Origin: an uncultured Oscillospiraceae bacterium
GTDB taxonomy: Bacteria > Bacillota > Clostridia > Oscillospirales > Acutalibacteraceae
NCBI GenBank assembly: GCA_900547305.1
Contig: URGH01000002.1
Location: forward strand, 8,829 to 72,828
Direction of reading: 5' to 3'
DNA length: 64,000 nucleotides
Part shown: positions 1 through 64,000 of the stretch, in pieces
How the letters are laid out: each line of letters opens with the position of its first letter
How positions within the stretch are numbered: position 1 is the first letter of the stretch
Made by a program: the position numbers and the translations under genes
The notes under the pieces: model-generated
Told to the model about the DNA's origin: nothing
Databases searched by the model: none
What the model saw: only the letters and a program-made list of their open reading frames with translations

Positions 1-2144
1 CCGTTTGAGTATGTAACCCGCACAACGCCCTCGGAAAGCACCTTATGCTCGGTAATACAGGCGCCCTCAACCGCTTCCATGGCTTTGGCTGTCTGTTCGT
101 ATACCGAACCGATTTTTTCTTTCCAATCGTCAAAGCAAAGCGAAAAATAATCGCTCATGGCAGTGCCTGTCAGAGAATAATTATCCGCCGCCATAACAAT
201 AAACGAGGGGTACACGCCGTATTCCACCAGCTTTAAAACCGTGCTTTGCGAGCAATAGCCCTGATTTATAAATTCCGAGTAATAATCCACGCTGCCTTTA
301 AGCACCATTTGCAAAAACGGAACGGTGTCGGTTTCAAACTGGTACTGGCTGTTGTTTACGGGAATATTAAAATAATCGTCCGTGTACTGCCAGCAATAAT
401 TATTGGGGTTGTAAAGCGCAACGTTATTATCTGTATTAAGCGCATTTGTAACCGTTTTAAGCGACTGCGTTCTCGTAGAAGCCGCCTTTTTGCTGTAATC
501 GGAATAAAGCGCCGAACCTACGCTGTCATAAGCAAAGCTCCATTCGCCGAATTTGCTCTTTGACAGCTTAAAAACATCGGCTATTCTTGAAATTTTCGCA
601 AAATACTTTGTGGGGTACATCCGGTCCTTATTAGCCGCGGTACGGCTTATAAAGGTCTCGTCTATACCGATCGCCGCGTCTGATGACATATAAATTTGAT
701 TTCCGTTTGCAAGCACCGGATCAAGATACAGATACATTCTCGAACCCATACTGTCCGTTTTATTTTTCAGATTCAAAAGGTTGCCTTTTCCGCCCGTCTG
801 CCGCCCGATTTTCAGCTTTCCGTATTTTGATTTATCGGTAGAGCCGCTCTGCCAGCCCCTGTATACAAGGGTCAGATTGTCAATTCCGTCGCCCGCCAGC
901 GATTCAACGATTTTTAAAGCCTGCCGCGTGGTGGTAAGGGTCTTTACCCTGTTGAAAATAAAGCCCTTTTTCACCGTAGAACCCGCAATTTCCAAACGCA
1001 GAGGCATTTTTTCATCATCCCGCTCCTTACCGAGCGTGCCGTTTTGCAGCAGCTGCTCGCGGTAAAGGTTCGCCATGCCCGAGTAATCGGCGGCAGCGCC
1101 GTTCAAAAAGTAAAAGGTCAGCTTGGGTTCAAGCCTGTTTACATTTTCCTGAACCACGGGTATTCCGCTGCCCGATACCGTCTTGGTATAAAGCTGACGG
1201 TAATTAAACCGAACCGACGCCCAGTTATAATCGGTTACGACCCCAGCGGGAGACGCAGTTACCGAAGCGTATTCCGCGCCCGATTCAACAACCGAAAGAA
1301 AAGCGTTCTGTTCGCTGCCGTGCGCTATACCGAAAACCGGCATTGTAACGGTGTTTGCGTCAACTAAATATTCGTTAATCCTGTTTGCCTGAAGCGTTCC
1401 CGCGGGCGCTAATGAATCAATAGAGCCGTCGACACCGTAAATCTTTTTATCAAAGCCGGTTATATAGCTTGAAGATTTTTTAAAACGCATAAGCGCTCCG
1501 CAGCCGTCGGGAATGAAGATATATCCGTTTATCTCATCCGTATAGCTGCTGCCCAGAAACGGCATAAAGTACAATGCCTTTATTTTTGCGTCGCCGTTTT
1601 CCTGCAGGCTGCCCTTTACCACCTCAAACGATAAAGAGCTGTCGTTAAGCGTTACCCTGAAATCGAAAACTATTCCGAGCTTTTTAGCGTTAAAGGTGCA
1701 TAAAAAGCCGTCGCTTTCCCATTCAAAAAACGATTTTACATCCCTTTCCGAAATGCTCAGGCGCGATTCGGAGCCGTTGGCGTTGTAATATTCAACCGAG
1801 CAGACCGAATTGGCAAAGTTTCTCCAGCCGCTGTTAAGTCCGTTCCCCTTTTCATCGGGAAGAGAACCCCATATATAACCGTTCGCCTTATCTACAATGC
1901 GTATGGAATAAACCGACGGGTTAAACCATATTTCAAGATATTCGCTCTCGCACTTTTTTTCGTAGCCGTCAAGCGACAGTCGGTTTTCCGCCTTAATATT
2001 CTCCGATACCTTTGTATGGCGGTTGGAGCGTATCTCAACAAGGTCAAAGCTGTTTTCGGTTTCCGCCGCCGGTGCGAGCCGTATGCCGCATACCGCGAAT
2101 GAGACCGCAAGCCAAATACTTAATACACGTTTAATGCCCCGCAC
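1..2144 (-). CDS. Large secreted hypothetical protein (possibly carbohydrate-active), 5'-partial: runs off the window start. GTG start at 2144, signal peptide MRGIKRVLSIWLAVSFAVCGIRLAPAAE.
   Basis: Manual reverse-strand translation is open from 2144 to position 1 with no stops. RBS GGGGAGG lies 7 nt upstream of the GTG. The N-terminus is a typical signal peptide. The gene overlaps the stop of the upstream gene by 14 nt. It is missing from the ORF track because it has a GTG start and no stop inside the window. Confidence 0.6.
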   Translation of the reverse strand, partial: MRGIKRVLSIWLAVSFAVCGIRLAPAAETENSFDLVEIRSNRHTKVSENIKAENRLSLDGYEKKCESEYLEIWFNPSVYSIRIVDKANGYIWGSLPDEKGNGLNSGWRNFANSVCSVEYYNANGSESRLSISERDVKSFFEWESDGFLCTFNAKKLGIVFDFRVTLNDSSLSFEVVKGSLQENGDAKIKALYFMPFLGSSYTDEINGYIFIPDGCGALMRFKKSSSYITGFDKKIYGVDGSIDSLAPAGTLQANRINEYLVDANTVTMPVFGIAHGSEQNAFLSVVESGAEYASVTASPAGVVTDYNWASVRFNYRQLYTKTVSGSGIPVVQENVNRLEPKLTFYFLNGAAADYSGMANLYREQLLQNGTLGKERDDEKMPLRLEIAGSTVKKGFIFNRVKTLTTTRQALKIVESLAGDGIDNLTLVYRGWQSGSTDKSKYGKLKIGRQTGGKGNLLNLKNKTDSMGSRMYLYLDPVLANGNQIYMSSDAAIGIDETFISRTAANKDRMYPTKYFAKISRIADVFKLSKSKFGEWSFAYDSVGSALYSDYSKKAASTRTQSLKTVTNALNTDNNVALYNPNNYCWQYTDDYFNIPVNNSQYQFETDTVPFLQMVLKGSVDYYSEFINQGYCSQSTVLKLVEYGVYPSFIVMAADNYSLTGTAMSDYFSLCFDDWKEKIGSVYEQTAKAMEAVEGACITEHKVLSEGVVRVTYSN

Positions 2145-4191
2145 GGTATACGCCCTCCCCGAAAATTTCCTTGATAAACACAACCAGCTGACCGAATAAC
2201 AAATATACAATGCAAACCGCCACAATAACCATAATCATAAAGAAGAAAACAAGAAATATATTCTTCACCGTCTCGCCGAAGCTGTAACGCTGAATATCCT
2301 TAACGCTCATAAAGACAAGGCAGGCAGCCCAGGCTATTACAAACAAACTGCCGAGATTTACAATAAAAGCCTCGTTGAGCGTAAGCCCGTAGCTTAAAAG
2401 CACAATAAACGGAGTAATAATTATATACGGCGCAAACGCATAAGCGGTTGCAACATAAATTTGCTTAAAGCTGCCCTCGCCCTCGTTTATGGTTCCTATC
2501 ATGTAATTTCCCGCAAGCCAAAGCAGCAGCGGAACCCAAAACATTATAAGCACCGAAACGGGGTTTGTTGTGCTGAGCTTCAGCACCCCGAAAAGATACC
2601 CCCTGCCGAGAACATCAAGCAGATACACGCCGAAAAACAGAAAGTATATAACCGTTGCGGTCATAACCGAGCCGTGCTCGCCGCGGCGCAGGTAATAGTA
2701 GCCGTCTATCGGGTGCCTGAGCATGGTTTTAATATACGCCGTTTCCTTTAAAAACCGTTTTGCTCCCGAAACGGGTTTTTCCGCCGCCCTGTTTTTATGC
2801 TTTTTCCGAAAAACGGAACGGATAATAAGCAAAGCTGCTATAAGAATAACGCATAAAAATATATAGCCTATATTACGGTTAAGCCACTCGTTGCGAAGCT
2901 CCCAAAATGCGTCGGAGTAGTATTCGGTGTTATTCGCGATTTTAAAATGCTCCAGCGCCGCTTTGTACTTCTGCTGGTAAAAAAGAGCCTTGCCGTAGCC
3001 CATATGAGCTATCTGCGACATTCCGTTCAGCCTTAAAAGCCCCGCCCATATTTCCTCGCTGCTTTCATAATCGCCCTTGTCAAGCGCCGCTACCGCGCTG
3101 TGGGTAAGGTTTGCAAAGTCGGTCGGGTAAAATACCTGAACCAGCGCCCTATCCTGGTCAAGCACATATAAAATTCCGCTTTCGTCGTCAACATCTATCG
3201 CAACCGCGTTGGTAAAAATTCCGTTGCGGTCGTCGTCATAAGCGCGCCCGCCGAAAGTGAACACAAGATTTCCCTGGCTGTCGTACTCGTTTATAATTCC
3301 CGTTTGGGTCACCGCAAAAACATTTCCGTATGGTCCCGCCGCCACATCGGTAAAATTCCATTCCTCTTTCATTTTGCCGCTTTCGGCAAATATGTTAAGC
3401 CCCGCCATGTTGTGCATTTTAAGGGTATCGTCCGATGTGGAGGCATATGTTATGCCCTGCATGTCGTCGCTTCTGGTAACGCTGAATATCAAGTCTTTCT
3501 GCGAAACGTCAATGTTATTTACCGGGCGCGGGGTGCGCACCATAAGCGTTTCCTTTTGCCTTGCGTTGTAAATAAGCTCCTGAAAACGCTCGGTCATGGT
3601 CATTTTGTATTTATTTGCGGCAAAGTACCCGAAAAATTTGCCCTTTGAGTTAAACTGCATAATTCCCTCGTAGGCGCCGTCACCCACAACAAAAATGTTC
3701 CCGACAGAGGAAACTGCAACCGCGCAGGGGGAATAAAGACTTGTTTTGCTGAACAAATAGCTTTCAGGTCTGCCTATTGTCATTTTAAGCCTATGCGAAG
3801 CGTCGTACACAAAAACCGCCTGCGCCTGCGGGTCGGCTGCGTAAACCGTTCCGTCGTCCGTAACAAAAAGTCCGTCGGGCGCTATAAGCTCATCGCCGCC
3901 GAAAAATTCGGTTTCGGAGCTTGCAATATCGTAAACCGCAATGCGGGCGTTGCCGCTGTCGGATATATACAGCTTTCCGTTTTTATAAAAAACATCGCCC
4001 GGCTGCGAAAGTCCCGTTCCCTTTGCGTATACCGCCGCTGGTATATAAGCGTCCTGGGTTTTTACCCACTCGCCGTCAACCGAAACCGTGTAGGTGTATG
4101 TGGTGTTATCGGAAGCATATACGTTAAAACCGCCCGAAATAACGGCGAGAACCGCCGAAATAACACAAAGGCGTTTCAGTATTTTGCGCAT
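2131..4191 (-). CDS. Membrane protein: signal peptide, NHL-repeat beta-propeller ectodomain, TPR-like segment, C-terminal Yip1-like multi-TM domain.
   Basis: 686-aa ORF with GGAGG RBS. Repeated DG..YV.D and NHL-like blades. The C-terminal 250 aa has 5-6 hydrophobic helices resembling Yip1/DUF1282. Confidence 0.6.
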   Translation of the reverse strand: MRKILKRLCVISAVLAVISGGFNVYASDNTTYTYTVSVDGEWVKTQDAYIPAAVYAKGTGLSQPGDVFYKNGKLYISDSGNARIAVYDIASSETEFFGGDELIAPDGLFVTDDGTVYAADPQAQAVFVYDASHRLKMTIGRPESYLFSKTSLYSPCAVAVSSVGNIFVVGDGAYEGIMQFNSKGKFFGYFAANKYKMTMTERFQELIYNARQKETLMVRTPRPVNNIDVSQKDLIFSVTRSDDMQGITYASTSDDTLKMHNMAGLNIFAESGKMKEEWNFTDVAAGPYGNVFAVTQTGIINEYDSQGNLVFTFGGRAYDDDRNGIFTNAVAIDVDDESGILYVLDQDRALVQVFYPTDFANLTHSAVAALDKGDYESSEEIWAGLLRLNGMSQIAHMGYGKALFYQQKYKAALEHFKIANNTEYYSDAFWELRNEWLNRNIGYIFLCVILIAALLIIRSVFRKKHKNRAAEKPVSGAKRFLKETAYIKTMLRHPIDGYYYLRRGEHGSVMTATVIYFLFFGVYLLDVLGRGYLFGVLKLSTTNPVSVLIMFWVPLLLWLAGNYMIGTINEGEGSFKQIYVATAYAFAPYIIITPFIVLLSYGLTLNEAFIVNLGSLFVIAWAACLVFMSVKDIQRYSFGETVKNIFLVFFFMIMVIVAVCIVYLLFGQLVVFIKEIFGEGVYRAGH

Positions 4192-4202
4192 TTATATACC
4201 TC

Positions 4203-5093
4203 CTACTTAATTCCGGAATGCATCATGGTATTCATAACACGGGACTGCATAATAATAAAAATAATCAAATTCGGCAAAAACAGTATAAGCGTTGCGGCGG
4301 CAGCCATACCCACGCCCGCAATTCCGCCCGCCGAGCCCGTAAGCGAGCTTATGTAAAACGGAAAGGTTTTCAGCGCCTCGTTATCTATATAAAGGGTTGA
4401 AGCCTCGGTTGCGCCCCATGCCGCCTGAAATGTGGTAATAGCCACGGTTGCAATTGCCGGGTTTACAAGCGGGAATACTATTTTCCGAATAATCGTATAG
4501 TCGGTAGCCCCGTCGATTACGGCTGCCTCTATAAGCGCGTCGGGCATTTGGTCTATATTCTGCTTTATAAGAAAAACGCCGGTTGGAGCCACAAGAAGAG
4601 GAATAATGTTGGAGAAGAAATTATCCTGAAGCCCCGTATAAATAATTACAAAATATCTTGGAATGGCAACCGCGGCGGACGCGAACATCATACCGAGGGT
4701 GTTTATTGTAAAGAGCAGCTTTTTACTTCTGAAATTCTTTTTTGAAAGCACATAGCCCGTGCAAACCGAAATAACCACCGTTAAAATAACGACCGCGGCG
4801 GTTGAAATTACGCTGTTAAACAAATACCTTGCCGCGGGCACGTCGGTATCGGCCGCCATTGCGAAAAGATCGCTGAAATTCTCCCATGTAGGGTTTTTAA
4901 CGTAAAATCTCGGCGGGTATGCAAACAGCTCGTCAATCGGTTTAAAGGCGTTAAAGAAGATAAAAACCAGCGGAAGAGCCATAACAAAGCATATGGGAGC
5001 CAAAATCAGAATGAATTTTATCTGACTGCGCGAAAAATGCTCGGGATTGATTCCGCCCGATTGGAGCGCGGTCTTCTTTTTTCGTTTTGACAT
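4203..5093 (-). CDS. Carbohydrate ABC transporter permease (MalG/LplC-like)
   Basis: 296 aa with 6 TM segments. EAA-loop motif IDGATDYTIIRKIVFPL. Confidence 0.9.
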   Translation of the reverse strand: MSKRKKKTALQSGGINPEHFSRSQIKFILILAPICFVMALPLVFIFFNAFKPIDELFAYPPRFYVKNPTWENFSDLFAMAADTDVPAARYLFNSVISTAAVVILTVVISVCTGYVLSKKNFRSKKLLFTINTLGMMFASAAVAIPRYFVIIYTGLQDNFFSNIIPLLVAPTGVFLIKQNIDQMPDALIEAAVIDGATDYTIIRKIVFPLVNPAIATVAITTFQAAWGATEASTLYIDNEALKTFPFYISSLTGSAGGIAGVGMAAAATLILFLPNLIIFIIMQSRVMNTMMHSGIK

Positions 5094-5117
5094 AATCTAT
5101 CCACACTTCCTTTCGGG

Positions 5118-6008
5118 TCAGTCATCGCTCGAAAACAGCTTTTTGGCACCCTCGGACATTGCGTATACAAATATGAGCATAACAACCGAAATTGCCGCCG
5201 AATAACCCATTTCGTACCTCAGAAATCCAAAGTCCTCAATATGCGTGCCTATGAGCTGACCGGAGTAGTTGGGGGTCGGGTTTGCGCCCGAAAGGGTCGT
5301 TCCCACGCCGCCCGCCTGAAACGTGCCAACTATTGCCATGATGGCGCCGAAAAGCATTTGCGGCTTTGCAAGCGGAATGGTTATATAAATAATTTCCTGA
5401 AAACGGTTTTTAATTCCGTCAATATAACCCGCTTCGTACAGCTCGGTATTACCGTTGGTAATACCCGAAAGCATTGCAAGAAAGCCTATGCCCATGCTGC
5501 TCCAAAGGGTTACTATTATCATAATCGGCAATAAATATTTATCCGATTGAGCCCAGGCGACCGGCTGCTCTATAAAGCCGAGCTTTAAAAGCAGAGCGTT
5601 TAAGTAGCCGCTCTTATCGCCGTTGAATATTACCGTCCAAATAGTCGCAAGCATAACGCCGCCCGTCATTGAGGGCGCATAGATTATAATTGTTAAAAAC
5701 GTTCTTACAGGCCGCGTAAGCTGCGCCAGCATCCATGCAAGCAAAAAGGAAAGTATGTATCCCCCGATACCCGTAAATACGGCGTACACTACGGTGTTTG
5801 GCAAAACCTTTTGCATGAAAACCGAATCGTTGGTAAAAAGTGAAATATAGTTTTTCGCGCCTACAAAATCGGGGAACTGAATTGTGTTAAAATCGGTAAA
5901 GGAAAGCGCGATAGCCGCAACCGTGGGAAGAATTATAAACAGTACAAACAACAGCGCATAAGGAAAAAGCAAAACGAATACCGAATGTTTGTTTAAAAAT
6001 TTCTTCAT
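5118..6008 (-). CDS. Carbohydrate ABC transporter permease (MalF/LplB-like)
   Basis: 296 aa multi-TM. LplB-like N-terminus. RBS GGGGGAG before ATG. Confidence 0.9.
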   Translation of the reverse strand: MKKFLNKHSVFVLLFPYALLFVLFIILPTVAAIALSFTDFNTIQFPDFVGAKNYISLFTNDSVFMQKVLPNTVVYAVFTGIGGYILSFLLAWMLAQLTRPVRTFLTIIIYAPSMTGGVMLATIWTVIFNGDKSGYLNALLLKLGFIEQPVAWAQSDKYLLPIMIIVTLWSSMGIGFLAMLSGITNGNTELYEAGYIDGIKNRFQEIIYITIPLAKPQMLFGAIMAIVGTFQAGGVGTTLSGANPTPNYSGQLIGTHIEDFGFLRYEMGYSAAISVVMLIFVYAMSEGAKKLFSSDD

Positions 6009-8890
6009 TGCTTCTCCCCCTCGCTTTTCAGCAGCTTTACAAGGTCTGCGTATGTCATTACCGAATATTCCTTAACCGGGTTTCCCTGCGAATCGCAGAA
6101 GCCGAATTCCTGCATTTTACGCTTTATTTCGCGGTTGGAAAGTATCGCGGCGGAGTCTATGGACTCAACAAGCCCCTTTCCGTTTACAACAACATTGTTC
6201 CAAATGTTGCTTGTTTCCCGCTGAACCATATAAGAGGCGGCGTGCGGCGCGATTTCCTTTTGCGCTTCCCACTGGTTAAGAATTACCTGCTTGTGCTTTT
6301 CGGAATACGGCAGACTTTTAAACGCAACCAAATTTGCCGTGTTCCAGCGGTATTCGTTTCCGAGCGAGCTTTGCAGCAGCGTAGCGTAGCTTAGCTGAGT
6401 TTCCGAGGAAAGCCACCATTTCAAAAAGCTGTACGCCTCGTCGGGTTTATCGGTATCTTCAAGTATCATGCAGGCGGTTGAGTCCGCTATTTGGTACCTG
6501 AGCACCGAGCCGTCTGCCTGTTTTTCACCAGGCACCAAAGCCACATCCCAGTTTTCCGCAAGCTCGGGCGCTGCCAGTTCAAGCTGCAAATATGTTGAAA
6601 AGCCGCTTATTCCCAGCGGAATTTCACCGTAACGGAAGCTGTTGTAAAAATTCGCAACCGAATTTGAAACGCTGTAAATATTGTAAATATCGGTCATCTG
6701 CTCAAACGCGGTAACGGCGTTAAGCGAATCAAAAGCGACTTTCATCCCGTCCTTTTCGTAAAAATCGGCGTTGTGCTGATAAAGGAAAGGTCCCGTTACC
6801 GCCATTGATTTCATAGCGCCCGACGCCGAAAGCGGAAGATAAAAGTTCATATTGTACCGCAGCAAAAGCGGCATTAATGCCTTTACGTCGTCCCATGTTT
6901 CGGGAACATCCAGCCCCAGCGTATTAAGAATATCCTTTCTGTAATAAAGAATATTGAAATCCTGCGATTCGGTAGCGCCGTAAACCCCGTTTCCGTAGCA
7001 CATGGGCACCAGCGCTTCAAGATTGTACTCTTTATTGTAGAAATCCAGGAAACCGTCGTATTCAAGAAGATTTTTTGCCGCGCCCCTTATTGCAAGATTA
7101 AACGGCGTGCCGTAGCCCACGCCCAGCACTACGTCGGGATTGGTGCCTGCCGCGTTCGCAAGAACGAGCTTTTGCTCCCCTGTCATTACCGAAATTTCAA
7201 TATTTGTTCCGTGTTCGGAATTGTATTTTTCGTCTACCAGCTGCTGCAGGGTCTGAACATAGGGTATGGAGCTTTGCATCCACACCTTAAGCTCGCTGCT
7301 TTTTTTGTTTTCGGTTTTATTACCGAACGATTTAATAAAGCGCTTGAGCCCCTCTGTAAGCGATGTCCAAAATGTGACCCTCGCGGGCGGAAGCTCCGTT
7401 TCGCCGCCTATGTAAATTCTGTCAAGCGCAACCGACTGGTTAACCATTTTTCCTATTACGGTTCCGAGGTACTTGCTCACCGAGCTGTCGCCCATGCTTA
7501 TATCGGCGGCCTTATTCGGAATAGTGCGCGAATCCTTTGCTATTTTTTCAAGAAGCCCCGCGGCATATAAAAGGTCGTTCGCCCACACAGGCTCCTTGCC
7601 GCCGAGCTTTGCAAGCTCCTTATAAAACGCGTTCGCGCGCTCCGCATAGGATTTAAGGTCGGAAACCGCGTCAGGGAAATACGCCTCGGTATCCCATGTG
7701 CGGTTTTTATCAACCGAGGATGACGCCAGCTTATTTATATCCATGCCGAACCGATTTACGTCTTCCATAAGCGCGAGTATTCCGCTGTATATCTCCGCTA
7801 AGGGACCCATTGTAACGCACAGAGAAACAGTGTGGCTGCCCGCTTTCAGATAAATATAAGCGGGCTTGCCGTCTGCCTTTAATGTGAAATTTGAATATGT
7901 ATTTGACTTTGTTTGCGGGAACTCTATGCCGTTCATTTCCTCAAACAGCGCCTTGCCGTCTATTTCCATATTCCTGTAAACCGGCATATTCGTAGACGCG
8001 TTTTGCTTATACCTGAACGAAACGGCGTAAAGTCCGTCGCTCGGCGCCTCAAATTCCCAAACCGCCTTTTGCCCTACGCTCGACCAATCCTCGGAAAGAA
8101 TGTTTATGCGGCTGCAGTAGGTTTCGTAAGGATAAAGCGCCGCGTTTTTGACAGACGCGCCGCGTACCGACGAATCGTTTTTCACTGCGTAGCGCTCACC
8201 CTCTACCGCTATCGGTTCGGCGTAAAATTTTCCCTTTACTGACTCACTGTACTGCGCATAAGACGGCAAAGCACGCGGCTTGGCAATATAAAAGGCTCTG
8301 ACGTATATACTCTGAACATTGTTTTTAACCGTTACCCTGTGCCGCCCCGCTTCAAGCTCCAAAGAAATTGCAGAGCGGTTTAAATCGGTATAATTTTCAA
8401 AAGCGGCAATAACCCACTCCTCTATCGGCGTTTGGGCTGCCGGCAGCTCGTTTCCGTCGCGGTCCAGCGCGTACTGTTCCTCTTTATCCCTGCGCAAAAC
8501 GGGCAGCAGACTCGTAAAATCTTCTCCGTCAACCGTAAGCGCAAACAGGCTGTTGGTCATTTTATCGTCGGTAATCTTATATTCGCAGGCAATTTGGTAT
8601 GTACCCTTTTCTTCCGCTGTAAACTCAAAGGTCAGGGCGTCGTTTTCCTTAAAAAGAAAGTCACTGCTGCCCGCTGTGCCGTTAAGGGCGACATTTTCCG
8701 AAGAAACCGAAATACCGCTTTTAAAGTTTTCGGAATCGCTGTAATTTTTAACCGCCAATCCCGAATAGCTTGTCGGTCTTTTCAGCGTTTTATCGGTATT
8801 AACCGCCTTTGCCGAGGGCGTTACGGCGCAAACAGCCGCCAAAACCGACGCCAACACAGCCGAAACGGCGCTTTTAAAATGCCTGACCAT
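6005..8890 (-). CDS. Extracellular solute-binding protein (family 1, LplA-like) fused to an N-terminal ~400-aa tandem beta-sandwich (CBM-like) duplication
   Basis: 961 aa. Signal peptide. Two internally similar ~150-aa modules (FEFTAEEKGTYQIACEYK...AGRHRVTV and WEFEAPSDGLYAVSFRYK...AGSHTVSL). They are followed by a ~550-aa SBP_bac_1-like region. GGAGG RBS. Confidence 0.8.
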   Translation of the reverse strand: MVRHFKSAVSAVLASVLAAVCAVTPSAKAVNTDKTLKRPTSYSGLAVKNYSDSENFKSGISVSSENVALNGTAGSSDFLFKENDALTFEFTAEEKGTYQIACEYKITDDKMTNSLFALTVDGEDFTSLLPVLRRDKEEQYALDRDGNELPAAQTPIEEWVIAAFENYTDLNRSAISLELEAGRHRVTVKNNVQSIYVRAFYIAKPRALPSYAQYSESVKGKFYAEPIAVEGERYAVKNDSSVRGASVKNAALYPYETYCSRINILSEDWSSVGQKAVWEFEAPSDGLYAVSFRYKQNASTNMPVYRNMEIDGKALFEEMNGIEFPQTKSNTYSNFTLKADGKPAYIYLKAGSHTVSLCVTMGPLAEIYSGILALMEDVNRFGMDINKLASSSVDKNRTWDTEAYFPDAVSDLKSYAERANAFYKELAKLGGKEPVWANDLLYAAGLLEKIAKDSRTIPNKAADISMGDSSVSKYLGTVIGKMVNQSVALDRIYIGGETELPPARVTFWTSLTEGLKRFIKSFGNKTENKKSSELKVWMQSSIPYVQTLQQLVDEKYNSEHGTNIEISVMTGEQKLVLANAAGTNPDVVLGVGYGTPFNLAIRGAAKNLLEYDGFLDFYNKEYNLEALVPMCYGNGVYGATESQDFNILYYRKDILNTLGLDVPETWDDVKALMPLLLRYNMNFYLPLSASGAMKSMAVTGPFLYQHNADFYEKDGMKVAFDSLNAVTAFEQMTDIYNIYSVSNSVANFYNSFRYGEIPLGISGFSTYLQLELAAPELAENWDVALVPGEKQADGSVLRYQIADSTACMILEDTDKPDEAYSFLKWWLSSETQLSYATLLQSSLGNEYRWNTANLVAFKSLPYSEKHKQVILNQWEAQKEIAPHAASYMVQRETSNIWNNVVVNGKGLVESIDSAAILSNREIKRKMQEFGFCDSQGNPVKEYSVMTYADLVKLLKSEGEKQ

Positions 8891-8934
8891 ATTTCATCCT
8901 CCAATTCAAGCCTTTAAAATACGTCCGGCAAAAC

Positions 8935-9020
8935 ATGACAGCGAAATTTTCCCTCTCATGCTTTGCCCGGCGGGCGTTTCTCGCACCTCGGGTGCGGGAA
9001 ACGCCGCTTTTAAGGCGTGT
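8935..9020 (-). promoter_or_regulatory. Strong GC-rich stem-loop between the two solute-binding-protein genes. Possible partial terminator or mRNA-stabilising hairpin.
   Basis: GGCGTTTCTCGCAC/GTGCGGGAAACGCC inverted repeat with a single mismatch. Confidence 0.3.
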
Positions 9021-9023
9021 TAT

Positions 9024-10574
9024 TTACTTGTGCTTTGCTTTCCATTCCTTTTGAACGTTAGCCAGCTTTTTATCGAAATCATCCCAATAAACCTTTAATG
9101 CCTTGGTAGCCTTTGCTTCAAGATCCTTAGCGGAAGAATCGGGGTCCTTAGTGCCGTCCTGAACCTTCATGGAAACAACGTTTATAACGTCCGCCCACAT
9201 CTGTCCGAAAGAGGGATAAATCTTATCGGGGTCGCCGCGGAAGCAGTTGGATATGTTGTTATACATGTACAGCTGCACCTCGTCGTCCGCAAACAGCTTT
9301 TTCGCCGCCGACACCACATCCGGGTGTGTGGTAACGGGGGTATAATAATCGAGATTGAGCTTATAGCTGCTCTTGCCCTTTGCCTTGTCGGTATAGGCGT
9401 TCAGTCTTGCCTTGTTGCCCTCGGAGCTGTATGTCATAAAGCTCAATACCTTAAACGCCTCGTCGGGCACCTTTGTATCGGCAAGCATAAACGCGTGGTC
9501 TATATGAATAGGCATACGCCCCTTTATCGCCTGCGGATACGGGTGGAAAGTCCACTTGCAGTTTTTAAGCAGGGTTTCATAATATTCCTTTGAGTATGTA
9601 CCCTTTTCAAAGTCCATCATAACGGTTCTGCCGAGCTTTGTTGCCGCCCATTCATCGTCCGAACCGAAACGGCTTACATATTTATTTGCAAGGCGGAGAC
9701 TGTAACCTTCAACATTCGGTGTTTGTCTCAGCTTTCTGAACAGAGTCCATGCTTTGGCAAGCGAGCCAGTCATTTCAAAGGAACGGGTATCCGCGTTGTA
9801 TCCGCAGATTCCTACATTCTTCTGATACGCTCCCGCCATATAATAATCAAGGTAAAACAGTCTTTCGCAGAAAGAATATTTATCGTTTGAGGTGGCAGTC
9901 GCAAATTTTGTCATATCGTCGGGCGTCCAGTCAAGCGCCGGAACGTCAACGTTCATCGCGTCCAAAGCGTCCAGATTTAAGGCAACGCAGGTAAAATACG
10001 CCTGGTGCGGCAAAGCGTAAACCTCACCGCCGTATGTATAGTCTTTCATTATATTCGACGGAACGTATTTATACTCGGGGTCTGCTTTCACATATGAGGT
10101 AATCGGGTATACAAGTCCCTGACCTATAAACAGCGGAAGATTCGCAATATCGTCGAAAACTATATCCGGCAACTGACCCGAGGTTGATTTTGCGGCGATA
10201 TATTCCTGCGAGTTGGGCGCGCTGTAATGGTCTACCTGAACCTTTATATTCGGGTATTTTTTTGCAAGCGCGTCAAAAAGCGGCGCCGTGTCGGTCGGTC
10301 TTTGAGAAGAAATCGCAACCTTAACCGTTGTTTTGCCGTTTGCAGTGCTGCCTTTCCCGCCCGAGGTGCTGCCGCCCGCGGTGTTGCCCTTACTGCCCGA
10401 CGCGGTCGTATCCTTATCGGAAGTGCTGCCGCCCGACGTTTTGCTCCCGGAAATCACAACGTCATCGCTCAGATAATAGCTGTATGACTTAGGATTTTTG
10501 CGGCATCCGCCCACGGTCACCAAAGAAAAAACCGCCAACACAACAGCCGTTAAACGAATACTGACTTTTTTCAT
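9024..10574 (-). CDS. ABC transporter solute-binding lipoprotein with Gly/Ser/Thr-rich linker
   Basis: 516 aa. Lipobox LVTVGGC. Low-complexity GS-rich linker, then an SBP fold. Confidence 0.8.
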   Translation of the reverse strand: MKKVSIRLTAVVLAVFSLVTVGGCRKNPKSYSYYLSDDVVISGSKTSGGSTSDKDTTASGSKGNTAGGSTSGGKGSTANGKTTVKVAISSQRPTDTAPLFDALAKKYPNIKVQVDHYSAPNSQEYIAAKSTSGQLPDIVFDDIANLPLFIGQGLVYPITSYVKADPEYKYVPSNIMKDYTYGGEVYALPHQAYFTCVALNLDALDAMNVDVPALDWTPDDMTKFATATSNDKYSFCERLFYLDYYMAGAYQKNVGICGYNADTRSFEMTGSLAKAWTLFRKLRQTPNVEGYSLRLANKYVSRFGSDDEWAATKLGRTVMMDFEKGTYSKEYYETLLKNCKWTFHPYPQAIKGRMPIHIDHAFMLADTKVPDEAFKVLSFMTYSSEGNKARLNAYTDKAKGKSSYKLNLDYYTPVTTHPDVVSAAKKLFADDEVQLYMYNNISNCFRGDPDKIYPSFGQMWADVINVVSMKVQDGTKDPDSSAKDLEAKATKALKVYWDDFDKKLANVQKEWKAKHK

Positions 10575-10575
10575 G

Positions 10576-13500
10576 TTAAGAACTCCTTTTCTGAATTTTA
10601 TCGGAACGTTTTTTCAAACGCAGCGAAACGAGCAATGCCACCGCCGCAAGACCGGTAATAACCGCGGCGGCAAAAAGCGGGAAACGGTCGCCGGTGCGTG
10701 GCTCATAGCGCCCGCCGCCGTTTTCTCCCTTTCCGAAGAGCCACCCGTACTTGCCGTTCGGATTTTTTCCGTAATCAACGCCGATTATTTCCGCCCGACT
10801 TCCGTCGTCCTCTTCCTCGCCTATCAGCGGGTCGTTGGGTTCGAACGTATCGGGCAGGTTATCGTGCTCCTCAAGGGTGATAACGTTTCCATCGTAATCA
10901 AGCGTTGTTATGCTTAAATTATCGTACATAGCCATATTCTTATTGCTCATAAAGCCTATGTAACCGCCCGTGTAGCCCTCTCGCAAAGCGCACTCGTGAA
11001 CCTCTGTTCCGTCAATTTCAAGTACCGCTTTGAGCTTTGTAACCGTCAGCGTCATATGGTGCATTTGGGAATCCCATGTCCGTGCGTAATCCTTGAATTC
11101 AGAGGCGGAAACCGATTCGCCGTAGCTGTTGGTATCGCGCACAAGCTGTCCTCTGAAACGCGCGCTGCCCTCCATTGTGAGGTATGCCGCGGCTCCGCCG
11201 CCGTTGTAGGTCAGATAGGTATCGGGGTCCTCTATTCCGAAAACCACCATTGCCTGACCCCAGGTATTTGCGCCCTGACGGAAATCAACATCAAGCCTGA
11301 AATTCCTGAATGTGCGCCCGGTATAAATCAAAGACTCTATTTCGTCATGGTCGCCCACGTTTCCTGCCGAGTCCTTACGCCTTATGGCGCCGCCGTCCAT
11401 ATAATATACGGAATCTATCGTGGTTCTTATATAATCCTCCGCTTTTGGGTTCGGGGAATACATATTTACCCAATTCTTATTAAAATCGCTCAATGCGTCT
11501 ATAAAGAACTTAACCGTTGTTGAAATGTTATAATCAACCGTTACCGTAACCTTAACGCTTGCGGCTATTCCGTCGGGGTTGATAAGGGTTTTGTTTACAG
11601 GAAGAACCGGTGTTCCCTTAAAGGTAAAGGTGCCGGGGTAGCTCGGTATGTAATCGTCGCTCGACCATTCTATCTTCCGTGTAACCGTTTCGCCCTTATC
11701 TGTGGTAACTTTCAGCGTTTCGGGCAAATTCAAAAGATTTGTGTTGCTGTTTTCTGCGGTTCTTTCCCACTTGATATCGTTAACCTTTTCTATCGAAACA
11801 ATTTTGCTCTGCTTTTCGGGGTCAATTTCCATTTTATCGTAATCGGTCACGGAGAAGTTATCGAAGTAGGAACCGGCGCTTATGCCGTTCACCATGGAAA
11901 TAAAGCCATCAACGCTTCCTACGTCTATATTGCTTAAAACCTCTGTTCCGTTTATCGTAACGCTCGCCTTACCTCCGATAACCGCAAGCTCGATTTTAAA
12001 CTCAAAATTGTTCGCCTCATGGTTAAACACCGCCTTACCCGCGCAGTCATGAATATACCAATCGTCAAAATTCACCTTTACGTCGGCGGCGCTTCCGAGA
12101 TATACAGCAGTCGCCGTTTCAGATTCGTTTCTGAATCCCAGCGTAAAGCCGCCGTTGCTCTTCATTCCCTTACCCTGCTCGCCGACGGTTATTGCATTGT
12201 AACTCGTGCCCCACATAGGCATATACGCGTCAACTGTAAGGTAAAAATCCCTGAATTTCTGGTTCTTGTAGGTATAATAAGCCATGTGCCAATACGGGCG
12301 GTTGCCGTTCTCCCACGGATTTTTTTCGGTGCCCGCGTCAAAAACTCTTTCAAGCCTGTTTTTGTTGAGATTAATATATTTCGACGGGTCGTTTGTTATA
12401 TCCGTAAGTGAATTTTCAGCCGTTTCGCCCGTATCGTAGTAGAAATTGAAGTCGCGGGTTATAAGACTGCTGTCACCGCTGCTGTTGAAATTGGTGGAAT
12501 ATCTGCCGTTTTCCTCGGTTCTCTCAAACGGAGCTTCTTTCACGGTATTTATAAACGAAAAGTTATCAAACGCCCCCTGCCAGTCAGCGGCAAGATTGTA
12601 ACCGAGCGTTACCGACGCATAATATGCCGCAGCTTCAAGTCCGCTTTTTTCAAGCGCCTTTTCTCCGTCTATATAAGCGGCGGCGGTGCCGTTTTCAAAT
12701 GTTATCTTTACATTTACTGTTTTTTCCTTACTTGTAACAGCCCCGTGCGCGGCGGTACTATCCTGCTTTATATAGAAGAAGTCCAAATCCTGCCGTGCCT
12801 CGGCGGCGTTTCCGAGGAATAAATCGTATTTCTTTTCAAACGCGTTGTACTTCATGGCAAGGGTAAAGCCCGAGGCGTATATTGTGCCCTCGGTATCGGG
12901 CGCGAAGTGCAGCATTTCAAAGCCGTCGTGCGTGCTTGTTAAATCAACCGAAAACTCAAAATTCTTGAAGCTTTGGTTTTTGTAGTAAAAATACAGCTGC
13001 TGCCAGTAGGGTCTTCTGCCGTCCGTCTCTGTTTCCGAGGGGGCGTTCGTCCTCACAATGCGCCCGCCCGAAACGGCGGCATATGCGGCAAGCTCGGACA
13101 TATTAAGCTCTTTCGGAGAACTTGATACCCAATTTTCATGGTCGTAGCGTACTGTAAAGTCATTTCCGAGAGCATTGGAAAGACTATCGGCGTCAAGGTT
13201 ATTTGTATATTTTCCGTCCTCCTCGGTGCGCTCGAATGCAGCCTTAACGCTTTTAATTTTAAAATTATCAACAGCGCCTTGCCAATCTTCCGCCAGGTTA
13301 TAACCAAGCGTTACCGCAGGATAATAGTCGGCAGTTTCAAGTCCGCTTTTTTCAAGCACTCTTTCGCCGTCTATATAAGCGGTAGCGGTACCGTTATAAA
13401 ATACTATTTTAACGTTTACGGTTTTTTCCTTCCCGGTAACAGTCGCGTGCGCGGCGGTACTTTCCTGCTTTACATAGAAGAAATCCAAATCCTGCCGCGC

Positions 13501-14022
13501 CTCTCCCGCGTCTCCTAAGAATAAATCGTATTTCTTTTCAAACGCGTTGTACTTCATGGCAAGGGTAAAGCCCGAAGAATATATTGTGCCGTCGGTAGCA
13601 GGGGCAAAGTGCAGCATTTCAAAGCCGTCGTGCGTGTTTGTTAAATCAAGCGAAAGCTCAAAGTTTTTAAAGCTCTGATTTTTATAATATAAATACACCT
13701 GCTGCCAATAAGGCCGCCTGCTGTCGTTGGGATTCTCCGACGGGGCGTTTATCCTGGTCAGCCTGCCGTCAGTCAGCGCGAGATATTTCCCCGCCTCGGC
13801 GACCGACAGCTTTTCCGGAGTGGCGGAAACCCAATTTTCATTATCATATCGGATTTCAAAATCGTTTCCGAGCGCCGCCGCCAAATCCGCGGCGTCAAAG
13901 TCGTTTTCGTAAACGCCGTCGCTTTCGGATCTCGCCGCCATTGCGAACTGAGAAACCGGTAACGCGCAAATCAGCAATATAAGCGCCAAAAGTGAAGCTG
14001 TTATTCTGTCTCTCTTTTTCAT
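10576..14022 (-). CDS. Giant C-terminally membrane-anchored surface protein with four LamG/DUF1080-like jelly-roll modules and an Ig-like domain
   Basis: True start is the ATG at 14022 (RBS GGGAGG), not the TTG at 14055. Signal peptide. Modules end with DUF1080-like G.IG....Y.N(F/L)S(I/F) motifs. C-terminal acidic linker plus a single TM helix and KKRSDKIQKRSS tail. Confidence 0.8.
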   Translation of the reverse strand: MKKRDRITASLLALILLICALPVSQFAMAARSESDGVYENDFDAADLAAALGNDFEIRYDNENWVSATPEKLSVAEAGKYLALTDGRLTRINAPSENPNDSRRPYWQQVYLYYKNQSFKNFELSLDLTNTHDGFEMLHFAPATDGTIYSSGFTLAMKYNAFEKKYDLFLGDAGEARQDLDFFYVKQESTAAHATVTGKEKTVNVKIVFYNGTATAYIDGERVLEKSGLETADYYPAVTLGYNLAEDWQGAVDNFKIKSVKAAFERTEEDGKYTNNLDADSLSNALGNDFTVRYDHENWVSSSPKELNMSELAAYAAVSGGRIVRTNAPSETETDGRRPYWQQLYFYYKNQSFKNFEFSVDLTSTHDGFEMLHFAPDTEGTIYASGFTLAMKYNAFEKKYDLFLGNAAEARQDLDFFYIKQDSTAAHGAVTSKEKTVNVKITFENGTAAAYIDGEKALEKSGLEAAAYYASVTLGYNLAADWQGAFDNFSFINTVKEAPFERTEENGRYSTNFNSSGDSSLITRDFNFYYDTGETAENSLTDITNDPSKYINLNKNRLERVFDAGTEKNPWENGNRPYWHMAYYTYKNQKFRDFYLTVDAYMPMWGTSYNAITVGEQGKGMKSNGGFTLGFRNESETATAVYLGSAADVKVNFDDWYIHDCAGKAVFNHEANNFEFKIELAVIGGKASVTINGTEVLSNIDVGSVDGFISMVNGISAGSYFDNFSVTDYDKMEIDPEKQSKIVSIEKVNDIKWERTAENSNTNLLNLPETLKVTTDKGETVTRKIEWSSDDYIPSYPGTFTFKGTPVLPVNKTLINPDGIAASVKVTVTVDYNISTTVKFFIDALSDFNKNWVNMYSPNPKAEDYIRTTIDSVYYMDGGAIRRKDSAGNVGDHDEIESLIYTGRTFRNFRLDVDFRQGANTWGQAMVVFGIEDPDTYLTYNGGGAAAYLTMEGSARFRGQLVRDTNSYGESVSASEFKDYARTWDSQMHHMTLTVTKLKAVLEIDGTEVHECALREGYTGGYIGFMSNKNMAMYDNLSITTLDYDGNVITLEEHDNLPDTFEPNDPLIGEEEDDGSRAEIIGVDYGKNPNGKYGWLFGKGENGGGRYEPRTGDRFPLFAAAVITGLAAVALLVSLRLKKRSDKIQKRSS
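12540..13908 (-). repeat. Intragenic tandem duplication of ~690 bp (two ~230-aa modules, near-identical at the DNA level)
   Basis: Long identical strings recur about 698 bp apart, for example cttttcaaacgcgttgtacttcatggcaagggtaaagcccga at ~12833 and ~13531. Confidence 0.7.
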
Positions 14023-14081
14023 CGTAATCCTCCCGATTAATAAATTGTTTTTCAAATGCCGCCGTACATGCCGCGCCGATT

Positions 14082-15362
14082 TTAAATTACTTTCTTTTCA
14101 ACGCAGCGCTCCGCAAATTCGCAGAAAAGCGCGTCGGACCATGTAAAGAACTCGCGTTTAAACTTTTTCGGGTCGTCGGGATCAAAGCACTCGTGCATAT
14201 ATCCGGTATCCGCGTCGGCTGAAATCAGCGTGTCAAGCACATTCCGCATTTCTTCCGCGTCCTCCGAGGTCAGCCCCTGCATCGAAAGCCCCATGTGCCA
14301 TATATATCCTGTGTATTCATGCGGGGATCCGAGCCCGCTCGCAAAGCTGCCCTTGTAGTAATATGGGTTATCGTCGCTTAAAATAAACCTGCGGGTGTTT
14401 TTATAAACCTCGTCAAGCTCGGCTGTGTTGAAGCCTATATACGGCAAAGATAAAAGACTCGGTGTGTTTGCGTCGTCCATAAACTCGTAATTCCCCAGCC
14501 CGTCGGTTTCATAGGCGAAAATTTTACCGTATTTTTCATGCTCTGTAATACCGTATTTTTTAACCCCGTCAAGTATTTCCTGCCGCAGCCTTTCCGCTCT
14601 TTCGGCAACTTCGGGCGCGCAGTTTTTTAAAAGCTCGCTTACATAGCCGAGAACCACATAAGCAAAAATATTCCCGGGAATGTTGTAGCCGTAGCTTACC
14701 GCGTCATCGGACGGTCTGAAACCCTGCCACGTCATTCCGGTATATCCTACCGGCTCGCCCATTCCGTTATTGTGCAGCGTATCGTTATACCTATCTGTTT
14801 CCCTCGAAAACCTGTATTCCGATTTTTCAAAATGGTGCTGCTCGGTTTCCAAAACATCAAGTACGGTTTTCACGGTGCCCGGCAGAACCTCCTCTATAAA
14901 CGCTCCGTCGCCCGTTACCTTATAATATTTGTAAATCAGCCGCAGCGGATATGAAAGCGAATCAAGCTCGTATTTTCTTTCCCAAACCCAAGGCGATTTG
15001 CGGGGAATATCCTCTGTGTGTCCCCTGTCGCTCGGCTGCTCGTTGAAGGCATTCGCATACGGATCTACCGCTATATATGAAAACTGCTTTTTTATAACGC
15101 TGCGAATAAGCCCGCCGATTTCGGGGTCATTTGCAAAACAGACGTAATTCCAAAGCTGCGCCGAGGAGTCTCTCAGCCACATGGCGGGAATATCGCCCGA
15201 AACCAAATAATCGCTGAGCGTTCCGTCCTCTCTGCGGGAAAACGCGTCAAATGTATGTAAATAGCAGTTTCTGTAAAGCCTTGCCAGCTTCGGAGAATAC
15301 TCTTTCATCACACTCTCGTATTTTTCTAAATGCTCTTTTATCATCGGGCAAATGTCCATGTC
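14082..15362 (-). CDS. GH125-family exo-alpha-1,6-mannosidase-like protein (DUF1237)
   Basis: WLRDS motif (PAMWLRDSSAQLWNYV). Size is ~427 aa from the ATG at 15362, which has an AAGGAG RBS. The supplied ORF is extended into the 5'UTR. Confidence 0.7.
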   Translation of the reverse strand, partial: DMDICPMIKEHLEKYESVMKEYSPKLARLYRNCYLHTFDAFSRREDGTLSDYLVSGDIPAMWLRDSSAQLWNYVCFANDPEIGGLIRSVIKKQFSYIAVDPYANAFNEQPSDRGHTEDIPRKSPWVWERKYELDSLSYPLRLIYKYYKVTGDGAFIEEVLPGTVKTVLDVLETEQHHFEKSEYRFSRETDRYNDTLHNNGMGEPVGYTGMTWQGFRPSDDAVSYGYNIPGNIFAYVVLGYVSELLKNCAPEVAERAERLRQEILDGVKKYGITEHEKYGKIFAYETDGLGNYEFMDDANTPSLLSLPYIGFNTAELDEVYKNTRRFILSDDNPYYYKGSFASGLGSPHEYTGYIWHMGLSMQGLTSEDAEEMRNVLDTLISADADTGYMHECFDPDDPKKFKREFFTWSDALFCEFAERCVEKKVI

Positions 15363-15409
15363 TTTTCTCCTTACGTTTTCAATTGCTGACAAATATTTTT
15401 TACCGTCCG

Positions 15410-15551
15410 TTTTAGTGAAACGGTTAATGGCGCATTTTATTATATTCAAAAAAATATAAATGTTACTTTTAGTGATTTTTATTATATCATGTGTTTTAAA
15501 GTTTGTAAAGTACTTTTTTTAAATTAGTTAATCTTAATCGTTTCACTAAAA
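15410..15551. promoter_or_regulatory. Pair of 18-bp inverted repeats (TTTTAGTGAAACGGTTAA / TTAATCGTTTCACTAAAA) bracketing the GH125 promoter. Candidate operator.
   Basis: 17/18 bases are complementary. One copy lies at about -50 and the other at about +55 relative to the predicted -10. Confidence 0.35.
15481..15509 (-). promoter_or_regulatory. Sigma-A-type promoter for the GH125 operon (TTTACA-17-TATAAT on the minus strand)
   Basis: Minus-strand -35 TTTACA and -10 TATAAT separated by a 17-nt spacer. Confidence 0.4.
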
Positions 15552-15593
15552 TTGTTTTATAAAATCCGGTTTGATTTCAGGAAGTTTACAGCA

Positions 15594-15623
15594 TAAAAAA
15601 GCCTCCCCGATGTTTGGGGAGGC
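15594..15623 (-). terminator. Rho-independent terminator of mscL
   Basis: GCCTCCCC-loop-GGGGAGGC followed by a U-run on the minus strand. Confidence 0.6.
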
Positions 15624-15641
15624 TCAGTCTGATTGTATCGT

Positions 15642-16094
15642 CTAATTATTTTTAAGCGAATCCCTGATTTCGCGGAGCAGTAAAATATCTTCCGTAGGCT
15701 CTGCGGGTTTTTCCTCTTCCTTTACCTCTTCCTTTTTGTGTTTAAGACTGTTCATAGCCTTAATAACAAAGAATATTACAAGCGAAACTATAAGGAAGTT
15801 TATAACCGACTGTATAAATTTGCCGTAGCATATTTCCGCATCCTTAACGCCCTCTATTGCCGAGGGGATTGTAACCTTTAAATCAGAAAAATCAATACCG
15901 CCCATAATAAGACCTATAAGCGGGGTTATCATATCGTTTACAAGCGAGGTTACTATTGCCGTAAACGCGCTGCCCATTACCACGCCGACAGCAAGGTCGA
16001 TAACGTTGCCGCGGGAAATAAACTCCTTAAACTCGCCTATTAAGCCCTTTTTGCTTTTAATGCCCTCAACAATATCAATTTTTTTCTTACCCAT
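15642..16094 (-). CDS. mscL: Large-conductance mechanosensitive channel
   Basis: 150 aa. MscL N-terminal signature and two TM segments. Confidence 0.9.
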   Translation of the reverse strand: MGKKKIDIVEGIKSKKGLIGEFKEFISRGNVIDLAVGVVMGSAFTAIVTSLVNDMITPLIGLIMGGIDFSDLKVTIPSAIEGVKDAEICYGKFIQSVINFLIVSLVIFFVIKAMNSLKHKKEEVKEEEKPAEPTEDILLLREIRDSLKNN

Positions 16095-16098
16095 AATT

Positions 16099-17229
16099 TT
16101 AACGCTCCCTGTTTTTAAAATACATAAACAACTGGCATTTTATCATTCCGTTATACAGCTTTCGGCGTTTATCCGCCTCTCTGCCGAAGAAACGCTCAAA
16201 TTCATCGTGCGGGCTTATAATGTAGTATTTTCTGCCGCAGCCCTCTTTAAAGCGCTGACCCATTACGGTATACAGCTCCTCCGCCGCCTTTACGTCAAGC
16301 AGCCTCTCGCCGTAGGGCGGGTTGGTAATAACAAGGCACCTTTCATCGGGCACGGTAAAATCGCGAATATCGCCGACTGCCGCCTTAACATACTTTTTCA
16401 TACCCGCTTTTTCGGCGTTTTCGTTTGTCAGTGCCACGGCGTTCGGGTCGGTATCAAACCCCTGCGCCCTGAAATCTATATTATGCACAATAAGGTCCTG
16501 CGCGCGCATTCTTTCATCGCGCCATATGTTTTCGGGAATAAAGCCGAAGCGCTCAGCCGAAAAGAAACGCCTGAGCCCCGGGGCGGTATTGGTAGCCTTT
16601 AGCGCCGCCTCTATAAGCAGCGTTCCGCTGCCGCAGAACGGGTCGAACATAAGGGTATCGGGGTAAATTCTCGCAAGGTCGCACATTGCTGCGCCCAGCG
16701 TTTCCTTGAGCGGCGCGTCGTTCGATTTTCTTCTGTACCCGCGCTTATGCAGCCCATCGCCCGAGGTATCAATCATAAGCGAGGCAATATTCTTATGAAT
16801 AAAGAAACGAACGCGGTATTCCGCGCCGGTTTCTTCAAAATGCGATATGTGATATTTCTGTTTCAGCCTTTCAACAATAGCCTTTTTAATTATAGACTGG
16901 CAATCGGGTATGCTGAAAAGCGCCGAATCAATGCTCCTGCCGTTTACGGGGAAAGCGTCAAATTTGCCGATATAGTCTTCCCACGGCAGCGCCTTAACGC
17001 CGTCAAAAAGCTCTGTGAAGGTAGCAGCGCGAAATTCGCCCACGTCTATCATAATACGCTCTGAGTAGCGGGAGCAAATGTTTGCGCGCGCCAGCATATT
17101 AAGGCTGCCCGAAAGCCTTACTCTGCCGTTTTCGGCGGTAACGCTTTCAAAGCCCATACGGCGGAATTCATCAGCCGCTATGCTTTCAACACCGAAAAGG
17201 CAGGGGGCAATAAGCTTTATATTATCCAT
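16099..17229 (-). CDS. THUMP-domain class I SAM-dependent RNA methyltransferase (RlmL/YpsC-like)
   Basis: NPPYGERL motif and SAM-binding FDPFCGSGT. Confidence 0.8.
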   Translation of the reverse strand: MDNIKLIAPCLFGVESIAADEFRRMGFESVTAENGRVRLSGSLNMLARANICSRYSERIMIDVGEFRAATFTELFDGVKALPWEDYIGKFDAFPVNGRSIDSALFSIPDCQSIIKKAIVERLKQKYHISHFEETGAEYRVRFFIHKNIASLMIDTSGDGLHKRGYRRKSNDAPLKETLGAAMCDLARIYPDTLMFDPFCGSGTLLIEAALKATNTAPGLRRFFSAERFGFIPENIWRDERMRAQDLIVHNIDFRAQGFDTDPNAVALTNENAEKAGMKKYVKAAVGDIRDFTVPDERCLVITNPPYGERLLDVKAAEELYTVMGQRFKEGCGRKYYIISPHDEFERFFGREADKRRKLYNGMIKCQLFMYFKNRER

Positions 17230-17234
17230 AAAAA

Positions 17235-17684
17235 TTATTTACCCGCGCCGCGCTTGGTGCGCCTTGCCTCCGGGTTTTTACGCTTTAAATCGGAGAACTT
17301 TTCGTCGCTTGTCTGCTTAAAGCGGTTCATCATTTCCTCAAAGCTCTGCGGCTCCGCTTTTTTGGGGGTCCAGGTATACGAGCCGTCAATCTTCGGCGGG
17401 GGCGAGTTGCGCCTTTCCCTGCGCTCTCTGGGCTCGCTTGTTTTTTCCGGCTCAAGGGCTCTTTTAATGCTGAGTGATATTTTCCCGTCCTCCCCGACGT
17501 TCAATACCTTCATTTTAACCTCGTCGCCTATTTTAACAAATTCCTTAATATCGTTTACATAGGTACGGGCAACCTCCGAAATATGTACCATTCCCGTTTT
17601 TCCCTCGCCGAGATCCACGAAAACGCCGAAGTTGGTAATTCCGGTTATTTTTCCCTCAACAATTTGTCCGATAGTTAGCTGCAT
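17235..17684 (-). CDS. yabR: S1 RNA-binding domain protein (YabR / general stress protein 13-like)
   Basis: S1 fold at the N-terminus, basic C-terminal tail. Conserved position after divIC. Confidence 0.8.
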   Translation of the reverse strand: MQLTIGQIVEGKITGITNFGVFVDLGEGKTGMVHISEVARTYVNDIKEFVKIGDEVKMKVLNVGEDGKISLSIKRALEPEKTSEPRERRERRNSPPPKIDGSYTWTPKKAEPQSFEEMMNRFKQTSDEKFSDLKRKNPEARRTKRGAGK

Positions 17685-17712
17685 AAAAGCCGAATGTCCT
17701 CCTCAAAAAATT

Positions 17713-18003
17713 TCAGTTTCCCGATATATCAATAAATATCTGCTCGTCCGGATAAACGTACCCTAAGCGCTCGCGCGCCGCCTTTTCAATGATCTTGGTT
17801 TTGGAGCCGTCCTCAAGCATTGCTTTAAGCTCATCAATATCATTTTTTTCGGCGGAATACTGCGCTTTAAGCTCGTTTAACTGCTTTGTGCTGTCATTCC
17901 AGGTTTTCCAAAGCCCCGCAAATGTGAACACCATATAAGCACATACGCCGAGAATCATAATCCGCAGGATAATGCTTTTATTCCTGCGCTTTTTCTTTTT
18001 CAT
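17713..18003 (-). CDS. divIC: Septum formation initiator (DivIC/FtsB family)
   Basis: 96 aa. N-terminal TM helix plus coiled-coil. Cluster context. Confidence 0.65.
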   Translation of the reverse strand: MKKKKRRNKSIILRIMILGVCAYMVFTFAGLWKTWNDSTKQLNELKAQYSAEKNDIDELKAMLEDGSKTKIIEKAARERLGYVYPDEQIFIDISGN

Positions 18004-18055
18004 AATTTCAGCGCTCCAAACGTTTTTTTGATATAAACTCAGTATACAACAAACC

Positions 18056-18514
18056 TTACTTCTTTTTCAAGCCTTTTTTTAAACTATTTGCAAGGAATTT
18101 GAAAAAAAATCGCATTTTCCCCCCGCATTTGCAAAAAGCCCTGTCGATTGCCGAAAAAACCGCCGCCGAAACGCGGGAAATTTCGCCGAACACCCGCCGC
18201 AATATGCGTATAATAAAAAGCAACGCGGGCAAAAACAGACGCGACAGAGTAAACCGGCAAATAAAAAAACCTGCACCCATACCTATAAACGCAAACGCGC
18301 GCAGATCTCCTCCCGTAGTGCTGAGCAAAAAGCAAAAGCCTATAACGCCGCAGATCAGTGCATACAGAATATCCTCAAAAAATACCGCCGCCGCGTTTCT
18401 TTTAAAGCTTTTGCGCACCGCGCGAAAAATATCGTAAATAAGGCAGAAAACGCAGCCGACCGCCAAGGATAACAAAAAGGCGATAAGCTGCGAAATATTA
18501 TCTATTTCCCACAT
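18056..18514 (-). CDS. yabQ: Spore cortex biosynthesis membrane protein YabQ-like
   Basis: 152 aa multi-TM. Position between yabP and divIC. Confidence 0.55.
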   Translation of the reverse strand: MWEIDNISQLIAFLLSLAVGCVFCLIYDIFRAVRKSFKRNAAAVFFEDILYALICGVIGFCFLLSTTGGDLRAFAFIGMGAGFFICRFTLSRLFLPALLFIIRILRRVFGEISRVSAAVFSAIDRAFCKCGGKMRFFFKFLANSLKKGLKKK

Positions 18515-18517
18515 AGC

Positions 18518-18796
18518 TCACCTGAAAACGCGGGAGAAAAAACCGCCGTTTTTCTCGTCCGATGTATACGCCGCGGCATAAATCTTCCCCTCGGCGAATA
18601 AATCGCCGCTTGCGGTATCAAAATTCACTATATGAAGCCCCGCGCCCTTTACCGTCAGCCTGCCGAGCACCGTTTCAAGCAGCAGCGTTTCATCATCGAA
18701 CGAAATAACGTCCTTTACTCCCGAAAGCGTGAGCTTTTTTCTGTCCTCTATTATTATATTGTGATTGCTGCGAATAACCTCATCCACCGTAAACAC
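18518..18796 (-). CDS. yabP: Sporulation protein YabP
   Basis: 92 aa. YabP-like sequence (LTLSGVKDVISFDDETLLLET..G.L.VKG). Confidence 0.8.
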   Translation of the reverse strand: MFTVDEVIRSNHNIIIEDRKKLTLSGVKDVISFDDETLLLETVLGRLTVKGAGLHIVNFDTASGDLFAEGKIYAAAYTSDEKNGGFFSRVFR

Positions 18797-18832
18797 CCCT
18801 CAATAAAATATATTGAGGGGTGCGGCGGCTTA

Positions 18833-19075
18833 TTACTCAATAACGCGGTAAAGCCCTGCGGCGTCGTCCTTACGCACGGTCTCCGCAACCGATGTGACCT
18901 CGGCTTTGAAAAGTCTTGCCCCGAAGGATATTTCCAATATATCCCCCGCCTTAACGTCATACGACGCGCGCGCGGGCTTGCCGTTTACAGCCACTCTGCC
19001 TGCGTCGCACGCCTCGTTTGCAACGGTGCGCCTTTTAATTATTCGCGCTACCTTTAAATATTTATCAAGTCTCAT
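18833..19075 (-). CDS. yabO: S4-domain RNA-binding protein (YabO/Hsp15-like)
   Basis: Internal ATG at 19075 gives MRLDKYLKVARIIKRRTVANEA..., an S4 motif. The supplied 145-aa ORF is over-extended. Confidence 0.8.
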   Translation of the reverse strand: MRLDKYLKVARIIKRRTVANEACDAGRVAVNGKPARASYDVKAGDILEISFGARLFKAEVTSVAETVRKDDAAGLYRVIE

Positions 19076-19133
19076 AACAGTCACCCTAAAAACAAGAGCC
19101 GCCCTTATGGGCGGCTCGGCTTTAAGTATTAAA

Positions 19134-19409
19134 TTACTTAGAAAGAGAATCCTTAAGAGCCTTACCTGCTTTGAATACGGGATTCTTGGAAGCGGCAATT
19201 TCAATGGTCTGCTTGGTCTGCGGATTGATGCCGGTTCTTGCAGCGCGCTCGCGTACCTCAAAGGTACCAAAGCCTACAAGCTGAATCTTCTCGCCCTTTT
19301 TGAGCTCTTCAGCAACAGTGTCGAGAAAAGCGGAAAGTGCTTTTTCGGCGTCCTTCTTTGAAATAGCTGCCTTTTCAGCAATTGATACTACTAATTCTGT
19401 TTTGTTCAT
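19134..19409 (-). CDS. hup: DNA-binding protein HU
   Basis: MNKTELV... 91 aa. Classic HU beta-arm GFGTFEVRERAAR. Confidence 0.9.
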   Translation of the reverse strand: MNKTELVVSIAEKAAISKKDAEKALSAFLDTVAEELKKGEKIQLVGFGTFEVRERAARTGINPQTKQTIEIAASKNPVFKAGKALKDSLSK

Positions 19410-19586
19410 TTTTAAGAACCTCCAAAAAAATTTTTCAACGATTTCTCGTTTGAAATCCGTTAGGCACAAGCATAAAGCTTGTACTATATATTTTTACCAT
19501 ACTTTAAGAAAAAAATCAATCTATTTTCGTTAAAAATTTGATTTTTCTGTAAAAGAACATAAAAACCTCGTTTTAAACCCCCGTTT

Positions 19587-21230
19587 TCAGCGAATAATTC
19601 TATGTTTTCTACAAAATTCAGCCAGCTTTTTCCCCTTGTCAGAATCGGGGAAATCGCTTTCCGCCACCGTTTTAAGGGCAATAATCAGCGCCGCGTACAC
19701 CAAAGCCGCGGCTATAACGGCAACCAGAGTTACCCCGCGCGAGCTGCCGAGCCTTACCGTAAGCCGCGCCGCAAGCCCGCAAAGGGCGGCTGAAACAAGC
19801 GGCTTTAAAAAGACATTCGCGGTATCGGGCGCAAAGCCTGTCGCCTTTATTAAAACCTCAATATCAAGCAAGAAAATCACAAAAAAGCAAAGCACCGTGC
19901 CGAGCGCCGCGCTCATAACGTTGATTTTCGGCACTGCCACCGCAATAATATTTACAAGCAGCTTTACCGCCGTGCCCGCCGCCGTGTTTAAAAGCACCGC
20001 GTTCTGCTTTCCCAGCGCCTGCAAGATGCCGCCCAGCGGCACCAAAAAGCCCGCGAAAAGCGCCGCAAAGCCGTAAAGTGTCAGCATTTCGCCGCCTATT
20101 ACGGCGGAAGCCTCGGTATCGTATAAAAATTCGGTTATTCTGCCGCCTATTGCTATAAGTCCGCACGCGGCGGGCAGAGATATAAGCGCCGCGGTTTTAA
20201 GCACGGTGTTTATATTCTTTTTGAGTTCTGCCGTATTTCCCCTTGCTGCTGCCGCCGCTATTGCGGGCACCGCCCCCACGCCTATTACCGAGGTAAAGGC
20301 AGGCACAAGGTTAAAAACGGTATAAGCCTTACCCCGTATGCCGTAAAGCAAAACAGGAAAAGCCGATAAATCGGGCATATCGCCGTTTTTAAAAACCGAG
20401 CGGTAAATTTCCCTTAGATCCGTGCCGCTGCTTATAAGCCTTTCAAGCCCGCTTTTAACCGTGAATGCGTCAATCATAGGCGGAATGTTAACGGTAAGCG
20501 AGGTAAGCGCAATCGGTAGGGTAAGCAATATCATTTTTTTGAAGGCGTCCGTGCCGCTTTGCGGCTCCGGGCTGTTTTCAAGCATCTCAGCCGTAATGCC
20601 GTCGCCCTTAATTTTCGCATATATACGGGTGTAAAGAAACGCAAAAAGCGTACCGACGGTTATTCCCGCCATTGCCGCCGCGGCGCCCCATACGGTGCTG
20701 CCCGTAAGCCGCACCGTTATAAACGCCGCGCCAAGCCCCAAAATCAGCTTGCACAGCGCCTCTGTAAGCTCGGAAACGGCGGTAGGAAGCATATTGTTAA
20801 GCCCCTCGTAATACCCGCGCTCCGCCGATAAAACGCAGGAAAAAAGCACCGCGGGCGCCACCGCAAAAAGCGCGGGGGCGGTTTTACCCGTAGCGTCGGT
20901 AAGCCTTACGAACGGAATTACCAAAGCCGCGAAAACAGCCGTGCCTATAATTCCCGCTATAAGGAAAAATTTTCGTGAAAGCTTGTAAGATAAGCGGGCG
21001 TCGCGGTATCTGCCCGCCGCCATATGCTCCGAAACGGTTCTCGCTGTTGCCACGGGCAGCCCCGCCATTGCAAGGGAGTAAAGGGGCGAAAATAAATCGT
21101 AAGCGGAGGAAAAATAACCGAAGCCCTCATCGCCGAGACAACGCGCCGATGACAGCGGGATTTTAAAAAGCGCGCCGATAAGCTTTACAATAACGGCGGA
21201 TATAAGCAGCACCGCCGTGCCGTATTGCAT
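19587..21230 (-). CDS. MOP-superfamily polysaccharide flippase, SpoVB/YabM-like
   Basis: ~548 aa, 12-14 TM segments. Synteny with the yab cluster. Confidence 0.75.
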   Translation of the reverse strand: MQYGTAVLLISAVIVKLIGALFKIPLSSARCLGDEGFGYFSSAYDLFSPLYSLAMAGLPVATARTVSEHMAAGRYRDARLSYKLSRKFFLIAGIIGTAVFAALVIPFVRLTDATGKTAPALFAVAPAVLFSCVLSAERGYYEGLNNMLPTAVSELTEALCKLILGLGAAFITVRLTGSTVWGAAAAMAGITVGTLFAFLYTRIYAKIKGDGITAEMLENSPEPQSGTDAFKKMILLTLPIALTSLTVNIPPMIDAFTVKSGLERLISSGTDLREIYRSVFKNGDMPDLSAFPVLLYGIRGKAYTVFNLVPAFTSVIGVGAVPAIAAAAARGNTAELKKNINTVLKTAALISLPAACGLIAIGGRITEFLYDTEASAVIGGEMLTLYGFAALFAGFLVPLGGILQALGKQNAVLLNTAAGTAVKLLVNIIAVAVPKINVMSAALGTVLCFFVIFLLDIEVLIKATGFAPDTANVFLKPLVSAALCGLAARLTVRLGSSRGVTLVAVIAAALVYAALIIALKTVAESDFPDSDKGKKLAEFCRKHRIIR

Positions 21231-21256
21231 ACTTCGGCGCTTATTTTCCGCCGCGC

Positions 21257-21952
21257 TCAAAGCTCTGCCGCTAAGCGCGCACATTCAAGAATAAAATCCG
21301 AAAGTACGGTATCGCCCGAGTTGTTCATTTCGCGGTAAACGTCTCCCGCGCCCGCGCCCGCGTCGTCCGATATTCTGCGAACGGCGGCAAACGGCACGCC
21401 CGCATAATAGCAAACGTAGGCGATAGCGGCGGTCTCCATATCGCAGCAAACCGCGCCGAAATCGTTTTTAAGCCTTTCGCGCAAATTATCGTCTGTCACA
21501 AAGCAGTCGCCCGTTACCGCAGTGCCCGTTACCGCCCCCGGCAGCAGCGATAAAATACGGCTGTTCAGGCGCTTGTCCGCATTGTAAATATACTCCTGCC
21601 ACGGCTTTTCGCAGGGCTTGTAGCCTATACCCGTCAAGTCAAAATCATGCTCTAAAAAGCGGGAGCAAACGCAAATATCCCCGCGGCGAACGCCGTCTAT
21701 TCCGCCGGATAAGCCGTAGTTAAGCATTATTTCGCAGCCAATATCAACAAAATGCGCGGCGGCAGCGGCGGCGTTTACCTTGCCTATGCCGCAAAAACAG
21801 GCGTACACATCGGCTTTGCCCGTTTTGAAATTAAGTATTCTTCTTTTCAGAAAAGAGCTTTCCGAAAATTCGCCCCTTGTCACAAGGTCGGCAAGGGGCT
21901 TAAATTCTTCATCATCGGCAACAATTATGCCGATTTTTTTGTATTCCTGCAT
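21257..21952 (-). CDS. mtnN: 5'-methylthioadenosine/S-adenosylhomocysteine nucleosidase
   Basis: True start MQEYKKIGIIVADDEE with RBS GAGGAAG. PNP/MTAP fold motifs. Confidence 0.85.
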   Translation of the reverse strand: MQEYKKIGIIVADDEEFKPLADLVTRGEFSESSFLKRRILNFKTGKADVYACFCGIGKVNAAAAAAHFVDIGCEIMLNYGLSGGIDGVRRGDICVCSRFLEHDFDLTGIGYKPCEKPWQEYIYNADKRLNSRILSLLPGAVTGTAVTGDCFVTDDNLRERLKNDFGAVCCDMETAAIAYVCYYAGVPFAAVRRISDDAGAGAGDVYREMNNSGDTVLSDFILECARLAAEL

Positions 21953-21956
21953 TTGA

Positions 21957-22364
21957 TTATTCTTCCTCGGTTTTATCCTCTTTTTCGGGCTCAGCCGCGC
22001 TTTCAAAAACGAGTTTTTCGCCGCAGAAATTGCAATAAATCGAGTTTTTATCAATAGACGCGCCGCACTTAGGGCAAACGCGCTTATTCTTTATGTTGTT
22101 TATTTCGCGGCGCAAAGCCTCTATTTTCTCGGTCTTTGCGTTTATGGCGGTAACCAATTCCGCCGCCTTTTCGTCGGTTATTTCGGCGTCCTTAATTTCG
22201 GCATAATAATATCTGCCCAGCGCCTCAAAATCCTTTGTGCGTTTGGCTTCGAGCGAGGCTATATCAAACCTCTGCTTTTGGGTGGTTACAACCTCGTTTG
22301 TCTTTTTGCAGGCAACGTCAAGCGCTTCCTTAGCTTTATTTACTGCATCATCAAAAAAATCCAT
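21957..22364 (-). CDS. Coiled-coil protein with C-terminal zinc-ribbon (CPKCG...CNFCG)
   Basis: 135-aa ORF ending in a 4-Cys ribbon. Confidence 0.55.
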   Translation of the reverse strand: MDFFDDAVNKAKEALDVACKKTNEVVTTQKQRFDIASLEAKRTKDFEALGRYYYAEIKDAEITDEKAAELVTAINAKTEKIEALRREINNIKNKRVCPKCGASIDKNSIYCNFCGEKLVFESAAEPEKEDKTEEE

Positions 22365-22412
22365 AAATATTACCTCCTATAATTAAAATTTTATCACATA
22401 TCAAATCTTTTT

Positions 22413-23324
22413 TCAACCGATAAATTCGCGTATCAGCGAATTTTCGGGTATAAGCGACCTATCTATCGGGTAAAAGCGTTCAATGCTTTCAAGCGTCTGC
22501 ATAAAATACGGGTTATCCGCGCATTGCGCGGTCTCGTACTTTAAAGCGGAAAGCTCGCTTTTATAAAGGCACGGCTCGTAAATATGGAGGGTCTTAATCA
22601 GTATATCCGCCTGATTTTTAAAGCAGTAAAGATATTTTTCCTCGCCTGCCGTTACGCCTTTCCATAAATTCAGGGTCTCTGCGGGCGAAGTGCTGCGGAA
22701 TATTCTGTCTCTCAATACGCGCCGCACAAGCCTTATTTGGCGGCTTGTAAGCAATATTTCGTCGTTTTCATTCTCAATGCTGCGGTTTACGCTTATATAC
22801 GCCCTGAAAAGCTTTTCGTGCGGAATAATGCCTGTTAAAACAGGGTTTAAGGCGTGCAGCCCCTCAACTATTACAATGCTGTTGCCCGTAATATCAAGCT
22901 CGCGCGCGTTTTCTATACGCTTTTTCGCCTGAAAATCAAACTGCGGCAGATATGTTTTGCCGCTTTCAAGCGCCTTATTAAAGCATTTGTTTATAAGCGG
23001 AATATCAAGCGCGTTTACCGATTCAATATCCTGCGTGCCGTCGGGCAGCAGCGGCAAACGCTCAGGCGGCAGGTAAAAATCGTCAAGCGAAATAACGTCG
23101 GTTTTAACGCCCCTTTCGGCAAGGCACCCGCGCAGCATATGCGCCGTGGTGGTTTTTCCCGATGAGGAAGGACCCGCTATTGCAATGACCTTTATATTCT
23201 TATTTTGTGTTATTTTATCCGCCACCGCGGATATTTCGTTCCGATAGTGCCGCTCGGCGCGCAGAACCAACTCCTCGGGGCTTGTTTCGGCATAGTTATT
23301 TATTGTTTGCAGGGTACTTTTCAT
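22413..23324 (-). CDS. Uridine kinase/phosphoribulokinase-family P-loop nucleoside kinase
   Basis: Walker A AIAGPSSSGKTT. 303 aa. Confidence 0.7.
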   Translation of the reverse strand: MKSTLQTINNYAETSPEELVLRAERHYRNEISAVADKITQNKNIKVIAIAGPSSSGKTTTAHMLRGCLAERGVKTDVISLDDFYLPPERLPLLPDGTQDIESVNALDIPLINKCFNKALESGKTYLPQFDFQAKKRIENARELDITGNSIVIVEGLHALNPVLTGIIPHEKLFRAYISVNRSIENENDEILLTSRQIRLVRRVLRDRIFRSTSPAETLNLWKGVTAGEEKYLYCFKNQADILIKTLHIYEPCLYKSELSALKYETAQCADNPYFMQTLESIERFYPIDRSLIPENSLIREFIG

Positions 23325-24777
23325 AAAATTTCAGAATACCGTCCTTCCGTTCCTTAAGCTCAGAAAACCGACTGATATATTCATATGGATATTTGAAGTT
23401 AAAAATGCGTTCAATATTATTTCCGCCCGGTTCTCTCATTTTTGTAACAGCAGATGCACCGCAGGAAAGAATTGTGTGGGTTTCGTCCATAGTGTAAACA
23501 TTGTAAAGACATTCCGTTCCCGGTTTTGCATAGCCCACGTTTTCAAGATTACCTACGGTTTTGCTCTGCCTATACATATAGTATGGGTAAATTCCTGCGG
23601 TTTCAAGCGTTTTTTCGGCGTGTTCCACCATTTCGGCAGCCGCCGCGCCCATTTGCGCCTCGGGAAAAAGCCCCGATGTGTTAAGCGTGGAAGAGCGTTT
23701 CATTGAAAGCGAATGAACGGTAACGCTTTCGGGGCAAAGCGCCAGCACGCGGGAAAGCGTGTTTTCAAAGCTTGCGGGCGTATCGCCCGGCAATCCCGCT
23801 ATAAGGTCGGTATTTATGTTTTTAAAGCCGCACTCCCTTGCAAGCCGAAATGCCGCCTCGGTTTGCGCGGCGGTATGCTTTCTGCCTATGTTTTCAAGCA
23901 CCTCATCATTCATAGTCTGCGGGTTTATGCTGATTCTTGAGGCGCCCATACGCTTTATAACTTCCAGCTTTTCTCTTGTTACGGTGTCGGGTCTGCCCGC
24001 CTCTACCGTGTACTCCGCCGCGCTCTGTACGGGAAAATTCTCCGCCACTGCCGACATTATTTCTTCAAGCTGCTCGGCGGTTACAGAGGTAGGCGTTCCG
24101 CCGCCTATGTATATTGTTTCAAGTTTTAAAGAAAGTTTCTTTGCTATTTCAGCCGTAAGCCTTAATTCCTCGCATAAAAGGGCTATATACTGCGGTATAA
24201 GCCTGCGCGCCTGCTCAACCGAGTGTGAAACAAAGGAGCAATAGGCGCACCTTGTAGGACAAAAGGGAATTGAAATATAAAGGCTGTAGGAGCTTTTGCC
24301 CGATAAATCGGTTATTTTTTTTTCCGCCGCAACGGTTTTTTTGCAAAGCTCTGTTTTGGCGGGCTTTACATACAGCGCGTTTTTAAAATATTGCTCCGCC
24401 GCGGTTTCGCCCTCTGCCTTGCAAAGCCGCGAAAAAAGCTTGGCGGGGCGAACGCCCGTAAGTATTCCCCACGGCGGGGTGTAGCCAGACGCCGCAACAA
24501 AGCAATTGTAAAGCGCCGCGGCTATAAGCCGTTCGCACTCTTTCTCATAATTATCCGCGCTGTTTTCAAGCGTTTTTTCATCGGTATAAATATTTTCACC
24601 CAAAATCAGTTCCGCCGACAGGCGCGTTACGCCGTTTTCGCATGATAAAACGGTCACGGCGGCGCGGTCGGAATTATCTCTGCTTTCGCATATTTCAATT
24701 TTTTCAAACGGCAGAAAAATTCTTATCAGCTTTTCAAGCTCATAGCCGAATGAGTGACCTATTAAACAAAGCTTCAT
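23296..24777 (-). CDS. Radical SAM coproporphyrinogen dehydrogenase HemZ-like protein
   Basis: CPTRCAYCSF radical-SAM cluster motif. HemN/HemZ-like length. Confidence 0.8.
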   Translation of the reverse strand: MKLCLIGHSFGYELEKLIRIFLPFEKIEICESRDNSDRAAVTVLSCENGVTRLSAELILGENIYTDEKTLENSADNYEKECERLIAAALYNCFVAASGYTPPWGILTGVRPAKLFSRLCKAEGETAAEQYFKNALYVKPAKTELCKKTVAAEKKITDLSGKSSYSLYISIPFCPTRCAYCSFVSHSVEQARRLIPQYIALLCEELRLTAEIAKKLSLKLETIYIGGGTPTSVTAEQLEEIMSAVAENFPVQSAAEYTVEAGRPDTVTREKLEVIKRMGASRISINPQTMNDEVLENIGRKHTAAQTEAAFRLARECGFKNINTDLIAGLPGDTPASFENTLSRVLALCPESVTVHSLSMKRSSTLNTSGLFPEAQMGAAAAEMVEHAEKTLETAGIYPYYMYRQSKTVGNLENVGYAKPGTECLYNVYTMDETHTILSCGASAVTKMREPGGNNIERIFNFKYPYEYISRFSELKERKDGILKFYEKYPANNK

Positions 24778-24780
24778 TTT

Positions 24781-25392
24781 TTACCACACAAACATATTGT
24801 TTTCTTTTTCGTACCCCACGGTAGTAAAATCACCGTGACCGGGGTAAACCTTGGTTTCGTTTGGCAGGGCTATCAGCCGTTTAAGCGATTTTTTAAGGGC
24901 TTTAAGGCTGCCGCCCGGCATATCGGTTCTGCCCACGGCGCCCGCAAAGAGCGTATCCCCCGAAAAAAGGTTTTCGCTCGAAAGGTAGGAAACGCCGCCC
25001 ACGGTATGCCCCGGGGTTAAAATCACCTCAAAATCAATATCACCCACGCTGAATTTTTCGCCGTCGCAAAATGTGCGGTCAGCTGAAAAGGGGGCTATAT
25101 GCGCATGAAATTTATCCGATAAATTAAGCTCGGTATCTTTAAGGGCGGGCGCGTCAAGCTCGCCTATGCCTATTTCCACGCCTGTTTCATCTCTTAACGC
25201 TTCCGCACCGCCTATGTGGTCAAAGTGCGCGTGGGTTATAAGTATCATTCGCGCCTTTCCCTCGTTCGCCTTTAAAAAATCCGCTGTAATATCGGTTTTA
25301 AAGCCCGGGTCTATAACCACTGCCGCCTTATCGGTTGAAATTAGGTAGCAGTTTGTTTTAATCAGTCCTAAGTGTATTGCTCTGATTTCCAT
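24781..25392 (-). CDS. MBL-fold metallo-hydrolase (glyoxalase II-like)
   Basis: HAHFDHIGG motif. Start probably MEIRAIHLG. Confidence 0.75.
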   Translation of the reverse strand: MEIRAIHLGLIKTNCYLISTDKAAVVIDPGFKTDITADFLKANEGKARMILITHAHFDHIGGAEALRDETGVEIGIGELDAPALKDTELNLSDKFHAHIAPFSADRTFCDGEKFSVGDIDFEVILTPGHTVGGVSYLSSENLFSGDTLFAGAVGRTDMPGGSLKALKKSLKRLIALPNETKVYPGHGDFTTVGYEKENNMFVW

Positions 25393-25846
25393 TTTTCCTC
25401 CATATATCGGTATCAAACAAAATAGTAACGGGTCCGTCGTTTATTAAGGATACCTGCATATCCGCGCCGAAAATTCCCGTTTCAACGCTTTTAATGCCGT
25501 TTTTCCGCAGTTCCTCACAGTAAAGCATATACAGCTTATTCGCTTTTTCGGGTTCCATTGCGCCCGTAAACGAGGGGCGGTTGCCCTTTTTAACGTCGGC
25601 GCACAGGGTAAACTGGGAAATAGCAAGCATTTCGCCCTTTATATCGCAAACCGAGCGGTTCATTTTACCGTTTTCATCACAGAATATTCGCAAAGCCGCC
25701 GTTTTTTTGGCAAGCAGCGCCGCGTCCTCTGCGGTATCGCCCGTTTCGGCGCCGAAAAGCACCAAAAGCCCCTTGCCGCATTTTCCCACGGTTTCGCCGT
25801 TTACCGCCACGCTTGCGTTTTTAACACGCTGAATTACCGCTTTCAT
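25358..25846 (-). CDS. dtd: D-aminoacyl-tRNA deacylase
   Basis: MKAVIQRV...SQFTL...NDGPVTI signature. Confidence 0.85.
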   Translation of the reverse strand: MKAVIQRVKNASVAVNGETVGKCGKGLLVLFGAETGDTAEDAALLAKKTAALRIFCDENGKMNRSVCDIKGEMLAISQFTLCADVKKGNRPSFTGAMEPEKANKLYMLYCEELRKNGIKSVETGIFGADMQVSLINDGPVTILFDTDIWRKNGNQSNTLRTD

Positions 25847-28038
25847 TACTGATTTATCCTTTCCACGCCGAAAACGCCCTGCAGCTTTTCAAGCCGTGCT
25901 ATAATGCTTTTAAGGTGCTCAACGCTTTCAGCCGAGAGCGACATTATAACTAAGCAGTTGCCGCTCTTTGTTTGCCTTGCGCTTATGCTGTGCACGGGAA
26001 CGCGCATATTCTGCACCGCATTCATAACGTCTATTAAAAGCCCCTCGCGGTCGATTGCCGAAACCTGCAATGTAGATATAAACTTTTCCGATTGAGTGCC
26101 GTCCCAGTGCGCGGGAATCCAGCGTTCCGGCTCGGGGGAATCGGCAATATTAACAGGCACGTTATTGCAATCCCGCTTATGAATTGAAACGCCGTGACCG
26201 CGTGTAATAAAGCCTATAATATCATCGCCCGGCAGCGGAGTACAGCACTTTGAAAGCTTTATAAGGCAGTTATCAATGCCGTCCACCACAACGCCCTCGG
26301 ATGATTTACTGCGCCGCGTTTCGGGCACGGTAACTATCTCCTGCGGCTTTTGCGCGGCGGTGCGCTTGTTGTAATCCTCTTTAATTCGGGGCATTATTTT
26401 TGAAAGCAGTATTCCGCCGTAGCCTATTGCGGCGTAGAACTCATCCGCTCCCGAAAATTTAAGCCGTTTTGCAATATCCTCAATAAACTCCGTGTTTTCA
26501 TTTTCGGGCAAGTCTATTCCGTTGCGGCGGAATTCCCGCTCAACATCCAGCTTGCCTGCGGCGATATTTTCGGCGCGTTTTTCTTTTTTGAACCACGAGC
26601 GTATTTTTGACTTTGCCTGTGAAGTAACGGCAATACCCAGCCAGTCGCGGCTCGGCCCGTGCCCCGGCTGATTGGTGGTTAAAATTTCAATTACCTCGCC
26701 GGTTTTCACCTCGTGATTTATGGGCACTATTTTTCCGTCAACTTTAGCGCCCACCATTTTAGTACCTACCGCCGAGTGTATTGCAAAGGCAAAATCCACT
26801 ATGGTAGAGCCAACGGGCAGATTTATAACGTCGCCGCGGGGAGTAACCGCAAAAACGTCCTCCTGCGATAAATCAACCTTTATGCTGCGCACAAGGTCTG
26901 AAGCGTCGGTAGAGGCCGCCTGCGAATCGAGTATTTGCCTTATCCACTCAAGCCGCCGCTCCATTTTGGCGTTATTATCGGTAATGCCCTCTTTGTACTT
27001 CCAGTGCGCCGCTATACCGAACTCGGCTGTATGGTGCATTTCAAAGGTGCGAATTTGAATTTCGAAGGGTATTCCCGCACGGCTTATAACCGTGGTGTGG
27101 AGCGACTGGTACATATTGGGCTTAGGTGTGGAAATATAGTCCTTAAACCTGTTGGGTATCGGGCGGAACATATCGTGCATAATTCCGAGAATATTGTAGC
27201 AGTCCGCCACGGTGTCGGTTATAATTCTTATGGCGTAAATATCGTAAATTTCGTCAAAGTCCTTGCCCTGAACATACATTTTGCGGTATATGCCGTATAT
27301 TGATTTTATTCTGCCCTGAAACGCCATTTCCACATCGGGCATTTCTTCTTTCAGCCGCTTTTCTATGCGCTGCTTTATTTCCTCCAATATCTGCTCGCGG
27401 TGCTGCTTTCTCAGCATCAGCAGGTCTTCAATTTCCTTGTAGGCAACAGGGTCAAGGTGCTTTAGCGCAAGGTCCTCAAGCTCCTCTTTGACGGGGCGTA
27501 TACCGAGCCTGTGCGCTATCGGCGCATATATTTCCAGCGTTTCTACCGATTTATCCCTCTGCTTTTGCGCGGGCATTGCGTCAATCGTGCGCATATTGTG
27601 CAGCCGGTCGGCAAGCTTTATAATTATTACGCGTATATCCTGCCCCATTGCAATGAGCATTTTTCTGAGGCTCTCCGCCTGCTGCTGCTCCTTGGTGGTA
27701 AAGTTAAGCCTGCCTATTTTGGTAACGCCGTCTACAAGCAGCGCCACCTCGTCGCCGAACTCGCGCTTTACATCCTCTACCGTAGCGTCGGTGTCCTCTA
27801 CCACATCGTGTAAAAGCGCCGCAGCTATCGACTCGCTGTCCATTCCGAGGGAGACGATTATAAGCGCCACGTTAAACGGGTGAATATAGTAATCCTCGTT
27901 TGTCCAGCGCTTTTGACCGTCGTGCTTTAAAACGCAGTATTCAAACGCTTTTTTTATAAGTTTATAATCGTACTTTCCGCCGAAATCCTGCATTTGTTTA
28001 TACAGCTTATCGTAATCTCTTTGCTGTGCTTCGGTCAT
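25846..28038 (-). CDS. relA: Bifunctional (p)ppGpp synthetase/hydrolase
   Basis: HD, RelA/SpoT, TGS and ACT domains. 730 aa. Confidence 0.95.
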   Translation of the reverse strand: MTEAQQRDYDKLYKQMQDFGGKYDYKLIKKAFEYCVLKHDGQKRWTNEDYYIHPFNVALIIVSLGMDSESIAAALLHDVVEDTDATVEDVKREFGDEVALLVDGVTKIGRLNFTTKEQQQAESLRKMLIAMGQDIRVIIIKLADRLHNMRTIDAMPAQKQRDKSVETLEIYAPIAHRLGIRPVKEELEDLALKHLDPVAYKEIEDLLMLRKQHREQILEEIKQRIEKRLKEEMPDVEMAFQGRIKSIYGIYRKMYVQGKDFDEIYDIYAIRIITDTVADCYNILGIMHDMFRPIPNRFKDYISTPKPNMYQSLHTTVISRAGIPFEIQIRTFEMHHTAEFGIAAHWKYKEGITDNNAKMERRLEWIRQILDSQAASTDASDLVRSIKVDLSQEDVFAVTPRGDVINLPVGSTIVDFAFAIHSAVGTKMVGAKVDGKIVPINHEVKTGEVIEILTTNQPGHGPSRDWLGIAVTSQAKSKIRSWFKKEKRAENIAAGKLDVEREFRRNGIDLPENENTEFIEDIAKRLKFSGADEFYAAIGYGGILLSKIMPRIKEDYNKRTAAQKPQEIVTVPETRRSKSSEGVVVDGIDNCLIKLSKCCTPLPGDDIIGFITRGHGVSIHKRDCNNVPVNIADSPEPERWIPAHWDGTQSEKFISTLQVSAIDREGLLIDVMNAVQNMRVPVHSISARQTKSGNCLVIMSLSAESVEHLKSIIARLEKLQGVFGVERINQ

Positions 28039-30047
28039 TCTTTCGCTCCCCTTTCCGATAGTTTTTTGTATGTAGGCGAATTGTGCAGGTCGCCCTTAGC
28101 GCCTGTTGTTCTTAAAACGCCGTCCGCACCCTTTTTAATAAGCCCCAATTCGGACAGCACCGTCAGCGATACCTCTGTTTTGGCATAACCGGGGTTTGAA
28201 AGCAGCAAATATTTTATACGCTCCGCACTTGTAGGCGCTGCCGCTATAGCCCTGTAAACCGTTCCGGTCTCCTGCCGTGTGGGGAAGACCTCGTTTGTAT
28301 CAAAATCCTTGCCGGATAAGAAAAGCTCTAAATTATCCATTTCCCTGAAAAGCCTTTCATCATCCGTTCCGCTCATTCTCAGCGCCTTTATCTGAACCGA
28401 TAAATTATATTCACCTGCGTAAAAATTGGTTTCAACCGTAACCGCCGCGTCTAAAATATCTCCCTCTTTAAAGCAAAAGCGCTCGGGTGTTACGCCGAAA
28501 AGCAACGCCTGAAAGGAATTTGTATCCTTTGAAAAAATAAGGCGCAGGTGTTTGCCGCCGCCTATTGGCATAATTCTTGCAAGGGTAACGCCGAAAAGCC
28601 CGAAAACAGGCGCCGGGTTGCCCGTGCCGAACGGCTCTAACTGCTTTATTGCCTCGGAGAGATCGAGTGTAAGCGCCGAGGGCTTTAATCTGCAATCAAG
28701 CCTTAAAACGGGGCATACAAAATCAAGACTTTCGGCATATTCGTTAATTTTCTCCCTAAAGGCGTTTATATTTTCCGTTTTAAGGCTTAAGCCCGCGGCT
28801 TGCTTATGTCCGCCGTACTTTGTAAGTAAATCGGCGGCATAGCTTATAGCCTCAAAAATCGAAAAGCCCTCAATACTGCGGGCAGAGCCTGTGGATATAT
28901 CGCCGTTTTCGGAAATAATGACCGACGGCTTGCCGTAGCGCTCGGTAATTCGCGCCGCCACTATGCCCACAACGCCGGGGTGCCAGTTTTCGCCGCTTAC
29001 CACTATAACGCGGCGGTGGGAAAGCCCCTCTCTTTCTATTATTTCTGCCGCCTTTTCAAAAATACCCTTTTCTGTTCCGCGGCGTTCTGCGTTCAGCGCG
29101 TCTATTTGGTTTGCAAGCTCCAGCGCCTCGGGCATATTGTCGGTTGTGAGCAGCTTAAAGGCAATATCCGCGCTGCCAAGCCTGCCCGCCGCGTTTATTC
29201 TGGGGGCAATGCCGAAGGCTATGCGGGTTGCGTTCATATCGTTTCTGTCAAGCCCAGCCACGCTCATTATCGCCGAAAGCCCCTTTGAAGGCGCGTTTTT
29301 AAGCTTTTCCGTTCCTAATTTTACAATGCTGCGGTTTTCAAATTTAAGCGGCATAACGTCGGCGGTGACCGCCACGCTTAAAATATCGGCATATTCATAT
29401 ATCAGTTCTTCGGGCTCTTTGCCCTCTGCCACGCAAATAAGCTTAAAGGCAACCTCTGCGCCGCATATCTCCTTAAAGTCAGAGGGGCAGCCCGCCCTGT
29501 GCGGGTCTACCACCGCGTCGGCGGCAGGCAGCACCTCTCCCGGCAAGTGGTGGTCGGTAACTATTACCGCCATACCAAGCTCTTTGGCTCTTTCAACCTC
29601 TTTAATGCAGGCAATTCCGTTATCAACGGTTATAATAAGCCCCACGCCGTCTGCCGCCAGTTTTTCCACCGCGGGAATATTCATACCGTAGCCCTCTTCC
29701 ATGCGGTCGGGAATATAGCAAACGCAGTTACACCCGCGGCCTTTAAGGTAGGTATACATAATGGCGGCGGAGCTTACGCCGTCGCAGTCATAATCGCCGA
29801 AAACGGCAATTTTTACGCCGTTTTCCGCCGCACAGTTTAAAATATCGGCGGCTTTTTCAATGTCGGCAAGCAAAAACGGGTCGGAAAAGCAGGGTTCGTC
29901 CGATAAAAATTCCTCTAAGTCAGAGGGGTCGGTATACCCGCGCGAGGAAGCTATAAGCGCAACTATGGGGTCTACCCCGCATTCCTCGGCAAGCTCCTTT
30001 GCGAGAGCTTTATCAAGCTCCGCCGTCTGCCATTTTTTCATTCCCAT
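28035..30047 (-). CDS. recJ: Single-stranded-DNA-specific exonuclease RecJ
   Basis: DHH (DHH motif VTDHH) and DHHA1 domains. Confidence 0.9.
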   Translation of the reverse strand: MGMKKWQTAELDKALAKELAEECGVDPIVALIASSRGYTDPSDLEEFLSDEPCFSDPFLLADIEKAADILNCAAENGVKIAVFGDYDCDGVSSAAIMYTYLKGRGCNCVCYIPDRMEEGYGMNIPAVEKLAADGVGLIITVDNGIACIKEVERAKELGMAVIVTDHHLPGEVLPAADAVVDPHRAGCPSDFKEICGAEVAFKLICVAEGKEPEELIYEYADILSVAVTADVMPLKFENRSIVKLGTEKLKNAPSKGLSAIMSVAGLDRNDMNATRIAFGIAPRINAAGRLGSADIAFKLLTTDNMPEALELANQIDALNAERRGTEKGIFEKAAEIIEREGLSHRRVIVVSGENWHPGVVGIVAARITERYGKPSVIISENGDISTGSARSIEGFSIFEAISYAADLLTKYGGHKQAAGLSLKTENINAFREKINEYAESLDFVCPVLRLDCRLKPSALTLDLSEAIKQLEPFGTGNPAPVFGLFGVTLARIMPIGGGKHLRLIFSKDTNSFQALLFGVTPERFCFKEGDILDAAVTVETNFYAGEYNLSVQIKALRMSGTDDERLFREMDNLELFLSGKDFDTNEVFPTRQETGTVYRAIAAAPTSAERIKYLLLSNPGYAKTEVSLTVLSELGLIKKGADGVLRTTGAKGDLHNSPTYKKLSERGAKE

Positions 30048-30076
30048 TCTTAATTACCTACCGAATTAAAATTGAT

Positions 30077-30853
30077 TTATACAATAACTCCGCGTTTACA
30101 TGCGGCTTTGCATTTGCCGCAGCCTGTGCAGAGGGTGCGGTCTATAACCGCAAGATTATCAATAACCTTTAAAGCGCCGCTCTCGCACGCCCTTTCGCAC
30201 ATTTTGCAGGCTATGCAGGAAACAGAGCAGTTTTTAACCACGGGCGCGCCCTTTTCCTTATTCGAGCAGGCAACCCTTATTTCAGCCGATTTCGGCAGTA
30301 CCGATATAAGCGCTTTCGGACATACCGCAACGCATTTGCCGCAGCCCACGCAAATATCGCCGCAAACGGCAGGTCTGCCGTTTTCAATCGTTATAGCCCC
30401 GAAGGGACATACCGCGGCGCAATCGCCGAAACCGAGGCAGCCGAACGAACATTCAAGCGGACCCGACTGAAGAGCCGCCGCAGCGGCACAGCTTTGCATG
30501 CCGCTGTAAGCGTATTTCAGCTTGGTGTTTTCGCGCGTGCCCTTGCAGGCTATAAAGGCAATTTTAGGTTCGTTTACAACCTCAACGCCCAATATTTCAG
30601 CCAGCGCAGCGGCGGCAGCGGCGCCGCCCGGAGCGCATTTATCGGGTGTTGCCTCCCCTGCGGCTACCGCCGCGGCGTAGCCGTCGCACCCCGAAAAGCC
30701 GCAGGCACCGCAGTTAGCACCGGGCAGAGCCTCGCGTATTTTCTCCTGCTTTTCATCCACCGGCACCGCCATAAACTTTGAGGCGAGCGATAACCCCACC
30801 CCCGCAATAAGACCTATTATGCCGACGATTATAACGGGTAAAAGTATTTCCAT
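30077..30853 (-). CDS. rnfB: Rnf electron transport complex subunit B
   Basis: N-terminal TM helix, Cys-rich 4Fe-4S ferredoxin domains. Confidence 0.9.
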   Translation of the reverse strand: MEILLPVIIVGIIGLIAGVGLSLASKFMAVPVDEKQEKIREALPGANCGACGFSGCDGYAAAVAAGEATPDKCAPGGAAAAAALAEILGVEVVNEPKIAFIACKGTRENTKLKYAYSGMQSCAAAAALQSGPLECSFGCLGFGDCAAVCPFGAITIENGRPAVCGDICVGCGKCVAVCPKALISVLPKSAEIRVACSNKEKGAPVVKNCSVSCIACKMCERACESGALKVIDNLAVIDRTLCTGCGKCKAACKRGVIV

Positions 30854-30857
30854 TTTT

Positions 30858-31442
30858 TTAACCCCCTATTCCGGCAAAGCCTAAAAAGGAAAGCGACACA
30901 AGCGCCGCCGCAACAAGCGTTATGGGCAGACCCTTTAAAAATTCGGGTATATCGGCGGTTTCAAGCCTTTCGCGCACGCCCGAAAACAGCAGCATTGCAA
31001 GCATAAAGCCAAGCCCCGCGCCAAGCGCGTTCACAAGCGACTGCACAAATCCGAGCTCGTTTGTAATGTTGAGCATTGTAATGCCCAAAACCGCGCAGTT
31101 TGTGGTTATAAGGGGCAAATAAATGCCGAGCGCGTTGTATATGGGCTTTATATATCGCTTTAAAACTATTTCGATAAACTGAACTATCGCCGCAATAACG
31201 AGAATAAACACTATCGTTTCAAGATAAGTGTAATTCGGCGAAAGTATAAAGTGGTAAATAGGCCAGGTAACGGCGGTGGAAACCACCATTACAAGCGTTA
31301 CGGCAATGCTCATTGAAAGGGCGGTATCGGTCTTTTTGGAGACGCCCAAAAACGGGCAGATGCCGAGAAATTTTGAAAGCACCATATTATTGGTGAGTAT
31401 GGCCGCCAAAAGAATTGAGGCTATGGAGGTTGCGCTATTCAT
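30858..31442 (-). CDS. rnfA: Rnf complex subunit A
   Basis: 194-aa polytopic protein, RnfA-like. Confidence 0.9.
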   Translation of the reverse strand: MNSATSIASILLAAILTNNMVLSKFLGICPFLGVSKKTDTALSMSIAVTLVMVVSTAVTWPIYHFILSPNYTYLETIVFILVIAAIVQFIEIVLKRYIKPIYNALGIYLPLITTNCAVLGITMLNITNELGFVQSLVNALGAGLGFMLAMLLFSGVRERLETADIPEFLKGLPITLVAAALVSLSFLGFAGIGG

Positions 31443-32124
31443 TTACTTCCGCCTCCTTTTCGCCGTTTTTGCCGCACACGCCTTTAGACGGGCAGCTTTC
31501 GCACCCTAAGTGCTCCACGGGCTTTTTGCCGTTTTTCTTTGCAAGCGCGTTTGAGGCTGCTACCAGCATACCGAAAACGAAAAATCCGCCGGGCGGCAGC
31601 AAAAATATTATCATAGGGCTTATAAAGCGGGAGGTAAGCGGCAGCGAGAAAAGCGAACCCGCGCCCAAAAGCTCGCGTATTGCGCCCATAAGGGTTAAAA
31701 CGGCGGTAAAGCCCACTCCCATTCCGAGGCCGTCAAGCACGCTCGGCAACACCGAGTTTTTAGAGGCGAACATTTCAGCCCTTGCGAGAATTATGCAGTT
31801 TACAACTATAAGCGGCAGGTATATTCCGAGGGATTTATCAATTTCAGGCAAAAACGCCTTTACAAGCATTTGAACAACGCTTACAAACCCCGCTATAATG
31901 GTTATAAACGCGGGTATGCGCACCTTATCGGGAATAATATTGCGCAGCAGCGAAATTGCAAGGTTTGAACATACAAGCACAAGCGTTGCCGAAAGCCCCA
32001 TACCTATGCCGTTTATTGCGGCGGTGGTGACCGCCAAAGTGGGGCATGTGCCGAGCACCAGCCGCAAGGTCGGGTTTTCTTTAATGAGCCCGTTTGTAAA
32101 ATAGCCTAAATATTTATTCTTCAC
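31435..32124 (-). CDS. rnfE: Rnf complex subunit E
   Basis: RnfE-like sequence and gene order. Confidence 0.9.
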   Translation of the reverse strand: MKNKYLGYFTNGLIKENPTLRLVLGTCPTLAVTTAAINGIGMGLSATLVLVCSNLAISLLRNIIPDKVRIPAFITIIAGFVSVVQMLVKAFLPEIDKSLGIYLPLIVVNCIILARAEMFASKNSVLPSVLDGLGMGVGFTAVLTLMGAIRELLGAGSLFSLPLTSRFISPMIIFLLPPGGFFVFGMLVAASNALAKKNGKKPVEHLGCESCPSKGVCGKNGEKEAEVNE

Positions 32125-32704
32125 CGACAGTCGCCCCCTTTACCTTTTCAAAATTATCAAGCGCCGTATTTACCGCGCGGGTCACGGCGGTTGAGGTTAT
32201 TGTGGCGCCCGTTACGGCGTCAACCTCGTTATTTTCCGCCTTAGCGCCGTTTTTAAGCAGAGAAATGCCCTTTTTAAGCCCCGCATACTGCGAGTAAAAG
32301 TTCTCTTTAGCAGCGTTTTGCCCAAGCCCCGGGGTCTCGTTTGAAACGTCGAGTATCGCAACGCCCGCAACCGTGCCGTCGGGCTTTACGGCGGTCATTA
32401 CCGAAACGTCGCCGCCGTAGCCCTTTGCGCTCTCGGTAAATATGTAGGCGGCGGTTTCTCCGCCCTTTACAGCGGCGTAGTACTCTATTCCGCCGTCGCT
32501 GCATTTCTCAAAATCATCGGCACTAACAAGGCTTTGCATATTCTTTTTGCTGTTTTCTTTTTCAAGCTCGGCTATTTTTTTAGCCGTAACCTTATTTGTT
32601 ACGCTTAGCGCCAGCGGAATTATAATGCAAATTGCAAGCAGAACGCCCACGGGCTTTATAATATCCTCGCGGTTTTTCTTTATTGCTTCAATAAATTTAC
32701 TCAC
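32114..32704 (-). CDS. rnfG: Rnf complex subunit G (FMN-binding)
   Basis: N-terminal TM helix plus FMN-bind domain (SGATITS). Confidence 0.85.
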   Translation of the reverse strand: MSKFIEAIKKNREDIIKPVGVLLAICIIIPLALSVTNKVTAKKIAELEKENSKKNMQSLVSADDFEKCSDGGIEYYAAVKGGETAAYIFTESAKGYGGDVSVMTAVKPDGTVAGVAILDVSNETPGLGQNAAKENFYSQYAGLKKGISLLKNGAKAENNEVDAVTGATITSTAVTRAVNTALDNFEKVKGATVGEE

Positions 32705-33629
32705 TCTTTGCCGCCTCCTTTACTTTTTCAAAACCGAACGGCTTTGAAAGTGTGAAACGGTTTATGTGCGGCACTAAAATATTCATAAGCAAAATTGAAT
32801 ATGAAACGCCCTCGGGCAGCGAACCGAATTTTCTTATAACAAATGTTATAATTCCGCAGCCCACAGCGAAAACCGCCTTACCGAGCGGGGTTGTGGGGCT
32901 TGTGGTGTAGTCGGTTGCCATAAACACCGCGCCCAAAATAAGCCCGCCGCCGAAAACGGATAGCATAACGTTTTCGCCCGCAATCAGCGAAAGCAGCGCC
33001 ACCGTGCCTATAAAGCAAACGGGAATTATGGGGGTTATAACCCTGCGTATAACAAGGTACAACCCGCCGACTATCAGCAAAAATGCCGAGGTCTCGCCTA
33101 TCGACCCTGCGTGCATGCCGAAAAACAGGGTTTTAAACGAAAGCACGCCCGCAGTGCCTGCCAAAGGCGTGGCGGAGGTCACCGCGTCGGAAACAGGCTC
33201 TGTAAACCGCGTCATAGCGGCGGGGAAAGAAACAAGCAGCATAATTCTTGCGGCAATGGCGGGGTTTGCAAAGTTATGCCCCAAGCCGCCGAACATTTGC
33301 TTTACCACGATTATAGCCGCAACGCTGCCTATTGCCGCCTGCCAAAGCGGCAGTGTGGGCGGCAGATTCATACCGAGCAGCAGCCCTGTTACAACTGCCG
33401 ACATATCCTTTATTGTATTAGGCTTTTTCAAAGCCTTGTTCCATAAAAATTCGCTTAGTACCGCCACGCCTACACAGGTTATTAAAACCGCAAGAGCGCG
33501 CAGCCCGAAAAGAATACAGCCGTAGGTGGCGGCGGGCGCTAAGGCTATTACCACGTCGGACATAATGCCGCGCGTGGTATCGGGTCTTTTTATGTGCGGG
33601 GATGATGAAACCGTCAGCATTTCTTTCAT
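32697..33629 (-). CDS. rnfD: Rnf complex subunit D
   Basis: NqrB/RnfD-like polytopic protein. Confidence 0.9.
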   Translation of the reverse strand: MKEMLTVSSSPHIKRPDTTRGIMSDVVIALAPAATYGCILFGLRALAVLITCVGVAVLSEFLWNKALKKPNTIKDMSAVVTGLLLGMNLPPTLPLWQAAIGSVAAIIVVKQMFGGLGHNFANPAIAARIMLLVSFPAAMTRFTEPVSDAVTSATPLAGTAGVLSFKTLFFGMHAGSIGETSAFLLIVGGLYLVIRRVITPIIPVCFIGTVALLSLIAGENVMLSVFGGGLILGAVFMATDYTTSPTTPLGKAVFAVGCGIITFVIRKFGSLPEGVSYSILLMNILVPHINRFTLSKPFGFEKVKEAAKSE

Positions 33630-34960
33630 TTCGCCGTCCGCCTCCTTAATTCAGCCTTTGCAAGCCTCATACTTTGCGTGAGCGGTCTGTGCGCGGGACA
33701 TACAAACGCGCAGCTGCCGCACTCCATACAGTAATTAACGTTAAGATTTTCAAGCCTGTCATAAAGCTTGCTATCAAGCGCCGCCTCAACATTTGCGGGA
33801 TAAAGCCGCATAGGACATGCGCCCGCGCAGCGGTCGCAGTGTATGCAGGGCGTAGTATCGGGCGCTGTTCTTTCTTCCATAACAATTATGGCGTTATTGC
33901 GCTTTTCAATAACCGCGTCGGTGCTGCATACGTCTATTCCCATCATAGGACCGCCCATCATTATTTCCGCCGCCGTATCGCTCACGCCGCCAGCAAACTC
34001 CAAAACGTCCTTTATGGGCGTGCCTATGGGAACAAGCAGGTTTTTAGGCTCTTTAACCGCCGTGCCGTCCACCGTTATGCGCTTTGAAACAAGCGGCATA
34101 CCCGTGGTTATAAACCTGTAAAGCGCGGCAACGCTTGTTATATTCATAACAATGCAGCCAACGTCGCTCGGCAGCTTACCGAGCGGCACTTTTCTTCCCG
34201 TTGCCGAATAAATTATTACCTTTTCCGCTCCCTGCGGGTAGCTTGTGGGCAGCTTCATAAGTTTTACGGTATCATCGGTATCGCGCTTATCAGAAGCAAT
34301 GGTGTAAAGCTTTGTAATAGCCTTTTCCTTATTGCTCTCAATGCAGATTATTACTTTTTCAACGCCTAATTTTTCTTTAAGCAGATAAACGCCCTCTATA
34401 ACGTCGTTGTAGTTTTCAATACACTCGCGGTAGTCGCTTGTTATGTAGGGCTCGCACTCCGCGCCGTTTATTATAAGGGTATCAATTTTTGTGTCGTCCT
34501 TAATATTCAGCTTAACGCCCGTGGGAAAGCCCGCGCCGCCAAGCCCCACAAGTCCGCACGCGGCGGCAGCGGCGGCTATATCCTCGCGCGTTTTTACTTC
34601 AAATGGCTTTATACTCGGGTCGGGGGTCTGCTCGCCGTCGGATTTTACAGTCACATATGTAACGCTGCGCCCGTTTACGTTTTCCGCCGCCACGGCGCTT
34701 ACCGTTCCCGAAACGCTTGAATGTACCGGCGCGCTCACAAAGCCGCCCGCCTTGCCTATAAGCATTCCCACATATACCTTATCTCCTACAGCAACAACCG
34801 GCTCCGCCGGCGCGCCTATGTGCTGGAGCATAGGTATTTTAACGCTTTCGGGCGGCGGCATTATAACGGTTTCCGCCTCAGCCGTGCCCTTTAGGTGAGG
34901 CAGCAGCGTTCCGCCGTGAATTCTGCCCACGGGGCGAAGTATTCTTTCCTTTTTTTCCAT
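33626..34960 (-). CDS. rnfC: Rnf complex subunit C
   Basis: NADH-binding fold and two C-terminal CxxCxxCxxxCP ferredoxin motifs. Confidence 0.9.
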   Translation of the reverse strand: MEKKERILRPVGRIHGGTLLPHLKGTAEAETVIMPPPESVKIPMLQHIGAPAEPVVAVGDKVYVGMLIGKAGGFVSAPVHSSVSGTVSAVAAENVNGRSVTYVTVKSDGEQTPDPSIKPFEVKTREDIAAAAAACGLVGLGGAGFPTGVKLNIKDDTKIDTLIINGAECEPYITSDYRECIENYNDVIEGVYLLKEKLGVEKVIICIESNKEKAITKLYTIASDKRDTDDTVKLMKLPTSYPQGAEKVIIYSATGRKVPLGKLPSDVGCIVMNITSVAALYRFITTGMPLVSKRITVDGTAVKEPKNLLVPIGTPIKDVLEFAGGVSDTAAEIMMGGPMMGIDVCSTDAVIEKRNNAIIVMEERTAPDTTPCIHCDRCAGACPMRLYPANVEAALDSKLYDRLENLNVNYCMECGSCAFVCPAHRPLTQSMRLAKAELRRRTAK

Positions 34961-35098
34961 ATTTCAATACTCACTTTCTGAAACAGGATATAATTATTTA
35001 TTATATAATACTATATAACCGAATTATTTTCAAGTTTAAAATGCTTATATTGACAAAACCCTATGCGCGTTATAAAATAATAGCCGGAGGGGTTTAGT

Positions 35099-35638
35099 AT
35101 GAAATTTCAGTTTAACATTGATTTGACCGATAAGGATTATGTTGATTTTAATATTTTTTGGCAGACAAAATCCCGCTACGGCAAAAAAATTCTGACGACA
35201 TTAAGGATTTTTTTGCTGGTACTGTGCTGTATTCCCACGCTGTCGGTAGTGCTTGACATGGGCTTTTCTGCGGAATCGATAATTCCCGGAATTTTGTGGA
35301 TTATAATTATACAGCTGTTACTGGTGCCTTTCTTTAAGCTGATAGCCAAAATTCAAATAAAAGCCCTGATATAAAACGGAAAACCACCCTATTCGCCCCA
35401 TTCGGTGCTTACCTTTTATGAGGACTGCTTTACAGAAGAAACGGAAGACATTAAAACCGAAGTCAAATATTCGGCAATTGACAGAATAAGCATTGTTGAA
35501 AACAAGCTGATTATGATTCATACCAACTCGGTGCAGGCTTATCTGCTGCCTGCAATATGCTTTGGCTCAGATATAAAATATAACCTCTTTAAAGAATTTA
35601 TAAAAACAAAGTGCGCCGCCGTTGATACGTATAAATAA
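35099..35638 (+). pseudogene. YcxB-like membrane protein interrupted by an in-frame TAA at 35372-35374
   Basis: ORFs 35099..35374 and 35405..35638 are in the same frame. The only break is one TAA. Together they have YcxB-like architecture (N-terminal TM pair, C-terminal domain). Confidence 0.45.
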
Positions 35639-35648
35639 GGGTGAAAAA

Positions 35649-36101
35649 ATGAAAAGCTACACAACAAAATCCCCCGAAGAAACTGAAAGCATAGGCTTTC
35701 GGCTGGCGCAAACCCTGCGCGGCGGCGAGGTTATAGCCTTTCGCGGGGGTCTCGGAATGGGCAAAACCTGCTTTACGCGGGGGCTTGCGCGCGGGCTCGG
35801 CTTTACGGGCACGGTTACGTCCCCTACCTTTGCGCTTATAAACGAATATATCGGCGGCAGGCTGCCGCTTTATCATTTTGATATGTACCGAATATCAAGC
35901 TGGGAAGACCTTTATTCCACCGGTTTTTTTGAGTACGCAGAGCAAGGCGGAGTAATTGCGGCTGAGTGGAGCGAAAACATTGAAAACGCCCTGCCCGCAG
36001 GCACTGTAACCGTCAGCTTTGAACAAACGGGCGAAAACGAACGCGTGATAAATATTGACGGTGCGGATGATATTGATTTAACGGAGACTGAAACACAATG
36101 A
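35649..36101 (+). CDS. tsaE: tRNA threonylcarbamoyladenosine biosynthesis protein TsaE
   Basis: Walker A GGLGMGKT. YjeE family. Confidence 0.85.
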   Translation: MKSYTTKSPEETESIGFRLAQTLRGGEVIAFRGGLGMGKTCFTRGLARGLGFTGTVTSPTFALINEYIGGRLPLYHFDMYRISSWEDLYSTGFFEYAEQGGVIAAEWSENIENALPAGTVTVSFEQTGENERVINIDGADDIDLTETETQ

Positions 36102-36814
36102 AAATACTTTCTCTTGAATGTACGGCGGGTCCTGCCTCTGCCGCAATAACCGAGGGCGGGCGTGTTATAGCATCCGCCTTTGTAAACGTAAAGCTTACCC
36201 ACTCGCAAACCCTTTTGCCTATGGCAGAGGGGCTTTTTGCCGCGGCAAGGCTTAATTTGCAGGATATTGACGGGCTGGCAATAAACGCGGGTCCGGGCTC
36301 GTTTACCGGGGTGCGCATAGGCATAAGCGCCGCAAAGGGGCTTGCCGCCGCTCGGAATTTGCCCTGCGTGGGGGTATCTACCCTTTTATCGCTCGCCTTT
36401 AACTACCGCGATACCGATTGCATTGTGTGCGCGGTTATGGACGCGCGCTGCAGCCAGGTATACAACGCGATTTTTGATATTTCGGGCGGCAAAATTACCC
36501 GCCTGTGCGAGGACAGAGCGGTTTTATGCGAAGAACTTGCGGAAAATTTAAAAAAAGTGTCGCAAAACGGAGAAAAACGTGTTATAATAGTGGGCGACGG
36601 CACAGACGTGTTCTTCCCGTTTGCCGAAAATATACCCGGCGTTTGTAAATCGGCGCCCGAGCGCAGGTATCAAAACGCGGTATCCGTAGCCCTTGCGGCA
36701 GAGGATATATTTAAAAACGGCTTATCCGTAACGCCGGACAAGCTGCTGCCCGTATATTTAAGGCTGCCCCAGGCAGAACGCGAGCTTAAAAAGAAAAAAG
36801 AGGTGAGCTTATGA
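36098..36814 (+). CDS. tsaB: tRNA threonylcarbamoyladenosine biosynthesis protein TsaB
   Basis: YeaZ/Kae1-like inactive paralog. 4-nt overlap with tsaE. Confidence 0.85.
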   Translation: MKILSLECTAGPASAAITEGGRVIASAFVNVKLTHSQTLLPMAEGLFAAARLNLQDIDGLAINAGPGSFTGVRIGISAAKGLAAARNLPCVGVSTLLSLAFNYRDTDCIVCAVMDARCSQVYNAIFDISGGKITRLCEDRAVLCEELAENLKKVSQNGEKRVIIVGDGTDVFFPFAENIPGVCKSAPERRYQNAVSVALAAEDIFKNGLSVTPDKLLPVYLRLPQAERELKKKKEVSL

Positions 36815-37257
36815 AAATAGCAGTAGGCTGTGATCACGGCGGATTTGAGCATAAAAACGCAATAGTCGAGCACCTGACCGCCGAGGGCTTTGAGGTGCAG
36901 GATTTCGGCATATACGAAAATAAATCGGTCGATTACCCCGAAATAGCGCTAAAGGTTGCAAACAGCATTAAAAACGGCGAAAACGAGCTGGGAATACTTA
37001 TTTGCGGCACAGGCATAGGTATGTCGCTTGCGGCAAATAAGGTGAACGGCATACGCGCCGCCGCCTGCAGCGAGCATTTCTCGGCAAAATACACCAGACT
37101 TCACAATAACTCCAACATATTATGTCTCGGCGGCAGAGTAATAGGTATCGGCACGGCGCTTGAGCTGTGCGATATTTTTGTCAACACCGAGTTTGAGGGC
37201 GGGCGTCATCAGCGCCGCGTTGATATGATAACCGAAATTGAAAAATCTAATTCTTAA
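36811..37257 (+). CDS. rpiB: Ribose-5-phosphate isomerase B
   Basis: MKIAVGCDHGG... RpiB/LacAB signature. Confidence 0.9.
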   Translation: MKIAVGCDHGGFEHKNAIVEHLTAEGFEVQDFGIYENKSVDYPEIALKVANSIKNGENELGILICGTGIGMSLAANKVNGIRAAACSEHFSAKYTRLHNNSNILCLGGRVIGIGTALELCDIFVNTEFEGGRHQRRVDMITEIEKSNS

Positions 37258-37271
37258 GGGAGTAATAAGCA

Positions 37272-37904
37272 ATGAAAGATAACGTATTTATTATGGACCA
37301 CCCGCTTATTCAGCATAAGCTTTCCATCCTGCGCGATGAAAAAACAGGCTCTAAGCAGTTCCGCGAGCTTGTAAGCGAAATAGCAATGCTTATGTGCTAT
37401 GAATCAACAAGAGACCTGCCGCTTACCGAGGTTGAAATAAAGACCCCGATAACCACCGCCAAAACCAAAAAGCTTGCCGGCAGAAAAATGGCGTTTGTAC
37501 CCATTTTAAGAGCGGGGCTCGGTATGGTAGACGGCGTTTTAAGCCTTATTCCTGCGGCTAAGGTGGGTCATATAGGTATGTACCGCGACCCCGAAACACA
37601 CAAGCCGGTTGATTACTACTGCAAGCTGCCCGCCGACCTTAACGAGCGCGATGTTTTTGTGCTTGACCCCATGCTTGCAACGGGCGGCAGCGCTATTGAC
37701 GCGGTTACCAGAATAAAGGAATTTAACCCCAAGCGCATTAAGTTTATGTGCATTATAGCCGCTCCCGAGGGAATTGAGGCATTCACCGCCGCTCACCCCG
37801 ACGTGCCGGTTTACTGCGCGGGACTTGACGACCACCTTAACGACCACTGCTATATAGTCCCCGGTCTCGGTGACGCGGGCGACCGTATTTTCGGTACAAA
37901 ATAA
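37272..37904 (+). CDS. upp: Uracil phosphoribosyltransferase
   Basis: 210 aa. PRPP-binding [11 protein letters not shown]. Confidence 0.95.
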
Positions 37905-37913
37905 GCAGAAATA

Positions 37914-37962
37914 AAGCATTTCCCCGAGCTTTGACTAGTACCAAAGCTCGGGGAAATGCTTT
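37914..37962. terminator. Bidirectional intrinsic terminator (20-bp stem) between upp and the XRE regulator
   Basis: AAGCATTTCCCCGAGCTTTG...CAAAGCTCGGGGAAATGCTT perfect inverted repeat. Confidence 0.6.
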
Positions 37963-37989
37963 AATATAAGAAACGTCCGTGTGTGATTG

Positions 37990-38211
37990 CTATTTTTTAA
38001 TGGGCGTAGGAGTATCGGAAAGGCCAATCATGTAATCCGCAGATATATTATAAAAACGGCAAAGGATTACCAGGTCCTCAATTTTGAGCTCCGCCCGTCC
38101 CGTTTCTATATGATTATATCCCTGTTGACTTTTTTGCAAAAGCCTGCCTATTTCCGCTTGCGTCAGATCGTGATCCTCCCGTATGTTTCTTATTCTTGTG
38201 CGGTAATCCAT
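37990..38211 (-). CDS. XRE-family HTH transcriptional regulator
   Basis: 73 aa. HTH LTQAEIGRLL. Paralogous to 39716..39949. Confidence 0.8.
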   Translation of the reverse strand: MDYRTRIRNIREDHDLTQAEIGRLLQKSQQGYNHIETGRAELKIEDLVILCRFYNISADYMIGLSDTPTPIKK

Positions 38212-38257
38212 ATAATAACCCCCTTAATTATATATTTCAATTTTATTTACTCATAAA

Positions 38258-38293
38258 TTGAGTATTGACAAATACTCAAAGATTGAGTATAAT
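38258..38293 (+). promoter_or_regulatory. Promoter TTGACA-17-TATAAT with its -35 embedded in a perfect palindrome (TTGAGTATT-gaca-AATACTCAA). Likely XRE operator.
   Basis: 9-bp inverted-repeat arms with a 4-nt spacer overlap the -35 of the lipoprotein gene promoter. Confidence 0.45.
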
Positions 38294-38326
38294 GTATTTA
38301 AAATATTAAACACGGGGGTTAAATTC

Positions 38327-38851
38327 ATGAAAAAAATTCTGTCTTTTTTATTGGTTACATTTCTCTGCTTTGCGCTTTCGGCATGCGATATTGAAGATTC
38401 GCCGCAAAAAGAGCCTTACGACAGTTCATCAGTTACGGTACAGACCGCAAAACCGGAAGATTACAAATTAAACGAAACCGCGGTTTTTAAAAACATAAAG
38501 GTTACCGCAACGGAAATAAAAGAATCCAACGGCGGCGAGTTTTTCGGACCGGACGAAGGAAATGTTTTTGTAGGTGTAAAATTTGTAATAGAAAATATAT
38601 CCGATGAAAGTCAGTCAATAAGCAGTTTATTATTGTTTGATCCGTACGCGGATGATGTGAAATGCGAATATTCAATAACCGCAAACGCGGATTTCGGCGG
38701 CGGTACTCTTGACGGCGAAATAGCCGCCGGAAAAAGAATGGAAGGGTGGTACGCAGTTGAAGTACCGTCAGGCTGGTCAAAGATAGATCTTGATGTTAAG
38801 TCTTCGTGGCTTTCGGGAAGCTCGGCAAGATTTGTATTTAATAAATCATAA
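38327..38851 (+). CDS. DUF4352-domain lipoprotein
   Basis: Start MKKILSFLL with lipobox ALSAC. C-terminal GWYAVEVP-type motif. Confidence 0.7.
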   Translation: MKKILSFLLVTFLCFALSACDIEDSPQKEPYDSSSVTVQTAKPEDYKLNETAVFKNIKVTATEIKESNGGEFFGPDEGNVFVGVKFVIENISDESQSISSLLLFDPYADDVKCEYSITANADFGGGTLDGEIAAGKRMEGWYAVEVPSGWSKIDLDVKSSWLSGSSARFVFNKS

Positions 38852-39254
38852 GTATAAGAATCGGAAGCCGATTTGCCTCTCCTGTGTAAGGGGTCTATTT
38901 TCCTACAGTGCGGAGAAAATGTCGCGCAGCGACAAAATCGGCTCCCTTGTGTAAAGGGAGCTGTTGAGCGCAGCGAAACTGAGGGATTGTAAAAAAATAA
39001 AGCTAATCAATAGCCTAAGACTTGTTTGAATACCCCTCAGTCAACTTCGTTGACAGCTCCCCTCTATAAAAAGAGGGGAGCCTTTGGTTTGCAGAAACCC
39101 TGCCTCCCCGGTGTTTGGGTGCGGGTGTCCGGGGGACACCTCTGCAAAGCAGAAGCACCGACCGAGGCGGCAGCCGAGACGGTGTCATGCGCGAGCTATG
39201 ACGGAGGGGTTGTTACAAGCCAGACTTAGATATTAGACCTTAAATAAATACCCC
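38852..39254. repeat. 400-nt non-coding, GC-rich, hairpin-dense region with imperfect direct repeats. AATACCCCTCAGTC occurs at 39028 and 39249.
   Basis: Repeated units ..ctcctgtgtaagggg..gcgcagcgacaaaatcgg / ..ctcccttgtgtaaaggg..gcgcagcgaaactgaggg. Palindromes GTCAACttcGTTGAC, GGTGTCCgggGGACACC and GCTCCCCTCTataaaaAGAGGGGAGC. Confidence 0.5.
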
Positions 39255-39599
39255 TCAGTCGCCCGGCGGCGCTAACCGCTGACCGCGGCGGAGTTGTTTA
39301 TTAAGCTCCTGCCCCCGTTTTTCAAGCTCTTTCATAAAATTCACTCCCGCAATAAATCCGAGCTGAAAGTATGTATCTCTTATTACAGCATCGCGGCTTG
39401 CAATTTCCTTATAAAATCTATCGCGTTCATCTTCATTTTTAAAATAAGAATTTATAAGCCTTTCGGTGCGGCACTCCATATTTCTTATTGCGGTTTCATA
39501 GTCAAGGTCTTCCTTTTCAATAAGACTTTGCCCTAAGTCTAAAAAATAATCGCTTAGTTCAGATAACTTACACCTTTTTAACATATTTGAAAATTCCAT
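39255..39599 (-). CDS. Hypothetical helical protein (114 aa)
   Basis: ORF with AGAGAGGG RBS. No recognisable motifs. Confidence 0.55.
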   Translation of the reverse strand: MEFSNMLKRCKLSELSDYFLDLGQSLIEKEDLDYETAIRNMECRTERLINSYFKNEDERDRFYKEIASRDAVIRDTYFQLGFIAGVNFMKELEKRGQELNKQLRRGQRLAPPGD

Positions 39600-39715
39600 A
39601 TATCTTTACCCTCTCTTAATAATATTTACTATTAAATTATACACTACATATGATGTAATGTCAATACATTATTTATGATGTATGATATAATTTTAAAAAA
39701 AGGCGGTAGGGAAAT

Positions 39716-39949
39716 ATGAAGAAATATTATGAGATTTTAAGGGAATTAAGAGAAGATAAAGAACCAAAAACAAATCAAAAGGAAATTGCAAAAATTCTCG
39801 GTACAAGCCAACAGTACTACAGCGAATATGAAAACGGAAAACGACCCCTGCCACTGGAGCATTTAGTAACGCTTTGTAAGTATTATAATGTATCGGCAGA
39901 TTATATTTTAGGTCTGCCCGAAAATATGCCTTTCCCGAAAAGGCAGTAA
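39716..39949 (+). CDS. XRE-family HTH transcriptional regulator (paralog of 37990..38211)
   Basis: 77 aa. Shared C-terminal motif LC.YYN.SADYI.GL. Confidence 0.8.
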   Translation: MKKYYEILRELREDKEPKTNQKEIAKILGTSQQYYSEYENGKRPLPLEHLVTLCKYYNVSADYILGLPENMPFPKRQ

Positions 39950-39990
39950 ACTAAAGCGGCAGAACTCGGTTCTGCCGCTTTAGTTTTTTA
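39948..39990. terminator. Bidirectional terminator between XRE and thrS
   Basis: AAACTAAAGCGGCAGAAC-tcgg-GTTCTGCCGCTTTAGTTT followed by TTTT. Confidence 0.6.
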
Positions 39991-39991
39991 A

Positions 39992-41938
39992 TTATTTTAT
40001 TACCCGGCTTTTATCTTCCGAAACTGCGCGTTCAATAAACTCATCCGCCGTCATAGAGCCAAGGTCGCCGTTTTCGCCGCGCTCTCTAACCGAAAGCGTG
40101 CCGTTTTCCACCTCGTTATCGCCGATTATGAGCATATAGGGCACCTTTTGCAGCCTTGCCTCACGGATTTTATAGCCTATCTTCTCGTTGCGGTCGTCCA
40201 GTTCCACGCGAATACCCTTTTCTTCAAGGCGGCGCTTAATATCGCACGCGTAGTCGCAGTGGCGGTCGGCAATAGTTAAAAGCTTTACCTGAACGGGGGC
40301 TAACCACATCGGGAACGCGCCCGCGTACTTTTCAATAAGCAACGCGAGAGTTCTTTCGTAGCAGCCGATAGAGGTACGGTGAATAATATAGGGGTTTTTC
40401 TTCACGCCGTCGCGGTCGACATATTCCATACCGAATTTCTCTGCGAGCATCTGGTCTATCTGAATGGTGATAAGCGTGTCTTCCTTGCCGTAAACGTTCT
40501 TTATTTGAATATCGAGCTTAGGTCCGTAGAAAGCCGCCTCGCCGATACCTATTTTATAGGGGATTTCAAGGTGGTCGAGTATCTTTTTCATAACTCCCTG
40601 CGCCTCGTCCCACTGCTCGGGCGTGCCTATATATTTATCGCGGTCAGCGGGATCCCACTGTGAGAAACGGTAGGAAACATCCTCATAAAGCCCCAAAGTT
40701 TTGAGCATATAAATTGCAAGCTCCAGGCAGCCGCGGAACTCCTGCTCTAATTGGTCGGGGGTGCACATTAAGTGACCCTCGGAAATTGTGAACTGACGAA
40801 CCCTTATAAGACCGTGCATTTCGCCGCTGTCCTCATTGCGGAAAAGCGTTGAGGTCTCGTTATAACGCAGAGGCAGGTCACGGTAAGAGCGCGCGCGATT
40901 TAAATATGCCTGATACTGGAACGGGCATGTCATGGGGCGCAGTGCAAAGCACTCTTTGGTTTCGTCGTTCGGGTCGCCCAAAATAAACATACCGTCAAGG
41001 TAGTGATCCCAGTGACCCGAAAGCTTGTAAAGCTCGCGCTTTGCCATATAGGGGGTTTTGGTAAGCTGCCAGCCGCGGCGCGCCTCTTCATCCTCAACAA
41101 AGCGCTGCAAAATCTGAATTATTTTAGCGCCCTTGGGCAGCAATATCGGCAAGCCCTGACCTATAATATCAACGGTTGTGAAAAGCTCCAATTCGCGCCC
41201 CAACTTGTTGTGGTCGCGCTTTTTAGCCTCTTCAAGCATATTAAGGTGCGCTTCAAGCTCGCTCGCCTTCGGGAAAGCCGTGCCGTAAACGCGGCAGAGC
41301 ATTTTCTTTGAGGAATCTCCGCGCCAGTATGCGCCCGTGGCGGAAGTAAGCTTAAACGCCTTAACCGCACCCGTGCTCATAAGGTGCGCGCCCGCGCACA
41401 AATCGGTAAATTCGCCCTGCGTGTAAAAGCTTATATCCTCGCCCTCGGGAATATCCTCTGCAAGCTCAACCTTATAAGGCTCATTCTTTTCCTTAAAGAA
41501 CTCAACCGCATCGTTTCTGCTTTTATAGCTGCGCTCAAGCTTTATATCCTCTTTTACTATTTTCTTCATTTCCGCCTCAATTTTCGCAAGGTCCTCGGGC
41601 GTAAATTTGGTTTCTACGTCAAAATCATAGTAAAATCCGTCGTCAACTGCGGGGCCTATTGCAAGCTTTGCCTCGGGGTAAAGCCTTTTTACCGCCTGCG
41701 CCATAATATGCGAAGCGGTATGGCGAAATGTCCATTTGCCGTAATCGTCTTCAAACGTTAAAATTTCAAGCTCGCAGTCTTCGTTCAGCGTATCGCGCAA
41801 ATCGGCGTTTTTGCCGTTTATTCTGGCAGCGCAGGCGTTGCGCACAAGCCCCATGCTTATTTCCTTTGCGGCTTCATAAGCGGAAATTCCGGCGGGGAAT
41901 TCCTTTACGCTGCCGTCCTTTAAAGTAACCTTTATCAT
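39992..41938 (-). CDS. thrS: Threonine--tRNA ligase
   Basis: 648 aa with TGS, editing, class II core and anticodon-binding domains. Confidence 0.95.
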   Translation of the reverse strand: MIKVTLKDGSVKEFPAGISAYEAAKEISMGLVRNACAARINGKNADLRDTLNEDCELEILTFEDDYGKWTFRHTASHIMAQAVKRLYPEAKLAIGPAVDDGFYYDFDVETKFTPEDLAKIEAEMKKIVKEDIKLERSYKSRNDAVEFFKEKNEPYKVELAEDIPEGEDISFYTQGEFTDLCAGAHLMSTGAVKAFKLTSATGAYWRGDSSKKMLCRVYGTAFPKASELEAHLNMLEEAKKRDHNKLGRELELFTTVDIIGQGLPILLPKGAKIIQILQRFVEDEEARRGWQLTKTPYMAKRELYKLSGHWDHYLDGMFILGDPNDETKECFALRPMTCPFQYQAYLNRARSYRDLPLRYNETSTLFRNEDSGEMHGLIRVRQFTISEGHLMCTPDQLEQEFRGCLELAIYMLKTLGLYEDVSYRFSQWDPADRDKYIGTPEQWDEAQGVMKKILDHLEIPYKIGIGEAAFYGPKLDIQIKNVYGKEDTLITIQIDQMLAEKFGMEYVDRDGVKKNPYIIHRTSIGCYERTLALLIEKYAGAFPMWLAPVQVKLLTIADRHCDYACDIKRRLEEKGIRVELDDRNEKIGYKIREARLQKVPYMLIIGDNEVENGTLSVRERGENGDLGSMTADEFIERAVSEDKSRVIK

Positions 41939-41944
41939 AACCTA

Positions 41945-42235
41945 TACCTCCGAAAAAATAAAGCTCCGCCCCTCGGTTAAGAGGGACGGAGCAAATTTAA
42001 ACTGTACTCCGCGGTTCCACCCGCATTCCGTTTTTTTAAAAACGGCACTTTACTACCCTTAACGCGGGTAAAACGTCCGTGTTGCAACCCACGGCGCTCA
42101 AAGGCGGTGTTCGCTTTTTCCGGAATTTACGCGGCTTTCAGCCGACGGCTCGCGCTCTCTTTTAAATTCGCTTTGAAAAAGCTACTGTCCTTTTCAACGT
42201 TTTAACACATATATAATAACGCTGCGGTTAAAAAA
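41945..42235 (-). promoter_or_regulatory. T-box riboswitch leader of thrS, with terminator hairpin at 41963..41992
   Basis: Minus-strand AATGCGGGTGGAACCGCG matches the T-box consensus AGGGTGGNACCGCG. It is followed by GCTCCGTCCCTC-loop-GAGGGGCGGAGC and a U-run, then GAGGT RBS. Confidence 0.75.
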
Positions 42236-42245
42236 TGTCAAGCCC

Positions 42246-42524
42246 TTAATTTTTCAGCGCTCTTTCAAGCCATACAAAGCCGAAATCAAGCGCGTCAAAA
42301 AAACTTTCCTTTACCGTTTCCTTAACCACTCTGTCCTTATCGGGTAGCTGGGTATCGCTTTTAAGCAGCTGAACGGTGACCCTTTCGGGAATTTTATCCT
42401 CTTTTGTTTCCGTAAGCACCGTGAACTTTATCACATAAGCGTCCGCCATATCGCCGTAGAAAATTTCTTTCCCGCTGCGCACAAGCGGCTTGCCCTTATA
42501 ACTCAAAAATTTGTTTTCTGCCAT
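42246..42524 (-). CDS. Hypothetical small protein (92 aa)
   Basis: ORF with no known motif. Paired with 42534..42803. Confidence 0.45.
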   Translation of the reverse strand: MAENKFLSYKGKPLVRSGKEIFYGDMADAYVIKFTVLTETKEDKIPERVTVQLLKSDTQLPDKDRVVKETVKESFFDALDFGFVWLERALKN

Positions 42525-42533
42525 TTTTACTCC

Positions 42534-42803
42534 TTATTTCTTATCCTCGCCCGGAATTTCGCCGTAAAGATTAAAGCGGAAGAGCATGGTCTCATCCTCG
42601 GGATTGGTGCAGCGAATAGTCGCCTCGGTCACCTCGGTGTTTTTAAGAATGGTGCTGAGTCCTAACATCTGGCAAAGCTTTGATTTAAGGTTCAGCACAT
42701 CGCCGTCCTTTGTTTCAAGGTAAACATCGCCCTTGCATTCGTCAACTGCCTTTATAAAATCGTCAAAGTCCACATTGTGAAGTTGAATTTTTCCGTTATC
42801 CAT
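42534..42803 (-). CDS. Hypothetical small protein (89 aa)
   Basis: ORF, acidic, no known motif. Confidence 0.45.
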   Translation of the reverse strand: MDNGKIQLHNVDFDDFIKAVDECKGDVYLETKDGDVLNLKSKLCQMLGLSTILKNTEVTEATIRCTNPEDETMLFRFNLYGEIPGEDKK

Positions 42804-42871
42804 TTTTACAAGCCTCCTCTTAATGCTATATTAAAAGTATAATCCATATAAATAAATATGTCAAGTAAGTG

Positions 42872-42900
42872 TTGACATTTTGACAAAATTCATTTACTAT
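42872..42900 (+). promoter_or_regulatory. Candidate sigma-A promoter TTGACA-17-TACTAT upstream of glyQS
   Basis: Sequence match only. Confidence 0.35.
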
Positions 42901-42924
42901 AGTATTTGTAGAAATTTCGGGTTT

Positions 42925-44331
42925 ATGGAGGAATTCACTTTGGAAAACTCAAAAAAAAGTATGGATACTATTGTATCTCTTGCAAAAGGGCGCGGGTTTG
43001 TCTACCCCAGCAGTGAAATTTACGGCGGGCTTGCAAACTCGTGGGATTACGGCCCTTTGGGCGTTGAGCTTAAAAACAATATTAAAAGGGCGTGGCTTAA
43101 AAAGTTCGTTCAGGAATGTCCCTATAACGTAGGGCTTGACAGCGCGATACTTATGAACCCGGAAACATGGGTGGCATCGGGTCACTTAGGCGGCTTTTCC
43201 GACCCGCTTATGGACTGCAAGAGCTGCAAAACCCGCCACAGGGCCGATAAACTTATAGAAGACTATGTGGCAGAGAACGACCTCAGCGATAACCCCGCCG
43301 CTATGAGCGACGAGGAAATGATGCAGTATATTAAGGATAAGGGCATTGCCTGCCCCAACTGCGGCGGTCATGATTTTACCGATATACGCAAATTTAACCT
43401 TATGTTCAAGACCTTTCAGGGCGTAACCGAGGACAGCACATCTACCCTTTACCTCCGCCCCGAAACCGCGCAGGGTATTTTTGTAAACTTTAAGAACATT
43501 GCCCGCACCACCCGCAAAAAAATACCGTTCGGCGTGGCGCAGATAGGTAAATCTTTCAGAAACGAAATTACCCCCGGTAACTTTATTTTCCGTATTCGCG
43601 AGTTTGAGCAAATGGAGCTTGAGTTCTTCTGCAAGCCCGGCACCGACCTTGAATGGTTTGAGTACTGGCGCGCTTACTGCCGCAAGTGGCTTTTAGACCT
43701 GGGAATAAACGAAGAGCATTTAAGGCTGCGCGACCACGATAAGGATGAGCTTTGCTTCTACTCCAAGGCTACTACCGACTTTGAGTTCCTTTTCCCGTTC
43801 GGCTGGGGCGAATTGTGGGGCGTTGCCGACCGTACCGATTACGATTTAACCCAACACTCTGAGCACTCGGGTCAGCCTATGGATTACTTTGACCCCGAAA
43901 CCAACGAAAAATATATACCCTATGTTATAGAGCCGTCGCTCGGTGCTGACCGCGTGCTGCTCGCCTTCCTTTGCGATGCATACGATGAGGAAACCGACGA
44001 AAAGGGAGATGTTCGCACCGTTATGCACTTCCACCCGGCGCTCGCCCCCTTTAAAGCCGCGGTGCTCCCGCTTTCTAAAAAGCTTTCGGATAAAGCCACC
44101 GAAATATACTCGGAGCTTTCAAAGGACTTTATGATTGACTTTGACGATGCCGGCTCAATAGGCAAGCGTTACCGCCGCCAGGATGAAATAGGCACGCCTA
44201 TTTGCATAACTTACGATTTCGACTCAGCAGAGGACAACTGCGTTACCGTTCGCGACCGCGACACAATGGAGCAAAAGCGCATACCGATAACCGAGCTTAA
44301 AGCGTACATTGCAGAGGCTGTTAAATTCTAA
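42925..44331 (+). CDS. glyQS: Glycine--tRNA ligase (alpha2 dimeric type)
   Basis: [29 protein letters not shown] signature. The start is ambiguous: ATG at 42925, or TTG at 42940 preceded by GGAGGA. Confidence 0.9.
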
Positions 44332-44346
44332 AACAGGGGTAAAAAT

Positions 44347-46104
44347 ATGTCTTCAACTACTATACTTTTAATGGTAGCCGAGCTTTTCGGCGGGCTTGCG
44401 TTCTTCCTTTACGGAATGTCAATGCTGTCGGGCGGGCTTGAAAATCTGACCGGCGGCACCTTGGAGCAAACCTTGAAAAAGGTCACCCGAAACCCGTTTT
44501 TAAGCTTTTTCCTCGGCGCAGGCATAACCATTGCAATACAGTCGTCATCCGCTATGACGGTTATGCTTGTAGGTCTTGTAAACTCGGGCATAGTGGATTT
44601 TTGCGATACCTTCGGCGTTGTTATGGGCTCAAACGTGGGCACCACCCTTACCGCGTGGCTTTTAAGCCTTGCGGGAATAGGCGGGGACAATTTCTTCCTG
44701 ACATTGCTAAAGCCCATGACCTTTGCCCCCCTGCTTGCGTTTATCGGTATTCTTTTCAGAATGATTTCAAAGGAAGAAAAGAAGAAAAATATCGGGCTTA
44801 TTTTCATAGGCTTTGCCATTCTTATGACCGGCATGGACTTTATGAGCAACTCTATGAGCTCCGTGCAAGATATGAAAGGCTTTCAAAGCCTGCTTACGGC
44901 GTTCAGCAGCCCGATAATAGCGCTTTTAATCTCGATTCTTTTCACCGGAATAATTCAGTCCTCCGCCGCCACTATAGGTATAGTTCAGGCTTTGGCGCTT
45001 ACGGGTGCCATAACCTACGAAATGGCAATACCGCTGGTGCTCGGCGCCAATATCGGCACCTGCATTACAGCCTTTCTTTCAAGCTTCGGAACAAACAGAA
45101 ACGCAAAACGAGTTGTGGCGCTGCATATATACGTAAATGTTCTCGGCTCGGTTGTATGTATGATAATTCTTTACATACTCAAAGCCGTGGGCGTGGGCGT
45201 TTTATCAATGACCGTCTCTATGTTCGGCGTTGCAATTATCCACACGCTGTTTAACCTTGTTAACACAATAGTGCTTGTTCCCTTTAAAAAGGCTATCTAC
45301 AAGCTGTGCGAGCTTACCGTTAAGGGCGATAACGATAAAACGCATACCGTTTTTCTGGACGAGCGTTTGTTCAACAACACCGCTCTTGCGGTATCCGAAT
45401 GTCACCGCCTTACAAACGAAATGGCGGAGCACGCAAGAGACTCGCTTACAAAGGCTATCGGGCTTATATCGTCCTACAAAGCCGAAACCGCGCAATACAT
45501 CCGCGAAAACGAGGAGCTTATTGATAAATATGAGGACAAGCTCGGCACTTACTTAGTAAGGCTCAGCAACAACGAGCTTTCGGAAAACACCTCCCACTCA
45601 ATTGCCCGTATGCTCCACAGTATAGGCGACTTTGAGCGAATAGGCGACCACGCGCTCAATATTTGCAAGGTTGCCGAAGAAATGCACAATAAAAACATTC
45701 ATTTTTCGGATGAGGCAAAAAAAGAGATTGCCGTTATAACAAACGCCGTTACCGAAATACTCAATATGACGGTGGATTCGTTTATAAACGACGATATAGA
45801 GCTTGCCTCTCACGTTGAGCCGCTTGAGCAGGTTATAGATAAGCTCAATAAAAAACTTAAAGCCCGCCATGTCGCAAGGCTTCAAAACGGCGAGTGCACC
45901 ATTGAGCTGGGCTTTGTGTTTACCGACCTGTTAACCAACTATGAGCGCGTTTCCGACCATTGCTCAAACGTTGCGGTTTACACCATGCAGCTGCCGAGCG
46001 ATAAGCTGGACGCGCACAAGTACCTTGCAAAAATCAAAAACGCCGAAACCGGCGCGTTTGTCGACGATTTCAATATGTACGCCGAAAAATATTCGCTTAC
46101 TTGA
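44347..46104 (+). CDS. Na/Pi cotransporter family protein with C-terminal PhoU-like domain
   Basis: 585 aa. Duplicated NptA-type TM repeats plus PhoU-like helices. Confidence 0.85.
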   Translation: MSSTTILLMVAELFGGLAFFLYGMSMLSGGLENLTGGTLEQTLKKVTRNPFLSFFLGAGITIAIQSSSAMTVMLVGLVNSGIVDFCDTFGVVMGSNVGTTLTAWLLSLAGIGGDNFFLTLLKPMTFAPLLAFIGILFRMISKEEKKKNIGLIFIGFAILMTGMDFMSNSMSSVQDMKGFQSLLTAFSSPIIALLISILFTGIIQSSAATIGIVQALALTGAITYEMAIPLVLGANIGTCITAFLSSFGTNRNAKRVVALHIYVNVLGSVVCMIILYILKAVGVGVLSMTVSMFGVAIIHTLFNLVNTIVLVPFKKAIYKLCELTVKGDNDKTHTVFLDERLFNNTALAVSECHRLTNEMAEHARDSLTKAIGLISSYKAETAQYIRENEELIDKYEDKLGTYLVRLSNNELSENTSHSIARMLHSIGDFERIGDHALNICKVAEEMHNKNIHFSDEAKKEIAVITNAVTEILNMTVDSFINDDIELASHVEPLEQVIDKLNKKLKARHVARLQNGECTIELGFVFTDLLTNYERVSDHCSNVAVYTMQLPSDKLDAHKYLAKIKNAETGAFVDDFNMYAEKYSLT

Positions 46105-46129
46105 CAAACCGATAACATAATGCTATAAT
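46101..46129 (+). promoter_or_regulatory. Consensus sigma-A promoter TTGACA-17-TATAAT driving the TPP riboswitch
   Basis: Perfect hexamers, 17-nt spacer. Confidence 0.55.
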
Positions 46130-46139
46130 AGCTTTGCAA

Positions 46140-46279
46140 TTTAGGGAGCTTGATGAAACTCAGGCTGAGAGGAAGTCCGCTTTTCGCTATGACTTCGACC
46201 TATGACCTGATACGGATAATGCCGTCGTAGGGAAATACGCTAACAGTATTGCCGCAGGTCTTTGCCTGCGGCTTTTTTC
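46140..46279 (+). promoter_or_regulatory. TPP (THI-box) riboswitch with intrinsic terminator (46251..46279)
   Basis: CTGAGA...GACCTGATACGGATAATGCCGTCGTAGGGAA THI-box. CCGCAGG-tctttg-CCTGCGG plus a U-run. Confidence 0.8.
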
Positions 46280-46315
46280 GCGGGTAATTGCGATATATAA
46301 AAGGAGTGTTGAAAA

Positions 46316-46897
46316 ATGGAAACAAAAAACAAACCCGTCTACAAACTCACCTTCAGCGCCGTTATGGTGGCGCTGGCGTCCGCCCTCAGCCTTATAAAGA
46401 TTTACGAGCTGCCGCTGGGCGGCGCGGTAACCCTTTTAAGCATGCTGCCGATAGTAGTTATATCTATTTCCTTGGGGCTTAAATGGGGCATAGGCTCTTC
46501 ATTCGTTTACTCGCTCATTCAGCTTTTCTTCGGAATAACGCTTGACGGCCTGCTCGGTTGGGGTCTTACCGCCGCATACCTTGTAGGCACTATTTTTCTT
46601 GATTACATAATCGCCTTTACCGTTTTGGGCTTTGCGGGCGCATTTGCAAAAAAAGGCTATTCCGGAACGCTTGCCGGCATCACGCTTGTTTTTGTGCTGA
46701 GATTTGTTTCTCACCTTATCTCGGGCGCTATTCTTTTCGGTATTCCCGAAAAATGGGCGGATAAATTCAACAACGTATGGCTGTATTCCGCAGCCTACAA
46801 CGGCTCTTATATGCTCCCCGAGCTTGTAATAACCCTTGTTGCCGCAGCAATTATTTTCCGTCTGCCCCAGGTAAAAAAGATTTTGGGCTTAAAATAA
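46316..46897 (+). CDS. thiT: Thiamine ECF transporter S-component ThiT-like membrane protein
   Basis: 193 aa, 6 TM segments, immediately downstream of the TPP riboswitch. AAAGGAG RBS. Confidence 0.65.
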   Translation: METKNKPVYKLTFSAVMVALASALSLIKIYELPLGGAVTLLSMLPIVVISISLGLKWGIGSSFVYSLIQLFFGITLDGLLGWGLTAAYLVGTIFLDYIIAFTVLGFAGAFAKKGYSGTLAGITLVFVLRFVSHLISGAILFGIPEKWADKFNNVWLYSAAYNGSYMLPELVITLVAAAIIFRLPQVKKILGLK

Positions 46898-47068
46898 TTT
46901 AAAAATGGCAAATGAGAAAATAAGAGAAAAACGGAGCATTTTAAAGAAAAACAGAGATTGCGAACATTAAATTAAAATTTCCGAAATTTTATGTTGACAT
47001 TACCTCCCGGCTGTGGTATTATAATTTAGCTGTTTAATTATTAAAAGATTTTTTGGAGGTTTTGAATT

Positions 47069-47497
47069 ATGTCTACATTTATGGCAAAACCTGCTGAAAT
47101 TCAGCGTAAATGGTATATAATCGACGCTGCCGACAGACCGCTCGGACGTACCGCTACCAAGGTTGCGGATATTCTTCGCGGAAAGTTAAAGCCGGAGTTT
47201 ACTCCCCATGTCGATTGCGGCGACCATGTTGTCGTTATCAACGCTGATAAGGCGGTTTTAACAGGTAAAAAACTGGATAAGAAGTTCTATCGCCGTCACA
47301 CCGGCTATATCGGCGGTCTTAAAGAGGTTAAGTATTCCTCTCTTATGAAGACCCGCCCCGAGCTCGCTATGGAGCTTGCCGTTAAGGGTATGGTGCCGGA
47401 TACTACAATCGGCCGCAAGGCTCTTACCAGACTTCACGTTTACAGCGGCACCGAGTACGCTCAGGTTGCCCAGAAGCCCGAAAAGCTTGAATTTTAA
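47069..47497 (+). CDS. rplM: 50S ribosomal protein L13
   Basis: 142 aa, L13 signature. Upstream TTGACA...TATAAT promoter. Confidence 0.95.
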
Positions 47498-47514
47498 GAA
47501 GGGAGACAGAAACA

Positions 47515-47913
47515 ATGTTTGAAGCAAAGCCTTATTTCTACGGAACAGGCAGAAGAAAAAGTTCTGTTGCCCGTGTTCGTCTTTATGCAGGTACCGGAAA
47601 GGTTACCGTTAACGATAGGGATATTGACGATTATTTCGGTCTTGAAACACTCAAGCTCATCGTTCGTCAGCCCCTCGTACTCACCGGCACTGCCGATAAG
47701 TATGATGTTGTTTGCCGCGTTGCAGGCGGCGGTGTTACAGGTCAGGCAGGCGCTGTTCGCCACGGTATTTCCCGTGCGCTGCTCCAGTCCGATGCTGAGC
47801 TCCGCGCAGAGCTTAAAAAGGCAGGTTTCCTCACACGCGATCCGCGTATGAAGGAAAGAAAGAAGTACGGTCTCAAAGGCGCTCGCCGTGCACCGCAGTT
47901 CTCAAAGAGATAA
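47515..47913 (+). CDS. rpsI: 30S ribosomal protein S9
   Basis: 132 aa ending in ...KRAPQFSKR. Confidence 0.95.
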
Positions 47914-48039
47914 GGAATTTCTTATCTGTATTCGGAACTATTCCGTTTTTTCGGTGTCTGTCTTACCGCCGGCTCTTTCCGTTTTCGGGTGCAATCGCAG
48001 CGGTAAACGCACAATTAACGGGAAAGCAACAGGAAATCA

Positions 48040-48071
48040 GGGCATCTGTTATATGACAGATGCCCTTTTTG
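48040..48071 (+). terminator. Intrinsic terminator downstream of rpsI
   Basis: GGGCATCTGT-tatatg-ACAGATGCCC followed by TTTTT. Confidence 0.5.
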
Positions 48072-48228
48072 TACTTAAAAATTTCCCCGTCCACGCGAAA
48101 AACTTTTAACATTTTAATACATAAATTTTTTACAATTACACCATTGACATTATTCGACAGTCGGAGTATAATAAAAGCATAAAATTAATATAAAAAAATC
48201 GCGGCAAACAGTTTTGCCGCGAAATCGG

Positions 48229-48304
48229 TGGAGCTGAAGATGGGACTCGAACCCACGATCTGCTGATTACGAATCAGCTGCTCTGCCAACTGAGCCACTT
48301 CAGC
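48229..48304 (-). tRNA. tRNA-Thr (anticodon CGU) with encoded CCA
   Basis: Cloverleaf folds: 7-bp acceptor, D-arm GCTC/GAGC, anticodon loop TTCGTAA, T-loop TTCGAGT. Flanked by minus-strand promoter TTGACT-17-TATAAT (48318..48346) and terminator (48197..48226). Confidence 0.85.
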
Positions 48305-48377
48305 AACTTCACATTAATTGATTATACCAATTTTTTTGGGTTTAGTCAAGAAAAAAATAAAAAAAGAGGAATTTAAA

Positions 48378-48812
48378 ATGAGTTATACTATTAATCAACG
48401 CGTAGCTATATACAGAAAAATGGCAAACCTCACCCAGACTGAGGCTGCCGAGCGCCTCGGAATGAAGTGCAGCACATATTCGCAAATGGAGCGTAAGGGA
48501 AATATAAGCGTAGATAAACTTATGGCAATAGCCGAGGTTTTCGGCGTAAGCCCCGCCGTTCTGCTTCGCGACCCTATGGAGCTTCAGTCAAGTCAGCCCG
48601 CCGCTGCGCCTGTCGCAGAACCCGCCCCCGAAAAACCGGCACCCACCGTTCTGCGCGAACCGACTTTCACCCCCTCTTCCCGCCCGCCGTTTGTAATTAC
48701 GCGCAACGAGGAAAACATGCTTACCATCCTCCGCAATCTCCCGAAAGCGGATCTTGAAGAGGTGCGCAGCCTGATAAATGAAAAATACCAGAATTCCAAA
48801 AAGAAGAAATAA
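48378..48812 (+). CDS. XRE-family HTH regulator with proline-rich linker and C-terminal domain
   Basis: Start MSYTINQ. HTH LTQTEAAERLGM. Confidence 0.75.
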   Translation: MSYTINQRVAIYRKMANLTQTEAAERLGMKCSTYSQMERKGNISVDKLMAIAEVFGVSPAVLLRDPMELQSSQPAAAPVAEPAPEKPAPTVLREPTFTPSSRPPFVITRNEENMLTILRNLPKADLEEVRSLINEKYQNSKKKK

Positions 48813-48833
48813 AGCCCGCGTTTAAAATTTGCA

Positions 48834-48876
48834 AAACAATCGGCAGAGACAAAAATGTCTCTGCCGATTGTTTTAT
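48834..48876. terminator. Bidirectional terminator between XRE and rex
   Basis: AAAACAATCGGCAGAGACA...TGTCTCTGCCGATTGTTTT. Confidence 0.6.
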
Positions 48877-49503
48877 TTATTCGTTATGAAGCCTGTAAGA
48901 AAGAGTCATAAGGCTGTCCCCGAAATGAACGTTTTCCACCTTTATATCAGGGTATTTAAGCGCAAGGTCATAATGGCTGAAATTCCAAAAACCCTTTATT
49001 CCCAGCCTTACCAGCTGGTCGGAAAGCTGAACCGCCGCCTTTTTGGGTATGCATAAAAACGCCGCTTCAGGGCGGTTTTCACGGCAGAATTCATCCAATG
49101 TTGAAATACTGCGAACGGGCAGGTTTTTTATCATCTGACCGACAAGCGATTCCTTGCTGTCAAAAAGCCCTATGAGCTTAAAGCCTTTCGACTCAAAGTT
49201 AACGTGCATGGTTATCGCTTTGCCGAGGTTGCCTACGCCTATAAGAACGGCGCTTTTAGGTGCGTCGATACCCAGTATCCGCGCAATTTCCGATTGCAAA
49301 AGCTCTATATTATAGCCGTAGCCCTGCTGACCGAATCCGCCGAAGCAGTTCAGATCCTGCCGTATCTGGCTTGCGGTAAGCCCCATCCGTTCGGAAAGCT
49401 CGCGCGAGGATATACGCGTCATTCCGCCCGCTTTAAGCTCACCTAAAAAACGGTAATAACGCGGCAGGCGCTTTATGACCGACTCCGAAATATTACTGCC
49501 CAT
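48877..49503 (-). CDS. rex: Redox-sensing transcriptional repressor Rex
   Basis: True start MGSNISESVIKRLPRYYRFL. Rossmann GVGNLG. Confidence 0.9.
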   Translation of the reverse strand: MGSNISESVIKRLPRYYRFLGELKAGGMTRISSRELSERMGLTASQIRQDLNCFGGFGQQGYGYNIELLQSEIARILGIDAPKSAVLIGVGNLGKAITMHVNFESKGFKLIGLFDSKESLVGQMIKNLPVRSISTLDEFCRENRPEAAFLCIPKKAAVQLSDQLVRLGIKGFWNFSHYDLALKYPDIKVENVHFGDSLMTLSYRLHNE

Positions 49504-49584
49504 TCCAATCTCCCCTTTCCGGGTTATTACTGCTTCTATAATAATACTTTGTGAAAAAAATGTCAAGTAAATGAAAAAAAGTTC

Positions 49585-49631
49585 TTGACAAATAAGAATT
49601 ATCTGTTATAATAAAATAGTAATCATTACTG
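49585..49631 (+). promoter_or_regulatory. perR-rbr promoter (TTGACA-16-TATAAT) with a 6-1-6 palindromic PerR/Fur-type box AGTAATcATTACT at 49618..49630
   Basis: Promoter hexamers plus an inverted repeat positioned over the transcription start region. Confidence 0.5.
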
Positions 49632-49645
49632 AATTAGGTGATACA

Positions 49646-50023
49646 ATGAAAAACTTTTCACGGCAGCGTGAAGAAATAATCCGGGTTCTCCGCTCTACCG
49701 ATACACATCCCACAGCCGCGTGGGTATATTCGCGGGTTAAAGAGGCAATACCTAATATTAGCCTCGGCACCGTTTACAGAAATCTTGCGGCTCTCAGCGA
49801 ATCGGGAGAAATACTCTCCCTTTCGGTGGGCGACGGTTTCGAGCATTTCGACGGTAATCCCGCGCCGCACGCGCACCTGCACTGCCGCATTTGCGGCAAA
49901 ATTGCCGACGCACCGATGCAGGGCGACCCGTTGGCTGATGTAGCCCGCGAGCACGGCTTTGAGCCGGAAACCTCGGTTTATATCGAATACGGCGTCTGTG
50001 AAGAGTGTAAAAAACAAAAATAA
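49646..50023 (+). CDS. perR: Fur-family peroxide-responsive repressor (PerR-like)
   Basis: 125 aa. HxH and CxxC...CxxC metal sites. Next gene is a rubrerythrin. Confidence 0.8.
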   Translation: MKNFSRQREEIIRVLRSTDTHPTAAWVYSRVKEAIPNISLGTVYRNLAALSESGEILSLSVGDGFEHFDGNPAPHAHLHCRICGKIADAPMQGDPLADVAREHGFEPETSVYIEYGVCEECKKQK

Positions 50024-50043
50024 TTTTTTTGGAGGAATAAAAA

Positions 50044-50589
50044 ATGAAAAAGTTTGTATGTCTTGTTTGCGGTTATGTTTATGAGGGCGAGTCCGCTCCC
50101 GAGGAGTGCCCCATCTGCCACGCTCCGGCTTCAAAGTTCGCCGAGCAGGCAGCTGAGAAAACCTGGGCTGCTGAGCATGTTGTAGGCATAGCCAAGGGCG
50201 CTGATCAGAGAATAATCGACGGTTTGCGTGAAAACTTCAACGGCGAGTGCACCGAGGTGGGTATGTACCTGGCAATGGCGCGCGTAGCCCACAGAGAGGG
50301 CTATCCCGAAATCGGGCTTTACTGGGAAAAGGCGGCTTTTGAAGAGGCGGAGCACGCCGCAAAGTTTGCCGAGCTTTTAGGCGAGGTTGTGACCGACAGC
50401 ACCAAGAAAAACCTTGAAATGCGCGCGGACGCCGAAAACGGCGCCACAATGGGTAAATTTGAGCTTGCAAAACTTGCAAAAGAGCTTAACCTTGACGCTA
50501 TACATGATACGGTGCATGAGATGGCAAAGGACGAAGCCCGTCACGGCAGAGCGTTTGAGGGACTGCTCAAGCGTTACTTCAACAAGTAA
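50044..50589 (+). CDS. rbr: Reverse rubrerythrin (N-terminal rubredoxin-like CxxC..CxxC plus ferritin-like diiron domain)
   Basis: [21 protein letters not shown] followed by an ExxH diiron domain. Confidence 0.9.
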
Positions 50590-50605
50590 TAAATATCAAT
50601 TACTA

Positions 50606-50640
50606 AAAAGAGGCACGGAGCAAAATCCGTGCCTCTTTTA
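50606..50640. terminator. Bidirectional terminator after rbr
   Basis: AAGAGGCACGGA-gcaaaa-TCCGTGCCTCTT plus TT. Confidence 0.6.
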
Positions 50641-50642
50641 AC

Positions 50643-51506
50643 TTAAAATTTAGAGTTATCCGGCAGTAAAGCGGTCTGACGGCTCTTTCGGTACTTTAAT
50701 GCCGTGACTCCCGTTTTTCTTTTAAAAGTTTTCATAAAATGTAATTCATCCGAAAAGCCGCAGGAAAAAGCAACGTCCGCAATAGGCAAATCTGTTGTTT
50801 CCAACAGCTCGCAGGCATGCGCTATCCGTTTTTCGGTTATATAGCTTATAAGGGTAGTTCCGTATTCCCTCTTAAAAAGCCGTAACAGGTGCGCGTGGCT
50901 TACACCCGCGTCTCTGCAAAGGCTTTCTATACAGAAAAACTGTGAAAAGCAGCCGCAATCAATAGTTTCTTTTATATTCTTTATGCTGCCGGGCGGAATC
51001 TTGGATACGCATATATCCATTATTTTATAAAATGCCGAAAGCAAGCCGAAATACTCGTTAGGCTTTTCCGTAAGCGACTCAAAAATGTTCTTTAATATTT
51101 CATCGGTTATTTTGCGGTATCGGTTTTTGAGCGTGAATGTGTTTTCCGAAAATCCAACCAATTCACCGTAGCGTCCGGCAGCGTTACCGTTCAGCGAAAA
51201 CCAGACATACTCCCACGGGTCGGCGGGATTGGGGTAATACCTCATTTTAACATTCGGCGGAATAAAAAACATATCCCCGCCGCCGAGTTCAAATTTCATT
51301 TTTTCCACCTCAAGCGTACCGCTGCCGGAAATAATAAAATGCCATGTAAAAAATGTCTGTATTCTGAAATGCATTTCCGGCTTGGTTACTTTAAAATTAT
51401 CATACCCTACCCCCAAAACCGTACTGTCGCCGATGTTGTTCGTTATCCCGAAATATGACGGTATTTTGATAAAATTCCACATATAAAGCACCTCTTTATA
51501 AAGCAT
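50643..51506 (-). CDS. AraC-family transcriptional regulator (cupin sensor plus HTH)
   Basis: C-terminal AraC HTH signature. Divergent from the oxidoreductase gene. Confidence 0.8.
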   Translation of the reverse strand: MLYKEVLYMWNFIKIPSYFGITNNIGDSTVLGVGYDNFKVTKPEMHFRIQTFFTWHFIISGSGTLEVEKMKFELGGGDMFFIPPNVKMRYYPNPADPWEYVWFSLNGNAAGRYGELVGFSENTFTLKNRYRKITDEILKNIFESLTEKPNEYFGLLSAFYKIMDICVSKIPPGSIKNIKETIDCGCFSQFFCIESLCRDAGVSHAHLLRLFKREYGTTLISYITEKRIAHACELLETTDLPIADVAFSCGFSDELHFMKTFKRKTGVTALKYRKSRQTALLPDNSKF

Positions 51507-51616
51507 AGCACAACAACTAAAAAAAGTAAATGATAAAAAAAGACAGTTTTATGTTCTTTTTTAACATTGTGTTTTTTCTCCGTTTGGAGTAATATACTCA
51601 AAAAGGAGTGTTTGAT

Positions 51617-52837
51617 ATGGCTAAAATAAAGGCTTGCGTTGCGGGGCTTGGAAACCGCGGCTATGGGTTGATACGCGATGTGCTTTTGAAGAATACGGAT
51701 ATTGAAATAGTTTCCGTATGCGATATTTATGAGGACAGGGTGGCACACGCCGCTCAAAAAATCAAGGAATACGGCAACGAACCCGAGGGCTTTACCGATT
51801 ATAAGCAGGCGCTTTCGGTTAAGGGGCTTAACGCCGTTTTTATATTCAGCGATTGGAGCACCCACACGGAAATTGCCGTTTACGCTATGAAAAAGGGCAT
51901 TGCCGTTGCAAGCGAGGTCGGGTGCGAATATACGCTTGAAAACTGCCAAAGACTTGTAAGAACAAGGGAAGAAACCGGAACCCCCTATATGTTTGTTGAA
52001 AACTGCTGCTGGGGTAAAGAAGAGCTGCTTGCAACCTCAATGGCGCGAAAAAATGTTTTCGGAACGATAGTGCATTGCGCGGGCGCTTATGCGCACGATT
52101 TGCGCAATGAAATAGCCTACGGTCATGTTACACGCCACTATCGCTTTGACAACTACCTTAACCGCTGCTGCGATAACTACCCGACGCATGAGCTTGGACC
52201 CATTGCAAAACTGCTTGACATTAACCGCGGCAACAGAATAATGACTGTTTCGTCATTTGCCTCAAAAAGCGCGGGGCTTAGCGAATATATTAAAACCCGC
52301 GACGACGCAACCGATGAAATGAAAGCCGCTCACTTTGCGCAGGGTGATATTATTACCACCGTTTTGACCTGCGCGCGCGGCGAAACCGTTCTTTTGCGGC
52401 TTGACACTACCCTGCCGCGCTCCTACAGCCGTGATTTTACGGTTCGCGGCACAAAGGGGCTGTATATGCAGGATACAAACTCGGTATTTCTTGACGGAGA
52501 CGAGGAAGCGTTTGAGCCGGTGAAATATTACGAAAAGACGCTTAATAACGCTGTTAAATTTGAAGACGAATACTTACCCGAAATTTGGAAAAACGTTACC
52601 GAGGAAACGCTGAAAGCCGGTCACGGCGGAATGGATTGGTTTGCCTACAAAGCCTTTACCGACGCGCTTATAAACGGTGAGGAAATGCCGATTGATGTGT
52701 ACGATGCCGCTACGTGGCAGGCGGTGGCTGTGCTTTCGGAAATGTCAATAAAGCAGGGCGGTGCACCGCAGATAATGCCCGATTTTACAAACGGAAAATG
52801 GTTTAAACGCCCGAGAAAGGATGTTTGCAGGCTGTAA
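51617..52837 (+). CDS. Gfo/Idh/MocA-family NAD-dependent oxidoreductase (GH109-like possible)
   Basis: N-terminal Rossmann GLGNRG. ATG with AAAGGAG RBS (the supplied ORF begins at an upstream GTG). Confidence 0.8.
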   Translation: MAKIKACVAGLGNRGYGLIRDVLLKNTDIEIVSVCDIYEDRVAHAAQKIKEYGNEPEGFTDYKQALSVKGLNAVFIFSDWSTHTEIAVYAMKKGIAVASEVGCEYTLENCQRLVRTREETGTPYMFVENCCWGKEELLATSMARKNVFGTIVHCAGAYAHDLRNEIAYGHVTRHYRFDNYLNRCCDNYPTHELGPIAKLLDINRGNRIMTVSSFASKSAGLSEYIKTRDDATDEMKAAHFAQGDIITTVLTCARGETVLLRLDTTLPRSYSRDFTVRGTKGLYMQDTNSVFLDGDEEAFEPVKYYEKTLNNAVKFEDEYLPEIWKNVTEETLKAGHGGMDWFAYKAFTDALINGEEMPIDVYDAATWQAVAVLSEMSIKQGGAPQIMPDFTNGKWFKRPRKDVCRL

Positions 52838-52956
52838 TATCGAATCGAAATGAGGACTCGGATTAACCGGGTCTTCTTTTTTATGCGAAAATAATTGAAA
52901 AAATACACTCTATGTATTATAATATAAAAGAATATATTTTATAAGGAGCAACAACA

Positions 52957-54762
52957 GTGGCTTTTCCGCTTGAAAACATAAGAAATTTTTGCATTGTGGC
53001 GCATATAGACCACGGCAAATCGACCCTTGCCGACCGACTTTTGGAGCTTACGCAATCGGTAGCCGAGCGCGATATGGAAGAACAGATACTTGACAGTATG
53101 GATTTAGAGCGCGAGCGCGGCATTACCATAAAAGCCCATGCGGTAACGCTTTACTACAAGGCGAAGGACGGCAACGAATATGAGCTGAACCTTATTGACA
53201 CCCCCGGGCACGTTGACTTTAACTACGAGGTTTCGCGCTCGCTTGCGGCGTGCGAGGGCGCGGTGCTTGTGGTGGACGCATCGCAGGGAATAGAGGCGCA
53301 GACCCTTGCCAACACCTATTTAGCGGTTGACCACGGGCTGGAGCTTTTGCCGGTTATAAACAAAATCGACCTGCCCTCGGCAGAGCCGGAGCGGGTGAAA
53401 AAGGAAATTGAGGATGTTATAGGTATTCCCGCAGAGGACGCGCCTATGATTTCCGCCAAAACGGGGCTTAACGTTGAAGAGGTGCTGGAGCGCATTGTTA
53501 CCGATATTCCGGCGCCCAAGGGCGACAGGTCAGCCCCGCTTAAAGCGCTTGTATTCGACTCTTACTATGACCCCTACAAGGGCGTTGTGGTTTATTTCAG
53601 GGTAATAAGCGGCAGACTTAAAACCGGCGATAAAATTAAAATGATGGCGACCGGCGCCGATTTTGATACGGTTGAAATAGGCAGAAAGCGCGCAACCTAT
53701 ATGGAGCCGTGCGATACGCTTGAGGCGGGCGAGGTAGGCTATCTTACCGCGTCAATCAAAACGGTGGACGAGGCGCGCGTGGGCGATACCGTTACCCTTG
53801 CCGAAAACCCGGCGGACGCTCCGCTTGAGGGCTACCGAAAGGTAAACCCCGTAGTGTTCTGCGGAATTTACCCGGCGGACGGCGCAAAGTACCCCGATCT
53901 TCGCGAGGCGCTTGAAAAGCTGAGCCTTAACGACGCATCGCTGCTTTTCGAGCCCGAAAGCTCAAAGGCGCTCGGCTTCGGTTTCCGCTGCGGTTTTTTG
54001 GGGCTATTGCATATGGAAATTATTGAAGAGCGGCTTGAGCGCGAGTATAACCTTGACCTTGTTACCACCGCGCCGAGCGTTGAGTATAAATTCCTGCTTA
54101 CAAACGGCGAGACCGTAACGGTGGATAACCCCACAAACTACCCCGACCCGGCGGTTATAGCCGAGGCGCTTGAGCCTGTGGCGGACGTGCATATTTACAG
54201 CCCGAGCGAATATGTGGGGGCAATTATGCAGCTTTGCGAGGAGCGCCGCGGGGCGTATACCGATATGAAGTATATGGGCGACAGGGTGGATATACACTAT
54301 GTAATGCCTATGGGCGAAATTGTTTACGATTTCTTTGACGCGCTCAAATCCCGCACAAAGGGCTACGCAAGCTACGATTACGAGGCAAAGGGCTATGAAA
54401 AATCAAAGCTTGTAAAGCTTGACGTTATGCTTGCGGGCGACGTGGTGGACGCGCTTTCGTTTATAGTTCATTCCGATAATGCTTACAACAAAGCCCGCCG
54501 CATTGCCGAAAAGCTGAAGGATTACATTCCGCGCCAGCTTTTTGAGGTGCCTATACAGGTGGCGGTCTCGGGTAAGATAATTGCGCGCGAAACGGTTAAG
54601 GCGCTTAGAAAGGACGTTCTTGCAAAGTGCTACGGCGGCGATATAACCCGAAAGAAAAAGCTGCTTGAAAAGCAGAAAGAGGGTAAAAAGCGCATGCGCC
54701 GCTTAGGCTCGGTTGAAGTTCCGCAAGAGGCGTTTATGGCGGTATTAAAGCTTGACGAATAA
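52957..54762 (+). CDS. lepA: Translation elongation factor 4
   Basis: GTG start with [19 protein letters not shown]-domain. 601 aa. Confidence 0.95.
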
Positions 54763-54776
54763 GGAGAGTATAAAAA

Positions 54777-55607
54777 ATGACAAGAGCAGAAAGACATAAG
54801 GCAATAGTAAAGCGCAGAATTTTTATTGCGGTTTGCCTTTGCGTTTTATTGGCACTGGCTGTGCTTATAGCGTTTGTTGTAAAGTCGGCGCTCGGCGGCA
54901 AAAAAGGCGGCAGCTCGGGCGCTTCACAGGGCAGCAGCACGGTAAATGAATCGGTATCCGATGTGCAGAGCGAGGATCCCACGCCCAGCTACCCTGCAAC
55001 GGGACCTAACGGGCTGGACGCGAATTTTTCGCAGCTTTTGCTTGTAAACGCGCAAAACCCGCTGCCCGAAAATTACGATTACGAGGGCAACCTTACAACC
55101 ATACCCGATAAGTATATTGGTGGATCTTTAAAGCAAATAGATAAAGACGTATGGCCTTATCTGCAAGCTATGCTTGATGCTGCAAATGCAGACGGCGTTA
55201 ATTTAAAGGTTTGGTCGCCATACCGCTCTTATGCTACGCAAAAGTGGCTTTTCAGCAAAGAAACAAAAAAATGGCTTGAAGACGGACTTTCAAGCGAGGA
55301 AGCGGAAGCAAAGGCGGCAACCGTAGTTACCCGCCCCGGCACCAGCGAGCACAACACCGGTTTTTGTGCCGACCTTAACTGCGCCGACGATTCGTTTGAA
55401 AAAATGCCTGCGTTTGCATGGATGCAGGAGCACGCGGCGGATTACGGCTTTGTGCTGCGTTTCCCCAAGGATAAGCAGGAAATAACCGGAATAATCTATG
55501 AATCGTGGCATTACCGCTTTGTGGGTATAAACAACGCTAAGGAAATGAACAGGCTGAATATGTGCCTTGAAGAATACGTTGAATATATGAACAATAAGAA
55601 AAAATAA
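54777..55607 (+). CDS. Membrane-anchored M15-family D,D-carboxypeptidase (VanY-like)
   Basis: N-terminal TM helix. SEHNTG...D motif typical of VanY/M15B. Confidence 0.7.
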   Translation: MTRAERHKAIVKRRIFIAVCLCVLLALAVLIAFVVKSALGGKKGGSSGASQGSSTVNESVSDVQSEDPTPSYPATGPNGLDANFSQLLLVNAQNPLPENYDYEGNLTTIPDKYIGGSLKQIDKDVWPYLQAMLDAANADGVNLKVWSPYRSYATQKWLFSKETKKWLEDGLSSEEAEAKAATVVTRPGTSEHNTGFCADLNCADDSFEKMPAFAWMQEHAADYGFVLRFPKDKQEITGIIYESWHYRFVGINNAKEMNRLNMCLEEYVEYMNNKKK

Positions 55608-55644
55608 ATAAAGAGCGTGGCGAAAAAATCGCCACGCTCCTTAT

Positions 55645-56523
55645 TTACTTTCTGCGCTTTTTCAGCCGCAAAATAAAGAATGCGCAAACGGCAAGCTGGC
55701 ACGCAAGCATAACCGCGCTGCCCTCAAGTTTCATATTGCCGCCCGAAATATATTTATTGCCGCTGAACGTTAATTTAAGCAAAAACGGATTTTCCACATA
55801 AAGCGAGAGACTGCCCGCAACAAGCGAGCTTACGGCGTTATAGGCAAAATGCGCCACAACAGGCGCTAAAAGCGAGTAGGAATACTCCGCAATAAGGCAG
55901 AAAATAAGGTTGTTAAGCAGCATATTTACGGGATAAATTACGCCGTGCTTTAAAATGCCTGGATTCATGGATATAAAAAGCAGGGTTATTATTACCGCCG
56001 TTACGGTAAAGCCGTAATATTTGCGGTAAAGCCTGAAAAGATAGCCGCGCAATAACAGCTCGGTTGCGAATACGTTGAAGAAAATTGCCGCAAGCCACAA
56101 AAGCGTATGCCCCGGATGATTTATCCCCGAAAATTTGACCTTGCGTATGAGGATAAGCAAAAGCAGAGTAATTGCAACGGGCACAAGCCCCGTTATAAGC
56201 CCTATGCTGTAATGCCGCAGCTTATTTTTCGGGTTGAAAATTTTAAGCCTGTTGCGCTCCACCGCCGTTTTGAAAAACAGGGTAAATATAAGCATAACGG
56301 CAAAAAACATACCGTCGCGCCATAAATTAAGCAGCGCGGCGTTTTGGATTTTGATATTCGGCAGATAATAAACTATAACTATTGATAAATCAAAAAAGAA
56401 AAGCGTTTTGTAAATATTTACAATAAGGTTCTTCACACGAACACCCTCACCGTCATATAAGTTTTTATTAATTATATAACACTTGAAGAAAAGTATCAAT
56501 ATATAATTAAAAAAACTTGACAA
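55645..56523 (-). CDS. CPBP-family intramembrane metalloprotease (CAAX protease/Abi)
   Basis: TELLLRGY and HFAYNA motifs. A GTG at 56436 with RBS GGTGAGGG is a possible real start. Confidence 0.7.
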   Translation of the reverse strand: MSSFFNYILILFFKCYIINKNLYDGEGVRVKNLIVNIYKTLFFFDLSIVIVYYLPNIKIQNAALLNLWRDGMFFAVMLIFTLFFKTAVERNRLKIFNPKNKLRHYSIGLITGLVPVAITLLLLILIRKVKFSGINHPGHTLLWLAAIFFNVFATELLLRGYLFRLYRKYYGFTVTAVIITLLFISMNPGILKHGVIYPVNMLLNNLIFCLIAEYSYSLLAPVVAHFAYNAVSSLVAGSLSLYVENPFLLKLTFSGNKYISGGNMKLEGSAVMLACQLAVCAFFILRLKKRRK

Positions 56524-56566
56524 ATCGCGGCATATCTAAGAAAATAGTATCAAAGGAGTGTTGTAT

Positions 56567-58243
56567 ATGGCATATTTATCCGACATTGAAATTGCGGGCA
56601 AGTGCAAATTAAAGCCCATAAGCGAAATAGCGAAAAAAGCGGGTATTGACGAAAAGTACATAGAGCAATACGGCAAATACAAGGCGAAAATAGATCTTTC
56701 GGTAATGAAAGAAAACCGCCGCGAAAACGGCAAGCTTATACTTGTTACGGCTATAACCCCCACCCCCGCGGGCGAGGGCAAGACCACCACGACCATAGGG
56801 CTTGCCGACGGTATGAGCCGCATAGGCAAAAACGTTGTTGTTGCGCTGCGCGAGCCGTCTTTAGGTCCTGTTTTCGGAATAAAAGGGGGCGCCGCGGGCG
56901 GCGGGTATGCCCAGGTTGTGCCCATGGAAGACATAAATTTACACTTCACGGGGGATTTTCACGCAATAGGCGCGGCAAACAATTTGCTTGCCGCAATGCT
57001 GGATAACCATATAAAGCAGGGCAACGAGCTTAATATTGACGTGCGCAAAATAACCTGGAAACGCTGTGTTGATATGAACGACCGCCAGTTAAGGCATATT
57101 ACGGACGGTCTCGGCGGGGTTGCAAACGGCGTGCCGAGAGAAGACGGCTTTGATATAACGGTTGCAAGCGAGATTATGGCGGTTCTCTGTTTATCGGAAA
57201 GTATAAGCGACCTAAAGGAGCGGCTCTCCCGCATAATTGTGGGCTATACTTATGACGATAAGCCCGTAACCTGCGCAGACCTTAAAGCACAGGGCGCAAT
57301 GGCGGCGCTTTTAAAGGACGCGCTTAAACCGAACCTTGTGCAGACCTTAGAAGGAACGCCCGCGCTTGTACACGGCGGACCCTTTGCAAATATAGCCCAC
57401 GGCTGCAACTCCGTAACGGCTACAAAGCTTGCCCTGAAATTGGGCGATTACGCAATAACCGAGGCGGGCTTCGGGGCTGACCTCGGCGCGGAAAAATTTC
57501 TTGATATAAAGTGCCGAGCGGCGGGTCTCACCCCCGACGCCGTGGTTATGGTGGCTACGGTGCGCGCACTTAAAATGCATGGCGGGCTTGATAAAAAAAG
57601 CCTTGATACCGAGGATATTGCCGCGCTTGAAAAGGGCATACCCAATCTTTTAAGGCACATACACAACATTAAAAACGTTTACGGTCTGCCCTGCGTTGTG
57701 GCGGTAAACCGCTTCCCGACCGATACCGACCGCGAAATAAACTTTATAATAGAAAAGTGCCGTGAGCTTGGCGTTAACACAGTGCTTTCCACTGTCTGGG
57801 CGGACGGCGGCAAGGGCGGCGAAGAGCTTGCGCGCGAGGTGGTAAGGCTTTGCAGCGAAGAAAAGGGCGACTTTAAGTTCAGCTATTCGCTTAGCGGCAG
57901 CATAGAGGAAAAAATTGAGGCAGTGGTTAAAAAGGTTTACGGCGGCGACGGAATAACCGTATTGCCCGCGGCTAAAAAGCAGATAGAAAGGCTTACCGCT
58001 TTGGGTTTCGGCGGCTTGCCCGTCTGCATTGCGAAAACGCAGTACAGCTTTTCGGATAACCCCGCCCTGCTTGGCGCGCCTACGGGCTTTACCGTAACGG
58101 TTAAAAATGTTAAAATTTCCGCCGGAGCGGGCTTTACAGTGGTGCTTACGGGCGATATTATGACCATGCCCGGGCTGCCTAAACGCCCCGCCGCAGAGAA
58201 TATTGACGTTGATGAAAACGGAAAAATTACGGGACTTTTCTAA
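56567..58243 (+). CDS. fhs: Formate--tetrahydrofolate ligase
   Basis: [12 protein letters not shown]-loop. 559 aa. AAAGGAG RBS. Confidence 0.95.
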
Positions 58244-58276
58244 ATTTGAAATTTTTGTTAATTCGGCATATCGCAA

Positions 58277-58305
58277 TTGATTTTTTTGTCGAACAGTGCT
58301 ATAAT
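58277..58305 (+). promoter_or_regulatory. Promoter TTGATT-17-TATAAT upstream of the small-protein/ATPase pair
   Basis: Sequence match. Confidence 0.4.
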
Positions 58306-58338
58306 ATAGCGGAAAAAGAAAAAAGGAGGTTGTTTTAA

Positions 58339-58617
58339 ATGAAATGTGCATGGGGTAAGCTCGGATTATTTGCCGGAGGACTGCTTTTCGGAACGGCCGG
58401 CCTTAAAATTCTGAGCAGTAAAGAGGCTAAAAAAGCCTATACATACACCGCTGCTGCGGCGCTGCGCGCTAAAGAGGACGTTATGACGGTTGTTACCGCC
58501 GTAAAGGAAAACGCGGGCGATATTCTTGCCGACGCTAAGGCGCTTAACGAAAAGCGCGCTGCCGAAGCGGAAGCGGGGGTTATTGAAGATACCGCCGCGG
58601 AAGAAACCGAAAAATAA
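58339..58617 (+). CDS. Small membrane-anchored hypothetical protein (92 aa)
   Basis: N-terminal TM helix, Ala/Glu-rich helical tail. AAGGAGG RBS. Confidence 0.5.
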   Translation: MKCAWGKLGLFAGGLLFGTAGLKILSSKEAKKAYTYTAAAALRAKEDVMTVVTAVKENAGDILADAKALNEKRAAEAEAGVIEDTAAEETEK

Positions 58618-58723
58618 TTTCAGCTGAGAGTAGTTCCCTCTCATTCGGTCTCGCATACGCTCAGCTCCCTCCACGGAGGGAGCATTATTTTTATTTGCAT
58701 TAAATTTTCGGAGATGCAGTTTT

Positions 58724-60817
58724 ATGAAATGCTTGGTATTGCACGAATCGCAGGGCAGACTGCGCGTGCATTTATGTATAAACAGAATGAGTCTTCATTC
58801 CGCCGATGTTCTGGAGTATTATCTGCGCGGGGTTGTGGGCATTTCCGACGTTAAGGTTTACGACCGCACATGTGACGCCGTGGTAGCATACAGCGGCGCG
58901 CGGGCGGACGTTATAAAGGCTTTTGCCGCGTTTTCACCCGCAAAAGCCGAAACCGAGGTGTCTATACCCGAGCACACTGCGCGGGCGCTCAACCGCGAGT
59001 TTGAGGATAAGCTGGTTTCGGCGGTTTTAAAACGATTTTCTTTAAAGCTGTTTTTGCCGCTGCCGCTGCGCTCGGCAATAGCGGTTTATCACTCGCTGCA
59101 CTATATAAAGGCAGGCTTACAGGCGCTTATAAAGGGCAGGCTTTCCGTATCGGTGCTTGACGCCACGGCGGTTACCGTATCGCTTTTGCGCCGTGATTTT
59201 GACACCGCCTCGTCCGTTATGTTTATGCTGCGACTGGGCGAGCTGCTTGAGGAATGGACGCATAAAAAGTCCGTTTCCGACCTCGCGGGCGCTATGTCGC
59301 TTAATGTAGACAAGGTTTGGCTTAAAACCGACGAACAGGAAATTCTGGTTTCAATAAACGATATTTCCGCGGGGGATAAAATAATAGTGCGCACGGGCAA
59401 TCTTATCCCGCTTGACGGCAAGGTGCTAGCGGGCGACGCTATGGTAAACCAGGCTTCAATGACGGGCGAATCGCTGCCGGTTAAAAAAAGCGCGGGCAGC
59501 TACGCATATGCCGGAACGGTTGTTGAAGAGGGCGAGTGCGTAATCTCGGTTGAAAAAACCATGGGCGGCGGGCGCTATGACCGCATTGTTCATATGATTG
59601 AAGAGTCGGAAAAGCTTAAATCCACCGCTGAAGATAAGGCTTCGCACTTAGCCGACAGGCTTGTACCCTACACCCTCGGCGGAACGGCGCTTACATATTT
59701 ATTAACGCGCAATGCCGTAAAGGCGCTTTCGGTGCTTATGGTGGATTTTTCCTGCGCATTAAAGCTTTCAATGCCCATAGCCGTAATATCCGCCATGCGC
59801 GAAAGCAATAAATACAACGTTTCGGTAAAGGGCGGCAGATTTTTAGAGGCGGTAGCAAAGGCTGATACAATTGTCTTTGATAAAACAGGCACGCTCACCT
59901 TTGCAACCCCGCGTGTTGCAAAAATCGTAACTTTCAGTGGACGGAATGAAAACGATATGCTGCGGCTTGCCGCCTGCCTTGAAGAGCATTACCCGCACTC
60001 GCTTGCAAACGCCGTTGTAGAAGAAGCGGCAAAACGCGGGCTTAACCACGAGGAATACCACTCAAATGTTGAATATGTGGTGGCTCACGGCATTTCAAGC
60101 ACGGTTGAGGGCAGAAAGGTAGTTATTGGCAGCTATCATTTCGTGTTTGAGGATGAGGGCTGCACCGTACCCGAGGACGAAAGAGATAAATTTGACGGTA
60201 TTTCGGATGAATACTCCCACCTTTACCTCGCCGTTTCGGGGGTTTTAAGGGCAGTTATATGCATTGCCGACCCGCTGCGCCCCGAGGCTGCCGCCGTTGT
60301 TTCGGCGCTGCATAAGGCGGGCATTAACAAGGTTGTAATGATGACGGGCGATAACGAAAAAACCGCCGCCGCAGTGGCGCGCGCCGTGGGTGTGGATGAA
60401 TACCGCGCCGAGGTTTTGCCCGAAGATAAGGCGGAGTTTATCCGCCGCGAAAAGGCGGCGGGGCACACCGTTATTATGATAGGCGACGGCGTAAACGATA
60501 CTCCCGCGCTTTCCGAGGCGGATGTGGGCATAGCCATAAATACGGGCGCCGCAATCGCCAAGGAAATTTCGGATATAACCGTTTCTTCAAACGATTTGTT
60601 CAAGCTTTTAAAGCTGCGCGAAATTTCGGCGGCGCTTATGTCCCGCATAAACAGAAACTACCGCTTTATTGTCGGGTTTAATTTTCTGCTTATAGTTTGC
60701 GGCGTTACGGGTGTAATTCAGCCTACAACCTCGGCGCTGCTGCACAATATGTCAACACTTGGCATAAGCATAAAAAGCATGACCGACCTGTTGCCCGAGG
60801 AAAACGGCAAAAATTAA
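58724..60817 (+). CDS. P1B-6-type (SCA motif) heavy-metal-type P-type ATPase lacking a CxxC metal-binding domain
   Basis: DKTGTLT, GDGVNDTPAL. The TM6 motif is FSCALKLSMP in place of CPC. The N-terminal HMA-like fold has no CxxC. Confidence 0.8.
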   Translation: MKCLVLHESQGRLRVHLCINRMSLHSADVLEYYLRGVVGISDVKVYDRTCDAVVAYSGARADVIKAFAAFSPAKAETEVSIPEHTARALNREFEDKLVSAVLKRFSLKLFLPLPLRSAIAVYHSLHYIKAGLQALIKGRLSVSVLDATAVTVSLLRRDFDTASSVMFMLRLGELLEEWTHKKSVSDLAGAMSLNVDKVWLKTDEQEILVSINDISAGDKIIVRTGNLIPLDGKVLAGDAMVNQASMTGESLPVKKSAGSYAYAGTVVEEGECVISVEKTMGGGRYDRIVHMIEESEKLKSTAEDKASHLADRLVPYTLGGTALTYLLTRNAVKALSVLMVDFSCALKLSMPIAVISAMRESNKYNVSVKGGRFLEAVAKADTIVFDKTGTLTFATPRVAKIVTFSGRNENDMLRLAACLEEHYPHSLANAVVEEAAKRGLNHEEYHSNVEYVVAHGISSTVEGRKVVIGSYHFVFEDEGCTVPEDERDKFDGISDEYSHLYLAVSGVLRAVICIADPLRPEAAAVVSALHKAGINKVVMMTGDNEKTAAAVARAVGVDEYRAEVLPEDKAEFIRREKAAGHTVIMIGDGVNDTPALSEADVGIAINTGAAIAKEISDITVSSNDLFKLLKLREISAALMSRINRNYRFIVGFNFLLIVCGVTGVIQPTTSALLHNMSTLGISIKSMTDLLPEENGKN

Positions 60818-60825
60818 AATAATTT

Positions 60826-60865
60826 TGCGGGCTGCCGATAAATTCTATCGGCAGCCCGTTATTAT
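60826..60865. terminator. Bidirectional terminator between the ATPase and cca
   Basis: GCGGGCTGCCGATA-aattc-TATCGGCAGCCCG. Confidence 0.6.
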
Positions 60866-60913
60866 TACCGTAAGACCTTTATTTTCCCCTGTTTTTCAAT
60901 CTGTAATCGAAGA

Positions 60914-62080
60914 TTAATTAATTTGTTCAAAGGTGATTGCCTCGGTCAGTCTCTTTTTCGTATTAAGCGTAGGGTCGTTTATTATAAGTCTTCGCAAGGC
61001 TTCAAGTGTATCCCCCACTTCCCTGCCGCTTATGCCGAGCTTTTTAAGGTCTTCGCCCCGTATTTTAAGGTCGGAGATTTTATAAGGCTCGGCGTTTTTT
61101 ATTATTTCCGATAGCATATTTCGCGCGTTTTCGCAGTTTTCACCGTAAGCCTCCTTATAATCGAAATAATTTTCGACCGATAGGGGCGAGGTTAAATAAA
61201 GCATTTCCTTAATTTCGGCTTTCGTGCTCGGAAACGGCATATTAAGAAGTGTAAGCATATCCCGCGCGGATTTTTTGGTTTTGTTCGGCACTCTCAAAAA
61301 GTCCAGCGCGGCTGTAACCTCCGCCCCGCCCGAATAAAGAAAGGCAAAGAGTTTTGTGTCAGCCGAACCTAAAAGCGGCAATGTGCCGTAATCGGGGGCA
61401 GTATTAAGCCCTAAAAAGCCAAGCCCGCCAATATCGGTCAGCGGTTTTAATGCGGCGGGGTTTTTGCCGCAAACGGTCTTTAAAAGCTCGGAATAAATTC
61501 GCTCGGCGCTCACGTTTTTTAGCGTGGGGGCGTACTCCAAGGCTGCTTTAAGGGTGCTTTCTTCAATATCAAACCCCAAAACCGAGGAAAAGCGGAAAAG
61601 CCGCAAAATTCTCAGCGCGTCCTCGCAAAATCTGCGCTCCGGCTCGCCCACTGCGCGAAGAATACGGTTCTTTATATCTTCTTTTCCGCCGAAAAAGTCC
61701 TTTAAGCCGTCCTTTTTATTATATGCCATTGCGTTTACGGTAAAATCGCGGCGGGCAAGGTCCTCGCGCAGGCTTTTTACGAAAATTACGCTGTCGGGGC
61801 GGCGGTGGTCGCGGTATTCGCCGTCGGTTCGGTAGGTAGTAACCTCGTTCGGCACACCGTTTATAATAACCGTAACCGTGCCGTGCTTTATGCCCGTGGG
61901 CACGGTTTTTTCAAATAGCGATATAACCGTTTCGGGCTCGGCTGAGGTGGTAATGTCAAAATCGTGCGGGGTATCGCCGTTCAGCATATCGCGCACGCAG
62001 CCGCCCACAGCATACGCCTCATAGCCGTTTTTTTGCAAGGTTTCAATAATATATTCGGTGTCGCTAGGTAAAAATAGCAT
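60914..62080 (-). CDS. cca: CCA-adding tRNA nucleotidyltransferase
   Basis: True start MLFLPSDTEY. GGCVRD...DFD polymerase-beta motif. Confidence 0.85.
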   Translation of the reverse strand: MLFLPSDTEYIIETLQKNGYEAYAVGGCVRDMLNGDTPHDFDITTSAEPETVISLFEKTVPTGIKHGTVTVIINGVPNEVTTYRTDGEYRDHRRPDSVIFVKSLREDLARRDFTVNAMAYNKKDGLKDFFGGKEDIKNRILRAVGEPERRFCEDALRILRLFRFSSVLGFDIEESTLKAALEYAPTLKNVSAERIYSELLKTVCGKNPAALKPLTDIGGLGFLGLNTAPDYGTLPLLGSADTKLFAFLYSGGAEVTAALDFLRVPNKTKKSARDMLTLLNMPFPSTKAEIKEMLYLTSPLSVENYFDYKEAYGENCENARNMLSEIIKNAEPYKISDLKIRGEDLKKLGISGREVGDTLEALRRLIINDPTLNTKKRLTEAITFEQIN

Positions 62081-62168
62081 AATTTTTATTTTCCTTTCAA
62101 AAAAGGGTTTATTTTTTTGCCGTTTAGCAATATAATAGTAAGTAATAATGTTTTTAAGGAGACCGATT

Positions 62169-63545
62169 ATGAAACAGCTTCGCGATGAGGATAAAATCAT
62201 AACACAGGTAAAGCATATTCATATGATAGGCATAGGCGGCAGCGGAATGTGCCCGCTTGCCGAAATACTGCACGGTAAGGGGTACATCCTTACGGGGTCG
62301 GATAATAACGAAAGCGACCCGTTAGCAAGAATTAAAAACCTCGGCATAAAGGTTTATATGGGGCACAGGGCTGAAAACATAAAGGGAGCGGAGCTTGTGG
62401 TGTACTCTGCGGCAATAGCAGCCGATAACCCCGAGCTTAAAGCTGCGCGCGAGCAGGGCATACCCACAATGGAGCGCTCGCATATGTTAGGCGCTTTGAC
62501 CCGTCACTTTGATAATGTTATAGGCGTATGCGGCACGCACGGCAAAACCACCGTTACCTCTATGATAACACAAATTTTAATTTTAAACAAGATGGATCCT
62601 ACCGCGGTTATAGGCGGAAAGCTGCCGCTTATAAATTCAAACGGTATTTCGGGCAAATCGGAAACAATGGTTTGCGAGTCCTGCGAGTTTGTTGATACCT
62701 TTTTGCAGCTCTCGCCCGATATTGCGGTGCTGCTTAATATTGATAACGACCACCTCGATTATTTCAAGACTATGGAGAATATGACCCTCTCTTTCCACAA
62801 GTTTTTGAAAATGGCAAAAACGGCGTATATAAACGGGGACGACAGCCGCGTTTTAACCGCCGCAAAGGATATTGAGGCGGATATTATTACCTTCGGCTTC
62901 GGCGCAGATAATTTTTACCGTGCCGAAAATATAGAAAGCCGCAAGCGCGGTTTCGCGTTTGACGTGATAAAGAATAATGAGAAGATAATAAATATTGAAA
63001 TGCATATACCGGGTAAGCACAATGTTTTAAACGGGCTTGCCGCGTTTGCCGTGTGCTTTGATATGGGCGTTTCGGCAAACGGAATTAAGAGCGCAATTGA
63101 AAAATTTACGGGCGCGGGCAGACGTTTTGAATTTTTGGGCGAGTACGACGGCTTTATGCTGGCGGACGATTACGCCCACCACCCGACCGAAATTAAAGCC
63201 ACCCTTTCCGCCGCAAAGGAGCTTGACTACAATAACGTTATAGCGGTATTTCAGCCTTTTACCTTTTCGCGCACCGCGCTTTTAAAGGACGATTTTATAA
63301 AGGCGCTCTCTATTGCCGATAAGGTAATATTAACCCCGATTATGGGTTCGCGCGAGAAAAACACCTACGGCATTAAAAGTGAGGATTTAGCGGCAGGGCT
63401 ACACGATGTCTGCGTAGTGGACGGGTTTGAAAATATAGCCGATAAAATTGAAGAAATTGCCCGCCCGGGGGACCTGGTTATTACAATGGGCGGCGGCGAT
63501 ATTTACAAGGCGGCGCACATTATACAAGGCAGGCACGCCGAATGA
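62169..63545 (+). CDS. murC: UDP-N-acetylmuramate--L-alanine ligase
   Basis: GIGGSGM P-loop. Mur ligase domains. AAGGAG RBS. Confidence 0.95.
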   Translation: MKQLRDEDKIITQVKHIHMIGIGGSGMCPLAEILHGKGYILTGSDNNESDPLARIKNLGIKVYMGHRAENIKGAELVVYSAAIAADNPELKAAREQGIPTMERSHMLGALTRHFDNVIGVCGTHGKTTVTSMITQILILNKMDPTAVIGGKLPLINSNGISGKSETMVCESCEFVDTFLQLSPDIAVLLNIDNDHLDYFKTMENMTLSFHKFLKMAKTAYINGDDSRVLTAAKDIEADIITFGFGADNFYRAENIESRKRGFAFDVIKNNEKIINIEMHIPGKHNVLNGLAAFAVCFDMGVSANGIKSAIEKFTGAGRRFEFLGEYDGFMLADDYAHHPTEIKATLSAAKELDYNNVIAVFQPFTFSRTALLKDDFIKALSIADKVILTPIMGSREKNTYGIKSEDLAAGLHDVCVVDGFENIADKIEEIARPGDLVITMGGGDIYKAAHIIQGRHAE

Positions 63546-64000
63546 CCGAAAAGCTATACGATAAGGACTCTCATTTAAAGGAATTTACTGGTACGGTATT
63601 ATCCTGCGAAAAAACGGGGGAAAAATATGCCGTAGCTTTAAACCGAACCGCGTTTTTCCCCGAGGGCGGCGGTCAGCAGAGCGACCGCGGATATATAGGC
63701 GACGCGTATATAGCGGACGTGCAGATAAAAAACGGCGAAATACTGCACTTTGCCGATAAGCCGCTGAGTGTGGGACAAGCATATGACTGTAAGCTGGATT
63801 TTGATTTTCGCTTTCGCAATATGCAGAACCACTCGGGCGAGCATATAATTTCGGGAATTGTGCACCGCATTTACGGCTTTAATAACGTCGGCTTTCATTT
63901 GGGAGCGGAAATGACAATGGACTTTGACGGCGAGCTTACAAGACGTCAGCTTGACGAAATTGAAGAACTTGCAAACAAAGCGGTGTATGAAAACCTGCCT
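63542..64000 (+). CDS. AlaX-like alanyl/threonyl-tRNA editing domain protein, 3'-partial (runs off the window)
   Basis: ATG overlaps the murC stop (ATGA). HSGEH zinc motif of the tRNA-synthetase second additional domain. Open to position 64000. Confidence 0.6.
   Translation, partial: MTEKLYDKDSHLKEFTGTVLSCEKTGEKYAVALNRTAFFPEGGGQQSDRGYIGDAYIADVQIKNGEILHFADKPLSVGQAYDCKLDFDFRFRNMQNHSGEHIISGIVHRIYGFNNVGFHLGAEMTMDFDGELTRRQLDEIEELANKAVYENLP

Follow-up and report, generated by a model that had tools for sequence, protein, structure and literature searches.

The closest described systems are the Gram-positive polysaccharide-utilization loci (gpPULs) of Roseburia and Eubacterium rectale (Sheridan et al. 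2016, PMC5320581), which share with the locus analyzed here glycosidases, a CUT1 importer with lipoprotein solute-binding proteins (SBPs), a LacI/AraC-type regulator, cell-surface binding proteins and an importer ATPase encoded elsewhere. What sets the present locus apart from those is its two permease pairs, an SBP of 961 aa (SBP2) extended by two β-sandwich domains and a helical bundle, and the presence of an NHL/TPR/Yip1 membrane protein and a DUF5696 protein as additional conserved components. It contains the elements by which gpPULs are defined, i.e., one or more glycan-degrading enzymes together with a transporter and a transcriptional regulator, the last being a LacI-family gene from conspecific contigs that lies outside the window (the whole 64-kb stretch of DNA analyzed). 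We favor, at a probability of roughly 60%, the reading that the six genes initially flagged are the promoter-proximal part of a 16-gene, ~33-kb LacI-equipped gpPUL of an uncultured gut Clostridia species. A second likeness is to the cycloalternan locus of Listeria monocytogenes (PDB 5f7u, 5f7v), which likewise combines an ABC importer with GH31 enzymes both outside the cell (a multi-domain one) and in the cytoplasm. Among solved structures, the cycloalternan-forming GH31 enzyme Lmo2446 ranks first or second for each of the three GH31 proteins, and the Listeria SBP Lmo0181 is among the matches of SBP1. Because this likeness is remote (E of about 1e-56 to 1e-62) and is shared with the α-xylosidase YicI and the dextranase FjDex31A, the specificity is not transferable. 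For all three GH31 proteins, matches to solved enzymes reach only E of about 1e-57 to 1e-62 and the best ones are of mixed specificities, so that the substrate cannot be read off them. To our knowledge, the Listeria system includes no GH125, LamG proteins, Yip1 or DUF5696.

All six open reading frames of the initial annotation are present on the minus strand at the positions given there (Table 1), but the run does not end at position 4203, as had been supposed: the NHL/TPR/Yip1 and DUF5696 genes still follow in the same direction. Operon continuity is seen in the mere 11 bp that separate the Yip1 gene from P2 and in the overlaps of Yip1 with DUF5696 (14 nt) and of SBP2 with P1 (4 nt). The window covers genes 1 to 8 only, in the order GH125, wall-anchored LamG×4 protein, SBP1, large SBP2, permeases P1 and P2, NHL/TPR/Yip1 membrane protein and secreted DUF5696. 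Genes 9 to 16, outside the window, are placed from same-species metagenomic contigs of 98.7% nucleotide identity to it (contig L001 across 13.8 kb, contigs L010/L011 across 2.46 kb). Combined, these contigs run on the same strand from DUF5696 through permeases P3 and P4, GH31a (765 aa), GH31b (1024 aa), a dockerin LamG×2 protein (LamG661), a LacI-family regulator (337 aa), a dockerin LamG-GH31c (1434 aa) and a GH3 (770 aa), after which comes a convergent SpoIID gene. At the 5' end of the operon, a strong terminator is followed by the strongest promoter; the terminator, which belongs to the upstream mscL, marks the boundary of the locus, and the 48 kb upstream hold housekeeping genes and no regulator. 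The original proposal of a glycan-utilization locus is thus borne out, by GH125, SBPs and permeases in the window and by three GH31 genes and a GH3 gene in the conspecific contigs.

Table 1. Features of the locus within the window, from the 5' boundary onward
Feature	Position	Strand	Description
Intrinsic terminator of upstream mscL	15599..15625	-	10-bp stem, 7 GC pairs, T-run
Distal candidate operator	15534..15549	-	TTAGTGAAACGATTAA, core TGAAACGATTAA; ~25-40 bp upstream of -35 hexamer
Operon promoter	15481..15509	-	TTTACA, 17 nt, TG-n-TATAAT; best sigma-70-like site in 17 kb
Proximal candidate operator	15412..15427	+	Inverted copy (TTAGTGAAACGGTTAA); 5' leader, between -10 hexamer and GH125 start
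GH125 exo-α-1,6-mannosidase homologue	14082..15359	-	425 aa; PF06824 E=1e-139
Surface protein	10576..14022	-	1148 aa; signal peptide, four ConA/LamG-like modules, Big_4 region, sorting signal
Surface protein, module m1	13231-13938	-	ConA/LamG-like
Surface protein, module m2	12541-13230	-	ConA/LamG-like
Surface protein, module m3	11821-12540	-	ConA/LamG-like
Surface protein, Big_4 region	11506-11820	-	Between m3 and m4
Surface protein, module m4	10831-11505	-	ConA/LamG-like
Surface protein, sorting signal	10579-10704	-	EPRTGD + TM + basic tail
SBP1 lipoprotein	9024..10574	-	516 aa; lipobox VGGC, Ser/Gly/Thr-rich linker; divergent family-1 sugar-binding protein
SBP2	6005..8890	-	961 aa; Pfam SBP_bac_1 at aa 545-832; signal peptide
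SBP2, β-sandwich domains	8276-8713 and 7811-8218	-	
SBP2, helical bundle	7442-7801	-	
SBP2, MalE-like SBP domain	6008-7429	-	
Permease P1, MalF/GlcT-like	5118..6008	-	BPD_transp_1, NCBIfam; start overlaps SBP2 stop by 4 nt
Permease P2, MalG/UgpE-like	4203..5093	-	BPD_transp_1, NCBIfam
NHL/TPR/Yip1 membrane protein	2131..4191	-	686 aa; Pfam Yip1 E=4.6e-12 + NHL, SGL, TPR_16; signal peptide
NHL/TPR/Yip1, extracellular NHL β-propeller	3112-4104	-	
NHL/TPR/Yip1, TPR	2872-3096	-	
NHL/TPR/Yip1, TM + Yip1 multi-pass domain	2134-2850	-	
DUF5696 protein	<1..2144	-	Signal peptide; PF18952 E=3e-153; 714/743 aa inside window, edge cuts gene

The locus had been described as lacking a regulator, which holds only inside the window because the window edge truncates the locus. 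A LacI-family gene (PF00356 and Peripla_BP) is observed directly in the same locus of the conspecific contigs, at 12133..13146 of L010/L011, ~9.7 kb past window base 1. In addition, a pair of CG-centered motifs brackets the operon promoter, itself a site with 11/12 matches and an extended -10, and we infer that this pair is a candidate operator for the LacI-family protein. The operator pattern TKWAACGRTTAA, derived from the same four sites that it matches, has exact matches in the 64 kb only at the distal site and at 15416-15427, with two more exact copies between the GH125 and LamG genes of a distant relative (L012); with two mismatches allowed, it is lost in a background of about one match per kb. 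The regions ahead of LacI, LamG661 and GH31c yielded no copy of the operator.

The SBP and the MalF-like and MalG-like permeases of a CUT1-type importer were found. SBP1 has no match in Pfam, and a phmmer search of the PDB returned family-1 SBPs (22hh, E=6.5e-10; Lmo0181, E=2.6e-5); its orthologues match SBP_bac_1/8. For SBP2, the AF2 model (pLDDT 86) matches oligosaccharide SBPs in Foldseek (E=6.6e-22), and its predicted fold is of the MalE-like, oligosaccharide-binding kind. P1 is paralogous to P3 and P2 to P4, so that in place of the single ABC transporter with two binding proteins first proposed, the complete locus provides two pairs of MalF/MalG-type permeases to match its two binding proteins. 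No ORF with the ATPase motif LSGGQ occurs in the window or in the extended locus. In Firmicutes, the importer ATPase is usually shared and encoded elsewhere, as is presumably the case here.

At the center of the locus lies a cassette comprising a large SBP, two permeases, NHL/TPR/Yip1, DUF5696 and two further permeases. Its conservation is directly observed in L002, L006, L007, L008 (Epulonipiscium), L009 (Spirochaetales), L012, L013, L014 and L015, among which at least seven clearly distinct versions differ in accessory glycosidases and regulators. The cassette is widespread and combines two importers for sugars with a propeller protein anchored in the membrane and a secreted protein resembling an enzyme. 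The literature searched makes no mention of it: no paper there names DUF5696 or PF18952, nor does any connect a Yip1 domain with permeases and polysaccharides. We tentatively suggest that it could be a widespread and so far unrecognized machine by which monoderm bacteria and spirochetes capture and import glycans, in which DUF5696 would sit at a Yip1-anchored β-propeller scaffold and feed a dedicated permease pair; the cassette proteins may be physically coupled. The NHL/TPR/Yip1 gene, overlooked in the initial annotation, starts 11 bp after P2, and the NHL propeller of its product resembles Pizza/PknD sensor propellers. In Bacillus subtilis YknWXYZ, a Yip1-family membrane protein is the accessory subunit of an ABC transporter. 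The parallel is a bacterial membrane protein with a Yip1 domain that is encoded together with an ABC transporter and acts beside it. YknWXYZ differs in being an exporter from another ABC class, with neither an NHL/TPR ectodomain nor a glycosidase-like partner.

Structural modeling of DUF5696 revealed, at high model confidence, a three-domain glycosidase architecture whose fold is shared with GH129. Its sequence matches the GH129 profile only marginally (E=1e-4, in local stretches), reaches E=0.1 against NagBb, and is 12-15% identical to GH129 NagBb of Bifidobacterium bifidum (5wzn) and to the 3,6-anhydro-D-galactosidase ZgGH129 (5opq, 8rzk), so the protein is GH129-like in its predicted fold but not a GH129 member in sequence. 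NagBb is a cytoplasmic exo-enzyme. DUF5696, by contrast with GH129, is secreted, and its gene stands in fixed synteny with those for ABC permeases and a Yip1 membrane protein. Candidate catalytic residues D549, E604/D606 and E641 are acidic in 74-98% of 212 sequences, and the protein may be catalytically active. An alternative hypothesis, which we consider unlikely, is that DUF5696 is a catalytically dead GH129-like protein that serves P3/P4 as a docking platform or as a receptor binding glycans, this pair being left without its own binding protein in cassettes missing SBP1. In keeping with such a role, the barrel has no strictly conserved acid pair (among the 212 sequences, D549 is D/E in 74% but N, S or T in some 17%), the most conserved motifs fall in the N-terminal β-sandwich, and P3/P4 always come after DUF5696, even where the small SBP is missing. 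A receptor would, however, be at odds with retention of the full glycosidase architecture and with the best-conserved acids, D213 (N-domain), D606 and E/D641, which are kept at 91-100%; one family member also has a weak match to CBM_4_9, a kind of module frequent on enzymes.

Less probable again is that the cassette does not harvest nutrients at all and acts instead in sensing, or in turning over or recycling glycans from the envelope or matrix of the cell itself, with the flanking glycosidases as mere neighbors. The cassettes of L013 and L014 carry two ATPases of their own and have no glycosidase or sugar regulator nearby, accessory enzymes are completely different between lineages, and the resemblance of the NHL propeller to the PknD sensor domain would suit a sensor. 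Most cassette contexts nevertheless hold catabolic glycosidases and sugar-type regulators (LacI, ROK, or a hybrid kinase with response regulator), the permeases are of the CUT1 sugar-importer type, and the fold predicted for SBP2 is one that binds oligosaccharides.

On the extracellular side, comparison of modules confirmed that the surface protein is built from four repeats: identity is 73% between m1 and m2 and 24-27% between either of these and m3 (E about 1e-18), whereas m4 shows only a weak relationship to m3 (E=0.008). One additional m1/m2-type module is present in a 1384-aa conspecific allele. The protein had also been called cell-anchored, and its C-terminus does carry a predicted sortase-like signal of pentapeptide, hydrophobic stretch and basic tail (EPRTGD, F..L, RLKKRSDK), a PxTG variant and not canonical LPXTG. 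The PxTGD motif is kept in a 39%-identical orthologue (P0165), which ends in PAKTGD, a TM segment and KKQSK. No ORF with the sortase motif TLxTC was found within the window. The label "DUF1080-like" derives from the protein as a whole, which scores 41.7 bits against PF06439 (gathering cut-off 26.8) as a single above-threshold match with its best stretch in m4; the isolated modules each fall below the cut-off (m1 16.4 bits, m3 no match, m4 22.3 bits) and match Laminin_G_3, TS_C and GH59_C lectin domains about as well. Activity of DUF1080 enzymes on 3-keto-glycosides is proven, and those characterized, such as BT2157, act on 3-keto sugars from adjacently encoded Gfo/Idh/MocA dehydrogenases (PMC8121099; bioRxiv 10.1101/2024.03.25.586180). 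It is nonetheless improbable that the modules are lyases or hydratases of this type and the surface protein an enzyme and not a binder: none of the 16 locus genes encodes a Gfo/Idh/MocA dehydrogenase or a sugar-phosphate-isomerase-like lyase, which weakens the suggested 3-keto-glycoside link, and the modules are extracellular, tandem and variable in copy number. Because the same module type is appended to a GH31 enzyme (GH31c), SGNH esterases and dockerin proteins, we read the modules as binding modules, which may attach the surface protein to its glycan.

By sequence, the GH125 is a genuine member of its family, as the initial annotation had proposed for confirmation by HMM: it scores 466 bits against PF06824 (cut-off 23.4), covers profile positions 2-412 of 414, and aligns end to end with CpGH125/SpGH125 (PDB 2nvp/3qt3/5m7i/3qpf; E about 1e-116 to 1e-131). 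Its catalytic Asp (RPSDDA) and Glu (YMHE) are conserved and align to 2nvp D220 and E393, reportedly the general acid and general base of CpGH125. The true start is the ATG at M31 of a TTG ORF, preceded by AAGGAG, and the absence of a signal peptide places the enzyme in the cytoplasm, as for its homologs in Streptococcus pneumoniae and Clostridium perfringens, which likewise lack one. In S. pneumoniae, GH125 is found with the N-glycan enzymes GH92, GH38, GH20 and GH29; here it is accompanied by three GH31 enzymes, a GH3 and a GH129-like protein. In the relative L012, GH125 is also adjacent, but on the opposite strand. The substrate is probably an α-linked glycan containing an α-1,6-mannosyl linkage; the α-1,6-mannoside first put forward as the substrate would be at most one linkage of it, and none of the other mannan or N-glycan families (GH38, GH92, GH76, GH18/85) occurs among the called locus genes. 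Although GH125 is authentic and no regulator gene lies inside 4203..15551 or in the 48 kb of housekeeping genes upstream, a self-contained six-gene locus for α-mannoside/N-glycan foraging, without a dedicated regulator and with one ABC transporter and two binding proteins, is very improbable in view of the two further co-transcribed genes in the window, the two permeases, three GH31, GH3 and LacI genes added by the conspecific contigs, and the missing mannan and N-glycan families.

For the 16-gene gpPUL that we favor, we speculate that the LacI-family protein represses the strong promoter (15509..15481) via the two CG-centered sites and that an imported oligosaccharide would relieve this repression. 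In the extracellular space, the LamG-repeat protein with its sortase-type anchor and the LamG protein with a dockerin could hold the glycan at the surface, and the glycan would be cut by the dockerin GH31c and by the GH129-like DUF5696, the latter probably beside the NHL/TPR/Yip1 membrane scaffold. SBP1 and SBP2 would pass the fragments to the two CUT1-type permease pairs, energized by an MsmK-type ATPase from elsewhere, and in the cytoplasm GH125 (α-1,6-mannosidase), GH31a and GH3 would complete the breakdown. If the tentative proposal for the cassette as a glycan-capture and import machine is true, the secreted, GH129-like DUF5696 would found a new α-glycosidase family, and the second importer, beside the permease pair fed by DUF5696, would be served by a giant, CBM-bearing SBP. 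The cassette would then be a functional counterpart of the Sus "utilisome" of Bacteroidota.

The flagged genes belong to a LacI-containing Gram-positive polysaccharide utilization locus (gpPUL) whose center is a widespread, undescribed cassette. The gene run continues past 4203: 11 bases beyond the end of permease gene P2 begins a 686-aa protein comprising a signal peptide, an NHL β-propeller resembling the sensor propeller of PknD, a TPR region, a transmembrane helix and a multi-pass Yip1 domain. Its gene shares its last 14 nt with the beginning of a DUF5696 gene (PF18952, E = 3e-153), which is cut by the left window edge. Conspecific metagenomic contigs recovered by exact-protein look-ups (L001, sharing 98.7% identity with the window across 13.8 kb; L010 and L011, likewise 98.7% across a 2.46-kb overlap) supply the remaining genes, which brings the locus to 16 genes in about 33 kb. 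The gene order in these contigs is DUF5696 (743 aa), permeases P3 and P4, GH31a (765 aa, without a signal peptide), GH31b (1024 aa, with an F5/8-type C domain), the LamG protein LamG661 (661 aa, with two LamG modules and a dockerin; L010/L011 10001-11986), a LacI-family regulator (337 aa, with its own promoter-like site), GH31c (1434 aa, secreted, with a dockerin and, at the N-terminus, a LamG module; L010/L011 13256-17560), GH3 (770 aa) and a convergent SpoIID gene. Because the LacI-family gene sits about 9.7 kb beyond base 1 of the window, the "regulator-less" character claimed in the initial annotation is an edge artifact; the puzzle of the missing regulator thereby dissolves, and a false lead is removed. 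The dockerins on GH31c and LamG661 imply a putative cohesin-bearing scaffold in the source organism. A scan of the genome collection for GH31b returned three loci only, none from the source species, and one of them (L002, 67% identity) was confirmed to be syntenic.

The initial annotation was largely right in what it observed: gene calls, Pfam, matches to solved structures and models all bear out its description of the six flagged genes, although its regulator and transporter claims were wrong and its 3-keto proposal is weak. All six lie on the minus strand, where the mscL terminator is followed, 5' to 3', by the operon promoter (see table). The upstream 48 kb of the window encodes housekeeping functions (MscL, an RlmL-like methyltransferase, RelA/SpoT, RecJ, Rnf, tRNA synthetases and LepA), and an Rfam scan of the locus returned neither a riboswitch nor a leader RNA. 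The proposed GH125 enzyme was confirmed by HMM search (PF06824, E = 1e-139) and by its match to the solved CpGH125 and SpGH125 enzymes (E about 1e-116 to 1e-131), with whose catalytic Asp (RPSDDA) and Glu (YMHE) it aligns; it has no signal peptide. The first solute-binding protein (SBP1, 516 aa) carries a lipobox and a Ser/Gly/Thr linker. SBP1 itself has no match in Pfam; family-1 SBPs of solved structure match it, and its orthologues match SBP_bac_1/8. The second (SBP2, 961 aa; model pLDDT 86) combines two β-sandwiches and a helical bundle with a MalE-like oligosaccharide SBP, and is followed by the BPD_transp_1 permeases P1 and P2. Apart from the permeases, no protein received a name in an NCBIfam scan. 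GC-rich hairpins (e.g., ACGCC..GGCGT then TTTCCC) lie in the 133-bp spacer between SBP1 and SBP2 (window 8891-9023) and could act as an mRNA stabilizer or partial terminator, raising SBP1 expression above that of the downstream genes. In the conspecific Logan contig L005 (96.7% identical), gene calling splits SBP2 into two genes of 534 and 424 aa (3254-6140) and yields a shorter P2 of 259 aa (7163-7942), which could reflect strain-level pseudogenization or an assembly error.

Features of the flagged interval and RNA genes of the window
Feature	Position	Strand	Remarks
Terminator of upstream mscL gene	15625..15599	minus	strong
Candidate operator, distal copy	15549..15534		upstream of -35 hexamer
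Promoter TTTACA, 17 nt, TGnTATAAT	15509..15481	minus	best sigma-70-like site in 17 kb
Candidate operator, proximal copy	15412..15427		in leader
GH125 start ATG	15359	minus	AAGGAG precedes
1148-aa surface protein	14022..10576	minus	signal peptide, four ConA/LamG-like modules, Big_4 domain
TPP riboswitch RF00059	46132-46250	+	59.6 bits
tRNA gene RF00005	48232-48304	-	70.6 bits

A candidate operator flanks the promoter. In the window, the 16-mer TTAGTGAAACGRTTAA is present in exactly two copies, inverted relative to each other; these TGAAACGRTTAA sites both fall within 15400-15560. In L012, a related clostridial locus whose surface protein is 39% identical and whose GH125 gene is divergently transcribed, the GH125/LamG intergenic region contains TTAAACGATTAA and TTTAACGGTTAA, likewise inverted. 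The core TTAAnCGnTTAA forms a CG-centered pseudo-palindrome of LacI type. The pattern TKWAACGRTTAA, built from the same four sites (two in the window, two in L012), matches exactly nowhere else, whether in the window or in the 14 further loci fetched by then, and at two mismatches it is lost in the background; upstream of LacI, LamG661 and GH31c there are likewise zero exact copies and only background at two mismatches. A cre-type site or a classical 14-bp LacI palindrome at the promoter was rejected, as the sites are pseudo-palindromic only, with TTAAnCGnTTAA clearer in L012.

The locus had been read as encoding a single transporter with two binding proteins. Instead, P1 and P3 (MalF-like) and P2 and P4 (MalG-like) are paralogue pairs, and there are therefore two complete permease pairs for the two SBPs. 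Neighborhoods of DUF5696 homologues (23-73% identity) all contain the same block: a large SBP (about 960-996 aa), two permeases, NHL/TPR/Yip1, DUF5696 and two further permeases. This conservation is based on 12 single look-ups rather than a large survey, and extends the cassette of seven to eight genes across Clostridia, Epulonipiscium and Spirochaetales. Its flanks resemble those of the window locus in related Clostridia (L002, L006, L012) and elsewhere comprise GH31, GH78 and GH3 (L007, metagenome), GH16 (L008, "Ca. Epulonipiscium"), a ROK regulator and GH26 (L009, Spirochaetales MAG, with NHL/TPR and Yip1 as separate genes), or GH66, GH13 and a hybrid kinase with response regulator (L015, JGI metagenome). 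The Yip1 stop overlaps the DUF5696 start in most looked-up loci (L001, L005-L010, L015). The most divergent cassettes, from an NCBI genome assembly (L013) and a Logan read-archive assembly (L014), carry two different ABC ATPase genes of their own (about 232 and 313 aa; L013 1071-2846, L014 1189-2848) directly upstream of the large SBP; NHL and Yip1 are split, the downstream permeases are enlarged (374-423 aa), and both the small SBP and nearby glycosidases are absent. In Paenibacillus sp. LMG 31456 (L016, WHOD01000102.1), a 990-aa homologue of the large SBP is encoded together with two permeases and an ATPase of MalK type, and Yip1 and DUF5696 are absent. Since Paenibacillus has this importer alone, the large-SBP importer is separable from the NHL/Yip1-DUF5696-P3P4 module. 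Neighboring genes there encode GH95, an apiosidase-like protein (PF13204), BNR and AraC, and L016 looks like a pectin/RG-II-type locus. The fixed synteny of a Yip1 protein, sometimes fused to the NHL/TPR part and sometimes encoded separately, with ABC sugar permeases hints at a new class of accessory subunit for importers; we found nothing relevant in the searchable literature on Yip1 and sugar transport (permeases, polysaccharide, SBP or glycoside hydrolase).

The DUF5696 protein is predicted to be GH129-like. In an AF2 model of a 98%-identical full-length protein (pLDDT 90.4, pTM 0.90), a (β/α)8 barrel lies between an N-terminal and a C-terminal β-sandwich. Foldseek likewise points to a GH129-like fold (E = 2e-34, TM 0.65/0.73), with GH101 and GH36 next, α-glycosidases throughout; GH129 chains also rank first with the sequence profile, but at just E = 1e-4. 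A hidden GH31 identity was rejected, as alignment of the profile with GH31a (hhalign) gave a probability of 1.6%, with homology undetectable. Across 212 sequences, D213, within an N-domain PDG motif, is D/E in 100%, D239 is conserved, D606 reaches 91% and E/D641 98%, and D549 is acidic in only 74%, leaving the catalytic pair ambiguous by conservation alone. In some members (among P0308, P0309, P0322, P0341 and P0349), the N-terminus is extended by 200-400 aa that match nothing in Pfam, and one has a weak CBM_4_9 match. As a putative glycoside hydrolase, DUF5696 ranks as a strong candidate for founding a new family akin to GH129, GH101 and GH36.

The surface protein ends in EPRTGD, a hydrophobic stretch and a basic tail, and the PxTGD motif recurs in its 39%-identical orthologue. 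Of its four modules (m1 to m4), m1 and m2 are 73% identical, m3 shares 24-27% with either, and m4 matches m3 marginally (E = 0.008). For the suggestion that these modules are DUF1080-like and linked to 3-keto-glycoside chemistry, PF06439 gave a mixed outcome: the full-length protein scores above its cut-off, none of the modules does so individually, and lectin-type ConA families match the modules about as well. Characterized DUF1080 enzymes also depend on adjacent dehydrogenases to make the 3-keto substrate, and no such neighbor is present in the locus. Carbohydrate binding is the better-supported role for the modules, and a catalytic 3-keto role the weaker. Searched against PDB sequences, the surface protein matched only picornavirus VP4, judged spurious. 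Only 18 homologues of the module were found in 5.8 billion proteins, so the m1/m2 type, to which both modules of LamG661 belong, is lineage restricted. Within the lineage, the surface protein is 1384 aa in a conspecific strain (L001 1-3616, P0161), the extra length of this allele, seen in other samples, being one additional m1/m2-type module. LamG modules are also carried by GH31c, by dockerin proteins and by SGNH esterases. In some samples (P0164, P0171, P0172), an SGNH/GDSL esterase domain follows the signal peptide and m1/m2-type modules of LamG661 in one fusion protein, which suggests module shuffling among secreted proteins of the source lineage.

Judged from its enzymes, the locus probably targets an α-linked glycan. 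L012 retains the linkage of GH125 to the locus, which supports the α-1,6-mannosyl step as real. Each of the three GH31 proteins shows much the same remote similarity (E about 1e-56 to 1e-62) to three solved enzymes: a cycloalternan-forming enzyme, the α-xylosidase YicI and a GH31 dextranase. For the cassette in L015, GH66 and GH13 suggest α-glucan.

Gut Firmicutes process much dietary and host glycan, but the machinery by which they take it up is known in far less depth than the Sus systems of Bacteroidota. An exhaustive profile search places 5,073 clusters at 50% identity (E ≤ 1e-10) in DUF5696, the marker family of the cassette, yet we found no mention of DUF5696 or PF18952 in the searchable literature. 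The cassette is a concrete, testable entry point to glycan uptake in Firmicutes.

Follow-up and report, generated by a model that had tools for sequence, protein, structure and literature searches.

The window analysed here, a 64-kb stretch of DNA from a gut Clostridia bacterium, carries a complete gene for a surface protein of 1148 aa. Its open reading frame and translation span positions 10576–14022 of the minus strand, from the ATG at 14022 to the stop codon at 10576–10578, and a good ribosome-binding site (GGGAGG) lies 6 nt 5΄ of the ATG. The original prediction had given this position and left out the strand; all features located by coordinates below are likewise on the minus strand. In public data, protein P0002 is 100% identical to the surface protein.

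Directly upstream, as had been predicted, lies a gene for a GH125 exo-α-1,6-mannosidase (14082–15449; PF06824, 466 bits), whose product matches the GH125 structures of C. perfringens (E = 1e-130) and S. pneumoniae (E = 4e-116) and probably begins at an internal Met. Because this enzyme is cytoplasmic and has no signal peptide, sugars must enter the cell first. Downstream, the stop codon of the surface-protein gene is followed after only 1 nt by the start codon of a gene for a 516-aa lipoprotein-type sugar solute-binding protein (9024–10574; lipobox ...TVGGC), which resembles PDB entries for sugar ABC solute-binding proteins (E = 6.5e-10) and has an orthologue with SBP_bac_1 in the related locus L001. 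The operon continues with a 961-aa fusion protein (6005–8890), in which a region of ~500 aa precedes SBP_bac_1 (PF01547, 90.5 bits, residues 545–832) and the N-terminal half gave only a weak Golvesin_C match, and with two ABC sugar permeases within 4203–6008 (5118–6008 and 4203–5093; PF00528 in each). These are followed by a 686-aa NHL-repeat/TPR/Yip1 membrane protein (2131–4191; Yip1 46.6 bits, plus NHL and SGL in Pfam) and by a DUF5696 protein that has a hydrophobic segment at its N-terminus (3–2120; PF18952, 512 bits), whose gene runs off the window and occupies the same position in L001. The gene order GH125, module protein, solute-binding protein, solute-binding fusion, two permeases, NHL/Yip1 and DUF5696 was found in two other genomes, and the NHL/TPR/Yip1 protein is kept in all related loci (synteny in L001, L004, L005 and L007). 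A Pfam scan of the operon genes recognized no secreted endo-glycanase or depolymerase. Therefore, unless the substrate is small to begin with, some protein encoded here must produce oligosaccharides that can be imported.

The surface protein begins with a predicted signal peptide (residues 1–30, MKKRDRITASLLALILLICALPVSQFAMA|A; 13933–14022) that is not of the lipobox type; the cleavage site AMA|A was predicted from an AxA site read off the sequence and from a hydrophobicity scan. Three modules follow, at residues 31–262 (13237–13932), 263–494 (12541–13236) and 495–730 (11833–12540). A spacer at residues 731–830 (11533–11832), which holds a Big_4 bacterial Ig-like domain (PF07532; Pfam match at residues 753–804, 27.4–30.7 bits against a cut-off of 22.1), separates module 3 from module 4 (residues 831–1045; 10888–11532). 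The C-terminal part consists of an acidic Gly/Asn-rich linker, recognized by its composition (residues 1046–1106; 10705–10887), and a putative cell-wall sorting signal (residues 1107–1148; 10579–10704). In the linker region, 16 D/E were counted against 7 K/R per 68 residues, and its motif DPLIGEEEDDG is kept in L004, P0005, P0044 and P0055. All of the parts anticipated for this ORF, namely four modules, an Ig-like spacer, an acidic linker, a C-terminal hydrophobic helix and a basic tail, were found.

The modules are ~215–235 aa each and have a closing strand, (V/F/Y)DN(F/L)(K/S)(I/F/V), in common. A closing strand of the type G.IG...Y.N(F/L)S(I/F) had been proposed; the common strand is real, and the 'G.IG' part is present only in module 4. 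Modules 1 and 2, which had been described as near-identical, display 73.2% identity over 224 aa (BLASTP, E = 1e-128) and 73.5% identity at the DNA level. Module 3 is indeed diverged, with only 23–26% identity to modules 1 and 2; its BLASTP matches to them have E values of 2e-20 and 4e-24, respectively, and it can be aligned along its whole length in alignment A1, the profile of which matches the 1148-aa protein in four stretches. A comparison by hhalign of the module 1–3-type profile with the module 4-type profile gave a probability of 99.1% (E = 3.9e-19). By subtype, the array reads A, A, B, C. AlphaFold models of module 1 (pLDDT 95.6) and module 4 (pLDDT 91.6) are β jelly rolls that can be superposed on solved DUF1080 structures, and their structural neighbours are DUF1080, CBM66, GH16 and L-type lectins. 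The structure check suggested with the original prediction thus returned jelly rolls with DUF1080 neighbours instead of unrelated folds. Homology extends to all four modules, each of which is a ConA-like jelly roll, and the predicted fold and architecture (four DUF1080/LamG-like jelly rolls and an Ig-like spacer in a surface-exposed protein adjoining GH125) were right. The subfamily of modules 1–3 is very rare (45 matches among 1.84 billion representatives) and has no sequence relative in the PDB; modules 1–3 themselves stay under the threshold of every Pfam family. Within a known fold, the modules form a rare and uncharacterized branch, and no sign of a new mechanism was seen.

Assignment to the DUF1080 family, which had been proposed for the modules in general, holds for module 4, which scored 41.7 bits against PF06439 (gathering threshold 26.8; residues 877–1038), and fails for modules 1–3: module 1 alone scored 16.5 bits, and 12 of 20 subtype A/B modules gave only sub-threshold matches (best E = 3.7e-5). 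The nearest PDB sequences of the module-4 profile are DUF1080 structures (3imm, E = 1e-3, then 4jqt, 8v31, 3u1x and 3h3l). Module 4 and the DUF1080 proteins (BT2157 = BT2, PDB 3OSD/8TDA; JCSG 3IMM, 3HBK, 3H3L, 3U1X and 4JQT) have the framework motifs Y..x.F.NFeL.vD and G.I.L....v.F.N(I/L).I in common. In contrast, the catalytic and metal residues of the DUF1080 enzymes (NSG, ExQ and QDH) are missing from module 4. The conserved active-site/metal residues of BT2157 include N134, E164, Q166, Q273 and H275 (bioRxiv 10.1101/2024.03.25.586180). We located the QDH and NSG/ExQ motifs in the DUF1080 PDB chains, where the chain index of 3osd plus 25 equals BT2157 numbering, and in profile alignments these five residues, to which the mapping was confined (E103, Y190 and K245 were left out), were all replaced in module 4, by G922, A945, Y947, M1025 and N1027, respectively.

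These replacements bear on the possibility that module 4, or all of the modules, is a BT2157-like 3-keto-glycoside 1,2-lyase/3-keto-2-hydroxy-glucal hydratase, in line with the 3-keto-sugar substrates that had originally been envisaged. The PF06439 score of module 4 and its nearest PDB sequences argue for such an enzyme, as does a Gfo/Idh/MocA-fold gene elsewhere in the window. However, this GH109-like gene, the only one of its fold among the scanned ORFs of the window, is 37 kb off, on the opposite strand and amid housekeeping genes, and its product is cytoplasmic and has no signal peptide. DUF1080 systems have oxidoreductase/lyase partner genes, whereas the operon contains neither a Gfo/Idh/MocA oxidoreductase nor a sugar-phosphate-isomerase-like (TIM-barrel) lyase partner, and it is implausible that an NAD-dependent partner would work outside a Gram-positive cell. 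DUF1080 is a single periplasmic enzyme, whereas here a four-fold array is carried by a Gram-positive surface protein. Because the active site is absent and the operon lacks an oxidoreductase partner, the 3-keto-sugar idea is unsupported, and we regard this activity as extremely unlikely.

The behaviour of the modules in related proteins, which come from organisms of human gut metagenomes, is that of carbohydrate-binding modules. Relatives contain between one and seven tandem modules; for example, orthologue P0001 is 91% identical and has one module more, and subtype B, that of module 3, occurs three times in the syntenic orthologue from L004. Other relatives join the modules to dockerins, SGNH/GDSL esterases, a GH31 or a SASA-like esterase, and several proteins consist of module(s) and a dockerin only (P0049, P0006-10). 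These variable arrays and fusions are carbohydrate-binding-module-like. A fragment with 73% identity is labelled 'family 16 glycoside hydrolase' at NCBI. Subtypes A and B occur in GH125 loci as well as in GH31/GH3 loci, and the genomic context therefore does not fix the ligand.

We further considered whether at least one module could be an unrecognized GH16/PL7-like jelly-roll endo-glycanase or lyase, that is, the extracellular depolymerase that the locus otherwise lacks. No other recognized secreted glycanase is encoded in the operon, some relatives have just one or two modules with a dockerin, the NCBI name reads as that of an enzyme, and the polar and aromatic residues R73, Y75, W76, K84, N85, Q86 and D222 (module numbering) are strongly conserved in subtypes A and B. 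However, invariant positions are few in the module family as a whole and are mostly structural-looking. The GH16 motif E-[ILV]-D-[IVAF]-[VILMF](0,1)-E (ExDxxE) is absent from the 1148-aa protein, as are the DUF1080 active-site residues from module 4, and tandem repetition, varying copy number and fusion to true catalytic domains typify binding modules instead of catalytic ones. In addition, the DUF5696 protein, with its predicted signal/anchor segment, is another candidate for the missing enzyme, and the name given by NCBI tests nothing, being a generic label attached to domains of the PF06439 type. Neither this name nor the PF06439 match implies catalysis here, since active-site residues are missing, and annotators should not take either as proof of an enzyme. 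We consider an endo-glycanase of this kind doubtful. Its boldest form, in which modules 1–3 (subtypes A and B) found a new endo-glycanase/lyase family that supplies the missing depolymerase of GH125/GH31 loci, appears improbable; in that case, the four-fold array would contain binding copies alongside catalytic ones. Considerably likelier is a milder form, in which A and B represent a new carbohydrate-binding module (CBM) family whose specificity is new, for example for α-1,6-mannan or the N-glycan core. Of the two functions originally offered, multivalent lectin-like capture is thus favoured by the missing DUF1080/GH16 motifs and the CBM-like arrays, and catalysis by the modules, judged from their sequences, is unlikely.

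The C-terminus reads E1107-P-R-T-G1111-D, a single hydrophobic helix (F1114–L1134) and a basic tail (RLKKRSDKIQKRSS). It combines the three elements of a sorting signal (xPxTG, ~20 hydrophobic residues and a positive tail), except that the first motif residue is E instead of L, and no other ORF in the window ends in this way. The earlier statement that there is no LPXTG is literally correct but gives a wrong impression, because homologous tails carry LPKTGD (P0055), LPTTGD (P0044), IPPTGD (L004), TPSTGD (P0060) and SPKTGE (P0072) where EPRTGD is found here. Against TIGR01167 (LPXTG_anchor), the tail scored 13.9 bits (E = 0.065), just under the cut-off of 15.9; the P0044 tail passed with 17.6 bits and the P0060 tail reached 15.8. 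PF00746 did not match the tail, and none of the ORFs inside the 64-kb window has a TLxTC-type sortase signature. Acutalibacteraceae, a related family, have been reported to use LPxTG anchoring (PMC12997984). We therefore favour a variant sortase signal over a simple membrane anchor.

An array of lectin-like modules, apparently anchored by sortase and held on a stalk, might also be mainly an adhesin for a glycan-coated surface (host mucus or glycoproteins, yeast or plant particles), with nutrient capture secondary or absent. Among the structural neighbours, L-type lectins and the lectin domain of staphylococcal Aap are consistent with this role, as is the human gut origin of the related organisms. 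However, the 1-nt gap to the transporter genes and the synteny of GH125 and the ABC importer in three genomes tie the gene to uptake, and its dockerin-borne paralogues are parts of enzyme complexes in glycan-utilization loci. An adhesin is, in our view, rather unlikely.

The reading that we prefer, and hold to be fairly probable, is a wall-anchored multivalent glycan-capture protein whose non-catalytic modules serve the adjoining importer. We infer sortase processing, glycan binding, the ligand and the hand-over to the transporter, as follows. The protein would be secreted and then probably joined covalently to peptidoglycan by sortase via the variant (E)PxTG signal; if sortase does not process it, the C-terminal helix would still tether it to the surface. 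Four non-catalytic ConA-like (DUF1080/CBM66-like) modules would thereby be displayed on an Ig-like spacer and an acidic stalk and could bind glycan multivalently at the cell surface. To judge by the gene neighbours, this glycan probably contains α-mannose, as in N-glycans or in fungal or dietary mannan. Captured glycan would be concentrated beside the two solute-binding proteins, presumably encoded on the same transcript, and the ABC permeases; after import of the oligosaccharides, the cytoplasmic GH125 exo-α-1,6-mannosidase would trim them. If binding is confirmed, modules 1–3 would constitute a new CBM family, a distant kin of DUF1080 and CBM66, limited to a small group of human-gut Clostridia. 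It would also aid the annotation of a recurrent locus type that combines NHL/Yip1, DUF5696, a large solute-binding fusion and permeases with GH125 or GH31/GH3.

CBM66 (B. subtilis levanase SacC, PDB 4B1M/4AZZ) is likewise a non-catalytic ConA-like domain appended to varied glycan-active enzymes, and the C-terminal domain of the endolevanase LevB1 gave a weak profile match (E = 0.024). Further examples include the xanthan-binding CsCBM66 of Cohnella (PMC11002231). However, sequence identity to CBM66 is only 11–13%, the modules of the window are longer (~215–235 aa compared with ~160 aa), and it is not obvious how the known CBM66 ligands (fructan ends and lyase-treated xanthan) would relate to a GH125 locus.

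The surface glycan-binding proteins of glycan-utilization loci are exemplified by the SusE/F-like proteins of Bacteroidota, and gut Firmicutes have multi-CBM proteins anchored by sortase or dockerin. Like the SusE/F-type proteins, the protein described here is a putative non-enzymatic multi-domain surface binder encoded inside an operon for a transporter and a glycosidase, and its presumed role is to enrich glycan locally for uptake; its fold family and mode of anchoring differ from those of the SusE/F lipoproteins. If binding is confirmed, a sortase-anchored glycan binder for an ABC importer would be the Gram-positive counterpart of these proteins. In the N-glycan system of S. pneumoniae, the GH125 enzyme SP_2144 acts together with the ABC importer NgtS/P1/P2 and the LPXTG-anchored EndoD (PMC5215778). 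The pneumococcal GH125 has GH38, GH92 and GH20 as partners, whereas our operon has no GH38, GH92 or GH85, and the anchored pneumococcal proteins are enzymes (GH85, GH33, GH2 and GH20), whereas the anchored protein of the window has no recognizable catalytic domain. Nevertheless, the two systems appear to share a plan in which sortase-anchored surface proteins act first on the glycan, an ABC importer takes up oligosaccharides and a GH125 enzyme works in the cytoplasm.

We found that the minus strand carries a real gene at positions 10576–14022, in which an ATG at 14022, with GGGAGG 6 nt upstream, opens a translation of 1148 aa. Besides a typical signal peptide (residues 1–30, cleaved between AMA and A), the sole strongly hydrophobic stretch of the protein lies at residues 1114–1134. 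A lipoprotein reading was rejected because Ile occupies position –1 of the would-be lipobox. Internal comparison placed four jelly-roll modules at residues 31–262, 263–494, 495–730 and 831–1045 (modules 1–4; subtypes A, A, B and C), and Pfam assigned the Ig-like domain predicted before module 4 to Big_4 (753–804). The four-module anatomy beside a GH125 gene (14082–15449, minus strand, 5΄ of the window-protein gene; 466 bits in Pfam) was thus borne out by the ORF, internal comparison and Pfam. Modules 1 and 2, which had been described as near-identical, are not so: they share 73% identity in protein (E = 1e-128) and 73.5% in DNA. Module 3 is diverged, as had been proposed (23–26% identity to modules 1 and 2; E = 2e-20 and 4e-24), and the BLAST match of module 4 to module 3 was marginal (E = 2e-4). 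All four modules share the closing strand (V/F/Y)DN(F/L)(K/S)(I/F/V). An NCBIfam scan of the protein gave no match; a cohesin or scaffoldin role was discarded, as Pfam returned neither a cohesin nor a dockerin match for it.

The original prediction described the modules as DUF1080/LamG-like. Formal DUF1080 membership holds for module 4, which matches PF06439 (DUF1080, ‘3-keto-disaccharide hydrolase’) at residues 877–1038 with 41.7 bits (threshold, 26.8); modules 1–3 are not formal members, and single subtype A/B modules gave only sub-threshold Pfam matches (PF06439 in 12/20, Laminin_G_3 in 11/20 and TS_C in 10/20). We built two alignments from the window protein and its relatives, A1 from 20 non-redundant modules of the module 1–3 type and A2 from 21 of the module 4 type, and compared them profile to profile, obtaining a probability of 99.1% (E = 3.9e-19) over 201 columns. 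When used in an exhaustive search, the A1 profile also found the window protein, matching it over four stretches. AlphaFold2 models of module 1 (pLDDT 95.6) and module 4 (91.6) were both all-beta. The structural neighbours of the module 4 model were YesU (score 17.0), the lectin domain of GALC (17.0), the DUF1080 protein BT3469 (16.9), CBM66 (16.6) and the DUF1080 structures 3HBK, 3U1X, 3H3L and 3IMM (15.5–16.6), in agreement with Foldseek, which found a generic ConA-like jelly roll (TM 0.5–0.6). Structure prediction accordingly yielded the jelly-roll fold with DUF1080 neighbours, not unrelated folds. In searches of PDB sequences, the A1 profile found no relative, with chance-level matches only (best E = 0.23), and the A2 profile weakly matched DUF1080 proteins (3IMM at E = 1e-3, then 4JQT, 8V31, 3U1X and 3H3L), neurexin LamG domains and the C-terminal domain of a levanase. 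All four modules are homologous ConA-like modules; their nearest named family is DUF1080, and CBM66 is about as close in structure.

The family is rare. A word-indexed search of 5.8 billion proteins returned 18 relatives, and an exhaustive profile search of 1.84 billion representatives returned 45 at E ≤ 1e-3, 16 of them at E ≤ 1e-30. With module 4 as the query, the word-indexed search gave one match (P0083), and the relatives of this module were drawn from the exhaustive search. Relatives with a named source came from human gut metagenomes (Hadza samples) and two MAGs, labelled ‘uncultured Clostridia bacterium’ (locus L004) and ‘Acutalibacteraceae bacterium’ (P0083). Tandem copies range from one to seven: a 91%-identical orthologue of 1384 aa (P0001) has one more subtype-A module than the window protein, which brings it to six jelly rolls, five of them (module 3 included) preceding Big_4; module copy number therefore differs between close strains. 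The modules are also joined to dockerins (P0006–10, P0013–18, P0046, P0049 and P0052), SGNH/GDSL esterases (P0004, P0011, P0043, P0051 and P0053), GH31 (P0047) or a SASA-like esterase (P0059). We conclude that these modules form a rare and divergent branch within the ConA-like/DUF1080/CBM66 group, that none of its members has a solved structure or has been characterized, and that it is plausibly a new CBM family.

Two roles had been offered for this array, lectin-like capture or an unrecognized catalytic activity. A new endo-glycanase family formed by the subtype A/B modules could be the extracellular enzyme that these GH125 and GH31 loci otherwise lack, given that the operon encodes no recognized secreted depolymerase and that some relatives consist of module(s) and a dockerin alone. 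However, the active-site residues argue against catalysis. The DUF1080 3-keto-glycoside lyase/hydratase BT2157 (PDB 3OSD) has a Ca2+ site and the conserved residues E103, N134, E164, Q166, Y190, K245, Q273 and H275 (bioRxiv 10.1101/2024.03.25.586180). We mapped residues by the NSG, E-x-Q and Q-D-H motifs found in solved DUF1080 chains, where adding 25 to the 3OSD chain index gives N134, Q273 and H275 their published numbers. In A2-versus-PDB profile alignments, module 4 carries G922, A945, Y947, M1025 and N1027 at N134, E164, Q166, Q273 and H275, and these five columns are likewise not conserved across A2. Nowhere does the window protein contain the ExDxxE motif of GH16, and variable tandem copies fused to dockerins, esterases and GH31 are CBM-like. 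Against DUF1080-type catalysis in particular, Pfam found neither a Gfo/Idh/MocA oxidoreductase nor a TIM-barrel lyase in the operon; among the window ORFs scanned, the sole Gfo/Idh/MocA-type fold is encoded by a GH109-like gene at a distance of 37 kb, with a cytoplasmic product. On these sequence comparisons, we consider the endo-glycanase alternative improbable. Because the catalytic residues of DUF1080 and GH16 are missing and the modules, in copy-number variation and in their dockerin, esterase and GH31 partners, behave like carbohydrate-binding modules, we favour a non-catalytic, glycan-binding role for the window protein, and hence capture. The GH109-like protein (51608–52837, plus strand; 409 aa) combines Glyco_hydro_109_C (183 bits) with a GFO_IDH_MocA NAD-binding domain and is of the NAD-dependent oxidizing glycosidase type; its gene, which encodes no signal peptide, neighbours lepA in a stretch of housekeeping genes and is unlinked to the window protein.

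The C-terminus reads ...GGGRY-EPRTG-D-RFPLFAAAVITGLAAVALLVSL-RLKKRSDKIQKRSS. The hydrophobic helix and basic tail of the original prediction are present; the plain membrane anchor without LPXTG was rejected, as LPxTG occurs in orthologous tails. At the same position, relatives with Big_4, module 4 and the acidic linker carry ALPKTGDRFPL... (P0055), PLPTTGDKLPV... (P0044) or, in the syntenic L004 orthologue, SIPPTGDDFPL..., and more distant relatives carry TPSTGD, SPKTGE or SPGTGA. The LPXTG-anchor model TIGR01167 scored the P0044 tail at 17.6 bits, above its cut-off of 15.9, and the P0060 and window tails below it (15.8 and 13.9 bits). Because relatives have LPxTG-like tails at the same place and given these scores, we read the helix and basic tail as a sortase-type cell-wall sorting signal with a variable first residue, here Glu. 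No sortase gene was found by motif within the 64-kb window, and sortase processing of the protein is therefore only presumed. If uncleaved, the helix would still hold the protein at the membrane, so that in either case the modules are predicted to be displayed on the cell surface.

A single nucleotide separates the stop codon of the window-protein gene from the start codon of the next, which encodes a lipoprotein-type sugar-binding protein of 516 aa. Then follow a 961-aa SBP fusion (6005–8890, minus strand) with SBP_bac_1 at residues 545–832, two ABC permeases, a 686-aa protein (2131–4191, minus strand) with a signal peptide, an NHL/SGL beta-propeller, TPR and a C-terminal Yip1 multi-pass membrane domain, and, as the last gene, a DUF5696 protein (3–2120, minus strand; PF18952, 512 bits) with an N-terminal hydrophobic segment, which extends past the window start. 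It is unusual for a single permease pair to be accompanied by two binding proteins, of which one is a large fusion; the ~500 aa before SBP_bac_1 belong to no confident family and match only Golvesin_C, weakly. The GH125 protein, which has no signal peptide, matches the exo-alpha-1,6-mannosidases of C. perfringens (E = 1e-130) and S. pneumoniae (E = 4e-116). Its ORF as listed opens with a TTG that lies ~30–50 codons ahead of the region resembling solved GH125 structures (the alignment pairs query residue 52 with chain residue 25), and translation probably initiates internally instead, at M31 or M36. No GH38 adjoins this GH125, unlike most described GH125 loci. Elsewhere in the window, a TPP riboswitch (46132–46250, plus strand; 59.6 bits) directly 3΄ of a Na/Pi-cotransporter/PhoU-domain gene (44347–46104) and a tRNA gene (48232–48304, minus strand) are ordinary.

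The gene set and order of the operon are repeated in two other genomes (loci L001 and L004). The L001 module protein joins four subtype-A-like modules to Big_4 and a tail reading PAKTGD, and its L004 counterpart joins three modules of subtype B to Big_4, module 4 and a tail reading IPPTGD. A second conserved locus comprises NHL/Yip1, DUF5696, permeases, GH31, GH31, a module protein, LacI, GH31-dockerin and GH3; its variable module-protein slot holds dockerin-bearing paralogues and, depending on the strain (L002, L005, L006 and L007), encodes two modules with a dockerin, three with a dockerin or three with an SGNH esterase. DUF5696, NHL/Yip1 and two ABC permeases occur together in both GH125 and GH31/GH3 loci of related gut Clostridia, and NHL/Yip1 is kept in every related locus. 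The DUF5696 protein, of which we found no mention in the literature searched, is one candidate for the extracellular enzyme lacking from both locus types. The genomic context suggests an alpha-mannoside ligand but does not fix it, because subtypes A and B are present in both.

We propose that the window protein would be exported and anchored to the wall, where a stalk of the acidic linker, module 4 and Big_4 would hold out modules 1–3. Together, the four modules, which fall into three subtypes, may bind a glycan multivalently, and oligosaccharides would be handed to the adjacent lipoprotein SBP and SBP fusion and imported, after which cytoplasmic GH125 would trim alpha-1,6-mannose. We judge this scheme of glycan capture for an importer, taken as a whole, to be rather probable. 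The observations call for no new mechanism; they are not surprising, and are of use to CAZy and gut-microbiome specialists and as a caution in annotation. Surface-anchored multi-module glycan binders in Gram-positive sugar-uptake operons are an already known kind. The nearest described logic is that of the pneumococcal N-glycan system, in which LPXTG-anchored surface proteins and an ABC importer are found alongside a cytoplasmic GH125 (PMC5215778). However, the anchored proteins of pneumococcus are enzymes (PMC5215778), whereas the window protein, judged from its sequence, is more likely a non-catalytic binder.

Follow-up and report, generated by a model that had tools for sequence, protein, structure and literature searches.

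A putative minimal fezA-fezB ferrosome module with a terminator-like hairpin between its two genes in an uncultured gut Clostridia bacterium

Ferrosomes, which are organelles bounded by lipid, store iron phosphate. Their pump, FezB, is defined by a D[Y/F]SCA motif, an HNxxT motif and an R-rich N-terminus, P1B-6 ATPases are FezB proteins, and in the fez clusters one or more small proteins have a hydrophobic GxxxG stretch (Grant et al., bioRxiv 2020 / Nature 2022). Ferrosome formation in C. difficile reportedly needs both FezA and FezB, which also induce ferrosomes in E. coli (Pi et al., Nature 2023, as cited in later papers). The C. difficile fezAB genes (CD630_05910-05920) are described as Fur-repressed, with induction both in a fur mutant and when iron is low. 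Transport of Fe(II) by FezB is still worded as ‘may’ in a 2026 preprint, ferrosomes have been demonstrated experimentally in only a few species, and reviews ask whether gut commensals form them. The pairing of a DUF6110 protein with a P1B6 ATPase has already been published, both as FezA/FezB and under the name of ‘PacL-like’ proteins, and the two 2026 effluxosome papers examined make no mention of ferrosomes.

Here, we compare these systems with a gene pair from a 64,000-nucleotide stretch of DNA (the window) of an uncultured gut Clostridia bacterium that resembles Oscillospiraceae. Judged from its sequence, the locus is probably a minimal two-gene ferrosome module, fezA-fezB, of a known kind. 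The genes and their motifs are as follows.

58339..58617, forward strand: fezA-like gene encoding a 92-aa DUF6110 membrane protein (Pfam DUF6110, PF19605, E 2e-35)
58363-58404, forward strand: GxxxG motifs G9LFAG13 and G14LLFG18 in the N-terminal hydrophobic helix of the 92-aa protein
58724..60817, forward strand: fezB-like gene encoding a 697-aa P1B-6 P-type ATPase (open reading frame with TIGR01525, E1-E2_ATPase and Hydrolase matches)
58754-58768, forward strand: R-rich N-terminal motif of the ATPase, G11-R-L-R-V15 (RxR)
59744-59758, forward strand: D341-F-S-C-A345 motif in the metal-site helix of the ATPase
60743-60757, forward strand: H674-N-M-S-T678 motif (HNxxT) in the last TM helix of the ATPase, with a conserved N653 in the preceding helix

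The ATPase matches TIGR01525 (heavy-metal P-type ATPase) with 475 bits as well as Pfam E1-E2_ATPase and Hydrolase, and carries the P-type hallmarks TGES (247), DKTGT (386), MTGDN (540) and GDGVND (587). Its metal-site helix (TM4 of the core) reads F342-S-C-A-L-K-L-S-M-P351, preceded by V-D341, and in an alignment to L. pneumophila CopA the F-S-C lies under C-P-C, with Ser for the usual Pro and the second Cys retained. Conservation across 84 family members reaches at least 90% for S343, C344, A345 and T678, and N653, H674 and N675 show no variation; the Asn-to-HN spacing is N-X20-HN in the window ATPase versus N-X18-HN given in one review. Of the RxR motif, R14 is present in all of 38 N-terminal domains compared and R12 in at least 90% of them, and the N-terminus of the window ATPase contains no CxxC. 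A first-pass annotation, made from the window sequence, had proposed a P1B-6 (SCA) ATPase without CxxC that is paired with a small membrane protein, and both proposals are borne out. It had also proposed an HMA-like N-terminal fold, which holds in structure searches but not in Pfam, where the HMA family gives no match to the N-terminal 85 aa even at E 10. When modelled in isolation, the N-terminal 82 aa adopt a predicted beta-beta-alpha-beta-beta-alpha fold (pLDDT 92.7), for which the best domain-sized structural matches are the HMA domains of MerP, HMA7, CopZ and PacS-N (rmsd 1.7-2.1 Å, TM 0.6-0.7, Foldseek E about 1e-2). The modelling supports an HMA-like fold without CxxC at the level of the fold, and the AF2 model of the whole ATPase (pLDDT 84.8) has the P1B fold.

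The P1B-6 placement rests on a motif survey of 97 full-length 50%-cluster representatives, on out-group loci with CPC/CSC ATPases and on PDB comparisons. The SCA motif is found in nearly all of the 97 representatives, HN..[S/T] in 88 and CxxC in 2. A same-strand DUF6110 gene lies directly upstream of the SCA ATPase in all 149 scorable orthologous loci, and is missing beside the out-group CPC/CSC ATPases, which are 31-35% identical. Since P1B-6 ATPases are FezB, the ferrosome pump, the statement in the first-pass annotation that their transported metal is unknown is out of date, although Fe(II) itself is still assigned by inference rather than by biochemistry.

The small partner matches PF19605 with 121 bits (cut-off 26) as its sole domain match, and no DUF1490 (PacL) domain was found in it. 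It consists of an N-terminal hydrophobic helix with GxxxG, a long helical stretch and an acidic, Glu/Ala-rich C-terminal tail, EAEAGVIEDTAAEETEK, which has neither His nor Cys. GxxxG is present in 131/131 DUF6110 orthologues, the tails of which are E/A-rich, and only four of them have three or more His or Cys residues in the tail. The window protein shares 45% identity (E 8e-24) with Q189E0, the DUF6110 protein of C. difficile 630, which itself matches PF19605 (E 1.6e-22) and adjoins the C. difficile P1B-6 ATPase; the window ATPase and that ATPase share 57% identity and 76% positives over 697 residues without gaps. We infer that the C. difficile ATPase (locus L172) is FezB from its P1B-6 type and its DUF6110 neighbour, not from a locus tag. 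The analysis establishes the gene identities, the family motifs and the orthology to the C. difficile pair. By its sequence, the window ATPase is a predicted FezB, with DFSCA, HNxxT, RxR without CxxC, a GxxxG partner 106 nt upstream and similarity to the C. difficile ATPase, and the 92-aa protein is a predicted FezA/DUF6110 protein, with PF19605, a GxxxG helix and a helical acidic C-terminal part. By analogy, Fe(II) would be the substrate of the pump and the source organism may form ferrosomes, that is, iron-phosphate granules.

The same proteins could instead be read as a PacL-like ‘effluxosome’, in which the DUF6110 protein would be a scaffold or chaperone in plasma-membrane foci and the pump would export a toxic metal (Zn, Mn or other), as described for PacL1/CtpC in M. 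tuberculosis. A relation of DUF6110 to the PacL family DUF1490 has been published, both being paired with P1B6 or P1B6-like ATPases (Boudehen et al. 2022), and profile-profile comparison of the two gives a remote similarity (85.5% probability, E 5.7e-6, 58 columns). The window protein has a Glu/Ala-rich region of the kind needed in PacL1 for CtpC stability, and the absence of a Fur-like box from the window promoter (see below) would also suit metal efflux. However, the window protein belongs to DUF6110, not DUF1490, and has no C-terminal His-rich motif as in PacL1, CtpC has CPC and is only ‘P1B-6-like’ whereas the window ATPase has SCA, and the far closer C. difficile pair makes ferrosomes. 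We therefore hold an effluxosome to be improbable. The two readings have a mechanism in common, a small scaffold and a pump placed together in a membrane domain, and what separates them is chiefly topology and substrate. The comparison shows that the ‘PacL-like DUF6110’ and ‘FezA’ literatures concern one and the same protein family. If FezA and PacL also form one family, a single two-part module would have had two outcomes, ferrosomes and ‘effluxosomes’.

The remaining features concern how the pair is expressed.

58277..58305, forward strand: sigma-70-type promoter-like site of the gene pair, TTGATT, 17 nt, TGcTATAAT (extended -10; 10/12 match with TG)
58324..58329, forward strand: strong Shine-Dalgarno of the fezA-like gene, AGGAGG (-13.7 kcal/mol for its duplex with the 16S 3' end)
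58618-58723, forward strand: spacer between the fezA-like and fezB-like genes, 106 nt, with two hairpins and a U-tract
58625..58643, forward strand: hairpin 1, TGAGAG-TAGTTCC-CTCTCA (arms 58625-30/58638-43), lineage-specific
58664..58696, forward strand: hairpin 2, terminator-like, stem GCTCCCTC (58664-71)-CACG-GAGGGAGC (58676-83) and T-run ATTATTTTTATTT, that is, A followed by UUAUUUUUAUUU
58710..58713, forward strand: weak Shine-Dalgarno GGAG, 10 nt upstream of the ATPase ATG (-6.6 kcal/mol)
60827..60859, forward strand: operon-end terminator-like hairpin, 14 bp, -27.3 kcal/mol, shared with the convergent CCA-adding-enzyme gene
60914-62200, reverse strand: CCA-adding-enzyme gene, downstream and convergent

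From the upstream fhs gene to the start of the ATPase, the site at 58277..58305 is the only one that resembles a promoter, with none found within 58306-58723. Its -35/-10 elements and an upstream TTTTTGTTAA element are kept in three related loci (L084, L081 and L085) despite differing flanking genes. Scans of the window promoter for Fur (7-1-7 and 19-mer), TGAGAAT-type and DtxR/IdeR-type sites and for a de novo palindrome gave no convincing site. No Fur-like or DtxR-like box was detected in it, the best Fur-type (8/14) and DtxR-type (7/12) matches being at background level; the thresholds applied are those at which 23 and 18 of 132 related promoters, respectively, have such a box. Hence, iron regulation by Fur or DtxR is not supported at this locus. 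Iron-responsive regulation or iron-homeostasis neighbours are frequent in the FezB family without being defining. The neighbours of the pair are fhs upstream and the CCA-adding enzyme downstream, no further fez-type gene adjoins it, and a Fur-family gene lies 8.3 kb away.

The 106-nt gap with hairpins and a U-tract was correctly recognized in the first-pass annotation, except that its description of hairpin 2 as 9 bp with an acg loop counted one G twice. The hairpin has 8 bp, of which 6 are GC pairs, and a 4-nt loop (-15.3 kcal/mol), with 10 U in the following 13 nt and 40 nt between the stem end and the ATPase ATG. The U-tract is broken directly behind the stem (A-UU-A-UUUUU). As a GC-rich stem-loop that leads straight into a U-tract on the sense strand, hairpin 2 is a candidate intrinsic (Rho-independent) terminator. 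The spacer as a whole folds modestly better than expected by chance (-31.2 kcal/mol versus -22.7 ± 3.5 kcal/mol for shuffles, z -2.4, with 2/200 shuffles equally good).

The leader sequence is preserved only in the closest relatives, which have ATPases 83-95% identical to that of the window, and blastn with the window leader against about 170 loci finds L084 only. Relatives with 77-84% identical ATPases have unrelated hairpins or a 2-nt spacer. Hairpin 1 is kept in L084 and L081, with the closing pair changed from U-A to C-G in L081, and is absent from L085, L168, L170, L086 and L087, and the hairpin 2 stem has one compensatory C-G to U-A change in L081/L169, so that there are two compensatory pairs among three distinct leader sequences, too few to assess covariation statistically. 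A permissive Rfam search with the window leader gave best E-values of 0.07-7, far below gathering scores, and at the gathering threshold nothing was found in the operons of 20 related long-spacer loci. By these comparisons, the window leader is not a conserved RNA. 

The first-pass annotation saw the spacer as consistent with an attenuator or a ligand-sensing leader. As a riboswitch or regulated attenuator, the spacer would respond to a ligand or metal and control the ATPase by alternating a terminator fold with an antiterminator fold. Such a switch would fit the better-than-shuffled folding, and transcription of the ATPase must pass the terminator. Three linked changes between the window and L081 keep the pairings GCUGAG/CUCUCA (hairpin 1) and GCUGAG/CUCAGC (abutting the terminator) possible, and pairing of UCCCUCU (58635-41) with the terminator's 3' arm is conceivable in principle. 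However, this candidate antiterminator pairing is lost in L081, the leader is carried by three distinct sequences only, neither Rfam nor blastn extends it beyond the closest relatives, and about half of the orthologous operons (64/136) have gaps of 25 nt or less and are essentially spacer-free. Outside the closest relatives the leader shows no conservation, which is a condition that the first-pass annotation itself had set for refuting its reading, and a sensing leader is highly improbable. Of the suggested ‘attenuator’, what stands is a terminator-like hairpin between genes, without room for a promoter after it, and not the regulated sense of the word. The UCCCUCU antiterminator was dropped for lack of comparative support. 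A further candidate, occlusion of the ATPase Shine-Dalgarno by GUCUC/GAGAU (RNAalifold), has 5 bp from three near-identical leaders and is not interpretable.

What recurs across the family is the presence of a hairpin rather than its sequence. A GC hairpin with a T-run was found in 37/68 loci with gaps above 45 nt versus 0/68 same-length coding controls and, under the same rule, downstream of the ATPase stop in 28/131, where the loci are related to each other and the counts are not independent events. The spacer hairpins are non-homologous to one another in sequence and analogous to hairpin 2 of the window, are gained and lost freely among close relatives, and lie a median of 27 nt (IQR 24-40) from the ATPase start. 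Cultured relatives with a spacer hairpin include Hominicoprocola fusiformis CLA-AA-H269 (L006), Anaerostipes hadrus (L039) and Enterocloster aldenensis (L052). In addition, the Shine-Dalgarno is stronger at the fezA-like gene than at the ATPase (-11.6 versus -8.4 kcal/mol, p 3e-18, 127 loci). This analysis establishes both that terminator-like hairpins recur and that the Shine-Dalgarno sites of the two genes are asymmetric.

Hairpin 2 could act mainly as a 3' stabilizer of the fezA message. In that case it would not be a terminator in vivo; it would be a 3'-end stabilizer or a barrier to RNase processing for the fezA segment or, failing that, a neutral lineage-specific insertion. The break in the U-tract, the free gain and loss of spacer hairpins and the C. 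difficile operon, which has no such hairpin, are in line with this, but the enrichment of a hairpin with a T-run in the spacer, where it is commoner than at the operon end, and its steady position just upstream of the ATPase ribosome-binding site argue against it. We consider this explanation quite improbable, and a stabilizer would also result in more FezA than FezB, which makes it partly a variant of the best explanation.

The best explanation, which we regard as probable, is a two-gene ferrosome module with one promoter, in which an intercistronic terminator and a weak Shine-Dalgarno lower the pump relative to its small partner. The promoter at 58277-58305 would drive both genes, the ATPase would be made solely from transcripts that read through the intercistronic hairpin, and the terminator together with the much weaker ribosome-binding site would make the pump scarcer than FezA. 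The ‘structured leader’ is most likely a leaky or attenuating intercistronic transcription terminator and not a metal sensor; termination would be partial rather than complete, and the FezA:FezB stoichiometry may be its purpose. The 92-aa protein, with its GxxxG TM helix and a presumed cytoplasmic Glu/Ala-rich helix, would be the membrane partner that forms or stabilizes the compartments and the pump, and the ATPase would transfer Fe(II), at the expense of ATP, out of the cytosol into small membrane-bounded vesicles, in which iron would accumulate as an iron-phosphate mineral. We read the Shine-Dalgarno asymmetry and the recurrent spacer hairpins as setting FezA above FezB, which suggests that FezA is meant to be the more abundant of the two and fits a scaffold or membrane-shaping role for it. 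The terminator is dispensable for the system, given that the C. difficile spacer has no hairpin and that so many operons have next to no spacer.

A bolder version, which we regard as doubtful, takes the terminator as a designed control point of ferrosome biogenesis, with the corollary that FezA and PacL are one ancient pump-organizing family. The FezA:FezB ratio would then decide vesicle formation and filling, and read-through would perhaps be coupled to ribosomes trailing the RNA polymerase off fezA or depend on a trans-acting factor. This version would tie in with the Fur-like boxes at the same intercistronic position in C. difficile.

Together with about 150 Oscillospiraceae/Lachnospiraceae relatives, the window locus shows a wide distribution of the minimal fezAB module across the human gut microbiota, and its spread in gut commensals bears on the competition for iron in the gut. 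New here are the terminator-like hairpin that about half of the long-spacer operons have between the fezA and fezB genes and the family-wide Shine-Dalgarno asymmetry between the two genes.

Compared with solved P1B ATPases (LpCopA 3rfu/4bbj, AfCopA 7r0g, SsZntA 4umv and sCoaT 7qbz), the AF2 model has the same fold (Foldseek E 1e-39 to 1e-44) and sequence matches at E 1e-63 to 1e-72, yet only 22-27% identity. They offer no counterpart to the HN..T helix or to the RxR N-terminal domain, and the PDB copy searched contained no P1B-6 structure. The M. tuberculosis pairs PacL1-3/CtpC, CtpG and CtpV likewise have a small single-TM, Glu/Ala-rich protein upstream of a P1B ATPase without CxxC (Boudehen et al. 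2022), and CtpC shares the HN motif. In contrast to the window protein, PacL proteins are DUF1490 members found only in actinobacteria and have a His-rich metal-binding end, where the DUF6110 tail lacks His and Cys, and their systems provide resistance to Zn, Cd or Cu, acting at the plasma membrane, and not iron storage. The fez clusters of D. magneticus, S. putrefaciens and R. palustris have FezB motifs, a small GxxxG protein and an anaerobic lifestyle in common with the window (Grant et al.), although they comprise 3-6 genes, including FezC (HMA domain plus TM), DUF4405, FeoA-domain and ferritin-like proteins, whereas the window has two. The C. difficile pair differs in its longer FezA tail (131 aa versus 92 aa for the window protein), in its membership of the Fur regulon, where the window promoter has no Fur-like box, and in its AT-rich 42-nt spacer, which has three overlapping Fur-like 11/14 sites in place of the 106 nt with a terminator-like hairpin. 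The two nevertheless share the same-strand order of a DUF6110 gene first and a P1B-6 ATPase second, DFSCA, HN..T and an N-terminal RxR in both ATPases, and hosts that are Clostridia gut anaerobes.

Judged from its genes, the locus is predicted to be a ferrosome module of the minimal fezAB form, carried by a gut commensal, in which a small-protein gene and an ATPase gene lie behind one promoter-like site.

Features of the two-gene unit and its upstream neighbourhood
49646–50023, + strand, Fur-family regulator gene (Pfam FUR, E 3.6e-23)
50044–50589, + strand, rubrerythrin gene, directly after the Fur-family gene
58277–58305, promoter-like site with an extended −10, the sole such site ahead of the ATPase start
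58339–58617, + strand, small-protein ORF, 92 aa (Pfam DUF6110, E 2e-35)
58618–58723, intergenic spacer of 106 nt between the small-protein and ATPase ORFs
58625–58643, hairpin 1 of the spacer
58664–58683, terminator-like hairpin, 8 bp, GC-rich, then A-UUAUUUUUAUUU
58724–60817, + strand, ATPase ORF, 697 aa (Pfam E1-E2_ATPase and HAD hydrolase; NCBIfam TIGR01525)
60827–60859, strong hairpin at the end of the two-gene unit, facing the convergent CCA-adding-enzyme gene

The ATPase matches TIGR01525 (heavy-metal P-type ATPase) with 475 bits and has the complete P-type hallmarks (TGES 247, DKTGT 386, MTGDN 540, GDGVND 587). Its metal-site helix reads VDFSCALKLSMP, with F-S-C aligned to the C-P-C of L. 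pneumophila CopA in the HMMER alignment, HNMST occupies 674–678 in the last helix, and no CxxC is found in the protein. The first-pass annotation, which had described a P1B-6 (SCA-motif) P-type ATPase without CxxC, a small membrane protein paired with it and hairpins in the gap, is borne out on each point: the partner is the same-strand DUF6110 ORF 106 nt upstream, with GxxxG motifs G9LFAG13 and G14LLFG18, and the gap holds two hairpins. Modelled at full length with AF2 (pLDDT 84.8), the ATPase matches solved P1B pumps such as CopA, ZntA and CoaT (22–27% identity), and the nearest solved chain by sequence is LpCopA (E 2e-72); the PDB copy searched yielded no structure of the P1B-6 type. Residues 1–82, modelled alone with 38 homologues (pLDDT 92.7), have the order beta-beta-alpha-beta-beta-alpha, and among matches of domain size Foldseek ranks HMA domains best (TM 0.6–0.7, E ~1e-2), including MerP (1afi, rmsd 2.1 Å), HMA7 (3dxs, rmsd 1.7 Å), CopZ and PacS-N. 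Pfam HMA does not match the N-terminus even at E 10, so the HMA-like fold without CxxC noted earlier is upheld at the level of fold. In place of the HMA-domain CxxC, P1B-6 N-terminal domains have a conserved G-R-x-R on the first strands (R14 invariant, R12 at least 90% conserved).

With E up to 1e-30 accepted, a full HMMER search picked out 13,633 proteins from 1.84 billion cluster representatives. Of the 97 full-length proteins in the best 150 of these matches, nearly all contain (Y/F)SCA, 88 carry HN..[S/T] in their final helix and just 2 have CxxC near the N-terminus. An 84-sequence alignment gives N653, H674 and N675 as invariant and S343, C344, A345 and T678 as at least 90% conserved, and this SCA / HN / T / Asn pattern agrees with the published P1B-6 signature. 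Grant et al. identify P1B-6 ATPases as FezB, the signature protein of ferrosomes, organelles with a lipid boundary in which anaerobes store iron. They define FezB by D[Y/F]SCA, HNxxT and an R-rich motif near the N-terminus; the fez clusters comprise 2–10 genes and nearly always encode FezA, a small protein whose hydrophobic region contains GxxxG. The earlier remark that the transported metal is unknown has been overtaken by this literature.

We collected 160 loci from one-genome-per-species contigs and metagenome contigs, and more from look-ups of closer relatives. In 149/149 loci with both genes scorable, the SCA ATPase is directly preceded by a same-strand DUF6110 ORF, and GxxxG is present in 131/131 orthologous small partners. 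Of the small-protein/leader/ATPase triad whose conservation was to be checked, the protein pair therefore holds; the leader is confined to the closest relatives. Out-group ATPases at 31–35% identity (loci L071 and L073–L080) have a CPC or CSC motif and no DUF6110 neighbour. Four of them (L073, L074, L076, L077; 31–32% identity, ATPase at ~3001–4700) combine a V-A-C-S-C metal-site helix, a P1B-7-type CSC motif, with an N-terminal CxxC; L075, L078 and L080 have F-C-P-C and an HN..[S/T] tail without CxxC, ‘P1B-6-like’ as in CtpC. Flanking genes vary even among relatives with 77–95% identical ATPases, so the fezA–fezB pair is relocated or rearranged as one cassette, and no regulator accompanies it. 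Almost every relative (L081–L087 and L168–L171, 77–100% identical ATPase) has flanks of its own: the window has fhs/cca, L084 an amino-acid ABC transporter, L081 proteins with G5/3D domains and LRR proteins, and L087 carbamoyl-phosphate synthase.

Of 132 related promoters, 23 contain Fur-like boxes (at least 11/14; 2.6 expected) and 18 contain DtxR-like GTTAGC-N4-GCTAAC (at least 10/12; 0.8 expected from shuffles), in agreement with the published association of fez clusters with iron. In the window promoter neither box reaches these thresholds. The Fur-like boxes are of the 7-1-7 type, including a TGAGAA-N3-TTCTCA variant, and DtxR/IdeR-like palindromes sit between the −10 and the RBS, in the fezA-like 5′ UTR, of L003 (AAGTTAGC-TGCG-GCTAACTT), L112, L125, L001, L088 and L089/L090. 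In the window, a perfect 13-bp palindrome, GCTATA-A-TATAGC (58298–58310), overlaps the −10 box; L084 and L062 share it and L081 does not. It may act as an operator or merely follow from a near-palindromic TATAAT. The element TTTTTGTTAA (58261–58270), ~10–20 nt upstream of the −35, is kept in the window, L084 and L081 amid unrelated flanking genes, with TTTCTGTTAA in L085, and is a candidate UP element or binding site for a regulator. The Fur-family/rubrerythrin pair, which precedes fezAB by ~8.3 kb, looks like a putative PerR-type peroxide-stress unit, not the fezAB iron regulator.

Within the spacer, the hairpin at 58664–58683 and its tract form a predicted intrinsic terminator of textbook shape. 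From stem to ATPase ATG there are 40 nt, including a GGAG ribosome-binding site, which leaves no room for a promoter, so ATPase transcription must cross the hairpin. Compared with shuffles, the leader as a whole folds with z = −2.4. The leader is kept only in L171 (identical), L084 (95% ATPase identity), L081 (90%) and L169 (83%), and in blastn against the collected loci it matched L084 alone. L085 (84%) has a different spacer hairpin, L168, L170, L086 and L087 a short spacer bearing just a terminator-like hairpin, and L083 (82%) a 2-nt spacer. A metal-sensing RNA was rejected because the sequence is restricted to the closest relatives and Rfam gave no family in the window leader, nor in 20 long-spacer loci. 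Three distinct leader copies show two compensatory changes, one per hairpin, too few for covariation. GCUGAG could pair with either CUCUCA or CUCAGC, an alternative that three sequences are too few to establish; the antiterminator that can be drawn for the window leader was discarded, its pairing not being kept in L081. GUCUC (58649–58653) is complementary to GAGAU (58711–58715), which overlaps the ATPase Shine-Dalgarno site, and RNAalifold predicts the pairing for each of the three close leaders, though it is too short, and they are too alike, for a judgement. Of the ‘attenuator or ligand-sensing leader’ first suggested, the terminator-shaped hairpin stands and the sensing RNA is unsupported by comparative analysis.

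Spacer length is bimodal across 136 distinct orthologous loci, which are phylogenetically related so that counts are not independent: 64 spacers are at most 25 nt (16 of these overlapping) and 68 exceed 45 nt. Under a strict rule that asks for a T-run and for a stem of 6 bp or more, with 3 or more GC pairs and an energy no weaker than −7 kcal/mol, terminator-like matches were found in 37/68 of the spacers >45 nt (related loci), 0/68 same-length ATPase coding segments and 28/131 stretches of 150 nt past the ATPase stop; the median distance from stem end to ATPase ATG is 27 nt (IQR 24–40). The architecture recurs across orthologous loci; the sequence does not. Shine-Dalgarno energies average −11.6 kcal/mol for the small gene vs −8.4 for the ATPase in 127 loci (Wilcoxon p 3e-18), and are −13.7 vs −6.6 kcal/mol in the window. 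Spacer hairpin and Shine-Dalgarno asymmetry would both tilt expression toward FezA over FezB, and a FezA excess agrees with a catalytic pump whose small partner is a scaffold or shapes the membrane. The leader is best explained as a lineage-specific, intercistronic predicted intrinsic terminator that helps hold the pump below its partner.

The closest known system is that of C. difficile. Published work describes FezA (membrane protein) and FezB (P1B6-ATPase) as Fur-repressed and needed for ferrosomes, compartments induced in E. coli expressing both, and fez genes (CD630_05910–05920) that are induced by loss of fur and by low iron. Boudehen et al. found DUF6110 (‘PacL-like’) proteins typically encoded with P1B6 ATPases, and their supplementary table places the C. 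difficile 630 protein Q189E0, itself DUF6110, next to a P1B-6 ATPase. The window small protein is 45% identical to Q189E0 (E 8e-24). The C. difficile locus (L172) was reached through a 98%-identical cluster representative, P0271; its ATPase, which we infer to be FezB from type and neighbour, not locus tag, is 57% identical to that of the window over 697/697 residues with zero gaps and shares RxR, DFSCA and HN..T. With this identity, the shared motifs and GxxxG, the window pair has all sequence-level marks of a putative fezA–fezB module. The C. difficile spacer differs, being 42 nt, AT-rich and hairpin-free, so the terminator is dispensable for function. Three overlapping Fur-like 11/14 matches (L172 4400–4426) lie within that spacer (4397–4438), before the fezB RBS; the best Fur-like site (12/14) precedes the fezA ATG by ~545 nt, and a ~960-nt AT-rich region upstream of fezA (3035–4000) contains tandem TATATAAACTAGA copies.

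The main rival is an efflux platform of the PacL kind. Profile–profile comparison of DUF6110 (21 proteins) with DUF1490/PacL (10) gave 85.5% probability (E 5.7e-6, 58 columns), which supports the published remote relationship. Ferrosomes go unmentioned in the two 2026 effluxosome papers examined, a 2024 review contains both terms, and the connection between these two bodies of work may be under-exploited. PacL1 has a His-rich metal-binding tail that the window small protein lacks, and the metal-site motif is CPC in CtpC and SCA in the window ATPase; on these two differences the pair is filed with FezA/FezB.
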